Assembly: GCA_000934665.2 (NCBI GenBank)
Contig: KZ538385.1
Span: 62,001-126,000 of the forward strand
Length of the DNA: 64,000 bases
Origin: Catajapyx aquilonaris
Taxonomy: Eukaryota
Direction of reading: 5' to 3'
Each line of letters starts with the position of its first letter. Position 1 is the stretch's first letter. Below, piece after piece: positions 1-64,000 of this stretch. The notes below the pieces were generated by a model, which was not told the DNA's origin, did not search any database, and was given only the letters and a program-made list of their open reading frames with translations. The translations under genes and the position numbers were made by a program.

Positions 1-3000
1 CATCGCTCCTGTTTGAAAAAAAGCAACTCCTAATCAAAACTGCAAAAATGTGTCGGACTGATCATTGTTGGCTCGTTCTGCCGTTGTCGAAATCCAAACA
101 AACCCCGCGTATCTGCCGTCTACAGTATTGCGAAGAGCTTGAGCATAGCCGCAGCCTAAATAGTCCGGGCGACACGGGCTGGAAACCTATAAGTCTCTAT
201 CCGGGGGAATCCCGGGCAAGGTTTGCGAGTGAGTGTGCAGCAGCCAGTAGGACCCGGGCACAAATCCGGGTGTTCCATTATGGGAAATTAGCTTCCGTGC
301 GGCTTGTTCGTCCCCCCCCCTCTCCGCCCAGCATCCCTCAAAAAAACGAGATCCGGGGGTGATGAGTCCGCGGATGCCGGCGCCGGAACATTACTAATCC
401 ATTATTATAATAATACGGGGGGGCCGCCCGGAGAAGCCCCGATGCCGCCTACCCCCCCGGTCCACACTCTCCCCCGAGGACTTTTTATAGCTTATTAGCA
501 CCAGACCCGAAAGACATAACTTTTGGCCGTCCCGAGGTCAGGTCCGTGCATCGTATTCATAACTACGGGAGCCTGGTGGCTTTTGTCTGCTGCCAACCTA
601 CGTTTATGACCCTCCCTGTACCTGCAAGCAGATAAAGTGTGGTGCTTCACCATTGAATTTGGACTTCACGTGAGGAGGACAAAACGCGCCCAATTGCTGC
701 GGCGGCACCGTCTTTGAGTGGTGCTAACAGTCACCTAGTTCTGGCAACCCTGATGAATCATGGCGGTCCAAATGGGTTCAGCTTCTTAAGAAGCGCGTGC
801 TTTTTTTTTCTCATCTCAACTTTTTTTCCCCCCTCCCAACGTTTCCTTATCGTACCAAAGAGGGTTGAACGTCGCCGACTTGATGGGACTCGCTTTGTCA
901 CCTCGCACTTTTCTTTAGTGACGTTAGTTTTCAGCCACTTCACACTTTCCTAAATCTGTCGGTACAGAGTTCCATAATTCAGTCTGGAGGAGAGAGAGAG
1001 GCCCTCGTTTTGATCACGGAGGATGGTTGCAGCAGGAGCAATGAGGTGGAATTTACTAAAGGGCTGGGAATTTTCTGATGACAACAGCACTGGCGGTCAT
1101 GACGGTTGAATAGCTGTTTATGGACTGCAAATGACTTGCATGTTTTTTTATTTCAAAAGAGCGGTGGGAACGAATGTTGTATGCAGTTGGTGCGAATCAC
1201 TGTCTGTAGCATGGACACAGAAAGTAAGGTAATTGCCTTGTGAATTTATGCAGCATGCCGTAATTTTTTTTTGTCAAAAAAATTGTTGCCTTTGACAGTA
1301 TTTTGCGTGTGTGTAGGATGTATAACCGCACCTGCCTTTTTTAAAATAAAAAAAGTTTCTAAGCGGCTTCCTCTTTTTAACCATGCCAAAGGCGAAATCG
1401 CCAACTGCAAAGTGGCTTAGGCAAAATAGCATCATATCGCGTTACCCTCTCCATCAGGCTTGTTGTGATTTCGCGATGGAGGATGGAAAATAATGCGGAT
1501 CTGTCTGCAGAGTCATATCAAGCTCGGAGGGATATGACTACAGGCTACACGCAAACGGGGGGTCGGCAGAGGTAAACAGCCTGTTGTAAAATTAATGCAT
1601 AATGGCTCCTCCTACAGAAAAAAAATCCCCTTCATTTTTTTAGCCCTCCCCCATCTTAGCCTGGGACTTAATTATTCTCCCTGGCTCCTTCAGCGAGAAT
1701 CTCATTACCGGGAGTGAGCTTCCGGTTTTCGGAAAGTTTGTGAAATTTCCGTTTCGGATGGGGGACGCAGAATCTGCGCCGTGGTGTATCCCCAGATATA
1801 TCTGCGAGAGAGGGATGTTGCTCATTTCGGGGGGATGTTGTTGACGGAAACTGCCGGGGATTTCTAAGAATAAACCGTTCCTCCCCAAAGCCGCCTTTGA
1901 CAACTTGTTTGTGCCACCCCCTCCTCCTCTTGTAACACCCACCTCTGACCTCTTGAACCGACGTTCCTTAGCCCAAGTTGGACCATCTCCTCCCACATCT
2001 GAAAATTATCCCCAGGTTGCATCATCCGCTCCCGAGAGAAAAGCTCCACAAAAGCCAATGTAAACGAGGAGTCGTCAAGGCAACTGTTTGGGAGGCCCCT
2101 TTTAACCAGGTAGGTTTCGAAGTAACTGCGGATGGAGGCTTTCAAAAGCGACGGTCACCTGGCTAACGAGGGTTTTGTCGGAATGCCCTCCTCCTCCATT
2201 CCCATCCAGTTTGCCACCAAAAAAAGTTTTTTTGGGGGGGAGAGTGGGTGGGGGTAGATCGATCCGTATGACGCAGACTGGCGGTTTCGGCGGCTTGATT
2301 TGGTGGCTGGCAATCGGCGGCCAAAACTTCAAGTCGTGCCCTAGAGATACGGCCTGTTGCCTGGGAACCAATTATTTCCTGCCTGCCTTCTACTCCTATA
2401 TACCTTCCGTCCGATTGCGAAAGGCCGAGGCCTAGAGTTAGGGAGTAGGCGAGGATTGTCAATTATATTCAGATTAGTACAGCCTGTATATGCCGGATAG
2501 GCCCGAGCAAAAGCTCGTCGAGTTGTAAGTAGGGATTTGCGAATTTGGAGTAGGGATAAGGCAGGAACATGCGAATGCAGTTAACTCTATGGTTCTGCGG
2601 TTAATAACGGACTAGATAACTCTGTCTATAGTTTCTAGGGTCCTTATTGAGCCTTGGTTATTATTTTTGCTCCTTACCTATATCATGAACGCTTATCAAC
2701 TTCCTGCACTTGCTTGTAAGTGCAGTGTTTTAATAATTGAAGTACTCGGGGATTATTATATTTTTGAACCAAGCCGATTAATTTTAAGCAGTACATGGGA
2801 ATACTGTATAGTTGATTTTAAGTGCCATCCAAATTATCTCCATGTTAAACCACTGCATATGCGCCATTTCCTATATTATACTCGTACTTGCATGTATAAT
2901 TTTATACATTCCTATTTATCCCTTTTTCACCTATACAGTATAGAACTACACTCATATTCACCCATGTGTATTTCGATACACTTGTCTGTTCATTTCTTAC

Positions 3001-4236
3001 ATTGCGATACTTCTCTGTACATTACAGTATTTTTCAATTAATTCCTTTATATTTTTATGCCTTTCCGTTTGCTCCTATATACATTTGTACTGTACACTGG
3101 ATTTCCGTCAATAAATTTTTACACCGATTTCTTTACACCTACTGTTCTGTATACAGGGCATTGTCCAAATGCGACTTTCAAGATATGGTTTTATGGAAGA
3201 TGTTGGAGATTGTTTTCTCCGGAAACCAATTTAAATTGTTCGCTGCTTTTTTTTTGAACAATGAGTCTCTTATTCATTACTGATTATTATTGCTTCTCTT
3301 TAAACCGGTTGTTGGTGCGAACTTTTTCTTAACCATTTCCTAATATGTTCAAGAGGTAGAATCACCCATTAGGCACGAGGAACGCGGATTTGACCACGCC
3401 AGCGATGGGTTCACATTCCGCTAGGTGACATCAAGTGACAAGTGACGGTGTTTCACCCAAACCGCAGGGCTCATATAACATGTCAAAGTCGATATTCATG
3501 GCACATGGACCATTCCCTAAGATTTGGAGGGTAGAGGGGGGAAGAATGGGGATATCGATTTCCGTTGACATCCCCTACAAGTGGGATGAATGTCTCAATT
3601 GGTCATGCCCAGAGAAACGTAGAATTGCGTACAGTAACAGTTTTATTTCACTTGAGAGGAAAAGGGGAGGGGGAAAAAAAGCGAAACGGATCGTACTGGG
3701 CCTCCCGTAATTGGCTGAGGTACTTTGGGTTTAAGAGAGCCGCATTATACCGGAATGAACGTGAAATAGACGTTAGGGTGGAAGACTCTTCAAGGAAGTT
3801 GCTATGGAGACCAATCAAATGGCTGGAATCTTTACTCTGTCACATTGAAGTAATTAACTGCAACTTCGTCATAAGTAGTTTCAATTAAAACTTCTCAGCC
3901 CGCCTCTCATTTGCATCTGAAATTGCAGCCGGCATTTTTTTTTGAAGGACCCCCCAAAAAATGTAATTCTAGAAGGGATTGAAGGAAAATGCAAACACGA
4001 CGATTTGCAATTACAGCTTGGCATTTGCATGTCGGGAGATGTGCTTGTTTTGTTCGCAATTTTATAGCAATGAATTGAGCCACCAAACCGGCTTGTGACT
4101 AACCACCGATTTGTAGAGGGGAAGTGTCCCTATCCGGGCGATAAGCAAATAACGAGGGGTTGGCTTCCCCCCCTAGCAATGACCCTTGGCCATGAAATTC
4201 CAATCAATGCCATACACTCCCCAACCATTTACGAAT

Positions 4237-4240
<4 letters not shown>

Positions 4241-4272
<32 letters not shown>

Positions 4273-4279
4273 NCTCTCT

Positions 4280-4310
<31 letters not shown>
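4241..4310. repeat. (CT)n microsatellite
   Basis: ~70 bp CT repeat with an N at 4273. Confidence 0.95.
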
Positions 4311-4311
<1 letters not shown>

Positions 4312-7300
4312 CCCTTGCGAAATAAGATTCGTATCTGTATCTAATCGAGGCAATTTGTTCTGGCGGATCTCTCCCTGTTAGCAAAGTGCAGCTCGTTCAC
4401 AACCAACCCTACCAGCAGCCCCCTCCTCTTCTTTCTAAGGCAGCTCAATTTCGTTAAAGGTCGGCGACTGCAGCATTATGCTAATGACCGGCCATTTTCT
4501 TTCTCTTCCACCCCCCACTCCCCATAGCATTCAAAGGAAAATCTATAACGATATGTAGATCAGCGGGCTAAAGATGTTCTGCTTGGAGAGAAAGCCGCTC
4601 TTCTCTTTTTTTTCTGTCTCTTCCCTATATAGGAGCTTCCTTGGGTGCCGCTTTCGATCATCCGATTAAGACCCCCGGAATTTCTTTAACCGCCATTTTT
4701 TTATGGCTCAAACTCACCGGCGCATTATGAAGACGGCTTTAGTCGATTTATTTTGAGCATGTCAGCCATAATGATGTCATTTCGGGTCATTTTTGGCTCC
4801 CTAATGAACGCTTTAAGGGGGCTGGGTATAGAGGATTCTTTTTTATTGGGTATGACAGGGAGTGTCGGAACATGTTAAAGGTGGGTTCAAACTACATAGG
4901 TTGGTACAGATTGTTAGCAGGATGTAGAGTGCTGATTGGCTAATGGTACCGTTTTGAACGTACGATACCGTCATCAGCATCACACGCTCTAAAAAATATT
5001 TCACACTGTAAGGGGATTTTTGGAAGAAACATTCCTTGGCAAACACTATATTCATCTATCAATTGAGTAAAGGATGTCTGCCATTATAGATGTCGGCACG
5101 TATCGCGATAAATTTTACTGAGCTTGTTGCTAATATTAGATGAAAAAGTGAAGCTCACAGTTTTCCCCTAATTAGATCCCAAACTGAGAAATCTATGAAT
5201 CCTCTTTTGCATTTTTTTTTCAGCTTCAAATTGACAGAAAGTCTTATAGGAGCAGTGCAGTACTGTTATGGCCTATAATTTTTTTTCTGACAATTTCACT
5301 AAAATTATTGCGATCCGTGCTGTCACCGGTCATGGAAGACATCCTTGGACTCATATCGAGTGAAAAATGACTAAATATAAAAATCTAATTTTAAGGAGAA
5401 CTTGAATGAAAATTACTCAAATTTAGCCTGAAATTGAGAATTCAGCAGAGTTCATGACCAGATCCAATTGCGCTTTTCACTGCTGTGAATTGTTGAATCG
5501 CCAATTACTAACAATGAAATTATGATAAAGCTGTATAATACGAACTATAGACTATCTGATATTTCAATATGTGCTACTATAGACTGCGGAACTGTAAAAC
5601 AATGGTCTTACGTACAGAGCGTTCATTGTGTCCACTCCAGCGGTTAATTTTTTCCGTCGTAGCGGAAAGGGTTGTAATAATTTCGGCAAAGCCCTGGTTT
5701 CGACCAGGAGTGAAGATTAGCGCCGATATGATTATCATTGATGAATTCTACATCGCTCACATTTTTTTTTTTGTTTTAATTTCGCACACTCCCGTGCAAC
5801 TGGGTCTGGAAAATTTACAATGCAATTTTGCTCTCGTATTAGAAAGCTGTAATAATGCTAATGAGGGATTATTTCTCCTCTGGATCTCGATACGCGTTCC
5901 AAAATTACACAAAAGGTTTCCAAATCTGCGCCATAAAGCGTATAAAACTCCTGTGAATAGGGGTCCATTACTCAGACGTGAACGACATAAAGGGCAAGTA
6001 AATCAAAACCGGCCTCCCTTTATGAGTACTGCAGAGTCGAAGCTGAAAGAAAAACGAGCGGACAACGAAATGTATTCCGGCCTCCAGGCTCTGTACCTTT
6101 ATTTTTTATTCGGGTCGTACTTGCACATAACCGTTGATGAACTGCATATGATTTCTCAGACTACTATGATATTGCAGCAAACTTGTCTCCGCCGAAAAAA
6201 AAGACGTGCGTAATATGCATGTAGGGGACATCCTTGTTAAAAAATGCAGCCTGCATTTTTTGCGTTCCGTTATAAAGATGAGGACCAGAAGAGAACGGGG
6301 GGGGGGGGGGGNAGTATGCGATATAAAACGCACCCGGTGCATATTCCGGACCCTTCCTGAGGCAATAAAGTGGAAGAAAAAAATATATATATAAAAGGGA
6401 AAGGTTTGGACTCGAATTTTTAGCCGACAGGTTCCTATGGTTTGGAACCGGGGCTATGAGACATGAATATATTCCGGACCACTTGTTCCGGGTATGGGTG
6501 TCGGGTGCGGGGGAGAATTTCACCCTTTATTGTATTACGATTTTTTAATCCTCTTTCATAGTACGAGGGCATAAAACACAACCCGGTTTTTTTCTGCAAA
6601 ATATGTTGGCAGTGTCAGGTAATTTACATCATTAGCACATGCTGCTTACTGGGTATGTCAGTTCGGCTTTCACGTGGCGGGGGGACAGTGTGGTGGACAG
6701 TTTTCATGTTTTGTAATAATATTGCACCCTGATATTTGGCTGGCCATGGAGGGATGAATGGGGTCGTTATTGCGGTGGTACAACACTGATTAAACGTGTC
6801 CTGCAATTTTAAGGTTGGTCAGTTCCCGGCTGCACTACCGGGTGTTTCAATAAAATATGGACCTTGTGAGTACAACCTTCGAAGCAAAACCCCATGCTAT
6901 AAGTCCGACCCCTTCCTCCACGACATATGGGACGTAATAATGAGTGGCGTCACATTCATGATTAGCCAGTTGGCAGCCATGATGTCACCAATTTGGTAAC
7001 CCCATTTTGTATACTGCCAGGGGGTCCAGTGGATGTGACTGGCGAGAAATTGGGAATTGTTCGCTAATTGTCGCGTTGAACGGGCTCTAGTTACACAGCA
7101 GCTGTAATCTGACTTGGGCAGCACTGACGTCACTAACCCTTAATTGTTAGTTACATTGTTATTGTGATGGCAGTATTCAATATACAGTACATTTTGAGCC
7201 GGATTATTTTTCGTCAATGGGCAGTGTCTGTACCTACATTTTCGCTAGTAGGCTGCTGTTGCCGATATCTGACATGGTTCCGACGCCTATGCAAAATAGC

Positions 7301-10300
7301 GTCAATATAGATAGCCAATCGCTTCAGTGCAAATGGGTTGGGAAGGCCAATCACCGAAGCGATTGGCAACGGCAACTATTATTACCTTTGGGACATCCTG
7401 TATAGATTGGGATCCGCCACCACAAATTTGCCCTCGTGTCTCATCAAAACTTTTTTTTTTTTCGGTGTGGTCCCCATCCACTCCCCGTCAAAGATTGGAT
7501 GAGTTAACGAGTTTCAATCAACTTGTGGCCGGCATAATGATTCCGGCGGGTTAGAGCGCACCATCCGTGAGATATACGCTGGGGGCCGATTATTTACATG
7601 GAGGCCATCCCCCATCAGCTTATCAAAGTCCGTGGACTTGGGAGGACATGTTGCGTGGATTTTTCTTTTCGCAGGAATTAGCCCGGGTTGTAATTAGATC
7701 GAATTGGATAAGAGACATCTTGGGCCCCGGTTTTTAATCCCAGCAGACAGGCCTGAATTGTAAATGGTGGGTGATCTGTGGAGCTGCTTATTTTCTGGGA
7801 TAAGTGTGATGGACAGTTCCAGCCTCCTGACTCCCTCGGCCTTTTAAAAAAAAGAAGAGAAAAATCATCCAGTATGCAAAATGTCTGAACTGCGTCTCTC
7901 CCGGGCATGGCTTATCTCAAAGGCTGTAAAAGATGCGGATAATGCAGACGGGGGGCCGCCTGGCAAAAAGTTTTGCAGTGGAGCCAATCGTAAAACATGT
8001 GGAAGTGCAGTTGTGCAGCGGGCGTAATAAGGCGGGGTGGCTGCAAAACGAGGGATAATTACAAGGAAGTTCCGGACCCGACCGACGACTCTGCTTAGCT
8101 TTATCCCTCTCTCGGATTTTTTTTTTTTTTAAACTCGGGGGATGGAGCGTAATTAACAGCAAAAGTACTGTTAGTGCGAGTATGTTTTAGAATGCACGGG
8201 AGTGCTGGGTGATTGAAGTGAAAAAAAAGAGGGGCCTGTAGTCGTGCATGTGGCTTACAGTCGCTTTAGAGCAGGCTCGGAGGTTACGTCACGTGGTTGT
8301 GTGAATGCACCCGCAGAGACCAGCCAAAACGTGCGTTGGAAACAAATTCACATGTATATAGAATTGGCATCTGTCCACGGTGAGTCATCAGTATAGCAGT
8401 GAGACATTTTGTTACACCCTGTGTTTGAAGCGGATGAGAATTTTCAGGTAGCAGATCCTTCACACTTCATAACAATATTTTTTTTTTTCCGCTTCCAGCA
8501 CGCTGCTGTATATTCCTGCCAAACCGGACACTTCTGCATGGTGCGAGTGCATCCCAAAAGGCTCATCCATCACATTCGCAAACTGCTAGTTTAACCCACC
8601 TCTACCGAGGGCGGGCTTCAAAACAAGGCGGAACCAATCGGGAAAACACAACAACGGTTAGTGTACTCGCTCACTGCAAATATACGAGTGACGCTTGGGA
8701 GTTGGCTGCATCAGGATCCAAGTAAAGCATCCGAGGCTATGGAGAGAAAATATAGGCTGCATAACCTGGATTATTGCGGATTTTGCCAAGGTGTCAAAAC
8801 AAGTGTACCAATTTACTAAGTAAGCAATATGTATGGGCTTATCAGTATTCCGATGCATCTTAGAACAGTAAGCCTAGTTGCATTACTTGTGTGTAGTTAA
8901 CTACCATTACGGTTTACTCCGGGAGCTAATAGGATTGCAGTACAGCCAATGGTTTTTTTATCGGGATTTACGGAGCATCCCCCCAGTATTTGGTATGTAT
9001 TGGCTACTTCTCACCCGGCTTGAAACACTGTTGCGCCGCTATTGATCCGGCGTAATTCTAGTGTAACACCTCAATTTTAACGGCGACTTGAGTCTGGCTG
9101 CGAATGCCAGGCGTTCACCTGGCAACTGCCAGCCCATTCTCTCTCACCCGTTTGCACTTGTGTAGTTTGAATATCGAGCAGGAAGGGTTTGCGTGATATA
9201 CTATGTATAGATGCGCATGAGAATGGGGGCAAGTGTTGGGGATATGTTAGCTCCAAGCACCTTTCCGGTTGGAGGTCCAGTTCCATGCAGCTGCATTAAT
9301 TAGCTGTAGAGGCTGAATTCATTATTGCATGTTCATAGTCCTTGCTCCTCATTCAACAACTTTCCAATTTGAGATCCATAGCTCGGTTTTTAAAAGCACA
9401 ATATTTGCAGTGTAGGGAATAGTTTGCAGACAAATCTGGTCTATCCTTTGATCCGGATTTTTTTTTACGAGGGGGAAAAAAGAGAGGGGGGGATGACCCT
9501 CAGGGAATACCGTATGAGGTCACGTCTCCCTATAAATATTCCTCAAGTTCACTCCCAGCAGATCATCCTTTGGACCGCCATCATCCTCAAACCCGCCCCT
9601 TAATCTGGATCATTGGCATTTACATTTTACAAGAGCCCAACTCCCCAACACTTTCCCAGGGCCCATGGACTCCCGAAAATTCTCTTTCGCCATCCCCCCC
9701 ACCCCTTCTCTGAAAGTGAATTAGAAAACGGGGGAGAATGCAAATATGGCGAGGTAATAAAGCGCTCCCGGAGTTTGTGTCCTCGCCCAGCAGTTTTTAT
9801 TACTTTTGGGAAAAGCGCGGGAGGGATGGGGGTCGAGTAATGCTGGTGGACATTGTAGAGTTAATTTTCACGTAACCCGGTAATGCAACTTGAGGGGGGT
9901 GGTGTGTTGTTTACCTTGCCAAGTGTGCGACTTTGCGAGAGGGGTAAACAGGGGAAGGGTTCCTTGCCCTGAAGTGATAAGAGCTGTGTGCCTTTCCGGA
10001 GGAGCGAGGTCAATCCGGATCGTGTTGCGGGGTCGAAACCGCGATTAAAAGGTGGTCTGGGCCTGTCTTCGAAGTTTGGAGGGGGGGGGGGGGNCGAGGA
10101 GACTAATGGCGGGAGAGGGCTTTTCCGGAGAAGTATTTTCATTGGCTTATTGCAGCTCCCGGAAAAGGGGCATTGATTGAGCCAATGACCTGGAACGGAA
10201 TTTTGGGAGGACAGAGAGAGCGGTTTTCATAATGCTGGAGTTTTGCACAATTTTAGTCTTGAAGAGAGATTTTTTTTTTTTTTTTTTTGCATCATCTTCC

Positions 10301-12545
10301 TTTGTAGTCTTATTATCGCTGATTGGAATCGTTTGTGCGATTGTCGCCTGAAGGATGAAACGTGTCTTATTGGGAGGAAAGAAGAAACTTATCGACAGCT
10401 AACGTGTAGTACAGCATGAAGTGAAATTTTAATTACTGCGCGTTGTTGCAATGGCCAACAGTATATGAAGATTGCAAAATAATCGACTAAAATGAACGAA
10501 AATTCGAGAGCCAGTGCACACACACCTTTCGCACCGCATTGCTGATCTTATAACAATGTGCAGCTTCCAGAGCGTTGTAAACCCGAGATCCAGCCGAATT
10601 AGGTCACTATTCATGGCAAAGGTTGTTAGGCTGTAACCCTCTTTTATAGGGGCGAGCCAATCTCGTTGTTACTGGAGACTGCTGCATCAGAATCTGCCGA
10701 GCCACGGTAATGAGGGACATGGTTTTTGGATACGCACATGTCAGACCCCTGGAAAACCCCACCGGAGTAAATGATATCCCCGGATTTCGTTTCCACCTTC
10801 AGGGCCTGTTATACACGGCCCCAGTTGCAGGAATAAAACCAGCTTTTCCAATCGATACATTTAAAACTTAAAAATATATTATGCAATATTTGCGCGGGTT
10901 ACTTTACAGTTTACGCTACTTTGTAACACTAATTGGAGCATATATTACAAGGAGGAACTTGCAAGTTGTAGCTCTTGCTTATGGGGGGGGGGGGGGNGGG
11001 GGGGGGGAAGAGGCCTCCCATTTTCAAGGAGATCGATTAATTTAATTCCGTCCCCCTATTTTTGCACTCTCCCACTCCGGAGCTGGAGGATCACGTCTCC
11101 TTATACGCATCATCAGTTTTCCGGAGATCCTCTATCTGGTTCCAAGATCATTACGTCTAAATGAAGGAGCACACTTAAATTAGGAGGACTGCTCTTTTCG
11201 ACCTCTCCGAACTGACAACCAAGTGGGTTATTTTCTGCCATTCCATTCCTCTCCTTTCCAGGCCCCCCTGAAGCCGTTGCAGTCTTTCTTTTTTTCTCTC
11301 TCCAGGAGAAGCTTGATGGCGGGTTTTAATGACGCCGCCAGGACAATGTCGATTTATCACGTTATTCTGCCGCCTTTCCTTATTATTTTTCTTCTTCCCA
11401 ATCTCTCGAGTGTAAATGAGAAGGATGTTGCCCAGGGCCAGCGGACCGTCTAGTTTTTAACAGGATTGCGTCTAATGCAGTCTAATGTTTGGTGTCGACC
11501 GAGATGGAGTTTAGGGGAAAGCCTACCCGAACACATATATATGACTTGTTTTTTAATATTATTTTAATGCCGGCAAATTACCTGGGTATGTACAGTACGC
11601 AAAAAAATGAGTGTTAATTGGCATTTTCTTTCCAAAATCAGAATATCCCTAAGTACGTTTAAGTGAAGTACTGTATCACTCATCTCGCGGTAACCACATT
11701 CATCAGACTTGTTACGTTAAGGTGGCGGTATATTTGACTCCAAGCACCAGGGCCTTTGCCCACACCGTACCTCGCGAGAATGAACACAGCGGGGTTATCC
11801 CAGGGCGAATGCTGTCGCCGTGGAGATGTCATCTGTCTATCGGGAAAAAAGACCCAAAGTCAACTACAGCCCTATTTACTCTTTCGGTGTGTGCTCAGAA
11901 TGTTGCATCATAGGAACGATACTGTCCTCATGAAATTCGGATGTTTTAACAGTGTAGTGCAATATTAAAGCAGGGTTTGTGTGCAGAGCCGTTTCTTTTT
12001 AAAATATTAAGCTACTTTTTTTTGGCTAGCAGAAAAGCAGCTAAATAAGCTGGTGTGGATCACCCTCAGCTTTATAAGGTGCACCTTTATAAAAAAAATT
12101 ACAAAACACGAGCCTGTCGACGTACAGTACAGTTATAAATTGTCCGGTTCAAAGACCAACCTCCAACGCTGCTGATGTCTGAGAAAAATCAATATGAAAT
12201 CACAATGACAACCCGGACTAACAATTTGTCAACACTGAGGTCACTCGATGGCGCCAATGAACCACCCCAGTAAAGTGCCCAGCGGTTGAAGGGGAGAGAG
12301 AAAAATCCAGGGGGGGTTGGTAATCTGCATTGTCGAGATGTAAATCCGTAAACGTTGGTTTTGAGCCAGTGGGTTCCATCAGGGTTATTTTTTTTAGAGG
12401 TTTTAATTCCTAGGTTGGAGGGGAGCTAATCGTTGACAGGCGTGAAATGACGTCATTGGTCCTCTAGCAATATTGATAGTGACTCACTGCTCGTGCACTC
12501 GACGTTTTGAATAACATTATTTGAACGATTTCGATTACACTGCAG

Positions 12546-12698
12546 CAAGGGTCGAAATATTCGGATGCAAAGGTGCCAGATGTCCACTCCAGTTGGTTAT
12601 GATTTTTGACACGACTAAGCCCAATAATTAAAAATTAAGCACTCCAACGTCTGGAGTACACTTTTCACCTGGACAAAAAATTTAAGATTCGGCCCCTG
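12546..12698. mobile_element. Short TIR element, copy 1 (CAGGGG-type ends, hAT-like MITE)
   Basis: Ends CAAGGGTCGAAAT ... ATTCGGCCCCTG. Shares GGGTCGAAATATTCGGATGCAAA, AATTAAAA and ACCTGGAC blocks with the copy at 13770. Confidence 0.6.
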
Positions 12699-13769
12699 CA
12701 CTTTTTGGACCAGAAATAAATTTGTGCATTACTATTACGGTCTCTAGGCAGAATCCACGTATAGATTTTATTCCTCCTGAGATTTTTGACCCGGTCGACT
12801 GCACTCAAGCGCAGAGAAGGGCATAAGTGGAGGCGTGTTGGAGGGAAAAGAGAGACAGACCCATCGGCACTGGAGACAGAAAAATGACCCCCTGGGACGA
12901 ACAGAGGGGGCAGTTTTTGGGGTGCAAGAAGTGGGGGCCTCAGCTGGATCCAAGAGGTCGTTTTGGTAGGGGGGTTCTGCGGTGTGTGTGCGACCCCCAG
13001 CCAGAATAAAACGAGTGGGAGGGGTCGAATTAAATTGAAATTTATTTCTCATGCTATAGGGGTGTGTGTTTGTTCAGGAGGGGATTGTATGTGTGTAGAG
13101 TGGGTGGGTTGAGAGTGGGGTGCAGATCAATGCCAAGTAAAGGGAGGGATGTGGACCAGGCAATATTGGGAACATCCTCGGGCGTCCCCCCTTCCCAATA
13201 AGCCTCTGGAAGGCTTTACGGCTGGTTCCGGTGAAAAGGGACTCTCTCCGGGACGACTGCGCATTCAAGGTTTCTCCCGGATTTTGGGAGGCTCACAACT
13301 ACAGTATGCAACTGGAGAGGAGGATTCTCTTAGGGCAAACTGCACGCGAGTTTATATCTTTGTTCTGTGCTACTCGCTTTTTTATATTTTTTTAAAGGGC
13401 GGACTTCAGGGCTCGCTTTGTTTGAGGGCGATGCTGGACTAGCAAGGGTTCGTTTTATTTTAATTGTGCCGAGCTCCTTTTTCTTCCGAGGCTGATAGGA
13501 TGGCCCTCAGCAGGGGCGGGGGAATTCGATATGGCGGAGTTAAGCTGATGGGACGCGTGATCAAATGGGCTGCCTGCGTAACAGGTTCGGGAAATCACCC
13601 TGTGACTGTGTTTTAAACGGAGGTTGTACATGATGAGATATAGTGACAGATAAGAAAGTAATATCATGTTAGAGACGTCATCTATGTAGTCAACTAAAGT
13701 TTCGGACATGGGTCATGGTGCTATAATCTGATTTTTAAAAACGTTTGGACCTTCGTTGTCATTATATAC

Positions 13770-13934
13770 CCGGGGTCGAAATATTCGGATGCAAATGTCC
13801 AAAATTGTCACGTACACTCCAAACTGAACCTGATCCTGATTTTTTTTTTACATAGTTTAACACAGTAATTAAAATTTAAACACTACATGTCAGAAATTTG
13901 CGACCTGGACCAAAATTTTAAAATTCGACCCCTG
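13770..13934. mobile_element. Short TIR element, copy 2 (same family as 12546-12698)
   Basis: Ends CCGGGGTCGAAAT ... ATTCGACCCCTG; collinear similarity to 12546-12698. Confidence 0.6.
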
Positions 13935-16900
13935 CATTACGTTCGGAGGAGGTTCGGACTAACTGTAAGTGGACTTCATCAGGACCTGATCAGGAGATAG
14001 AGCAGAAAATTGCTACTTAGTTATGTAAATAACTCAAATTTGCCAAAAGTGGTGCGTTTCACTTATATGCCCACGATTTCGGCTACATTTGCGAGTTAAC
14101 TTGCATTTACAGGGAAATGTGATGAAATTGATGGAAAGCCGCTAAACATGTATATTCGAATTAAAATTTGTACGAGTTTGCAATCAGCCGAATTCTGTCA
14201 GTCGCACTTTTCAAAATCGTCACATTTTTGTAGCAGACTATAATCTCAGTTGACAGCTCCATGAGTGAAAGTTAGTGAAAATTTATATATATTTTTTCTG
14301 CCAGATCTGGAGGGGAGGGCTTAGCCTTATCGCACAGTATTTGGCAGTATAACCCTCCCGATAACCGTATAGCGGGGCATATAGAGAGATGCCGAGGCAA
14401 ATGGCCTGCTTTTTTTTTTTCGCCTTTCCTCTCTCCCCGCTTTCAAACTTGAGAGTTTGGTCGCAAGTTTCGCAGACAAGCTGAGAATCCCAAGAAAGGA
14501 GAAGCGTTTCTGTGCAGCAGCCATTCTCCCAACTGCCACTTGATGTGGATTAAACAGAAAATGGGGGGGACGGACTATACAAGATCCCAGGCCCGTTTCT
14601 CTCTCCTTTTCCTCCCCGCGAGAAATTGCGCCTTGCAAACTATACGGTAGAAGGTATAATGGAAAAGCCTCCTTCCAGATTATCGCAAACGTATAGCCCC
14701 TCCTAGCAGCAAAGGGTATTATTCAATTCCTGATTGAGCAGTTTTCGCAGCGGTTGGCTCCCTAAAAATACCTAGTTCCCAGTCATGCATACGGAGCTCA
14801 GAAATTCCCTTTGAAGCGAGGTGTGCATGACAACTGTTGAGCACATCCTTTGCACCGGTAAACTTCAAGAGAGCTTGTTTAGAAAATGTTTCAATGTGTG
14901 TTTTTTTTCCCCCTGAACGCTCCATGTCCTCGGGTAGGGAAATACACATGCATCTAACACTAACTTCCGGGAGCTGCATAAAACGGGAGTCTGCACTTTT
15001 CCACTCTTTTTTTCCACCCGTACGTATTACTGGTCCTGGCTCATATCCGTGTAGGCTGGGGAAGTTTATGTCCATCTCGTTTTCGCGCTGGAGGAAGCGG
15101 GCCATTTGTTCCCTGTTAAATGTCTCCTGAAAAAGCCCCGGCTCGTAGCATGGGGAGGGCCGTATGTGTAATAATTCGCGCTGGCCCCTGTCCCCCCACG
15201 AGGTCTCTCTCTCTCTCTCTCTCTCTTTTTTGCGTGTCCTCAGACACTTTTCGGTTCCGCCTGCTTTTCTGTGCCATGCGGTCTTAATCCCCAGGCTTTG
15301 TTTGCGCACTGGTTTGTGTATATATACGAGCACGGCGAGAAATTGCGCGTCACGGCGTCGAGTTCATTTGGCGTAAGAACTGCATTGCGCGATCACTCTC
15401 AGCGTCGTTTCTTTTTACGCGGCGCATTGTTGCCGGTTTGGGACTTGAAGTTGGTGTCTTTTCACCTATACAGACTGTGCACTGTGCAGATTTTACGTGC
15501 ATAAAATAAATACGCATATAAAATGAAATGCGTAAAATAAATACGAACTGAGCGACACCATAAATTCTGGCCAGAGTAATTATTATTGTTGTTATTATAA
15601 GCGGTTAAAAACGGTGTTTTAATGAACGTATATTTTGTGTGCAATGATGATATAGGCTTTCCCGTAATGGCCCAAGGTACAATAATGGGTAGATGTACTT
15701 ACGCGATAAATAATAGAGCCGATAATAGCGTCATATTATAACGGAAGAATAAACAATGTTTTAAAAGCCAATTTACGGACCTATTTTTTAACAATCGGGT
15801 TCCGCGCGGTTTGCAATTATCATTGCGTTGATATACCATTTGCTGTTATTGCTGATGAAAGTTACGATATTCGGAATTGGGCAGCAGTTAATTTCGATGT
15901 TATTTGCTAGTTCTAGTTAGTAATATGCGTATTTTTTTTCTCCTTAGAAGATCATGCTTGCAATCATATTTTTGGGAGTGTAGGCCGTTGTTACTTGTTT
16001 CCAGTCTTGTATACAGGCTTTACACCTGTCAAGAGTTTGTACTCTAGCTGCCACAAATAAATGATGAGCGCAATAAAAACATTTCATATCACCGCTAATC
16101 TGTTTATTTTTTTTTATTGTGACGCGCAGCACAAACGAGCAATATAATATTGTGTTTTAAAGGGATTAATTGGTGTCAGTTTGGCAAATGACAATGTTGT
16201 TCGAAGGCAGATATGAACCGCAATTATTAGCCTATTATCCCCTCTGTCTGATTTATTGTGGCGTATTATTCTAACTCATCCGTGAAGCTGTGCAAGCGTG
16301 TACTGTACCTGCCGTTAACCGTATAACAACGGACAATTTGACGCTATTTAGCATTTTTCGGGAGGCATTTTTATTGGTGAATTTCAAACTTAGGCAAAAA
16401 AACGATCGGGGATGTAATCCGAGATGGTGTTGATTTTAATTTGGGGGCCTTTCCTTCCGCTTAGGAACCGCCAAGGGGGAACGATGGGAAGTTGGAAACT
16501 TTATCTCCTTCTTTTTTTTTTTAACTTCTTCTTCTCCTATTTTTAAGCGCCTTTGCGAAATCGGCCGTATATATCGGAAAAAGATTTTTCTCTGCAGCTC
16601 ATCGGAAGTGCTCGGGGAGCTCTTCTCGTCCAAGTCGCGCAGCTATCATAGCGAATATGCGCCAGAGGCTGAAAAAGAGGAATGTCTGGCTGTATTCGAG
16701 TCAAGGGATCGTTTTATTCCATCCGCCTCACCTTTTGCGACGCAAGAATTGCAGCACAGATTGGAAGGACGCACCAAGTTTTTCGCAAATTTCATCCTAT
16801 ATATCCTGGGATATATCGTGGGCCATATGCCCGGATGCAAGTTTTGATTGACTTAAAATTACTAATAATAAATAATATGAATTGATGACACACATTGTTA

Positions 16901-19900
16901 CTGGGTACAATATATATTGTGGTCAATTGTGACCTCGTGCGAGCCCCTACATAAAGGGATCCTGTGGCTCGCAATTCTAAAAGTCCATCTTTCCTGGAAC
17001 ACCTTGTATGAAGCCATGAAGCGAAAGACCATGGATTTTTGGACTGTTTCCGATGAGCGGCGGCCAATCAGGTGGAGACGCATGACAAGGAGGATTAATG
17101 ACTTGAAGTAATATTTCCGACGATAGCGTGATCGGAATGTGTGTGCACACAAAAGGAAGAGAGCCGAAGTAGGCAAAAAGGAGAAAAGCCTTCTTTTCGC
17201 ATCGGAGAATTTATCATGCGGAAGCCTGCGTCCTGGAAGATCGAATCCATGAAATTGCAGTTTCGGAATGAGACGGCAGTAACTTTTTTCTCTCCTTCCT
17301 TCAGAAGTGCTGTTTTCTTCCATATTTTTTTAGAGGAGGGAAAGGGGGAGAGGGAGCAGAGGGAGTGAGGAGAGGGAGGAACCAGAGGGAAAAGTATATA
17401 TTCCAGAGACATTTTTGTAGCAGCGTTTAAAAGGACCGTTAAGGAATGCAAAAAGGACATATTTTTTCTTCTTCGTAGCAGATCCGTCCTAGATTGGAAG
17501 TTTTTCATACATGTAGTTACAACTTCGTGATGCCATGTCCCAACTTTTTTTTTGCCGCTTCCTTTTTCTAGAGGGGGGGGGGGGGGGCCCCCAGGGGGGA
17601 AGTTCTTGATTTGAATACCGTGCTGAAATATCTAGCGTCGACGTTTGTGATGAATAGGCACAGGAATCGCATAACGTGAATTTTCGCTGCGCCAGCCCTT
17701 ATATTGAGATGGACACCGAGTGCAGTTCCCATACCGCGGAACACGTTGGACTCCGACCCTCTTTTACTGAGTTATGGCCGGAGATGAAATATTAAACTTG
17801 TAATGCAAAGTATTGCTAACCACCCGGAATAAGAATGCACGGATTCAATATCTGTCATTTAAATGACTGCTCTTGCTCGCGCCAACTGCTGGTTGCGGAA
17901 GTTGTAGTCATCATATTTGGAGATATAAACAGCCATTCGATGGCTTTAAGGCAGGATAGGCTTATATTAGGGAACGTATTTTACTTCTCTTCACAGTACA
18001 GCAGTTCATGCACAGTATGTTCCATTTAAAATGTACTTTTGCCATCTACTTAGTATTGTGAATAGTGTTCTGTTGTAATAATGGATGTGAAAATATTGGC
18101 TATTGATATTAATGAAAGGCCCGGCCACCACTTGGACATGCACTGTGCTCCTGATTATCCGGCTTCGGATTATCCGTGCATCGCAAAAAAATTAATTAAA
18201 AATATAGTACGAAATGCCACTACCAGGTGGCGGGCGCACATGCTTCTCTGCACACTGCTGCCGCTCTCAGGGGGAAAGGAGTACTACATGCACGTTGGTG
18301 ATGAATCATCGTGAGATCATCTAGCCAATTCTCTACACATGATATCTGTAGATACCTCTTTTCGCACTTGGAAATGGTCCTGTGTAAGCTTCTAACACCT
18401 CTTTCCCCTCGAGAGGATAAAGGCTGTAGACGCAGTGTCCGGTTATAGTTATCGGATGCGCTAATTCGATCCGATACGTACAAAGTTTGGGGGTAATAAA
18501 ATCGGGCTATCCCAAGGATCTCGTATTTGGAAATCCATGATATAGGAGTGGACATGGTCGGGTTTCGGCAACGATGCCATTTGTCTGGGAATTACTGCGT
18601 TGGCGGGAGTATCTGTGACACTTTCAGCTTCTTCTTCTTCCCCTTATAGATCTTTAGGGGGCATTTAACTTACTTAGCGCGTCCTCGTAAAGGACACCGG
18701 AGAGCCGCAACCCTAGGCTTTTCTGTAAGGTGGTGGTGGTGGTGGTGGAAAGAGGTGGAAGAGAGGGAGGGGAATTCGCAAAACTTCTTCTTCCTTCTAC
18801 CTCCAACCCAAAACCTTACTCCTGCTGCCTCAAATTGAAGCCGTTCAGTTTTGTTCGCCAGATTTCCAGGCTCGTTATCAGATCACAGCCTTGCATGTAA
18901 TTATGGTCCTACCAACTTGGCTATATATTTTTCGTCTTCTTTGAAAACTAGTTTACTCCGAGATTTCTTGGGGAGAAGAGAGCCATAACTTACGAGGAGA
19001 TTGTAAATTATTCCGCGGGACTGATTGAGCTACAGTTTTAACGGAGGAGTTTGGTGCAAAGTCTGAGATGAAGTTTTTGTTTGCGCAGGATGAATCGTCG
19101 TATAAACTGACATAATAATGTTACTGGCATGGTGCAAAAGGTGTGATAGTTTGTGCACCATCCTGTACCCTATATGGAACTTTTGAGTCATGCTCACTCG
19201 TGCTAACCTGAAAAACGAGAGCTTTTATAATTTAATACAAAAATCCCGATTCGATAATTTTCATACTTATCGGCAGAAACTATAGGGTTAAGTGAATTGA
19301 GACTCATGTATAGACTGTACTTGAAGTGGTCGCTTTTGTGCCAGTTCGGAGGCTCTGAGCGAGTAGTTTTAAATTACAGTAGTTGATTTAAGAGGGCTTA
19401 ATTCTGCACGAATGAGTTGGAATGGCACTTGCAGTTACTGTAATTCCTGCGTAGACTCTGGCCTCGCAGTTGCAATGATGCCATTGACTTAGATTAATCC
19501 GCTCCTTTCAGTTCAAAACCTTGCTAACTATATACTCTCCTCTTGATACTGTATAACTCTGCGAGAGTCAGTCCCTGGAAAGTTTCCACTCTGACGGAAT
19601 AGTCCTCTTTTTTGTGTGTAAAAGGCTAGACACTGCATCCATCGTCATGGTGCTTCCTCTCATTCAGCCGCATCCAACACTGACTTGTTCCTTTTGTATG
19701 TGTGTGGGTGTGTGTGTGATCCTGGCAATGTTCCCTGCCATACGGGGGGAATATTGATTACAAATTGTTCTGTCGCTTAGGCCTGTTGCATTTGCGGCAG
19801 TCTCTCTGGAGTCTCTTGTTTCCCCTGGATAAAAGAGGGGGTTCGAGTTCTATGCCGTGGCAGAACTGTTGACTGATTAGGTGGCCCTCATGTGAGCATC

Positions 19901-19924
19901 GATTCAAAATTTCCGGGATGGATA

Positions 19925-19965
19925 CAACAGGGTGCTTCGTAAAGGGTATACGAAACACCCTGTTG
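19925..19965. repeat. 41-bp hairpin with CAGGGTG(T/C)TTC arms (mariner-type TIR remnant)
   Basis: CAACAGGGTGCTTCGTA / TACGAAACACCCTGTTG, 16/17 complementary, 7-nt loop. Confidence 0.6.
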
Positions 19966-22810
19966 GGTATATAGGCCCTCTAGAATTACGAATTTCTTTG
20001 GTGCGCCTCAGTGGTCGGATCTCGCCCAAAAAAAGATAGAAAAATGGCGGAGGCAGATGTAGGAAGCCATCATCGAATCCGATCACGTATGAAGGGGGCT
20101 CGATGAGGCAGAAATCAGTTTAGAGAGGCCCCGGGTTTATCCGAGCGAAGGTATATACAGTGGAGAGGGTGGGGCTGGGGGGGTTTGCTTCGCAGCCCAG
20201 ATTTAAATTTAGACGTCGGCGGAGGAGGCGAACTAGGCCATAATTCGCCATCGACTTGCGAAACACGTTCCTGGCATGGCAGAAATGATGGACAATGTTG
20301 CTCTAAAACGAGCTTTTGGAGCTTGGTTTCCCGGCACTTAGCTCTACATTTGAGGCGGATTAGGCTGCTGGAGGACTCTAGGGCTTTTCCCCTCCCCCCA
20401 GCCCGCACTTATTAACCATGCAACAAATACGGGTCTAATTTCAGTTCCTATATCCGGTGTACTCCCCTAGGGGGGGCTAGATAGGGGGAGGGGGGGGGGG
20501 GTCTGTCAACCGGCGAAACATGCAGGTCGTGTCCTGACTTCTCTAAGTTGTAGTAAGTTAATTATGGATTTTTGTCATGAATAATTTTGGTAGTTTCCTC
20601 GCGTCGGGTCAAGTTTTGGCTCTTTTTTTTGCGGGGGACGACCTGAAAAATTAGCACTTGAATGGAGGCTGACTGTAACTGTACAAAAGTGGGTTTGAAA
20701 CTGTCATAGTGCGCGACCTGTATGCGGACAGTGCTGTCTTAAAGTCATACACTCTCAGAAAGGGTTGTGTCAAAACCAATTGTCAGAACTACTTGCAACA
20801 CTTGGAATAAGTTAAATGAAGTTTAGTAATTTTTGACCGAAATTTCGAAAATTCCGCAATATTCAAACCACGGTCATATACAAATATGGAAAATCGAGTT
20901 CAGTTATCAGTTCACACCCGTAGAGAGTGGGGTTGCCGCTTCGGCGCTGCTGTAATGTTTAACCGTGTGGCGATCCTGGCGGCAGATAAAGCCTTCCAAA
21001 CCGCCAGTTAAAATTTGAAGACTAATAGATTTGAATTGGTGATTTGGGAGTCTCCGTCCGCCGCCAGTATCGACAGCAGCGCCGAAGCGGCAATCCCACT
21101 TCCTAGGGGTGCCGAGATAACGGCACTGGGGTCTCCATAAGACTGCGGGGTAGGAGTTGCAATGGGCTGATTCACATTCTCTCAAAACATTCCTAATCCT
21201 TCTGCATTCCAGCAGGTCTTCATATACGTAATACCTGCCTTATCGCAAGCCTTATACGATCGTGTTACGTTTTTCCACTGGCTGTCGAGGAGGAGTGCAA
21301 ATAAGCCACGCACGTTTGAACCTCCCCATACAAAGCAGAAGTAGGGCTGAGATTGGCACATTGCATGCGGAACCAAGAGAGGATTGGCCTTGTGTGTTTA
21401 TCGAGGCCGTATTTAGGAATATCGGAATTCATTAGGTGGACCGTGGGGGTGGTTTGGAAACCGATCACGCCATGGCCAAATTGCACGCATCCGACTCTTT
21501 TTATGGTAGCTTCTCTCTCTCTCTCTCTCAGGCCCTCCGTTCTAGACAGGCTCTTAGGGAGTGACTGTAAGAATATTTCCTCCAGGTTCAATCAGGAGTG
21601 ATAGGCTAATGGCCTGGAGGGGCCTCCCTGAAGAGAACTGGAGCCCCAAAAGAGCTGCCGGACTTGCTTCCTAAGTGTTGACAAGGACCCGCCATTTAGG
21701 AGGAGAAGGTTACTCTCCGTTTTAATATCCATCCCATGGGTTCACAGGCCGAGAGTGCACAGGGGAAATGTGGAACCCTTTGAGTCAGACTGTCGCCCTG
21801 GTGGATACGGAGGCTTCCTTGATGAAAACGTGACACAAAGAAAGGGGGGCCATTAGGTGGTGTATAAAATGATTAAAAGTTGGGTTGGAAGCTGAGGAGG
21901 AAGTGGGGATTCATTGTTCGGTGGTTAAGCCGCTGCAAACTTCAGCATTAAAATAATGGGCAAGTTTATTTTTTTTTGTTTTTACATGGTAGCATCGATC
22001 CGAATCTGGTAAACACCGTTTTTGAACGTAGCAATTGGCATGCGACAATTATACGCTAAATCCGGATGTCATAAAGTTGTTCCGTGCTTTACTTGGCGTC
22101 ATAGGAATTACCCACGGGTCTTTATTTACAACCGCGCAACTTGACCTACTCCACAGACACTTGTGTGGTTGGAAACTTCCCGGGTTTATTACGTCCTACT
22201 TGCTGGGTGCTAGTATTTTTAGAGACTGACACCCCCGCGCTGGTTTGCGTCAAACTTTTTGACTTGAAATGGCTGAAGGCGCAATTCATGATGAGATTGT
22301 TGAACTGTAGCTGCTGACACCTGTAACCGGTCGTGAATTATTTACACATCGAGGTAGTTAAACCTGGTCAGTGCTGTTTTATTTTTAAACACGATGCGCT
22401 CTTAGCAGAAGCTGTCAAAGTGACTACCAAAATGCTTGCATTTACAGTAGCAACAAGTGGGTAAGTCCTTGCCAAAAAACTATTTTCGACTCGGCGCGCA
22501 TACTCGGATAAGATGAAGCGTATAGCTTGATTTTTGTGACACAGTATTACTTGCGTTGTTAATTTTTAAGTATTTTCTTACTGCATTTGTTCATTATTGG
22601 GAGTAGTAGGATTAATCTACATGAAGTGCCTGCCAGCTCTGGGTAATTTTGTGCAAACATTGCTTGTAGACACTTATATACTGATTCAAATTGAAGATAT
22701 AAGATTCCGCAAATTACAGTCGGATCATTTCTAGATATTCGTATGGAATATTGTTATTAGGTGATTGACTCAGTTTGGACCAAAATGTGACTGAACTTTC
22801 TTCATTTCAG

Positions 22811-22850
22811 GTCTTCAGATGTTACTGCCCTGCAGAACTTGGACTGGACA
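22811..22850 (+). other. Putative 40-nt non-coding (5' UTR) exon, probably of sfl
   Basis: Flanked by a near-consensus acceptor (ctgaactttcttcatttcag|) and donor (CA|GTAAGT). Another consensus donor GG|GTAAGT lies at 22460/22461. Confidence 0.45.
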
Positions 22851-24973
22851 GTAAGTAGTAGCCCAACTTTGTGAACCTAAGCTTAGGGCTTAGCTGTCTA
22901 GACTTGATCCGTCTTTTCCCGTTATCACTATTTTTTTATTTTAAAAAACTTCAAGGATGTCCACTGTCGAGTCGCGCGGGTCATAATTAAAACTTTCTGA
23001 CCGTCCAGTATAGGCGTGGTCATGACCCCGGAGTTGAAAGCCGGAAAAAATGGGCCCCACTCTGGAGTTGGGGTGTAACAAACAACCCCGAGGAAGGGTC
23101 TTCGAGAGTGGTTAATAGGGTGAGGTAAAAGCATCAAGAAGGTCCTACGGGGGTTTTTCGGAGCCAGATGAAAAATGGGACAAGGAGCCAGGTAGAAAGG
23201 ATGGACGGTTGAAAAACTTTCTTCTTTTCCCCCCCAGATAAGTGTGGTTGGTCTAGCCCGCCAGCCGCCATTGAAACAAAAGACTACCGCAAAGGCAATG
23301 TTGCCACTCCGGCCACCATTGCCTTTCGATCGCATTGTAATGTCCCCAAGGAAAAGGTATTCAGCCCCAGTAATTTGGATGTAATTCGAGAGTCGCTCCG
23401 GCTGTTGTGGTGACGTAATAATTAATTCCGGACCCTCTCTCTCTCTCAGCAGCCCAAGGAGCTAGGGGCTTTCTATGTATAAATCCTTGGAGGGTAGTGA
23501 AGCAGTTTCCTCCCCGGAAAGCCTCCACTGTTCAAGTCGCAATTCGGCCTTTATCAAATGTCGCAGAAGTAAAAGCGGGTGGGGTGGGTTTCACAATAGC
23601 TTGACGGAATAATGCAACGGACGTAATACTAATTTATCGCCGCCACTTTGCCAGCGTTGCCAGCCATCCATGAGGCGGCATTTTCGTGGGAAACGGGTAA
23701 ACTAATAATTACCTCAGATCCATCTCGCGGGGTATATGTTTAACGAGCGGTAATTCCCCGCCCGAAATATTTTGAATGGGGGCGAGACACAATTTATTGT
23801 CGAGGCTAGGACACAACGGAGCCCACCTCTGTTTGGAGGCAATGAATAGTACCAATCACGTGGAAAACGAAGCTGGGAAGCGGCAATGTGAAGTCATGCG
23901 CATGCTGCAAAGAGGCTTTTCGTTGGGTGGAGTTGGGTGGGTGGATAATATGTTGGGGGAAAAAAAGGTGTGTTCACTGTGCTGAAGGGATATCCCCGCT
24001 TTTTTGGGTGTGCACTCAATGAGCCGATTATTCTCTCCCTGCATTCCAGCAGTGTTTCACTGGGGACATCCCACCGTTTATTAGTGCTAGGGGGATGGGT
24101 GATGGAAAGGGTGGAGAGTGAGAGAGGGTGATGCGGGTATACACACATGTTGGATGGGGGTAGTTTGGGTTCAGCTGGCCGCAAAGTCCCTCCGTCCACC
24201 CTGCCAACAGCATCAAAATTGTCATTAAAATGTGAGTGGATCAAAGAGTACCTCGTGGATTTGTGCTTCAAATTCTGTTAGGCTTCGGATCCAAAAAGGT
24301 TGTAACGCTCGGTGATTTCCAAACAGCATGGCGGATTTTTTTTTTAAACTGGCCATATCTGCTTTTTGTGGGTTTTTTGGCAACTGATTTTATTAAGGGT
24401 GTATCGGCGTGCCGGTGACATTAATTTGTGGTAACAGTTTTCGTGTGTTGAGGAATAAAAGATTGTGGTCAGGCGGCAACGGATGTTGGTGCGTGTTTTT
24501 ATAATTGCGTGTTAGTCGGTGTTGACAAGTCTTAAGACGTAATAATTAAGACTGCCAACCTGTCACATTCGGTTTTGGTTTCGCCACGTCAGAAGGAGTT
24601 GGCGGCTCCTGTGGCGACATCCAGCAATTGAAAGTGACACTAGCTCTTGACTAACGTGCCATCTTGTGGTTAGCCTAGTGAAGCTCATAACATTTCCATT
24701 GTAGACAATATTGTCATCCATGTCAGGTCAGCTCTTTTCGCCCAAAATCCCAGCCTTTTTTCGTTAAAATATTTGAGAGTCGTCTGGCGAGAATAAACGG
24801 CATCATGGCTTGATGTGAGTGCCACCTAGCAGCTTCTCCCTCGGATTAAGTGGCGCTTTTACTCATGCGATGGCACGTGTTCCGTAAAGTGACACGTTCT
24901 TTCAGGCTCCGAGAATAATGGATGGCTTATATACTCTTTTTAGAGGGTGGAATAATGGGCGGCTTAAATAATA

Positions 24974-24987
24974 NNNNNNNNNNNNNN
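24974..24987. other. Assembly gap (14 N) next to a poly-C run
   Basis: N run in the sequence. Confidence 0.99.
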
Positions 24988-27900
24988 CCCCCCCCCCCCC
25001 CTTCCTCCGGTTGTATCATCGCTCCTTAAACATGCTCCTAAACGGTTGGTAAGTCGACTGACTCCCCGGCCAGAGGACACACGCACACACAAAAAAGGAA
25101 GGTCCAGTGGTTTCTCACCTGAGGCCAGAACATGATAACAGCTTGAGTGGAATACAGGGGGAGGATCCTTTCTTCTTCATACAAATTAACCCAACACCTT
25201 GGTTGATTATAGCGGCTAGGGCTGCTGGGGAGTCCAGGGGATCCAATTAGCGCTGACAGCCTCTCTCTCCTGGGTCTGCAAACAAGGGTGCGCTTATGTC
25301 CCCGGACTTTGTAATATGGCGTACCGAACGCGCCCACCCATCGCCCCGGAGTTTTAAGGCCACTCCGGATTTATGTTCTCCATTCGCCATTTTCTGGGCA
25401 GTGATTGGGGGGAAAGTGGCTGATTTGTAGGCGCTAAAATCGAGCTAAAACAAATCAGGAGCTAACAATAAATTTGCAGAAAATAATGAGATAGAACAAT
25501 TGGACGGTGTTATGCACCCACAAAAAGATGTCAAAATTGAGTTAAACCCAGGAACTTATATACACAAGGGATCGTACTTCATTCCGTTAAAATCGATATG
25601 GCGAAATCTGCATACTTCTGCCATAAATGACCGAAAAGGACACTGAATTAATTTCAGAGGTGTGACATTCAAATGCCCTTTTTTTTCTTCAAAATTGTTC
25701 TCGTGTGGGTTGGCTCATTGTTGCATAACACTGTCCAATTAATATATTCATTTACTCGAGTCTAATTTCTGATGCTGGCGGGACGTCACTATTGTCGTTT
25801 TGGTGAATATTATCCAACCTTTAAAACCCATACTGGCATAATCCGGTATTTACTTGTGTTTGTTCTCATGGCCAGTTATGATTATGTACTGGCACTCATT
25901 ACACCTAATCAGATATTTTCGCTTACATATAATAGGGTTTGAAGAATGATTATTCTAGGATGATTTCCTGATTATCTCTTTCGAGTTGTATGCAGGCAAA
26001 TTAAGTGATGGCATATGCCTATACTGTGAATACATAATCGGAGATTTACCCTAATTTGCACAACCGGCTCTGATGGACCGCTTCCGAAAATCGCTGTTCC
26101 AGCTAAACGCAGACAGATCCTTTCGGCAGGTGCTTATTTATTTATCTGGGCACAAATACGGCGTGATTGACCCCGAGGCTAGAGTTGCAATTAGCATCAA
26201 ATTACCATTACACGGCGGGGTTGTCTCGTCACGCGTGATAGAGTGCGGCGGGGGATGGGGCTAACTTACTTGTTAGATCAATTTTGAGGAGTGGGTGGGT
26301 GGGTGGGGTGGGTGGGAAAGGCCGACCACAATGGCGTCTTTAATTTGGGTTGGATGTGGTGGTCCCTTCCGCCTGGACTCATTCGAAATTCAGGCTTCTG
26401 CCGCGATGATCTTACACAAAAGTATTTCCTGGGAGTACAAGAGTTGGGAGCTTGAAACTTCATCGCTCCGGAGAGAGAGGTTGTAACCCTCCTCCTTATT
26501 TCCCCCCCAAAAGGGAGAGGGGGAGGGGGGGGGAGTTCCAGCAGCTGCTGCCAGGAGAAGCCCGATTTGGCTTTAATAATTAATAACTGCTCCGTGATTG
26601 GGTTATTCACGGTCGGATCCAGTGCCTGTGAACACGGGAAGGATGTAATAAAGACATTGAAGGAGCGTTACGACCTGTAGGGGGGGTGGTTCTTGGGGGA
26701 GCTTTTCCTTTTCAAGATAGTCATTCCTCCGTGATGTAATAATAGAGTTGCCTGCAGCTTCTTGCCGATTTTTGAACTTGTTTTGTGCTTGTTGCTAGGG
26801 GCTGGCTTTTCGGTTGCGGTTGAGTGCGATATTTCCATATTCGTACCTGGCAGGTGAGGTTATTATTGAGGTAAAGTGGCGGTCACCTGCAGGCGACATA
26901 CTACCTGGAGGTGTAAAAGGTTGTTTCAACTTGAATGTTTCCTTTCTCGAGTGCTGACGGTTGTATTGCTTGCTCCAGCAGGATTCGAAATCGCAAATTC
27001 CAAAGAACACTGTCGCCTAAGCCGATCTGCATATCCGTCGTGGCTCCACCCCATGCAGCGATGCCACATTCCGTCTGTCGCCCCCACGAGATGGTCATCC
27101 ACCCTGCAGTCTGGGGCATAAAATTGCAATAAACTTAACAATCGATGAGGGCGGGTTGTTTAGCCCCGGATATTCCCCCCCCNCCCCCCCCCCAATGTCC
27201 GCCTAGTCTTCTGGAATCGAGCCCAATAAGATTGAAATTAATTCGCGCGCAATCAGGGCTAAGACCTCTTGATGGATCCTCTGTGCGAGTCGATGTTGCT
27301 CCGACTGGATTTTAAGGGACAGGAGTTGGCACAGTGCTCCGGGGTTTAACTCTCTCATCCCAAACGACAAGAGGAGGAAAGCAAATGTAAATGCTTTTCA
27401 AACTGAAGAACGGAAATTGTTTGCTAACTTGTCGATCAAAAAAAAAAAGGATTTGTCTAAGGTTTTCTTTATAAAAAAAAACAGGTGACCTTGCTGCTGC
27501 GTTATTAAAATTAATGGCAGATGAGAGGTATGATTTGGAGCTGATTATACTTGATGACACTGAGTGCAGTTTATTATAACGTAATACCGGTCCTTAACCC
27601 GGGCGCACAAAAACAGGGGTAATTGGATTGGCAACTTATTTTCGTGACAGCGTTCACTGACAAGTTAGTTTATGCTTCGGTAAATTTTGAAGGGGGGGAA
27701 AAAATAGCGGCACGCGCTTCTGGAAAGGTAAATTTTTGAACTATGTCCAGTTTGGCACCTATGTGATGAGACGATTAGGACTAATTATTGGTATCCGGTC
27801 AAATTAGCTGTCTTGCAATGTTGACGGCATGACGAAAATGTTCGTGGCCTATCTGAACTCTCAGCAGTCCGGCAGTGGGGTATGTAGACATACTGATAAA

Positions 27901-30900
27901 CCATTATGTAAGATAAATACACTTTCACCTTCCCGAGTGTTGCTATATGGATTGCCAGGGTCAATATGTCCGTTTGGCTTCCTTTTGTGCAAGATATGCA
28001 GAGAGAAGCCTATTATAGGCGGGCGACTGTGTAATGAACTCCCCGGGACAATCGGCGCAATGAAAGCCCATAATTGCAACTATAATTTAGGCTCGCCAAG
28101 CTCTCCCGGCGCATGATTTGTTGGTCGGAGGTCAGCAGTTGTGCCCTCCTTGGCATTCTATTCCGGGGGCTCCACGGTTTTGTTGGTAAAAGGTGTATAG
28201 CCATGTCCCAATTAATCACCCAGGCGCGCGCTCTCTCTCTCTCTCGGCCCAAGCGTTTTCGCAGGCTCTCTCCGGCTTTAATTTCGCAGATATTAATCCG
28301 AAAGGCACTCCAGTAAAGTATTGGATCTAATTACAGCGATACATGTTCCAAAAATATATTATTCTTGCTCGGAGGCCCGCGTTCCTTTTTCTGTTCCGCA
28401 TTTTGTAGGCCTAAGCTATGCGACGGGAAAGTTATTTTAGGGTCCGGAGTCAATGGGAGACTAGAATAATATGTCTGGCGGCAGAATACCAACGCAAGAT
28501 TTTTGCGGTGTCATTTTGCCCCTTTTCGTGGCCCGCCGGTCATGAGCGCTGTGGAGAGCTGCGAAACTCATAATTCATTGCGGCAACTGTGTGTGCAGCC
28601 GCTGTGTGTGTGTTTTTTGGAGAGGGGGGCGTGTTTTAACAGCGGAATAATGGATTCGTAATTAGACTGTGGGCGGCCATTTTTGTAGCCGGGAGAGAAG
28701 GTTCGGGATTGGCCTTTCCAACGGGGGGTGGCCTTGAGGTTCAAGGCCAGTCGTGGGCCAATAGGATGTCACTTGTGAAGGGCGAGTCATCACCTTAACT
28801 CATCAACAACGTGTTTATCATCATACATATCGATAGTCTGTTTCTCTCTCACTGGTTGTGAATAAACAAACATCACTTCCACCTCTTGTTCACTGACCGT
28901 GTACAGTACTTCGTGACGTCATGTGGAAGTATAGCTGCTCCTAGCATATATACACACCCGGGTGTGTAGGTTAATACCGCTGTCTCCTTGTCGGATACCC
29001 GCAGCCGATTGCTTGTGGCAGCGCATAAATGACTAATCATGGCTGCCAAGCGTGCCAGATGAGAATAAATGGACTTTTTTTCCTGCTCAAAAACCTCCCG
29101 AATTTATTTGATTTGGAGCGACATTATATACGGGACGAGAATTCGTTCGGAACCTAATTTTGCGCCTCGCATCTCAGGTGCTTTCCATTTCCATAGTCAG
29201 ACAAGAGCAAAAGGTGAGATTAGACCGCAGTGGCAGGTAACATTTTGAGGTAGGGGGGGGGGGGNGGGAAATGTCGCGTTTATTTTCGTAAATTCAGACG
29301 TTTTTTTCTGCAACCACACATCCTTTAAAAGATGCATGGCCGAAAACTCCTTCCTTGAAAGGTCACACTGTATAATATACAGTTGACTTTCGTTAGATCC
29401 AGTCCGCCTATAAATAAACCAACGCAATTATTCCGGCCCGTTGCATCGGTATACACTTCGGGTCATGCATGCGGTTTAGAAAATGTCTCAAGCCTTTTTT
29501 TCTTCTCCACCTGACCTAATTTATTTATTAGTCTCAACTTTTGCAGAAATCGTTATTTAGCTGTTGCATTCGTTGAAAATAGCTGCTAGTTTGCGTGCTG
29601 GCCGAAAAAAGCCGACCAACTGAACTTTTCCGCGACCATTTGTTTGACCATCACTTATTATATCAATAACCCAACGACAATTATTTTTAACCGGTTCGTA
29701 TAGGTCATAGCCTTTTTTTGGGGCAAAATAGGATCGAGTGGTCCTGTCACTCTCGAGCACTATTTTTCTGGTTTATACCGTACTCTTTTTTTCTCTCTCT
29801 TTCCCCCATGGCCCGGGGATTTGTAAAACCGAGTTGGGGTCCTCTTCAACATTCACTGCTGAGGAAGCAGAAGAAGCACTCTGGCCCGATGGATCAGGTC
29901 CCATTTTTCGGGTAGCCGGGGACAGGGTCACGTGTACTCCCAGAGAGGGAGGCCAATCAGAATCCAGGCAGCCCATTTAGCTTCCACCTCGCCTTCCGCT
30001 CGCCACCAATATTTGTCCTTTCTGCTGAGCGTAATCGAGCGCGACAAAAATTCCCAATGTGCTCGTCCGCTCTCCGGAGTGGCCTCTTGCCAAACATCAA
30101 GCACGGGCATAATGTCAGCTTGGAGGTTGTTTTTTTTTTGTGTGCAAAATTTTTTGGGAGGTTCGCTCACCGCATTATGAAGCTAGATATAAACAAGGAG
30201 GGGTATTTTGCGAATTTTTCGGACAAAAGAGTTTTTAGGCCAGTCCTGCGGAAGGATTAGGAAAGAGACGTTGGTGCATTTAAAGTACGGGTGGGGAATG
30301 AGTTTTTTTTTNGGGGGGGGTACGTGGTGATTGATTTATCTCTTGGTCGCTTGGTTCACGGTTGACCGGACGGGGGAATTATGCGTATGTGCAAGGGACC
30401 AGTCTGGCTTCCAAGTCAGTCACCCTGGATCAGTCCGAACGGTTTGTTCACCTCGTTGGATTTTTAATGGGCGAGGCTGGTTACAGGGAACTAGGAGAAA
30501 ATAATTTAGGCTAAATCCGACCAACATAATTTTGCATAAATCTGATTATATGTTAATTACAGTTTCCTTCTGGAGATAATTAGAAGTTATTGGCTGGTGC
30601 TCGGTCACTGTCAAGCGCCAAGTTCGGCAGCGAATATGTAAACAACTTTATCTTTTGTAATTAAGCCAAACCAGTATCAAACTATGCTCCCTTTTCGTTA
30701 TTCACTCTCGAATGGTCCATTTTTCAGCTCTCAACTCCCTGAAAAAGAACGATAGGGCTAATGTGCATCTGTAGTAGACGAGTCACATTGAATTACGAGC
30801 CACTCTTTTTTTCTGAATGTGACCGTCTTAGCCCCGTGGTGTTTTGCTCGGGGGAAAAAAAGAAGGATAGTGACGGAAGCCTTCTTCGAGAAGACGTTGT

Positions 30901-31931
30901 CGACGAACTGAATTCATGAATAAAAGCCTATCCTCCTTCTATATATACTGCCATATACTATATATATGCCGTATATCTATAGGTGACGGAGGGAGTGATG
31001 GAGGCTCGTTTTCTATTATCCTGGCGCCAGAAATGGGTCAACAAGGGATTGAAGTTGGCATCAAAAGTGCCCTGGGAGTTGTTGAGTTCGGGGGAGTTGT
31101 TTGGTGTGGCGGGGACTTATCGTTAGGATCGAAAAGGGTTGCCAACAAAAGGGGGCAGCTGGAAAATGGGGAGAGAATGCGAGGAAAAGCGAGGGGTGGG
31201 TTTGTGAGAGAGGAGGAGGAGGAGGAGGGGGGGGGGCATCAAGCTGTGACTAAGAAATGGTGCTGGCGCCACCGCAGACGGCTTTTGCCCTCGGGTCATA
31301 ATTGCCATCCGTTGTATAGAAGCAAAAGGAGGGGGGAGGGGGGGGGGCTGCGTATATTTTGGAAGTTATGGAGGGTCTCTATTCAGGGAGTCAGCTCCAC
31401 CTACCCCTCAGTAAATGGGTTTTGAATAATTCAGTCGCAGTCACTATGCTTTGGGGAGGTCATCTGCATGTGTGGATGTGAATGGTAAGGACCAGGTGTA
31501 CTAATCTATTGATCAGATGGCGTATATTGTGTGAAATCACGTGACACGACACCCAAGGCGTCACCTTTGTAATTATAACATCACATGGAACATTTGGAAG
31601 CGATCAGCCAAGGTGCTAATGTTTGTTATACTGAATATCTGCTTCATCTGAGAGGTAAATGGTTTGTGCTCACCTGAAGGAGAAAGTTAGGGTTATCTGC
31701 GCGGGTAGATTAGCTATAAAAAGAATGATTTAAGAGTTCGGCGCGAATATACCGATTTGGATCCGGATTGCTTTTGACGTCAGACCCTGGTGGGCAGTGC
31801 CATTTTTTTTAAAACTTGAGAGTGATCTTTATCGTGACGTAACGTGTATACTTCGGGTGGATTGGTGTTCGGTAAACACGCTCTCTAGCGCAATTTATGG
31901 GAGTGGAAACGCGGACTATTATGTTGATGTG

Positions 31932-32055
31932 AAAGAACGATCTGACGTCACACCAGCCATGTTTTCTGAGCATGCGCAGTAGTATGCTTACAGAGCCATT
32001 CGGGGATCGTGATTGGAGGGAAGATCCGGGTAGACGTGACGTCAGAGCGTTCTTT
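31932..32055. mobile_element. ~125-bp inverted-repeat element (MITE-like)
   Basis: AAAGAACGATCTGACGTCAC (31932-31951) pairs with GTGACGTCAGAGCGTTCTTT (32036-32055) at 19/20; interior contains GAGCATGCGCAGT. Confidence 0.55.
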
Positions 32056-32602
32056 GGCTGTGTACTCGAGCCCTGTCATTGAGCGGTCATCTTTATTACT
32101 CTGTGCCGCCTTGCAAGGATGTGTATGATGTGCTACCTGCAATTTTGTGTACAAATAAGTATTTCCGTCTTTGACTTCAAATCTGGCCGATTACATTTGA
32201 GCAAAAAATGATGACAGCCACCCCCTACCCCATCACCCCCAATTTTCACCATCAACGTGGTGGCACCGATTTCAAACCCCTGTCCTCTCCATTTCAGGTC
32301 GCGCTAAGCTGGCGGCCGTGCGTCAACTCCGAGGTAAGCCATCGTAAACTAATTACTCGTCGGGCTCACCCCCGAAACGTCAGTACGTCGTCTCTATTTT
32401 ATAAAACCGCACTATCAGCCAGATATGTTGTGGTGCCATGGAACTATAGTCGTGGCCTATGGTGGTGGTGGGTTTTACTATAGAGAGCGGGGTGGGGCTT
32501 GCGCGGTAGCCCCAATGAGAGCCTGTAGAGATGCGCTAGGGTTCAGTGCGTGACTTGTCCTCAGGTTTGGATGGTGTGCCTCTCTCTTGCTACCTGCAAG
32601 AA

Positions 32603-32605
<3 letters not shown>

Positions 32606-32638
<33 letters not shown>
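32606..32638. repeat. (TA)n microsatellite
   Basis: About 16 TA units. Confidence 0.95.
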
Positions 32639-32641
<3 letters not shown>

Positions 32642-35600
32642 AAGGTAAGAGGACTTGGGAGGAAAATGATTTTATTGCTGGGTGCAATTTATGCCGTAAG
32701 TTATGGCTCCGGGGAGTAGGCTTCGGAGTGGAGCTGCATGTAATTTATTTCGCGTTTACTCTGCGGAGCTATAAATGTCCGCTGGTTATCGTTCCCGTTT
32801 GAGAAAAGAGAGCTCGGGTCTCTTTTCAGCCGGATAATGTTTCGGTTCTGCTGGTGCCGGCCGATTAAACGGCGGCCGGATTATTCACAAAAATTGGAAT
32901 GCTCCGGAGATTTTTTTTAAGGGTGCAAAAAAAATGTATTTGGCGGGAGTTTTGCGACCAGTTGAGCGAATCGCTTCAACACGTGGCGGGGGGCGAACAA
33001 CAACCCAGGAAATAGCTTATCCGGAGTCGTGAGATCATGACTCCTAACAGTTTTTTTTTCTTCTCCTTTTCCTTTGGGTTTTATAGTTTTCCGGTTTAAA
33101 GATGGCCTGAAACTTTAAAGCCGCGCGCTTTAATTGGAAGCTGGCTGGAAAAGTGCTCAGATTCTGGCAAGTCTGTCGATAAAATGTTAAAAGCGAACCT
33201 TTTTTTTTGCGAGGGTGTGTCTGTGTATGTGCTTCTGCTGGTATGGGCGATGTCGAACGTTGGCAACATGGAAAGGCCATTTGGGTCGGTTAGCATGAAA
33301 GACTGGCAAATGCACCGGCTAATTTTTGTAAGTGGCGATGCTTTTTCAAGAGCCGTCCTTTAGGAAGTTGAAAGTGCGCTGGTATCATTAAGGCGCGATT
33401 TTTTGAGCAAAATTCTCAGAAATTGTCGAAAAGGAATGAGAGGCTTCAGCAGCTTCAGTCAAGAGGTGGCAGCACCTTGGAACGGACAGTCAGTGGCCTG
33501 GTAATTATGGTCTGCCATGGGTTGAAATGACGGAAACATGACAAGAGGTTACTCATTAACGTGTTGCGGCGGTGCTGGTGGGGACACTTGTTCGTCTCGC
33601 ATCCAGAGATGCGCAATATTGCTGCCACTACAGGTTGATGACAAGTACTTTGGGGCCTACCAGGGCGTGGGAAATTGTGGTGACATCTTGCGGATGTGTC
33701 TGGAGAATCACAGACTAAAATTACAATTCAGCCACATTTTCCTTCTAAACAAGATTGAGAAGCTCCTTTTTGCATGTGAATGGGACGTGAAGATGTGTCA
33801 TTTATTATAGCCAGAAACAAACGTACATGGTCGTCAGAATGTTAAGGGATGGCAATCCTTTGTCAGGACGTGTGATGGCAGCACCTGGGCACCCTAGTTA
33901 AGGATGTTTAATGACCCCTCTTTGGCCATGCGTGAGAATAGCAAGTATGCATCAACCCATGTGATGCCTTTGCCACGAGAAAGATTAATGTTCTGAAGGT
34001 GTGTGTGTGTGTGGGCTGGAGTGGGGGAAGTCGGATATGAACAGACGACTTCCTGTCGCAGGCGAAAAACTTTGAAAGATTCCAGAGTGGGAAAAAAAGG
34101 CGTCCCAGAAGAGTAGGGGGAGGTGCCGAAAAATTTTGTCACTGAAAAAGTTTCCGGCGGTTGAAAAATGGCCGCGTGACCTGGGGTGTACATTATCCAA
34201 GTTGTGCCTAGGATTTTTTCCCCCCTTTTCTTTCTTCTCTTTCTTCCTTCCCTCAATTGCAGACTATTGAGCAGCAGGAACTTGGAGAACATTTGTTACA
34301 TTTTTAGCACGCAAAAAATAGCTGTTAGGCGACTAAATTGGCAACAAAGTTTTGGTGTGAGCGACCTGTTTGTTTATACTCCTGCAACCCAGACAATGCT
34401 GCCCGGTTTACACTGATGTGAATAATTTGGTCGGAATTTGAAAAATTGAAACCCTGGCCATTGTAATCGAGGACGACTACAAAGTCTCTGCCTAAATTAA
34501 TTAAACGACCCGACCAATATGCCTCCCCCCCCCCCTCCCCATCCCTCTGGCTGCTTTTATCGAGAATTTCCAATGGCCGGCATTAACCGAATAAATTGGT
34601 CGCTCAAAGGTCCATCCCTGTAATGAGGCACTTTGTTAATTAATTCCGCCTAGATGACTCATCACCAAGCATTCAGATATAACTACAGTCTTCGCAAAAC
34701 TATTCCTCCCAAAAATAACAGTTGATTTATACCGGCTTTATCTACCGGTTGAGACAGCCAGTGTGGCAAACTAGCATTATTTATGGCGCTAATAGACTCA
34801 GATTGCGAATTAATTACTTACATGACAAATAGGCGGCGCTGTATAGTGGAAGCAACTCCAGGAGAAATTCCCGAGGAGATTCGGAGTCAGAAATGGCCAG
34901 GCTCGTTAGGTTTAATTCGCAAAGTAAGTTGGGCTCCCCAAGATGAATGCTGTAGTTGCGGTTCCAGACGCCTGGCGACGCCACAAGACCACCCTAAATG
35001 CGAGGCTTAGGGTTCCGGAGACTTGGTCTCGAAAAGGTTTTTCCTGAAAAGTTAGGGGGGAGGTAGAAGCGATTCCTGTCTAAGTGAATCGCATTAGCAT
35101 TCATGGTTCTGAATTGGCGTCGGCGCACATAATCGGGCCTGCTGAATAGCGTTTTTTTTCTACCACCAGCACGCTTCTTCGCTTTTGCCTGCTCTTTTTT
35201 TATTAGGTTTTAAAGAGAGCAATATCACATGGGTGCTCTCCGATCCTGTCCCATGAAAAGCTGCGTTAAGTATTTTTTATATGTGCCACCTGGTTGAATA
35301 ATAGATTATAAGGACGGTTACATTTTTAAAGGGAAATATTACATTGTGTTTAATTTTTACAGCCGATTGTACCCGTTACATTGTAAGAGCGCCATAATGC
35401 GGATATTCCAGTGAAGCTACTACTATGTAGATGGCAGTGCTGGCAGTGGCGCATGCGTGTTTTCACTGGTAGATCTTGATGTGTACGTGGGCAGGCAAGA
35501 CCATCAATCGTCCTTTTTTCAGCCCCATTGTTGGTGATGTAGGATAGTGAATCGCCCTGTATTTCAATTAGAAATTAAGTAAACATTTTAATTAGCCTCT

Positions 35601-37149
35601 CGACTGAATTACGAAATGGTTACGTATGTACCGGCATCTTGCCCAATTCGTGGCGTAGTTTCTCTAATCAAAAAGCATTGAACATTTCCGTTGGTTTCTG
35701 ATAGCGATATTTCCCCACGTCCAATAATGTGTCATGTAGGAAATTCAGCTATAGGCTTATTACACGCACACAGTCGCATGAAACAGGATGAATCATCTGA
35801 TTTTGCTCGACCCCTTACTCCATGAGGTCCCCCCCTATAGATAACCCAATTTTTTAGGTTACGATTGATATTTTGTTCCGTGTTCGAGAGAGATTACCAG
35901 TTTTTCGATCGGAGCCGTGAATCAACAGGAAATTACGTATTTCCGGCACGAAGTCATCTGCCGGTCATTTGGAAACGGGGTCATATTTTGGATGGCACGT
36001 GTCAATTATGAGTCGCAATTTGACATTCCGCGGAAAGGGGAAGCAAATGTGGTTGTAAAGAGTGACTCCTTACAACCACATTTGCTTGCCCTTGATAAGC
36101 TCCATACCTCACGTCTAACTTTAAACATCGCTTTATCTCCTCTCCGGCGCGAAAATTATCCTCCAGCAGTCAGCCAGAGCTCCCAACACATTATTCACAA
36201 CGTATAAGAAAATGTTAATTACCACCACCTTTTCCCTACCTCCCCCACCCACCCTCATCCGATAATGGCGTTCGCCTAATTGGGAACCGCCGACTAATTT
36301 ATCCGCCGGATCTGCGCTGACACTTACGAAAAAAAAAGACAATTGTCCATTGCGTTAAGCCGTTCTAGATGGGGCGTGTTTCATGTGCGTGTGTTTTTTT
36401 ATGTTGATGGGTGATAGAAGGGACGTCCAATAAATCTTGGCCCATCGGCAGCAGCTGGACCGTGCTCAGCGATACGCAGATAAAATAACGGCAACAGTCA
36501 GATCTAGCTGTCGATTAAATAGCTGATGGGACTCTGCATTGGATGGGTCGTTTAACTATATCTTTGAACCATCAGCACAGGAAGTGTGGCGGATGTTAAC
36601 CAGCAGTCAACCAAGGAAGTTGGAGAAAGCCAAAAGGCGATAAATTGTTATCAATATGTATATAAACATTTGAACAAGTAGGCGCTATATACTGTATGAT
36701 TGGCACGAATGCGCAAAGACCAGCTTTAGCGTTACTGTTCACGTTCGTTTCATCGTTTGTGCGGAGGAATTAATTAGAAAATTGCGGGGTTAATTTTTTA
36801 AAAATGGCAGAAGCATTATGCTGTCACAAAGAGTGAAGCTCGACGTCGTCATTCGGCGTAAAATTAAGCGGCTTAATTTCTACTAAAGAAGCTTGCGGAA
36901 TTTCTTGGGGTACAAGCACGCATAAGCTGTAATTATGATTGCTGCGGTTGAGTGAGCGCAGGGAACCGTGAAAAGATGACGATATTCCTTCCCTTTCCAA
37001 CTCGAGATGAAAATGCAATGTTGCTGAGGTTATTGTAGAGTTGGTAGACGATTTACCTTCTAATCAAGTCCCCCGGCAATAACGAGATGCGAGATAATTT
37101 CCTCATTAGTCTCAGGCAACTCTGAAGGAAAGAATCGAGCTTTTTACGC

Positions 37150-37450
37150 GACTGGTTGAAAGATCACGACTGAGGGGCGCTAATTGGTGCGTGCGCAGCT
37201 TCAGCAGTTTTGATTGGCTGAAGGCTTTGATAGTGATGCCCGCGCATCTTATGAGAGGATCGTTATTAGCTAAAATGCAGTGGTTGCGTCAAGAACGCTC
37301 TGCTATTGGCTAAAGCGGGCTAAAGGCTGTGATAGTGATGCGCGCGCAGCTTACAAAGCGGATCGCTTATTGGCTGAAAGGCTGTTACGTCAAGAACGCG
37401 CTGCTATTGGCTAAAAACTGATGTGCGCGTAGTATTGGTTGAAAGACCTC
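37150..37450 (+). repeat. Degenerate ~100-bp tandem duplication rich in ATTGGCT motifs
   Basis: GGCT(T/G)TGATAGTGATGC..GCGCA..TTA and CGTCAAGAACGC.CTGCTATTGGCTAAA each occur twice; GGTTGAAAGA at both ends. Confidence 0.7.
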
Positions 37451-38867
37451 TCTCTGACTACCCGCGATTTGAGTATCGGCCTTGGACCGAAGCGATTTCT
37501 GAAACGAAGTCGGGCCGTCGTCACACCTGGCGACATTCCCCAGCAAAGCGAAGCCCGGTCGTCGCGAGTTCATTAATTTTCATCACTAAAAGCAAATTCA
37601 GCGCAATAACTCGGGCTCTCAAAGTTTGCGGGCATGCAAATGGCAGCGAGGTTCGGGCCTGTAGTTGAAAATACGGTAGCGTAATAAGGAGATGGGGGTG
37701 TGGGAGAAGGTTAATAGGACCTATCAAAGTGCTAGCAGGGGGTAAGGTGGGGGGGGGGGGGGCNGGGGCGCCTCCTTTAATAGCAAGCACCGGTTTTATA
37801 CGTCTGGCGGGGATCGACAGGTTCAGTTTGTAATTAGAGACGAGCGACCGGATGGCGGAAATAGGGCCGGATTTTGCGACCATTTAACCCAGTCGTATTT
37901 TCCCGGGCCATTTGTTTGTAGGAATGTAAGGCTTGGTCGGACCTAGTTTAGTGCCGGCTCCTTGACGCTACGATGTGGGAATTACCTTTGACTGCAGTGT
38001 AATTATATTTGTCTGCATCGCTGCAGGTTTTGGGGGGGCCTGCAAGCGGACATGCTATGTGTGTGTGTTGGGAGAGTAAACATTTGGGGGCCCCAAAGAT
38101 TTCCATAATAGTCAGGTGAGGCGTTCGGGTGTAAATCATTGTCAAGTGACGTGCGGTACGGTCTGCGATAATGGAGCTGAAAGTTTAATTGAGCGAACAC
38201 AGGGCTGGGCGTACAATATGTGCGATTTGTTTATCGCCCGGAATGAATTATGGAGTATATGGGGAACAACCTGCCCCCTGTAGCGGGCACGACGGAAGTG
38301 CCCAAGAGCTAATTTTCTTTTCGGAGTGTACAGTGCTGCGTGTGTCGAGAGACTGATTTTAGCATAAGGGCGTCAAAGGGTGAGTCCAATTTGAATATTT
38401 TTCATGAGACTTGACTCGTTGATATCTAGGCTACATGGGCTGTCGTTGCGGTCGTTGGACGAAGGAGGTCTATGGTGGGGGGCTGATCCATTTTGTGCCT
38501 ATTTTGTCCTGAAGTTCTTGAAGGACCTCCTGATGTGTCTGTGAAGAATCTCATCTGAAAAGTGCGTACCAGACCAAACGCATAACTCAACCCACCTTAT
38601 TTCTGGATGAAATATCTGCTCCGGACATATGGGATATAAGCCGATTTCTTTTTCCTTTTTTTTTTCCTCTGAATAAACCCGATTGACTTTTTGAACCAAT
38701 CTATTTGCCAGAGTGGATTTCCCATTTTGCAAAGTTTCTGGGATTTGTATCGAATCCCTCGAGATATAGATTTTTGTTGCGGGTTATGCCCCGCTCACTG
38801 TATGTGCTTTCAGCAAAGCCAATGTCGTATATCACAAGGCAAAGTTTGCCTCGCGCGACGTTGTGTG

Positions 38868-38941
38868 TACAGGGTGGTGCACTGCTCTTTAGCTTTTATA
38901 AGTCTGAATATGACTGGACTCGAGCAATGCACCACCCTGTT
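38868..38941. mobile_element. ~70-bp Tc1/mariner-type mini-MITE
   Basis: ACAGGGTGGTGCACTGCTC (38869-38887) pairs with 38922-38940 at 18/19; left end TA|CAGGGTG. Confidence 0.55.
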
Positions 38942-41900
38942 ATGATGCAAGGCACCCTGCTGCTGCTTATACTCTGACGTGACCCTGCACTATTAATTAT
39001 TTATAATGATGCTTATATCAACGCTCGTTAGACGTACGCGGCAAACTTCCCGTGCTTGCAAGGCACGCGCTCCTTGTAACGTCCTTTTATTACGTCCAAT
39101 TACACCAGGGGTGATTTACACGCTCGGTCAACTTGCTGCCCCGCACCTGCGAAAAGTATATGGTGTTGCCAGATGTGAGGTATGTACAGTCGCAGGTCAT
39201 GTCCCCCAGGCCCACGGGGTGTTAAAAGGGATGACATAAGCGCAGGAAACTCCGGCATTTATCAGGCATCTCACGCAGCTGCACCTAACCGCCGAACATC
39301 ACCGACGTCACCAGAGGAACGGAGAAGGGGGGGGGGGGGGGNGGGGGGGGGGGGGACCAACAAACATGGCTTTTGGGTACCCCCCCGCCCTGTCGACGAA
39401 GATATTCCCCAGGCAAATAATAAGCAGATTATGCAGCCTCGCATTGCGAAGGGAGATATAGCCTACCTAGATTTTGGCGGGGTTAACTTGGTACTGTACT
39501 GTACATACGGAGGATGATATTGAGCCCCATATTGCAGGGAGTTAAGACAGCTGAGTAATAATAATGCATCAAGTCCAAGTTTTTGTGTTGAGCTGAATAC
39601 CTACAACGTTGTGGACTACTTTTGCAGGTATTTCGCAGCTGATACCTTACCTAAGTTATGCACGACTTCATCAGCTCCTGGAATATTTCGAGGACAGCGC
39701 CTGCCAGTCCCAAAAATTGCCAAAATGCTGACTCCTTCCCCCTTCAAGTTGTCCGCAAAGTTTAGATGTGACCCGAATTTTTATGATGCTCCAAACTTTT
39801 TTTTCGCTCTCTGACTCTCTCTCTTCAAACTGACAGGCTGAAAAATTTGGGTCACTGGGAAAAAGTACTCGCCAAGTTTGTCCATTTCATTCATTAGCGG
39901 CTCATAAGGTTGACCCGGTTGACCTCTAGGGGTTAGTGTGATTGCCTAAACCGCATGACCCCTGGGTGATAACCAGAGAGTGACAGCCAACTGGACATTG
40001 AAGGGGGGGTGTCTCCAACATTGATCGGGGAGGGATTAAGCCCCGGTTGCCATTCATCAACCTCCGATATTGACACATGCTCCGATACACGTCCTGATGG
40101 AAATGAAAAGACGTAAAAATAAAAAAGTAATGGCTCATTTCGACCACCATTCCTTTTTTTGTTTGCAAGTTGCGTTCATATATAGGAAAACCACTCGGAG
40201 ATGAAATTAGCGGAGCTGCTGACCTGCGACGTATCTGCATTTCAAAGTTGGGAGGCGTCTGGAAAGCAACCGCTGCGACGAAAAGTCAACGTGTTCGGAA
40301 TGTGACAAAAAAGGTGGGATGAAAATGGAAGAACCGGATGAAAAAGAAAGAGAAAAAAAAGAAGTTAGGAGGCCACGAGCAGCGTGTGAAATCAGAGATG
40401 GTGGGTGCCAAGGGGTGCCAAATCTCTCAATCCGGCATGTATATAGGGAAGCGAGATAGGAATCCGGGGGAACCGGAGGCGTCTCTAGGGAACGTGAGCC
40501 GAATCTCCAACCATGTTTTCCACATCATCTCTGCGACAGACGCGCTTTTTTACCAATCTCGAGCTGACCACTGATGGAGTTGACCCGTAGGATTTATTTA
40601 TGTATGTATTTATTTCGAGAGCCGGCATCTGTCGCCTCCGGATGGTTGGCCCCCAGGCGACCTGACTCGTGATTGGGAAGATCAGAATTGGCAATATCAA
40701 CTGAAAGTGTGACCCAGCCGAGTCTAAAATATTGAGTGAAAATGACAAGTTGCGAGAATAATAATTTTTAAAACACAAGCAAATCACCCGAGAGTGATTC
40801 GAGTGGACTTTTTCTCGTTGCCAAGGATATTCAAATATGACAACAATGGCATGTAATGTCTCATTTCCGGTTACCCATTAATCCGTAGGACACCAGCTTG
40901 GCGGATAGAGTGTGGCCGGTCACCGGAAGTTGACCATGCCACCAATTTTGGTCATGCAGGCTGAATCCGAATCAGAAAACCGTTTGTCGCTATCTCGTGC
41001 TGTTTAGGTCCTAATACCTACCCACGGACTGACGGACGAGGAACCTTTCTCTGACTTTTTTTCGATGAGAAAATTCATTAAATTATTTAAAATATTGCAG
41101 GGTGTACTTTTCTATGCTACGAGCCAATAGGTCAATCTTCCTGCCCGTTATTTTAATGAGGGATTAACACACATGTGATCCTAGAAACTTCGTATGTATT
41201 GAATTGGGCATAATATTAATGGGAGTAATTTTTCACCGTTTATTTTTGCAAATGAAAATTAATAGTGACAGTTAATGGTAACGGTATTTTCCGAGCATAG
41301 GCCTTATAATAGCGCTGCCAGGATGGTTTACTAGCCGGGATTAAGTTGCTCTCTTTATTATTTTTATTGCTTTTTTGGACCACCTGATGAGCCTAGACTG
41401 CAGATCGCAGGCTGAGCAACTCAGTCTTACAAGCCAATAAAGGGCTTTGCCGAGAAAGAAAAGGGGCTCCACAGGCTGCAAGTGCTGCTATTACATGAAT
41501 CTTGTGCTAGTTCAAACGGATATTCATTGGTCTTCACGTACCGGTACTGTACTTTAACGACTGTCATTTTTAAAAATCCGTCTGAATTTATTATAGCCGC
41601 GGATTTAACGTGTTAATTTTTATAGCTGGCGTGTAACGCATTGGTTAATTGGTTTTGAACCTATCTGTGCGTGGATAATTATATAACAGGCCGGCCTATT
41701 ATGGTGGTTGATGACCACGCATTCTTTAGTAGCATACAGTAATACTTGCAGCGTCACAAATAGTGAATATGCTCAACATAGCGTGACAAATATGACCTGA
41801 TTCGAATACACTTAAAACGGCGTGTAACACGAGTTATTCCAACCGAATTATCCGCATTAGTTTCCCAAATTTTGACCCTTTAAGCTGCTTATTGTTAAGG

Positions 41901-42083
41901 CGTTACTGGAGCATGGGCTGGTATGAGCATGTTTTTTTTGTACGAGTACATTAACTCACTAATTCATATTTTCACTTGAAATAACACATTTTGAGTTAAA
42001 AGATTATCCCAACTGTCGCATTTCTGCAAATTCTCCTGGCAGTTTTTCCACTAGGTGTGCAAATCATTTTTAATCAAATGGAC

Positions 42084-42436
42084 TATTATGCTATTCACGA
42101 GTCCTGGCCTGTTAGGCTCCTCCCCCGTCCTCCGCCCTCTGAAGGCGAGGTTGCCACGTCCGCGTCCGCCATGGCCTCACACGCCTGCCAGGAGGATGGG
42201 GGAGAGCACTTGGCAGCAGTGGATCGCATTGGGAAGGGGGGGGGGGGGGGGGAAANGGGGGGGACAACCAGGCCTGGAAATACGACGAACCACCTATCCC
42301 TTGTTGAGACCGAACCCCGCACCAATGGCTCCGACTCGCGAGAATCACGAGCATTCCAGGCCTGATTTCTTCCGCCGCTGACGTTGGGAGGAGGTAGGTG
42401 GAGCCTAATAGGCCAGGACTCGTGAATCGCATAATA
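42084..42436. mobile_element. MITE-like element with 37-bp terminal inverted repeats
   Basis: TATTATGCTATTCACGAGTCCTGGCCTGTTAGGCTCC (42084-42120) matches the reverse complement of 42400-42436 at 35/37 positions. GC-rich non-coding interior; outer ends are TA. Confidence 0.75.
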
Positions 42437-45400
42437 TGTGAATGGAAGCATCCCATTAGCAATTGAAAGGATAGGCATAGAAATGTTAACCCTTGACCTG
42501 ATATACAAAATTTCAATTCACCATAATACGACTAACTTTACCCGTCGATTTTGTGGGGGAGAAAATTCAGGATTTAATACCATGAATTTCGTTTTATTTA
42601 ATTACCTTTCCGTTCCTAAGCGGTAACTAACAGTCAGTTTTGGTATGGCCACCCCCCAGGGGAGTGACCACGAACCCCTGCTTGTTCCTAGGGTGGGAGG
42701 CATAAAACAAACAATTGCAATGTGCATGGAATGCCCCCCCCCNCCCCGGCTGTAAATTGAATGGGTCGGATTAAGTTGCCGTCATCACCGGATGTAAATG
42801 GATCTTGACGCTAATTGGCCTCCGAGCGTGCTGCCAATTCGGACTTAACAATCGGACCGCTGCAAAGTAACACCCCCTGTTACTCATTACTCGTTTGAAT
42901 TACATCGACGCCCTGTCAATGATTATATGCTTCGGGTATTTTTTTTTTTTTGCCCCGAAAAACCCAGCGATGACAGTGTTATTAATACGTGAGGGTCAGG
43001 ACCGAGCAGGTTTCAGTTTTAATCTTGTTATTTAATGGCGCTGTGATGGATACGCATAATCGTAACGACAAATTATGACTGCTATCTGCTCCATTCAATC
43101 GCATCGTAAACTCCGCATTATGGAGAACCATTTGTCATATTTTTTGGGGTGGGTGGGGTGTGGGGGACACTGGGTGGAGAATTGTCCAATTGCCGCTTCT
43201 TGATGGACATTTAGACTGATGGATACATTTTTAACGCCTTTTTGTTGCCAAAATTTTAGCCGAATTTTACCCCCCCAGCTCGGGATGTATTTTTTTTTTT
43301 GTGCCCCTAGGTCCATAATCAGTTTTGGCCGAATTCAATAGGGCAGAAGAGTGTATTATGACGTCATAACTCGGGGAGAAGCGAGGGTCGTGAACCTGTG
43401 TGAATGCAGGCAAGTGCTGCCGTATTTTGGGGAACAAAATGATGCCCTAACAGGTGGTGCAACGTGCGGTAAAATATTTTCGTGCGAAAAAGAGTGCGCA
43501 GAACATTTTCTGTAAATATTATTTCTACAGCCAGAGAATGGCACTGACATCACAAGCACGATTGTGACATAAAAGTTTGGTTAAACATTTTATTTTATTT
43601 TCATTACGTATATAACTGGTTGTGTATTAGCCGTTCGGTTGTTAACATTTTTTTTTTTGCTTAATTTTAATGCAATTTAATTGAAGCAAATTTGGTTACT
43701 ACATAGAGTAAACAATCCGTGGCAGTTTGTATGGAAATGTGACGCTTGCTCGGGGGTTTAACGTTTCTTCAAATTCCATTTTTGGGGGGCGAGGGCAGAG
43801 ACTCTCTAATGAGCGGTACCTGCACGTGGCGGGTTTAGCGCCGTTAAAATCTCAGTTTTACATACAAAGCGCGTCCTTTTCCTCTCATTTTTTTTTTACC
43901 CTCCCATCCTCCCTCGAGCTCTTGATAGCCCACCATTTGCAGAATTGTCCGTTTTGTCAAAAACCGCTTTTGCTGCAAACTAGCACGATCATTTTTGGCA
44001 AAGTACTTGGCATGTTGTACATTTAACGAGCGGCCCAAGCAGCCTGTAATTAGTCTTAATCATTTGGTGCGAAACCTACTGTACGCCACATGATGTTACC
44101 AGCAAGTGGTGACAACTGAGGCACTAGTAAATTTTGGGGGGGTTTTTTGTTGAATTATTCAGGGATGTGAATAATAGGTCCTCAGACGCACATTCTTTAC
44201 GGCTGGATTTTGCGGAGGCCGAATTTTTTTCCCCGAGGGGGTTCAAACATTATAAAAAAGAGCCCTTGGCCTCTCTCTGGGCTTACTCCAACAGGCTGCT
44301 TGGGCCTGGCCTTTGGGACCGTTTCCAAAGCATCGGACCTCTTGTCCAAGTCCAGCCTCTTGATGCCAAGTGGGCCGACCTTTGTGCTCAGTACACGACA
44401 GAAGGCCTCCCTGGAATCAGACCGAAAGAGACGTCGAGACACACAAGGAAGGTCGAGAGAGTTTAAAAAAAAAATGACAGAAATTTTGCGGAAGGAATCT
44501 AGCCTGTGCCTAATGGAGATTAGAGTTGCCCTTTATCTCTCTTGTCTGTGCCACTGGGAAACTACTGCCAACTAAACTTTCTGGTAGGAGGCCCCCCCAG
44601 CCCAGGGTGTTTTCAAAGGGAATAGTCTGGGTTGAATGTGTTGGGAAATACAAAGGTACAAATGATGCGGATCAAAAACGATGTTTGATCTGAGAATTGA
44701 TAGAAGGAAAAAGGGGGAGGGCTTCCAGGCAAAAAAAATATATAGTCGAGTCCTTTTTGGTGGGAGGTACGAAAAGTTAGAGGCGAAAATTTCAAAGTGA
44801 AGCGGATAGGCTTGGCTTTTACTTTGTGTGAATCGAATTTGTTTTATAGGTTTCAGATATGGGGCTGAAGAAGGAGGGGGAAAAAAGTATGAGGGAAGTG
44901 CAATATCCGCGACGTCAATAACAAGAGAAAATATGAGAATATTTTGATATTGTGAGATTATTGTTACATTTTTCCCCCAATCTGCAGTGTTAGACCTGCA
45001 TCACTTTTAAAAACAAAACACACACAGGGCGAGCCTACCTTTCTTTCCGTGGCTAAATAATTATTTCGCATTTTTGCGAAAGTGCGGGGTTGTTTCCCAG
45101 GCGTGTAAAACTTTCCTGTTGGGAAAACACCGCATCACATGAAAGCACCGCAGTTGACATGTACACAAGCCGCAAAAATTATTTTCACGGCGCAGCGCAA
45201 GTAAGCACCAAAAAAAAACAACAAGTACTGCATGGAAGTTGCATATACGGAAAAGTTTTGCATATTTTATTTTAAAAAGAGCTAGCTCATTATTTTCATT
45301 GTATGGCTATAGTATAAGCTACCCTGGTGTAATTTTAACTATCTGAATACTCAGTTACTTTTGTTTAAAAAAATTATTTTAACGATTTATTGAATCTGCT

Positions 45401-48400
45401 TGTTCGTTTTACACTTTGTTTTATCAATTATGTAGTTCAGGATATATGCTAATTTTCCCCATCATTGCTAGGCACAATTTTAATTTCATAAACTCATATG
45501 GAATGAAAACAACTCAAAATGAGCAGTTTACCTCTACCATAATATTATGGACTGGTTACGTAAACACTTATTTAGGATTACGTATACATCATAAGTACAA
45601 GTACATTTTCATGTTTATATAATTATTTTATTTATTTATTTTTCTTACCCTGTGGGCACAATGGCCAATGGGGGAGATAGCCAAAGGCAGCAATATGTTT
45701 GCATACACAAAAGAATTCAATATCTGTTTATATAATTATATGGCCGATAATGACTTTCAGTGCTTGCACTGGTCGCTTTGAATAATTTGTATGATTTTTA
45801 ATGATTGTTTATGTTAGGTCAAAATACGCTAATTTAGGATTGCGTGTTGTGTCACCTGTAATTACACATTTTCCCCAGGATGTTATAATACGCTATTTTG
45901 ACTATATCGAAATTAGTTTCTCATTAAATAATCATTACTCGCCTGTATATATACAGGAATGCTTTGTGCTCCTGGCGTTTAAATTGCGCATCTCGTTAGT
46001 AGCTCTTTTCTTCAAAAAAATAATTTATCCGGGTAGTGTTGCAGCAGCTCGACCGCAACTAGGGAGGTTTAGACAAGTTCCGGGGCCTGGTAAAACCGCA
46101 TTTGTGGGTCCGGATGCGGTCCGGGTCCGGACTGAGGGAAAGGAGTTGGGCGTAAAACGGAGGAGGGACTAGGAAGTGGTTGACCCCATATTTGAGTTCT
46201 ACTTGAAATCCTCTCCCGTCTACTTTTAGGAGGGGGGGTCCTCCTCCTCTCTCCTCCTCTCTTCCCTTCCTAACATCCCTCCCCAAAGTTTGCACGGAAG
46301 CTCAGGCTGGGAGGCTGGGGAGGACCTCAACTTTATTGATCTGTCTCACCAACACAAGATAGAACGTTTTCGGTGGGGACCTTGCATCTTTCTCTCTTGA
46401 CGTTCGTTTCGTCACGTCCTGTCATCCCACGTGTGAAGGATTTTCCTGCCAAGATGGGGATGGAAACTAATATGGCGACGGTTGGGGGTTGATACAGCAA
46501 CCCGATTTGTAGGCACGTGTTGCTTTGGAGGTTGAGACTGTGGACGTACTACAAAATATTTCATATATGTGGCGCGTCATCTCTGCTGACAAATAGCCGA
46601 TTCTCCTAATAGGCTTATTCTCTCCGTCGGACGTTTGGCAGGAGTGTGCAGAGGAAGTGTGCGCCATCTATGCGTGAAGAATGCTACTATGTGGTAAATC
46701 GGCGGACCGTCTCAGATTGCCACCGTCGTACTGATTTTGGCAATGGTCTCACTAGTTTATCCTAATTGCACCTTTTTTTTTTTTTGCAGCTGTGTGTGTT
46801 ACGGTCCGATAAAAAAAAATCGAGGGGGGCGATAATGTATTTGAAATGGTGTATAAAAAGACAACAAGTCAGGCCATTCCTTTTGTTCCGAATCCCTCGA
46901 AACACATACCGATAGCATGGCTGTTTTCCAGAGAGTTCGCTGAAAACTGCAGCAGTGAAACAATTTCGAGGCCGGGGCTGATAACGGAAATAATTTCAAT
47001 TCGAGAAGACAGGAGCCTCGACACTCGAATCGCTTTCCGTTGCCAAAAAATTTGGCAAAGGATACGGTTGAAAAAAAATTCTCGGCGTTAAAAAAAAGGG
47101 GGTGGGGGGGGGGGGACTTTGTGTGTGTGTGGGTGTGTGTGACAGTGGGAATCCATTAACCACACAGTGCTACAAATCCAATGAGCTTCTTACATTCCGG
47201 CTGTAACTAGTATGGAAATCCAGGAGATTTTGTACGTTTGCGGGTGACCTTTGTGGGCCAAGTTTACCCCCCGTGATGGTACGCAAAAAAAAATTGCGGT
47301 GCGTAACTTTCCACTACCCGTATTTTTTTTGCACAACCCCGGAGCATGTAACAAACAAACTGGAAGTGAAATTGCGCACACTTTTTAGTCCGTCTTTCTC
47401 CGTACAAAAACACGTCATCGGTCATTCCATACTTTAAACTCCAAAAAAAAAGTGTTTGTTGTAAAAAAAAAAATTGTCACGGGAGGAAAAACCGGGCTCA
47501 ACAAAAAACTGGTTATAGGTCAGGTTTCCCCCCCTCTTTTTTTAAAACGGCCCACCGAGCCCTAATTAATAAATGTGAGCCTAATTAATTTAAGCACCGT
47601 GGCTCCACCCCCCCCCCCCTCCTCTCTGCTGCCCTCCCCCTGAATAAAGAGGGAGGGAAGCGTTGCCATTTGACTGCAGCTTGCCGCGGGTTAATTGGTC
47701 AAAAAACTGTGCAAAAAGAGAGGGGGGGGGGGGAGCAGCCAAAATGTTGAAGGCAGCAGGCAAATTTTGCATGCTCGCAAAAAAAAACCCAAAAAAAACT
47801 TTAGGATCTATCTCATCAGGATTTAACGTGGCTTGCGGGAATTAGCGGTGTGTCGACCTGCTCTTTTTCTCAGATTCAGAAGCTGGTCCACCCCCCTCTT
47901 TTTTTGGGAGGGCAAATTTTTGCAAAAAAGAAAAGAGGGGGGGGGGGGCATGTTTTATTAAGGGAGAGTTTTAACCCAGAGGGGCTTTAGTAATGTGTGT
48001 GTTATTGCGTGAAATGGAGAGGATGGTAAGTTTTAACGGAGGAAGGTTGAATATTTTAGCTTGTTGTTTTGGGATTGTAGGTTTTTGTGTGTTTGATCGG
48101 CATGTTCACTAAATTATTTTGCTAAATTTTGGCGAAAAGGAGGGGGCTGATTTATCAATTGAAAGAAAAAAATGGCAGATTCGACAAAATTGGAGATTTT
48201 CTGATTAATTTGTGGCTTTTGAAGGCCTCGTAAACAAAAAAAAGGAGCAAGATTAGTGCACTTGTAGGCGGAAATTGCGATTCCGGTCATACACTGAATT
48301 ATTGCCAATTACAGCATTGGCAGAGGTCTAATTAGGTTATCCAGCATTGAACGTGGGAAGAAAAATGGAAAAAAAAGCAACAAGACCGAAAAAATTTCTG

Positions 48401-50413
48401 AGTCTGATCAAGAGGCGGAAAATTTTTCCAGTTATTTTATGGGGAAAAAGGTCCTGGATTATGCGCATAATTACATTTGCATATTCAAGCACAATATTTA
48501 TTTACGCTTTTATTTATTTACCCTTGATGGCTATAGTACAATACAGTGTGCACTACATCTGTACGGATACAAGTTGTATTTTTGTGCGTGGAAAGAGCCA
48601 GAGAATTAAAATTTATTAAAAAAAAAATACTGCGAACCCTGAGCCACTGTAGCGTTCAGTAATTAAGTTAACTAATTAATATACCATGTTTCAGATACTA
48701 TAAGCACCTAATATGATATAAAATCTGAACCAATGTTCCTGTAGCTCGCCCACCTGAACTCGACAGTTTCCGTGCACTGTTTTGCTTTGCATTGTGGCGT
48801 GTAATGTACTGTAACCTAATTAAATGGTTTTTAGCTACAGGGTAACACCAAAAGAATCATTTAAAAAGGGGGGGAGGAAAATGCGCACGTTTTGATTGGT
48901 TGCTATTATTGAGTTGCTTCATACTTTTAACTGGTTGTTAATAGTTAACTGCTGTTTAATTTTCTTCGTGATTTGACGCAACCCGCGCAGTAAATATTTT
49001 TGGTGACCTTTTTTTTTCATCCTGTGAGAGGAGCAACCTGCAGAGAACGAGTGTCTGGTTGCATAACTGGCAGGACACACGAGTAATATTGGTTCTAGAC
49101 GCAAGGGAGCGTGGAAAAATAAACTCCCAAGAGAAATATGATACTTGATTGGATCTGAGGTGTTTGCAAGGCAGGTCTCATATTTCCTATATCTATATAT
49201 ATATTTTTTCACTCGCTATATATATTATTTGTAAAAGTCCTGTGCTATAGCTTGGGGGGGGGGGGGGTCNCCGGGGCCTTTTGCCTCTTTCCTCTTTTGC
49301 CATCACCCGACGATCGATTTCCGGAGGCTCCCGGGGAGGAAGTTACGGGACAAGAAAACGCAGGGTTTGCCCTTGGCTTGAGAGGGGGGGGGAGGGGGGG
49401 GGGGAATCCTTTTTACTCATTCACGAGAGGTTAAGGATGTAAGATAGTTCGATAGTTTGGGATGGTAAATTATGCTTGAAACTGGTTGTAGGTCATGGTT
49501 GGAAAATTTAACAGTCTGTGTGTTTTGAGGCAGGAGCATTAGTAAGCGACAAAAACCGAGACCACCAAATCAAGCCGATTGATCTAGTACACGAGAACTT
49601 ACAAAGTATCATTGTGAATGGCTGTGGTGCGCACTTGGTTGCGATCGCAAAAAAAATCATATAAAATTGTGAAACATTAAAAAAAATCGCAACATGAACT
49701 TCGGAAAAAATTGGTTAAAAAATAAATGAAATGATGGCGAGCGTCAATTCCTTTGGGTGTGGTTATCAGCAAGGTGAATGGTAATCTTCTCAGACTCTTT
49801 TTCCCTGGAGATGCTGGGGGCCTCCCCAACCGAATTACTTCTGAACCGTCCAAGTGGGAAAGGGATCAGCACCTTTCCTTGTCCGACCAATGATACAATT
49901 TATCAACAGTGTTGTTTTTGGATCCTGCGCGGGATCGTTAAGAAAATTCTGCCATTGTTTTTGAAGACTTTGCTTTCAAGGAGGGAAGTTCATAGAGTGG
50001 GTAATAAAGGTCGGTAATGCGATATTAACCATTAGGGGCAACCGCCTCTGTACGCGAATGGTGCAAACACTGTTGAGGTTACGGTGTGAAATACTGTTGT
50101 TTGGTACGGCCCCTGGGTGCGCTGTAAAACTATAGTACTATGGAGGGTTTAGACACCCTCCCTGCGGATGTTTATCGCATGATGGTGTACTTACAGGGTG
50201 AGACGGAACTGCGAGATGGTCCAAACACCAACAGATAATCTGGCAACATCCATAGCTAGATCATACTTTAGTTACTGACTGTAGATAATTTTATACATTT
50301 TCTCAGTTAAAAATGTATCATTGATAACTAGGCACCAACTTGCCAAAATTGGGGAAAAAATTATGCAAAATTGCGAAACTGGAGAGAGAGACGCGGACCA
50401 GGCAGCGACATCC

Positions 50414-50466
50414 GACGGTGAAGTGCCGAAGTAAGACGGTGCTGAAGTAAGACGGTGCTGAAGTGA
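50414..50466 (+). repeat. Short tandem repeat GACGGTGCTGAAGTAA (~16 bp, ~3 copies)
   Basis: gacggtgaagtgccgaagtaa gacggtgctgaagtaa gacggtgctgaagtg. Confidence 0.8.
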
Positions 50467-51889
50467 AAGCGAGTCGCCACCCGGGAGGTGGCGCCCCACG
50501 CCCGGAACGGCGGAAATGGGAATTCCGTGGAAAGGTCGGGTTTTTTTTGAGGCGGTCGGCGTTTTTTTACGTTTTATAAATTCCCTGGACACTATTTTCC
50601 AAGAAAAGGTTTATTGCAAATATAGAAAACGCGGGTTAAATTTTGACCCCACTCCCAATGCTGTAGGCCGTACGGTGCGGGAGGAGTTGTGGGAACAGTC
50701 GTGTGTTAATACTAATATATATTCCAATCGTGCAAGCTGCGCGAACTGTCTTGCGCACGATGTTGCGGTCATAAAATTTTTCCCATCTAATACGTCCACA
50801 GTTGGGAGGAGTGTTTGGCAATGGTTTCACTCTGTAATAACTACACAAATTCACAGTCCAACCACCAATATTGTAACACAAAAAGGTTGGGCCACCCAGC
50901 ATATGGCCATTTGATTTTATTGTCACTCTGTGCTGATGTCAAATTTAGCGCATAAAAATATTCCCGGTCAGAGTAACAAAATTTCAGCATTGTTGATGTG
51001 TTTGGTGCTGATTTTCTCCCATTGGAGGGTTCGCTATTATTGGATCAAGCAATTTGTCCAGTGGTGAGAGAAAAATCGGAGCAGTTTGGCACGTTGGGCA
51101 CTTATTCAGACGCAACAATTGCAATTGCGGTGTGACTTTTTGGGTCATTTAATGCGAGGTCCCCTCTTGGGATGGGTTGGAACTATAGTGAATATCAAAC
51201 AAATTGCTGGTGATGAAATACTAATAGAGCTAATATGTAAGCCAAGCTTACAGGTTCACTGTAGGTCGATTATGCTTGCGGGGTTAATGAAAAGCAATGT
51301 TGAGGAAGCAGAAAGTTTTGTGAATAGAAATGGGGAAGATGAAATATTATGATCTTATAAGGTAGGAGAAGATTGGGTCTGCTAAAAGTTAGCTCCGTTT
51401 TGCTTTTATGTGGAAAATGACATTTCCACTTTATGTGGTTGGGGCAAAATGGAATTTCTAAGCGCTGATTTTTTTTTTTTTTGCTGTAATTGCATTCTTT
51501 GTAACTGGCGAACACAAGTTTTGCGTTTGTTATTAAGCCTCTCGTTTAGGTGGAGTGAACATACATGAATGCGGGGTGTATTTTGAATTTCCCAGATGTG
51601 AATGAAAATCTGTTCATGTCAGGTGCTTCAAACGGTAAATTAAGCTTGAATGCTGCGACAAGTATGACTTTGATGTTAGCGCTTGATGATTTGTAACCTA
51701 CAGTATAAACTGGTTAATTATACAGAATTGAACAGTTATGTGTGCTGGTAAAGTCAAAGTTTAATTAGGCTGTTGCGTGCGTATCAACTTTTAATGGATT
51801 TTCTTTTAGCCCGGCATAGGCCATGTGTACCTTACAAACCCAAATAATGTAGTTGCAACATCCTGATGAGGTTCTTCTCTTGTTTGCAG

Positions 51890-52244
51890 GAGCATAGGCT
51901 GTAACTTGCATTGACACCTGCCATGCTGAGATTGTGTCCTGCCCACTGCGACCATGCGTGATGTGCTGGCCCGTAGTGCAAACTCCCGACCTCGGATTCT
52001 CACCAGTGCAAGATGGCTGAGGCGCTAACCTACTGGAAGCACAACCGGTGGAGAACATTTGAGAGTGTCGGGAGATAGTCCCCAACTTATAAAATGATTA
52101 GCAGTGAGCCGACAAAGTAACCACACACCTGGTGCCATTTTTTTTAAAACACAAGAAACTTGTGCCATATAGCGTCCAAGTGGTGCCAAAAAAGTGTACA
52201 TATACAGTGCGAAGGGGAGAGGAGATGGGCTAAGCACCCTGCGC
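51890..52244 (+). promoter_or_regulatory. 5' UTR part of the first coding exon, with six upstream ATGs/uORFs
   Basis: Strong acceptor ctgatgaggttcttctcttgtttgcag| ending at 51889. uATGs at 51923, 51954, 51961, 52013, 52094 and 52225 each terminate before 52245. Confidence 0.6.
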
Positions 52245-52429
52245 ATGATGTACGATGAACACCGTCGTCCACTGCTGCAGGATGTGGAGGGGCAGGGCTG
52301 GGGCAGGCTCAGGTCATGTCCCACCGCTCGTCTGGGCACGGTCAAGAGATGGGTGGCAGCCTCCCTGGTCCTCAGCCTGATGTCCCTCTTCTACCTCACA
52401 TACTATGTCTCCAACTCGCATTCTTACAG
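52245..52429 (+). CDS. sfl: NDST coding exon 1 (cytoplasmic tail + signal-anchor TM helix)
   Basis: [11 protein letters not shown]...[23 protein letters not shown]. Donor AG|GTAAGC, phase 2, matches the next exon. The start ATG is inferred as the first in-frame ATG. Confidence 0.85.
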
Positions 52430-55400
52430 GTAAGCATCTGAAACTAATCTGGAAAGCATATCATTACAGTATGATATTCACAATATGTAATTAGAAATTT
52501 TCCTTTGATACGACCAGTAACAATTTCATTGTATTATTTAACGTCAGGATGGGAAAGAGCTTTTTTAATGTGCCTCTTTACATTGACTTGGCTGCTCAAT
52601 GTTGCGGCGACACAATCACCTTACGCCATTGCCATTGCCGTTAAGCTCACCGTAAGTTTCCAAGGGAAAAATGGCGGGATAGGTCAAAACTACTGGCCAT
52701 TATGTGCAGCGTTAAGGCTCAACTGTGCTTCCCGACAAAATTGCATCGTTACTTTGAAGAATCACATTTTATCATGGTCAGCGGCTGTGTTACAAGAGTT
52801 GGCTCAAAATTGCTTGGTGTACTTTAGATTTAGCAGAATAATTTCACTAGATGTTAAATGTGTCCTAAGTAAGCTAATGAATGCGTAATACTAGTGTAAT
52901 GCAATTTGCCAATTTTGGTTACCCAGTACATAATTACGAAGAGCGTATGACTCTTGGAGCACGTTGTGTTTCTCTTTAATGCTTTCTTGCCTCCAGCTCC
53001 ATTGCCCTTTTAATAACCCCCGGCTGCAGAGGGGTTATTAACAAGAATCGATGGTTCATATTCTCATTTTATTTGTGTAACCTCTAGTTATGGCGCAGTA
53101 TATTCTTTTTTTACTCTTCATTTAACGACTGAAACGATAGGAACCTAATAGCAAACAAAGGTCAATGAGGCACATGTACAGTAATCGAACAAGGGCCCAT
53201 GCAGAGCTTTATAATCATCCCGTCAATTGTCTGATTGATCACGAGGCTTAGCCTTGTAATAACCCCCCCTCGTTTGGATTTGACTTGATTGACTGATGGA
53301 TTGATTGGCGTCGGTGCAGCTTCATCCGAGGGTCGCGCCCGGAGCCGTCGATACGCTGTGCCCTGCTGGGATCCGGGACAAGGAATCCCATCGGGGGCAA
53401 CCACCACAACACGGAGGCCCAGCTGCGGATAGACCCTCGAGTCCTTGTCTTTGTGGAGACTGCCTATTCCAGGCTCGGGAGGGAGATTGCTGAGCTGCTT
53501 GTGCACAACCGAATGAAGTGAGTCTTTTTGGTTTAACTCATGCATCATATTGGTTACACTGTTGTCTTTTCTCAAGGTACAAAGTGGAAGTGGCAGGGAA
53601 GTCTCTTCCGGTGCTGACCAACCTGGACAAGGGCAAGTTCGGGGTGATAGTGTTTGAGAACTTCACAAAGTACCTGCACATGGACAAATGGAACCGGGAG
53701 CTGCTGGATAAGTACTGTCGGGAGTACCACGTGGGGCTGGTCGGATTCATGCCCCCCCAGGAGGAGAGCCTGGTGGGGGCCCAGCTCAAAGGGTTTCCAG
53801 TGTACGTCCACACAAACCTGAAGCTGAAAGATGCATCGGTCAATCCCGCCTCGCCTGTTTTGAGGCTCACCAGGGCTGGGGACACTGCGTGGGGCCAGCT
53901 GTCTAACGAAGACTGGACCGTCTTCTCGCCCAATCACTCCACATACGAGCCGCTAGCATGGGCCAGCTTGTTGTCTGACGGAGGTTACGTCGATCCAGAG
54001 GCATCAAAGACGCAGCATATCACTGTCCTACAGGTGATTTGGTCTGTCATTACTGTAGGCCTTCATTACCTGATGAAATGACATAAGACGCTCCCCCATT
54101 TCAGTAGATCATATTCGGAGGGGGGGAAAAGTTTTTAGTGCAATAATTTCACATCCAAGATGCATGGCGATTTTTTGAGCAATTTTTTTGAGGGGAAAAC
54201 GCCGTCATACTGTATATGAATATCTGAATGTTACGCAAAGTTAATATGAAGAATGGAGCAACCAGCTGTTATGTGGAACCACGTAAACGGTTAGTTCAAA
54301 ATATTAATGCGGCTAGAACAAACATAATAAATGAGATGGACAGTCGAGCAATGTGTACAGAGCAAAGCCGCATTTTGCACCCACGTACAACAAAAATGAG
54401 CACGCATTTCATTATTATTCATTGATTCGGAGAGGGCAAAATCCACTTTCAGATGACAATAGAAATATATTGTTCCTCTGTGTAATATGCGCATTGCCAT
54501 TGATGGACAATTACGGTTTAAAAAAAAAAAAACTGCGTGTTTCGAAAAAGCATATATTGATCATTACAAGCCTTTTTTTGGGGAGTTGATTAGCAGCCTT
54601 CAAAGTCTCTCAGATTTTTGTGACTAGTAGAATAACAGTAACGAGGCAGTGAATATAAAGCATTGTGTGATGTATTCATATTATGTAGCCAGCCAGTTTG
54701 TCCACTTGTTCTAGTGAACTTTTGTTACCTATGCTGAGGGGAATTTGCTTTCAAATTATTGGCTAAACATGTACAGATTCCGAGCTCTGACAATGATGTT
54801 CGTTAAAAACGAATCGTTAAAATGCAAATGGTTGACTTGTGACAATGAATGTTGGCGAATTGTATAGAGTTTGTTGAGTCTACTCTGCGACTAAGTGTTA
54901 CTTGTTTGTAGAGTAAAAAGCACTTGATGACATGCAATGATGTAATTATTGTTTTTTTAAGGATCACGGCTTGTACGACGACATCCAGCGCATCCTTTTC
55001 GGCAGCGGCCTCCGCTTCTGGCTTCAAAGGCTTCTCTTCCTGGATGCAATGTCTTACCTCAGTCACGGCCGACTCAGTCTCAGCTTGCAGAGGTTCCTTC
55101 TGGTCGATGTGGATGACATTTTTGTTGGAGAAAAAGGAACGAGACTCAAGCGCGAGGATGTTCAAGTATGATGAGCTGGAACAATACTTTCCGCCATTAC
55201 CATACGTGCAAGTTTCACTTAAAATTTGGAGCGATCCATTGTCTATTTAAAAGGTGGAGAGGATTGAAAGTACTTTTATGATCAGAAACTTTGCGGAAAA
55301 CGAAGCAACTGCTCCTGACTTGTTTGTGACGTATTAACGATTTACTGTTCATGTAGTAATTATAACGTTAAAGACACCTGCACAGTGCATATGATACGTC

Positions 55401-58400
55401 TGGTTTTTTCCTCTCTTGCTCTCCTATAACGTAAATTGTGAGCTCATCTGATTTGTTATTTGATTATGGAAAGTGGGATGTTTTCATATTGTCAATTCAG
55501 AGAGTGGGGGCTTGCAATGTCGATTTCATTAACGTGGAGTAATGCTGTTAGCGTCACTGCTGGAGTGAGTCTGTGTATTGACATTTGCACTACATGTGGG
55601 AATGGCTGCACTTTCCAAAATGGGAAATATATGTGCAGGTAGTTATTTCTTTTAAATATTACGTACTGGCCATTGCAGGCAATGATAAACGGCCAGGAGC
55701 GTCTTCAGAGGTTAGTACCTGGCTTCCGATTCAACCTGGGCTTCTCTGGGAAGTACTTCCATCACGGTACGCCAGAAGAAAACGCGGGAGATGACATGCT
55801 GTTGGGTAAGCTGACTCCGACACTTTGCCTCTCACTTGTGCGCATATTTTAATCCCTTTTTTAAATCTTCCTAAATACAGTAGGAGAAACAAATTTTTTT
55901 TTCTTCTTTTTTGGGTCCAGGTTGTGGGGAGAATATAAAATTTAATGCATTTGATGGTTGATCCCGATAATAATTTGTGTTTGCAGCACATGCACAAGAT
56001 TTCTGGTGGTTCCCACACATGTTTAGACACACCCAACCCCACCTGTACAATGTGACCCAACTCGTTCAAGGCATGACGTGGAATTTTAATTTCGCAAAGG
56101 TAGTTTGGTGTGCGAATATTTTCTGCAACACCACTTGGATTTTTTTATTTTGAAGAGATTACTCTTTGTAGTTTGCACTCCCCTTGTTTTTGCGTTTATG
56201 TTTTTTTTTTCTGTCCACTTTGGTTTTGGGATACGGGATGGGGGCACTCTAACCACACTCACAACGTAGCGTTTGACTTGCTTCCACATGAAAGTACCCT
56301 CTTCTTTCAGCACTTGCATTCACTTTTTTTTTTAAATATTTATATATTTGGTACGCACATGTGTTGAAGTGAGAGAGAAAACTTTTTTTTTCTTCTTCGA
56401 TGGCTCAATTCCCATTTGTAGAACACGCAGATGAGTTTATGTGGTTCGGTCACATGTGGAATCATCAACAGCCTCACCTGTATGAAAACGATACCCAACT
56501 CCAGCTAGACATGAACCTCAATAAGAATTTCGCAAAGGTAAGCTTTCCCGAAAGGCACCTTTTTGAGACGTATTAGTCGAACCTTGGGGCTTATGTTCCG
56601 TTAAGTTTGTTATGGGGCCACCGTTTGCATGTTTGTGTCGGTAAATCAGGAATATTTTTAAATGGGAAACGTTACAGTGCTGAAAGAAGATTTATTTTTT
56701 ACGTAGCTAGTGGCATGGTGCACGGTGTCTTGATTAACTAATATTAACGGATTAATAATCTGCATGTCGATATGTCGTCACCCTGCAGACAATTATGTAG
56801 CTTAGCCAAGTGCACTGGACATGTTTGAGGCTCTATAGGTTGCCATGATTAATGGCAGTGCTCTGCGAAATTAGGGGGGGCTTAATTGAGATTTGTTTGC
56901 TGTGGATGGGTAAGCCCTTGACACATTCGAAACAAAACATTACGCAAGTTCAAGTTTACGTGATTATTGTACAGTGTTTATCTGCGAGTTAAAACACAGT
57001 GTAATGTCCATCAGCGAATAACGTTACTTTTGTGGATTAGCGTCATGTCATGTTAAACTGATGATCTTCTCTGATGCTAATAGAGCCTGAAATGTGTACT
57101 TTGTAACACACCTAGTGCAATCGACCTGAAAGCCATTACTGCATAGAGATGAATGTCAAATTAACATTCATTAGAGGACTTGTAGCGTTCAGGTCGAAGC
57201 TGCAGGATTCACATTGCCGCCACCCTGATAAATAATGCAAACTTCCCTTCCTTCCGGGCCGCATCTACAAAAGGAACATGGGATTCCAGTAGACTCGGGC
57301 TACTCGGTGGCCCCTCACCACTCTGGGGTGTACCCTGTGCACGAGCCCTTGTACGAGGCTTGGCGCAAAGTGTGGGGGGTTAGGGCCACCAGCACGGAGG
57401 AGTATCCGCACCTGAGACCAGCCAGGCTCAGACGAGGGTTCGTTCATCGTACAGTCATGGTGCTTCCGAGACAGACTTGCGGGTTGTTCACGCACACCAT
57501 CTTCATAGAGAGGTATCCAGGTGGTAGGCAGAAGCTGGACGAGAGCATCCAAGGCGGAGAGCTTTTTCAGACCGTCGTGTACAATCCGGTAAGTTCTACA
57601 GCCTTTCGCGGCTTATTGCAAATACTGATTTTCGCTTTACCTGCAGATCAATGTCTTCATGACCCACATGTCAAACTACGGGAATGATCGGCTGGCCATG
57701 TACACGTTTGAGTCCGTGGTTAAGTTCCTTCAGTGCTGGACCAATCTGCAGTTGCAGACCTTACCGCCAGTGCAGCTTGGAGAGAAGTACTTCCAGATGT
57801 ATCCAGAGGAAGTTGATCCTGTATGGGGGGTGAGAAATGCTTCTCTTACGCTATTGTTTTCTGGGCTATACCATTATGGTTACGTCTGTTTCATACTGTT
57901 TCATATTTCTGAATGTGACCTGTTTCAACTATGTAACATCTAAATCTGATCCGATTCAGAATCCATGCGACGACCAGCGTCACACACGCATCTGGTCTCC
58001 CAACAAGACGTGTGACCAGCTTCCGCACTTCCTGGTGATCGGCCCGCAGAAGACTGGAACCACTGCTCTGTACACTTTCCTGGCCATGCATCCTGCAGTG
58101 TCTTCCAACTTTCCCTCCCAGGAGACGTTCGAGGAGGTGCAGTTCTTCAATGGGAAGAACTACTACAGAGGGCTGGACTGGTACATGCGATTCTTCCCTG
58201 TTCCCAAGAACTCAACCGGTGGGCATGTTCTGTTTGAGAAGAGCGCAACATACTTTGAGAGTGAGCTTGTTCCGAGAAGAGCACATGCACTCTTACCAAA
58301 GGTATGTGCGGTTGAATTTAACTAGTTGTATGCATTACGTGCAGGGCTAATACTTCGTGGTTTACAGGTGAAGGTGGTGACCATCCTGATATCACCAGCG

Positions 58401-59706
58401 AAGAGGGCGTACTCGTGGTACCAGCACATGAGGGCGCATAATGACCCAGTGGCACAGAACTATACTTTTGCGCAGGTCATCATGGCTGGAGAAGCCGCAC
58501 CTAAGCAACTTAAAGACCTTCGGAATAGGTGTGCAATTTTTTCGGAGCGTGCAAGACCATTTTGTTCTTCACCGTTGTGTGCACCGTTGCAACCTTCTCA
58601 TTTCAGGTGCTTGAATCCCGGTAAATATGCTCAGCACCTAGAGCGATGGCTAACGTACTACTCCCCTCAACAACTGTATATAATCGATGGGGAGGAAGTT
58701 CGAAACAACCCAGTGGACGTCATGAACAAGTTGCAGCAGTTCCTGAAGCTGAAGCCCTTCTTCGACTACTCGACCAAGCTTAGGTACGGGACACTTGGCT
58801 TGCGAATTCTAGGGCATGTTATTCTAACGAGATGGTTAATTCGCAGGTATGACCCGAGCAAAGGGTTCTTCTGCCAAGTGATCAACTCGGACCATACCAA
58901 ATGCCTGGGGAGGAGTAAAGGGAGACAGTATCCGGCCATGGATGAAAGGGCATACAAGTACCTGCAGGTACGATCTCGGCTCGCATGAGTGTAACGCGTA
59001 CTGAGAGAATTTTCGTTGATAAACTTTGCTGCGAAAGTGACAGAAATTGATGAGTTTATTGTTCGTTGTTGGTACACCATCCATAAGTAAAATTAATCAA
59101 AGTTAATTAATGATCTTGAAGTATTTTTGATGATTTCAAATAACAATGAATAACAATGAATAACAATTATCAACAAGTAACAACTATCAACAATGAATAA
59201 ATATTATCAACAAATCACAAATTATCAACAATAAAAAGCTTATCGACAAAAAAACAACTTATCGTCAAATAATTGTCAACAATGAATAACAATAATTATG
59301 AAATAGATAACTATCAATAATTAATAACAATAATTATGAAATAGATAACTATCAATAATTAATGACATCTATTGTAAAGAATAATTAGCTAATAACTATT
59401 GTAAAGAATAATTAGCTGACATCTACTGTAAAGAATAATTAGCTAATAACTATTGTAAATTTTAATAAATTACTTATCAAGATAATTGTAAATAACATTT
59501 ATTACTAATTTATAACTGATATTAATGATATTAATAACTACTACTTATTATTAATGATAGTAATAATTTTTAAACATGTTTGTCTTGTACTTTCCCAGAT
59601 GTACTACATGCCTCACAACACAGCGTTGGTGAAGCTGCTGAAGCGTTTGGACTACCCGATACCCCAGTGGCTTAAAGAGGACTTGAGCGATAGGATAGGG
59701 ATGTGA
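52245..59706 (+). CDS. sfl: Bifunctional heparan sulfate N-deacetylase/N-sulfotransferase (NDST/sulfateless), whole spliced CDS: join(52245..52429,53320..53517,53577..54033,54962..55165,55679..55805,[55987..56099 OR 56422..56537],57274..57588,57647..57829,57960..58301,58368..58528,58607..58783,58847..58967,59599..59706); 896/897 aa
   Basis: All introns are GT-AG and phases match throughout. The protein has an N-terminal type II TM anchor, [12 protein letters not shown], the deacetylase DVDDIFVG motif, [13 protein letters not shown], HMxxHx[44 protein letters not shown], the 5'-PSB motif [18 protein letters not shown], the 3'-PB region [12 protein letters not shown] and [10 protein letters not shown]. 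These are recognisable NDST family motifs. Confidence 0.97.
53320..53517 (+). CDS. sfl: NDST coding exon 2
   Basis: Acceptor tgcag|; [13 protein letters not shown]...[31 protein letters not shown]; donor |GTGAGT. This frame is not in the ORF track. Confidence 0.93.
53577..54033 (+). CDS. sfl: NDST coding exon 3
   Basis: [53 protein letters not shown]...ITVLQ; follows a 59-bp intron; donor CAG|GTGATT. Confidence 0.95.
54962..55165 (+). CDS. sfl: NDST coding exon 4 (deacetylase DVDD motif)
   Basis: [34 protein letters not shown]...[23 protein letters not shown]; 204 nt, phase 0-0. Confidence 0.95.
55679..55805 (+). CDS. sfl: NDST coding exon 5
   Basis: [42 protein letters not shown]; acceptor ttgcag|, donor G|GTAAGC phase 1. 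Confidence 0.95.
55987..56099 (+). CDS. sfl: NDST alternative exon 6a (mutually exclusive candidate)
   Basis: Acceptor tgtttgcag|; (A)[37 protein letters not shown]; donor AAG|GTAGTT; 113 nt, phase 1 to 0, no stops. Confidence 0.85.
56422..56537 (+). CDS. sfl: NDST alternative exon 6b (mutually exclusive candidate)
   Basis: Acceptor cccatttgtag|; (E)[38 protein letters not shown]; donor AAG|GTAAGC; 116 nt, phase 1 to 0, no stops. Confidence 0.92.
57274..57588 (+). CDS. sfl: NDST coding exon 7
   Basis: [30 protein letters not shown]...[18 protein letters not shown]...[13 protein letters not shown]...YNP; AAG acceptor, donor |GTAAGT. Confidence 0.95.
57647..57829 (+). CDS. sfl: NDST coding exon 8
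   Basis: [34 protein letters not shown]...DPVWG; follows a 58-bp intron. Confidence 0.95.
57960..58301 (+). CDS. sfl: NDST coding exon 9 (start of sulfotransferase domain)
   Basis: [13 protein letters not shown]...[18 protein letters not shown]...FEEVQFF...FEKSATYF...ALLPK. Confidence 0.96.
58368..58528 (+). CDS. sfl: NDST coding exon 10
   Basis: [24 protein letters not shown]...LRN; donor AG|GTGTGC phase 2. Confidence 0.93.
58607..58783 (+). CDS. sfl: NDST coding exon 11
   Basis: [28 protein letters not shown]...[20 protein letters not shown]. Confidence 0.93.
58847..58967 (+). CDS. sfl: NDST coding exon 12
   Basis: [40 protein letters not shown]; donor CAG|GTACGA. Confidence 0.94.
59140..59560. 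repeat. AT-rich minisatellites in the last sfl intron
   Basis: (AATAACAATG)n; 38-bp unit x2 (59285-59360); ~27-bp unit CTATTGTAAAGAATAATTAGCT x3-4. Confidence 0.85.
59599..59706 (+). CDS. sfl: NDST terminal coding exon 13
   Basis: Acceptor tttcccag|; [35 protein letters not shown]; typical NDST C-terminus (PxWLxE). Confidence 0.93.
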   Translation: MYYMPHNTALVKLLKRLDYPIPQWLKEDLSDRIGM

Positions 59707-61126
59707 CAGAAAAAGGACGTTTTGAGAGTACGTGTCGTACTGCATAATTTTAAAAAGAAATTGAAATAAGAGACTTTCAGAGAGAGGGAGAGAGAGAGAG
59801 TAGGAGAGAAAGAGAGAAGAAGAAAAAAAATCACATGAGGTCTCTCGCTTTTTGACAATACTTGATCCCAGGGAGGAGCTATTTGCATGTTGAATACATA
59901 CATAAGGGAGAGTGTGTGTGTGTGTTTCTTTTTTTTTTTTTGTATAAAATAATTGTCAAAGAAATGAAGCTAAAAAAAAATTGAGTGTCTGCCACTCATG
60001 TTGCTGTTCTTACGAGGGCTGATTTTATTGCGTGAGCGACTTTTCAGTAAAGGGCGTATTTATTTGTGGTATTGTTGGGAAAGAAACAATGCAGTTTAAA
60101 ATGTTCAGTGTTGATAATCTTCGTGGTCTGTTTGTTCATTGAAGTCCTTTTTTTTTTTTCAACAATACTCATCCACTGACAATGGGGATCGAAAGAATGT
60201 ATTTTTGTGCTCCGAGGGATTGCCAATCAATGCATTTAATTTATTTCGTCAAAGTCCCAAACCCGGTAACAATCAAATGCTATGTGTCATAATGTAGAGA
60301 TGAGTACAGTTTTATTTGTTATTTTTTTACTGTTATTTTTTTTTAAAGGTGCAGTCTTAACTTTTTTGGCATTCCTCATTTATTATTTCGTCATACAATG
60401 GTCTAATTAATTGTTCTGGTGTGTTGTACAAAATATAAAGAAATCTAATGCTGCTTTTTTCGTTCTTGCCAAAAAAAAAAGTATTTGTCCTGCAAAAATA
60501 ATTATTGAAGGTACAAAAGAGTCTATGATGCAACAGAGTAAAAAGTGTATGATAGTATGTTGTTAAGCTTTCTTGCTTTTTTCCGCCTGATTCTCCGTGG
60601 TCTCGTCCTTTTTCGGTAGTTAACATAGATCCGAAGCGTTTGCACTCAAAAGTGTCCTCCACATAAATGAGGTAGTTTTTACATATGTACTGTGTACTGT
60701 GCCATCTGGTGTTTTTAAAAAAAAAATTAGGAAAAAATATTATATATTGGGTTTTGTGGGATGATATAAAATGTAGAGGGCATTTTTGAGTTCAGACTAG
60801 TGCTTTTATAAAAATCAGACACTAAGTGTCAAAATTTATGTGTGAGCCCCAATTATTATTATTTTTGTCTTTGTTGTAAGTTGTAAGTTCTACCAAAACG
60901 AGGTTGTAAAAAGGTAACTAATGTAGTTTTTCCGTGGGGGGTAAACAAGGGTGTTTTTTTTTTCCCCATCTTAGAAGAGGTTGCGAGTAAGCTCACGAAA
61001 TTTCACGGAGCAAAGTTTTTCAAACCAAATTTTGAGAGGGTTAGCCTAGAGAAATTTCAATTCAGCTTGGTCGCAACCTCTTCTTTCAGAGCATTTTTGC
61101 GTTAAAAAAAAAATGATGATGATGTG

Positions 61127-61132
61127 AATAAA
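61127..61132 (+). terminator. Candidate polyadenylation signal AATAAA for sfl (3' UTR ~59707-61150)
   Basis: First canonical AATAAA I could find after the stop codon. It is followed ~17 nt later by CA, a genomic A-run, then a GT-rich stretch (gggttggtcttgtt). Confidence 0.45.
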
Positions 61133-61817
61133 AAAAGATGGTCATTTACAAAAAAAAAAAAAAAAGGGTTGGTCTTGTTAATTGAACGTTTGTTATTGAA
61201 GAAAACTTGCGGTTCTCCCGATCATCTCGACACGACCAAAAAGAAAATTTTCTGGAGCATTGGACTCAGGCTTAACTCCCACCTAGTGTTGTTGTTGTTG
61301 ACATTAAGATATAATTATTTAATTATGCATGAATTTCATTAATATTATCGTGAATTATTCAGTGCAATCCATAATTTCACTGAAACTTTGTATTTTAAAT
61401 TTAATGATGATCTTAGCTAGGATTTGATTAATTAATGGCAATATTATTTAAATTATTTTTCATTCATTCATTACACTCACAGCATATTCCCAAGATGGGG
61501 TTACCAGCGATGACCAGGAACAATCCACCTCGCCATCTCGTACGAACAGTTTAATGAATCCTCTATTGACTGAAATAATAATTATATTAGAATATGGTTA
61601 ATTAATGAAACAAAATCATTAATTGAATAATTATTATTACTGACACAATAGTGCAATCCATCATTTCACTGAATTTAAATTTAAATTTAAAGATCTAGAT
61701 CAATTAACATTTAAATAATTACGAAATAATAATTACCACATTAGAATGTGATTAATTAATGAAACTATCATTTATTAAATTAATATGAATTATATACATA
61801 ATAGTGCCAATCCATCA

Positions 61818-62116
61818 CCAAAGCAGTTTGGAGTAGGGGATATGGTGTCCGCCTGCTAATCGGGAGGTCCTGGGTTCGAATCCCGGAGCCGGCAACTCTG
61901 ACCGTGGTTTTCTGTGGTTCCCCACGGTCCCTCCAGGAAAATTCCGGAGTTGTTTCCGTAATTAATAGGCCACAGCCGCTTCCTTCCGCCCCTATCCTAT
62001 CCCAAAGAGCACAGTAAAAATGAAAAGCAAAGAGTTCCAGGCAAAACAAAACTGAAAAACGTCTTCCCTAAAGAGCCGATGGCCGATGGCTGATAACGGG
62101 GTATGAATATTATTAT
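61818..62116 (+). mobile_element. tRNA-derived SINE with 16-bp target-site duplication
   Basis: A-box-like TGGAGTAGGGG and B-box GGGTTCGAATCCC (61872-61884). Body GTGGTTTTCTGTGGTTCCCC...CCTCCAGGAAAATTCCGG...AGGCCACAGCCGCTTCCTTCC resembles arthropod SINE bodies as I recall them. (TAT)n tail. Identical flanks TAGTGCCAATCCATCA at 61802-61817 and 62117-62132. Confidence 0.88.
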
Positions 62117-62612
62117 TAGTGCCAATCCATCATTTCACTGAAACTTGAAATTTATGTTAATCTCACCTTATCACGTCGCTCTTAGGATATGATTAAATAA
62201 AATATTTAAATAATTGCGAAATAATAATTATCCCAGAATATGGATAATTTATGAAACTATCTTAATTAAATAATTGCGAAATAATGATTATCTGAGAATA
62301 TGATTAATTAATGAAACAATCTTAAATATAATTGCGAAATAGTAATTACCTTAGAATATGAATAATTTATGGGTTTGCGAAATAATAATTTAAGAATACG
62401 ATGAATTAATGAAACGATCTTAAATAATTATGAATTATTGTCATTATTGTGCAGATCCATCATTTCACTGAAATTCAAAATTGATTTTAATAATCCCATC
62501 GTAATTAAATATTTACATAATTGCGGAATAAGAATTATCTCAGAATATGATTAATTAACGAAACAACCTTAATTAAATAATGGCGTAATAATATTATATT
62601 ACAATATTATTA

Positions 62613-62850
62613 ATTAAGTACAGCCCATCGGGTACGGTAAATAAATAAAAAATTAAGTACAGCCCATCGGGGTACGGTTAATAAAAAATAAATAAAATAT
62701 GATTAAGTACAGCCCATTGGGATACGGTAAATAAATAAATGAAATATTATTAATTAAGTGCGGCCCATCGGGATACGGTAAATAAATAAATATTATTAAT
62801 TAAGTACAGCCCATCGGGGTGCGGTAAATAAATATATAAAATATTATTAA
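62613..62850 (+). repeat. Five tandem copies of ATTAAGTACAGCCCATCGGGGTACGGTAAATAAATAAA (~40-50 bp period)
   Basis: Copies start near 62613, 62652, 62702, 62753 and 62799. Confidence 0.9.
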
Positions 62851-63060
62851 TTAATGTAACAGTCTTAATTAATCATTATGAATTATAATATTGTGCAATC
62901 CACACATAATTTCACTGAAATTTGAATATATTTAATTTAATCCCATATCTTACGATACGATTTAACCAATGAGATAATCCCATTAATTAAATTACCACGA
63001 ATTATTCAATTTATAGTGCAAATCCGCAAGTTCATTAAATTTTAATTATAGTTAGTACAA

Positions 63061-63125
<65 letters not shown>
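63061..63125. repeat. (ATT)n microsatellite
   Basis: About 21 perfect ATT units. Confidence 0.97.
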
Positions 63126-64000
63126 GGTTTTTTGCTGTTTTGAAATGAGCGCGCCTTGAAGCGGAGTGAGGGTGCGGATGTTCTCCATTGCCCGCTTTCC
63201 TCGAATGGCGAACAGACGCGGCCGTGGCAACTTCACTCCCGTTCCTTCCGCTTTTGTGGTTGGCATCATTCTCCAAGATGGACGCCTCTCCGCTCGTCGC
63301 TTCCCTCCCCCTCGTCTCCTCAGCCTGACCCTTTTTCCCTTCTTAGTGCCGCCCGTCTCTCGTTTTTAACCCCCTTTGACACACTCCCTCCTCGCCAGGA
63401 GGTCACTCATTCAAGCATTCGGAGGTGACTCGCTTTGAGTCGCCACAACTAGTTGGAAGGACGGCAGGTGATGTAACACGTAGGCTTAAATAAGTCGGGG
63501 CGGGAGGGTGGGTGGGTGGGGTTGTGGGGGGGGAAAAAAAGGAACAAAATGAAAATTGCGCTAATTGCAATTACTGCACATTAAGGTTCATGTTAAGGTG
63601 CGTTGCCCCCCGGAACAGTACCTCAAGTGTATTGGGAGCTCCACGGCTTAATACACCGGACTAGGCCTGAGAATTTTTTTTTGCCCCCACAGGTACAATG
63701 GACACACAACATGCAGGGCATTGTTCTAATCGCTTTTAGTAGGACACGGAACCATATGCTAGCATAAGAGGAACACAGGCCCCTATTCACATTTGTCGAG
63801 ATTTTTCCCCCCAGTTTCATTCGGGACTAGGCCTGAGATTTTTGTTGTTTTTTTTTTGCATTAGAATCGCAGGGCGCAATGTGCAGCGCAACGTACAGCG
63901 CATGTTCATGTCCTCCTTACATGGAACGTTGTTTGCATAAAAAGGAACAAAACGGGTCAATGACCTTTTATGTTCAATTTCATGGCACATATTTGGCTCT

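Follow-up and report, generated by a model that had tools for sequence, protein, structure and literature searches.

Tandem duplication of the exon for the deacetylase metal-binding segment in the NDST gene of Catajapyx aquilonaris: a candidate pair of mutually exclusive exons

NDST is the first enzyme to modify heparan sulfate and thereby sets its pattern; invertebrates are taken to have one such enzyme, while vertebrates have diversified into four. The locus described here, found in a 64-kb stretch of Catajapyx aquilonaris DNA (64,000 nucleotides, hereafter the window), raises the question of whether a single NDST gene may specify two enzymes through a choice between two versions of the exon carrying the catalytic histidines, or whether one of these versions is a silent relic. 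The window contains one complete NDST gene of the sulfateless type, with 13 exon positions (52245-59706, plus strand), and successive exons match Pfam families PF25119, PF12062 and PF00685, giving the domain order HSNSD_N, HSNSD-CE and sulfotransferase in one polypeptide. The encoded enzyme is 70-77% identical to insect NDSTs, and in a protein tree it falls outside the clade of winged insects (support 100). No family was matched by Pfam on the antisense and neighbouring open reading frames (55734-56144 on the minus strand and others), and Rfam returned 0 matches over the window. The coding exons, with the evidence for each, are as follows:

52245..52429, plus strand: coding exon 1, putative start ATG and signal-anchor helix (tblastn with the Rhodnius NDST P0010; open frame)
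53320..53517, plus strand: coding exon 2 (tblastn with P0010; gene model)
53577..54033, plus strand: coding exon 3, HSNSD_N domain (Pfam PF25119, 205.5 bits; tblastn; gene model)
54962..55165, plus strand: coding exon 4, with VDVDD, the equivalents of NDST1 D319 and D320 (alignment to 8cd0_A 269-335)
55679..55805, plus strand: coding exon 5, phase 1 at its end, TGG|gtaagc (tblastn; gene model; PF12062 positions 25-70)
55987..56099, plus strand: exon 6a, 113 nt, divergent copy, sequon NVT, donor AAG|gtagtt (translation; homology; PF12062)
56422..56537, plus strand: exon 6b, 116 nt, canonical copy, sequon NDT, donor AAG|gtaagc (translation; homology; PF12062)
57274..57588, plus strand: coding exon 7, phase 0 start, remainder of the deacetylase domain (PF12062 positions 105-205, 184.4 bits)
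57647..57829, plus strand: coding exon 8, with the NDST1 H529 equivalent (alignment to 8cd0_A 523-582)
57960..58301, plus strand: coding exon 9, where the sulfotransferase domain starts (PF00685; tblastn; gene model)
58368..58528, plus strand: coding exon 10 (tblastn with P0010; gene model)
58607..58783, plus strand: coding exon 11 (tblastn with P0010; gene model)
58847..58967, plus strand: coding exon 12 (tblastn with P0010; gene model)
59599..59706, plus strand: coding exon 13, ending with the stop codon (tblastn with P0010; gene model)

Exons 5 and 7 are separated by two homologous exons, 6a and 6b, both bordered by AG and GT and both of the same phase: the 1171 nt of coding sequence upstream bring the full gene model into exon 6 in phase 1, and the codon of the first residue is split across the exon junction, G|CA (A) in 6a and G|AA (E) in 6b. 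Exon 6a has ...tttgtgtttgcag on its 5' side and gtagtt on its 3' side, exon 6b has ...cccatttgtag and gtaagc in these places, and the two share a terminal AATTTCGCAAAG, of which these are the only two exact copies in the 64 kb. In either exon a single one of the three frames is open, and this genomic frame is common to the two; the full model yields an open protein of 896 aa with 6a and of 897 aa with 6b. As the exons are 113 and 116 nt long, inclusion of both or of neither leads to an early stop, in the gene model at codon 457, inside 6b, when both are joined, and at codon 427, in exon 7, when both are skipped. An earlier note on this DNA had proposed such a pair and such a frame lock, allowing one exon only per message; its coordinates, lengths, phases, borders and peptides are borne out by the sequence and its translation, and the two stops uphold the lock.

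The homology of 6a and 6b is far beyond chance (tblastn within the window, E about 1e-11), with 23 of 37 amino acids and 74 of 111 nucleotides identical and a 3-nt in-frame indel between them; tblastn within the window revealed no third copy. At the protein level, PHMFRHT in 6a corresponds to GHMWNHQ in 6b, one residue is deleted in 6a before the sequon, and aromatic changes are present in the stretch after it. The two exons are thus adjacent internal homologues of similar length, of the same phase and splice type, and without stops, as is typical of a tandem-duplicated pair of mutually exclusive exons (MXEs). The intron separating them measures 322 nt, so that steric hindrance should not apply as a mechanism of exclusion, and their donors are of the GT type with no U12 consensus.

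As to the part of the enzyme that is affected, both exons match human NDST1 (8cd0_A, residues 381/382-416 for the pair), 6a with an E value of 1.2e-5 and 6b with 1.3e-7, and both score above the cut-off (25 bits) for PF12062, 6a at positions 69-108 (37.7 bits) and 6b at positions 67-108 (54.0 bits). The available text on the human NDST1 structures (PDB 8CD0/8CCY/8CHS; Mycroft-West et al., 2024, PMC10864358) describes H389, H393 and D320 as a His-His-Asp Ca2+ triad, D319 as the base, D320 as a metal ligand and H529 as the general acid, and GlcNAc density at N401. In the alignments, equivalents of H389 and H393 are present in both 6a and 6b, and the catalytic set is complete with D319/D320 in exon 4 and H529 in exon 8; the sequon of the exon 6 segment aligns with N401. 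The numbering and the metal role of the two histidines, which the earlier note had also given, are confirmed in that source (PMC10864358), and the alignments likewise place the DxDD aspartate in exon 4 and show both histidines, QPH and the N-glycan sequon retained in either exon, all as had been claimed.

Is 6a, then, a working alternative? The main competing explanation is that 6a is a silent or decaying duplicate, a pseudo-exon, with the function kept by 6b and the intactness of 6a due to limited time or chance, and we consider this possible, if on the unlikely side. The two copies have clearly evolved unequally. Exon 6b represents the canonical form: 116 of the 120 relatives listed are nearer to it, the sole one nearer to 6a being a fish. 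It is 66-77% identical to the respective segment of insect sulfateless/NDST orthologues. Exon 6a is the copy that evolves fast: measured against 6b-type outgroups, it has changed 2-3 times faster (10-11.5 versus 3.5-5 changes), and such acceleration would suit a pseudo-exon, as would the G, W and F that it has at three sites usually under constraint, which in the family are mostly D/E, L (88%) and K/R. Against a family profile, 6a scores 65.8 bits and ranks low, 147 of 156, even if two long predicted NDST proteins have segments that score lower still (P0048, 61.5; P0036, 57.5). However, of the 17 columns that are at least 90% conserved in 154 distinct NDST segments, 6a keeps 16, including both catalytic histidines, QPH and the sequon, despite 14 amino acid differences from 6b, 13 of which fall in variable columns; the one departure, W to F, is present in two other segments. 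With the 10-11 changes on the 6a branch placed at random, at most one change in the conserved columns has a probability of 0.009-0.004, and this retention argues for past purifying selection on 6a. An open frame of 37 codons would by itself arise by chance in about 17% of cases, (61/64)^37, which leaves room for a pseudo-exon. On the other side, 6a has both splice sites (AG/GT) intact and no frameshifting indel in spite of 37 nucleotide differences from 6b, and these differences are clustered in few codons instead of being evenly spread. The pairwise dN/dS of 6a versus 6b, a check suggested in the earlier note, is 0.32.

The splice signals favor 6b. They are stronger in this exon, and a weaker acceptor tract and donor in 6a, the donor being devoid of the +5G and the homologous T-tract being 70 nt away from the acceptor, would also suit a pseudo-exon. 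The base rates point in the same direction, as most of the novel MXE candidates predicted in human failed validation, 654 of the 1,722 newly predicted intronic candidates being validated at one junction read and 358 of the 1,722 at three reads (available text of PMC5740500). One feature that may bear on exon choice is a perfect inverted repeat flanking 6b, and another is a weak candidate docking site:

56300..56314, plus strand: 5' arm of the inverted repeat, perfect over 15 nt, 107 nt upstream of 6b
56676..56690, plus strand: 3' arm of the inverted repeat, perfect over 15 nt, 139 nt downstream of 6b
56861..56872, minus strand: one-mismatch complement of the 12-mer ending 6a and 6b, weak candidate docking site, in the intron before exon 7

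The arms are complementary at 15 of 15 positions, each arm is the only other copy of its partner in the 64 kb, and the stem is present in both the minimum free energy (MFE) and the centroid structures of 431-nt and 941-nt folds; the pairing could loop 6b out. When the 1.47-kb region was simulated 2000 times with a Markov model, a perfect repeat of this length arose twice; however, the window holds six perfect inverted repeats of at least 15 nt within 1 kb, making the stem around 6b less exceptional by this empirical background, and the 941-nt fold overall is not unusually stable (z -0.21). For the docking site, the complement of the 12-mer is matched at one mismatch five times in the 64 kb versus 0.8 expected. 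Its pairing with the 12-mer is absent from the MFE fold, and as a docking site it is a weak candidate at most.

The frame lock itself suggests a further explanation, in which 6a is mainly a regulatory 'poison' cassette whose inclusion along with 6b shifts the frame, triggers nonsense-mediated decay and lowers NDST output, with no second enzyme made. Joint inclusion would indeed stop at codon 457 with seven exon junctions downstream, and in human, reads joining the MXEs were found for 83 of the 377 clusters not divisible by three, according to the available text of PMC5740500. Such a cassette, however, needs no coding conservation, and in the frame in which 6a replaces 6b the residues needed for catalysis and those conserved in the family are retained, rendering this explanation very improbable. 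An assembly artefact, in which one exon came to stand twice in a row through its two haplotypes or through collapsed reads, is hardly credible, since, although the window has 13 N positions or runs, none is within 49271-64000, the downstream flanks of the two exons are unrelated, and the copies, at 67% identical DNA (74 of 111 nt) and with a 3-nt indel, are far beyond allelic divergence.

How widespread is the pair? A word-index search returned 0 candidates for a 6a orthologue, the closest whole protein in the collections being 77% identical, and a HMMER search of representatives with 6a returned 52 matches at E<=1e-3, none above 63% identity and none an orthologue. Likewise, none of 132 pattern matches to 6a in the metagenome contigs scanned was confirmed, the ESM Atlas returned with 6a the generic HSNSD-CE cluster alone (at 0.78), and no protein with a 6a-type junction was found in the protein databases searched. 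This lack of a 6a-type orthologue or isoform in the databases searched is also in line with a pseudo-exon. Among annotated isoforms of five insect species, no alternative exon 6 segment was found: the segment is identical among isoforms X1-X3 within each of Ischnura, Vespa, Dendroctonus and Cimex, and in three of the four isoforms of Nicrophorus. The fourth, P0197, differs by a single residue (K to E) and does not represent an alternative exon. Paired exon 6 is not a general insect feature. The literature searches, over the texts available, returned no report linking NDST or sulfateless (sfl) with MXEs; the supplements of PMC3228551, PMC5740500 and PMC8373072, whose text is possibly incomplete, have no sfl or NDST entry, and NDST1-4 are absent from the available supplements of two human catalogues of MXEs and tandem exon duplications.

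A separate observation concerns the contig with P0015, on which this segment is present twice in tandem and which comes from an apparently very different organism, the closest named relative being a nematode; it hints that this exon may be repeatedly duplicated in animals.

As to the age of the duplication, the exon 6 tree (53 rows, 38 columns) is compatible with more than one history, as neither constrained tree is rejected, 6a and 6b as sisters having an AU p of 0.61 and 6a inside the hexapod/branchiopod group a p of 0.82. Of the 'old, selected duplication' of the earlier note, selection agrees with the conserved columns, while by the trees the duplication may, but need not, be old. Synonymous divergence between 6a and 6b is uneven along the exon. 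Upstream of 6a, a possible remnant of the duplicated unit is seen:

55879..55917, plus strand: T-rich intron block, 39 nt, 77% identical to 56368-56406, the 6b pyrimidine tract

The two blocks align with a score of 21, versus a shuffle mean of 11.3, and this score was reached in 0 of 300 shuffles; downstream of the exons, the flanks score 9 versus a shuffle mean of 10. The FWWF..HTQPH type of 6a recurs in a krill protein and in four Logan proteins that group with 6a in the tree. One could imagine an old pancrustacean module, with 6a representing the ancestral FWWF..HTQPH type and other lineages having lost one copy or the other, but we hold this to be rather improbable; in such a history, the 6b type may have become fixed in winged insects, springtails and branchiopods, with the splicing switch still working here. 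If true, this would mean two deacetylase chemistries, distinct in substrate, processivity or the metal preferred, in an animal that relies on splicing for what vertebrates achieve with paralogues.

Overall, judging from the sequence, 6a and 6b probably make a well-formed candidate MXE pair. In the explanation that we propose, the exon with the His-x3-His metal-binding motif (NDST1 381-416) would have been duplicated in tandem in the single-copy NDST gene of a non-pterygote arthropod, and the two copies would be used as mutually exclusive exons. With its stronger splice signals and canonical sequence, 6b would give the default 897-aa enzyme, and 6a would give an 896-aa variant differing only in the 37/38 residues around the catalytic metal. 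Exclusivity would be enforced at least by the reading frame, since with both exons or neither translation would end early and the product would be truncated or degraded, and the 15-bp RNA stem bracketing 6b may loop this exon out, permitting the use of 6a. The exon layout, the frame lock, the retained catalytic residues and the pattern of conservation in 6a are seen in the sequence itself; we infer the splicing of 6a, the activity and distinct properties of the variant enzyme, and the action of the stem. Should 6a be expressed, one gene would produce two enzymes that differ precisely where the catalytic metal is bound. Nature would then have run a domain-swap experiment on the factors that tune N-deacetylation, and splicing would stand in for gene duplication in the biosynthesis of glycosaminoglycans; should 6a be silent, the locus is an ordinary exon-duplication relic.

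In comparison with known systems, the exon pair is a new case of the known tandem-duplicated MXE type, of which Mhc, Dscam1 and 14-3-3zeta are insect examples. As in those known from the human MXE landscape (PMC5740500) and by the WebScipio criteria (PMC3228551), the homologues are adjacent, of near-equal length and of the same phase and splice type. They too encode the same structural part twice, with lengths not divisible by three making joint inclusion unproductive, and validated human clusters of this kind are the commonest class, 377 of 629 (60%; available text of PMC5740500). Unlike those, the candidate is known from genome sequence, and the segment affected is the motif that binds the catalytic metal in an enzyme of the Golgi acting on glycosaminoglycans. 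Human NDST1 has the same three-domain layout (HSNSD_N, HSNSD-CE, Sulfotransfer_1) and the same catalytic residues; however, two genomic versions of the H389-H393 segment are present here, whereas no swap of it has been reported for the human gene. The insect sulfateless/NDST enzymes (Ischnura, Rhodnius, Drosophila, and others), while 70-77% identical, show one version of the segment in the five species compared. Vertebrates possess, in NDST1-4, several enzyme forms with differing deacetylase/sulfotransferase balance acting on the same substrate, but those are whole-gene duplicates, whereas here at most one module of 37/38 residues would differ.

The NDST gene (an N-deacetylase/N-sulfotransferase of heparan sulfate, sulfateless-type) at 52245-59706 on the plus strand is the sole recognisable gene of the window. 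Of the 175 stop-to-stop frames of at least 75 aa, 81 were compared with Pfam; the matches are all to HSNSD_N, HSNSD-CE or sulfotransferase and confined to 53.5-59 kb. Rfam returned no match anywhere in the window. Positions 1-52000, with no Pfam family in the 68 long frames tested (extending to 52885) and no Rfam match, represent 5' non-coding parts of NDST or else an extensive flank poor in genes. Ambiguous bases (N) occur as 13 single positions or short runs, the last at 49270, and a trinucleotide repeat at about 63050-63150 produces long stretches of the residues N or I in the minus-strand frames 63042-63365. The gene model, built by tblastn with the Rhodnius NDST and by reading each junction, has 13 coding positions with GT-AG borders throughout, and introns of 58-130 nt in its 3' half and of 181-928 nt in its 5' half. 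Introns of 58-78 nt (53518-53576, 57589-57646, 58302-58367, 58529-58606 and 58784-58846) are mixed with ones of 500-930 nt, the alternative region lying within the long-intron half. The encoded protein was not found in the protein collections searched; it is 70-76% identical to insect NDSTs, and in a whole-protein tree it falls outside the winged-insect clade (support 100), in a polytomy with winged insects and a group containing malacostracans. The animal is hence a non-pterygote arthropod, and because no close relative of it is among the data, the comparative tests described below are limited.

The region in question consists of the following exons:

55679-55805, plus strand: exon 5, ending one base into a codon
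55987-56099, plus strand: exon 6a, 113 nt, donor AAG|gtagtt
56422-56537, plus strand: exon 6b, 116 nt
57274-57588, plus strand: exon 7, beginning on a codon boundary

Reading and translating the sequence reproduced the borders and peptides of 6a and 6b reported in the earlier note, and its description of the pair as frame-locked is correct, since each exon alone leaves the model open (896 aa with 6a, 897 aa with 6b), while joint inclusion meets its first stop at codon 457, within 6b, and joint skipping at codon 427, in exon 7. Identity between the two copies is 23 of 37 residues and 74 of 111 bases, and no further copy of exon 6 was found in the window. On the minus strand, a stop-free frame of 137 aa (55734-56144) covers exon 5, 6a and the intron between them; it matches no Pfam family and we attribute it to chance.

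Judged by its relatives, the normal copy is 6b. All 14 candidates that it drew in a word-index search are arthropod NDSTs (66-77% identity); 6a drew none in the same search. With exon 7 as the query, 1243 proteins were obtained, and among the best 120 of these, compared by local BLOSUM62 score, 116 have a segment nearer to 6b, three have no such segment and a single one, from a fish, is nearer to 6a; five of the 116, one of them from krill, carry an FWWF-type segment. No alternative exon-6 pair is annotated in the five insects compared, as isoforms share one segment per species: the segment is identical between Ischnura X1/X2, Vespa X1/X2, Dendroctonus X1-X3 and Cimex X1-X3, and in three of four isoforms of Nicrophorus. 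The fourth Nicrophorus isoform (P0197) was ruled out as a product of an alternative exon, differing by one residue only.

Both peptides match human NDST1 (chain 8cd0_A, which carries full-length numbering), 6a at residues 381-416 (E 1.2e-5) and 6b at residues 382-416 (E 1.3e-7), and both exceed the cut-off of 25 bits for Pfam PF12062 (6a at positions 69-108, 37.7 bits; 6b at 67-108, 54.0 bits). According to the cryo-EM study of NDST1, D320, H389 and H393 bind Ca2+, D319 and H529 probably act as base and acid, each of these five residues gives an inactive enzyme when mutated to alanine, and density for a first GlcNAc is seen at N401 (PMC10864358). The metal-binding role that the earlier note gives to H389 and H393 is thereby confirmed. 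In the alignments, the equivalents of both histidines are retained in both copies (6a PHMFRH, 6b GHMWNH), those of D319/D320 are in exon 4 and that of H529 is in exon 8, and the sequon, NVT in 6a and NDT in 6b, aligns with N401.

Base identity between 6a and 6b by codon position is 30, 25 and 19 of 37, and the Nei-Gojobori estimates are dN 0.36 and dS 1.12 (ratio 0.32). When 154 distinct NDST segments, taken from the proteins retrieved, are aligned, conservation is 90% or higher in 17 columns, of which 6b keeps all 17 and 6a keeps 16, the exception being F at the W391 equivalent, a state present in two other sequences. With five 6b-type outgroups, 10-11.5 changes fall on the 6a branch and 3.5-5 on that of 6b, and with the FWWF-type protein P0100 as outgroup, 7 and 8, respectively; the chance that 10-11 random changes over 37 positions hit at most one of the 17 conserved columns is 0.009-0.004, and for seven changes it is 0.07. 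No stop codon is present in 6a, its sole indel is in-frame, and against a family profile built without it, it scores 65.8 bits (rank 147 of 156; 6b, 76.4 bits), which is still above the 61.5 and 57.5 bits reached by the segments of two long proteins predicted as NDST. Counted against a functional 6a are its G, W and F at three positions where the family mostly has D/E, L (88%) and K/R, an acceptor without the long T-tract of 6b, the counterpart of which sits 70 nt further upstream, and a donor without +5G; several constitutive donors of the gene are no better. We read 6a as fast-evolving, yet with a catalytic core that has probably been under purifying selection over most of its history, a reading compatible with a recent loss of use.

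A human survey of mutually exclusive exons provides a yardstick: of 1,722 new intronic predictions, 654 were validated by one junction read and 358 by three, and in 60% of the validated clusters the exon lengths are no multiple of three (PMC5740500). The present case is stronger than the average candidate, given that the copies are 62% identical, the introns short and the catalytic core intact, and for this reason we consider it probable that 6a and 6b are productive mutually exclusive exons. That 6a is a silent relic we regard as rather unlikely, and that it serves mainly as a regulatory poison exon, a role that the stop upon joint inclusion would allow, as improbable; an artefactual pair is barely credible.

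Selection on the duplicate, as claimed in the earlier note, is favoured by the 16 of 17 conserved columns; the old age that the note also claims belongs to one of two histories that the data fit. In a 38-column tree, 6b is placed among hexapods, adjoining Ischnura, and 6a on the backbone, which is unresolved, with P0100 closest to it (65% identity). Trees constrained to unite 6a with 6b (AU p 0.61) or to place 6a within the hexapod/branchiopod group (AU p 0.82) are both retained, both with a likelihood above that of the quick free search. Synonymous divergence varies along the exon: at shared residues other than Met and Trp, the codon is the same in 5 of 12 cases in the 5' half, which appears synonymously saturated, but in all 8 of 8 within the 3' half (Fisher p 0.015). 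The 3' halves (56055-56102 and 56493-56540) show no synonymous difference at shared residues and the last 12 nt of the exons are identical, suggestive of nucleotide-level constraint or of partial gene conversion; yet these halves also contain seven codons differing by one to three bases each. Upstream of 6a, a T-rich block of 39 nt resembles the pyrimidine tract of 6b (77% identity; none of 300 shuffles matched the score), and the downstream flanks are unrelated. The observations fit a lineage-specific duplication followed by rapid change of 6a, and they also fit an older pair whose 3' end has been under nucleotide-level constraint or has partly converted.

Possible duplicates of this segment are found elsewhere. 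One example is P0015, a 313-aa frame on a Logan contig of 4016 nt and the best match of the 6a search, in which two tandem His-x3-His segments, FWWFPHQWRHTKPH... and FWWFPHSWAHSQAH..., lie about 20 residues apart, the first clustering with that of a nematode, Romanomermis culicivorax (P0036); a distant animal may thus have duplicated this exon in tandem independently. Another example is P0026, a 76-aa frame on an ENA contig of 34878 nt. Its segment, FWWFGHIFNHAQPHL...QCMTDNVNFAK, is very divergent and has no sequon; the rarer states of 6a recur in it, namely F at the W391 position, a shorter spacing and the Q-x-M-T-x-N-x-NFAK ending, and it may represent an additional exon of 6a type in a different arthropod. 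As leads and not as evidence, the two suggest that exon 6 may have been duplicated more than once in animals.

As to how exclusivity could be enforced, beyond the frame lock, steric hindrance is unlikely because a 322-nt intron separates the copies, and neither donor would pass for U12-type. A perfect 15-nt inverted repeat (56300-56314 and 56676-56690) flanks 6b on both sides; each arm has its partner as the sole other occurrence in the 64 kb, even at two mismatches, and the stem encloses the 6b domain in the MFE and centroid structures of both the 431-nt (z = -2.72) and the 941-nt folds. If formed, it would loop out 6b and could favour splicing of 6a to exon 7. In Markov simulations of the region, 2 of 2000 produced a perfect repeat of this length, but by the empirical background it is less exceptional, as the window has six perfect inverted repeats of at least 15 nt within 1 kb. 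Others, of 16-21 nt, lie upstream of the gene (20933-21093, 36041-36087, 42093-42427 and 44032-44306) and may be transposon termini or hairpins. The 12-mer with which 6a and 6b both end is complementary, with one mismatch, to 56861-56872 in the intron that precedes exon 7 (five matches in the window versus 0.8 expected, two being the exons themselves); this pairing is absent from the MFE fold, and docking through it is therefore rated weak.

We found no link between NDST or sulfateless and mutually exclusive exons in the literature covered, and the supplements searched for two human catalogues do not list NDST. Mechanistically, 6a/6b is a standard candidate for mutually exclusive exons arising by tandem exon duplication and falls in the frame-shift class. 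Its target sets it apart: the metal-binding His-x3-His motif in the only NDST of an invertebrate.
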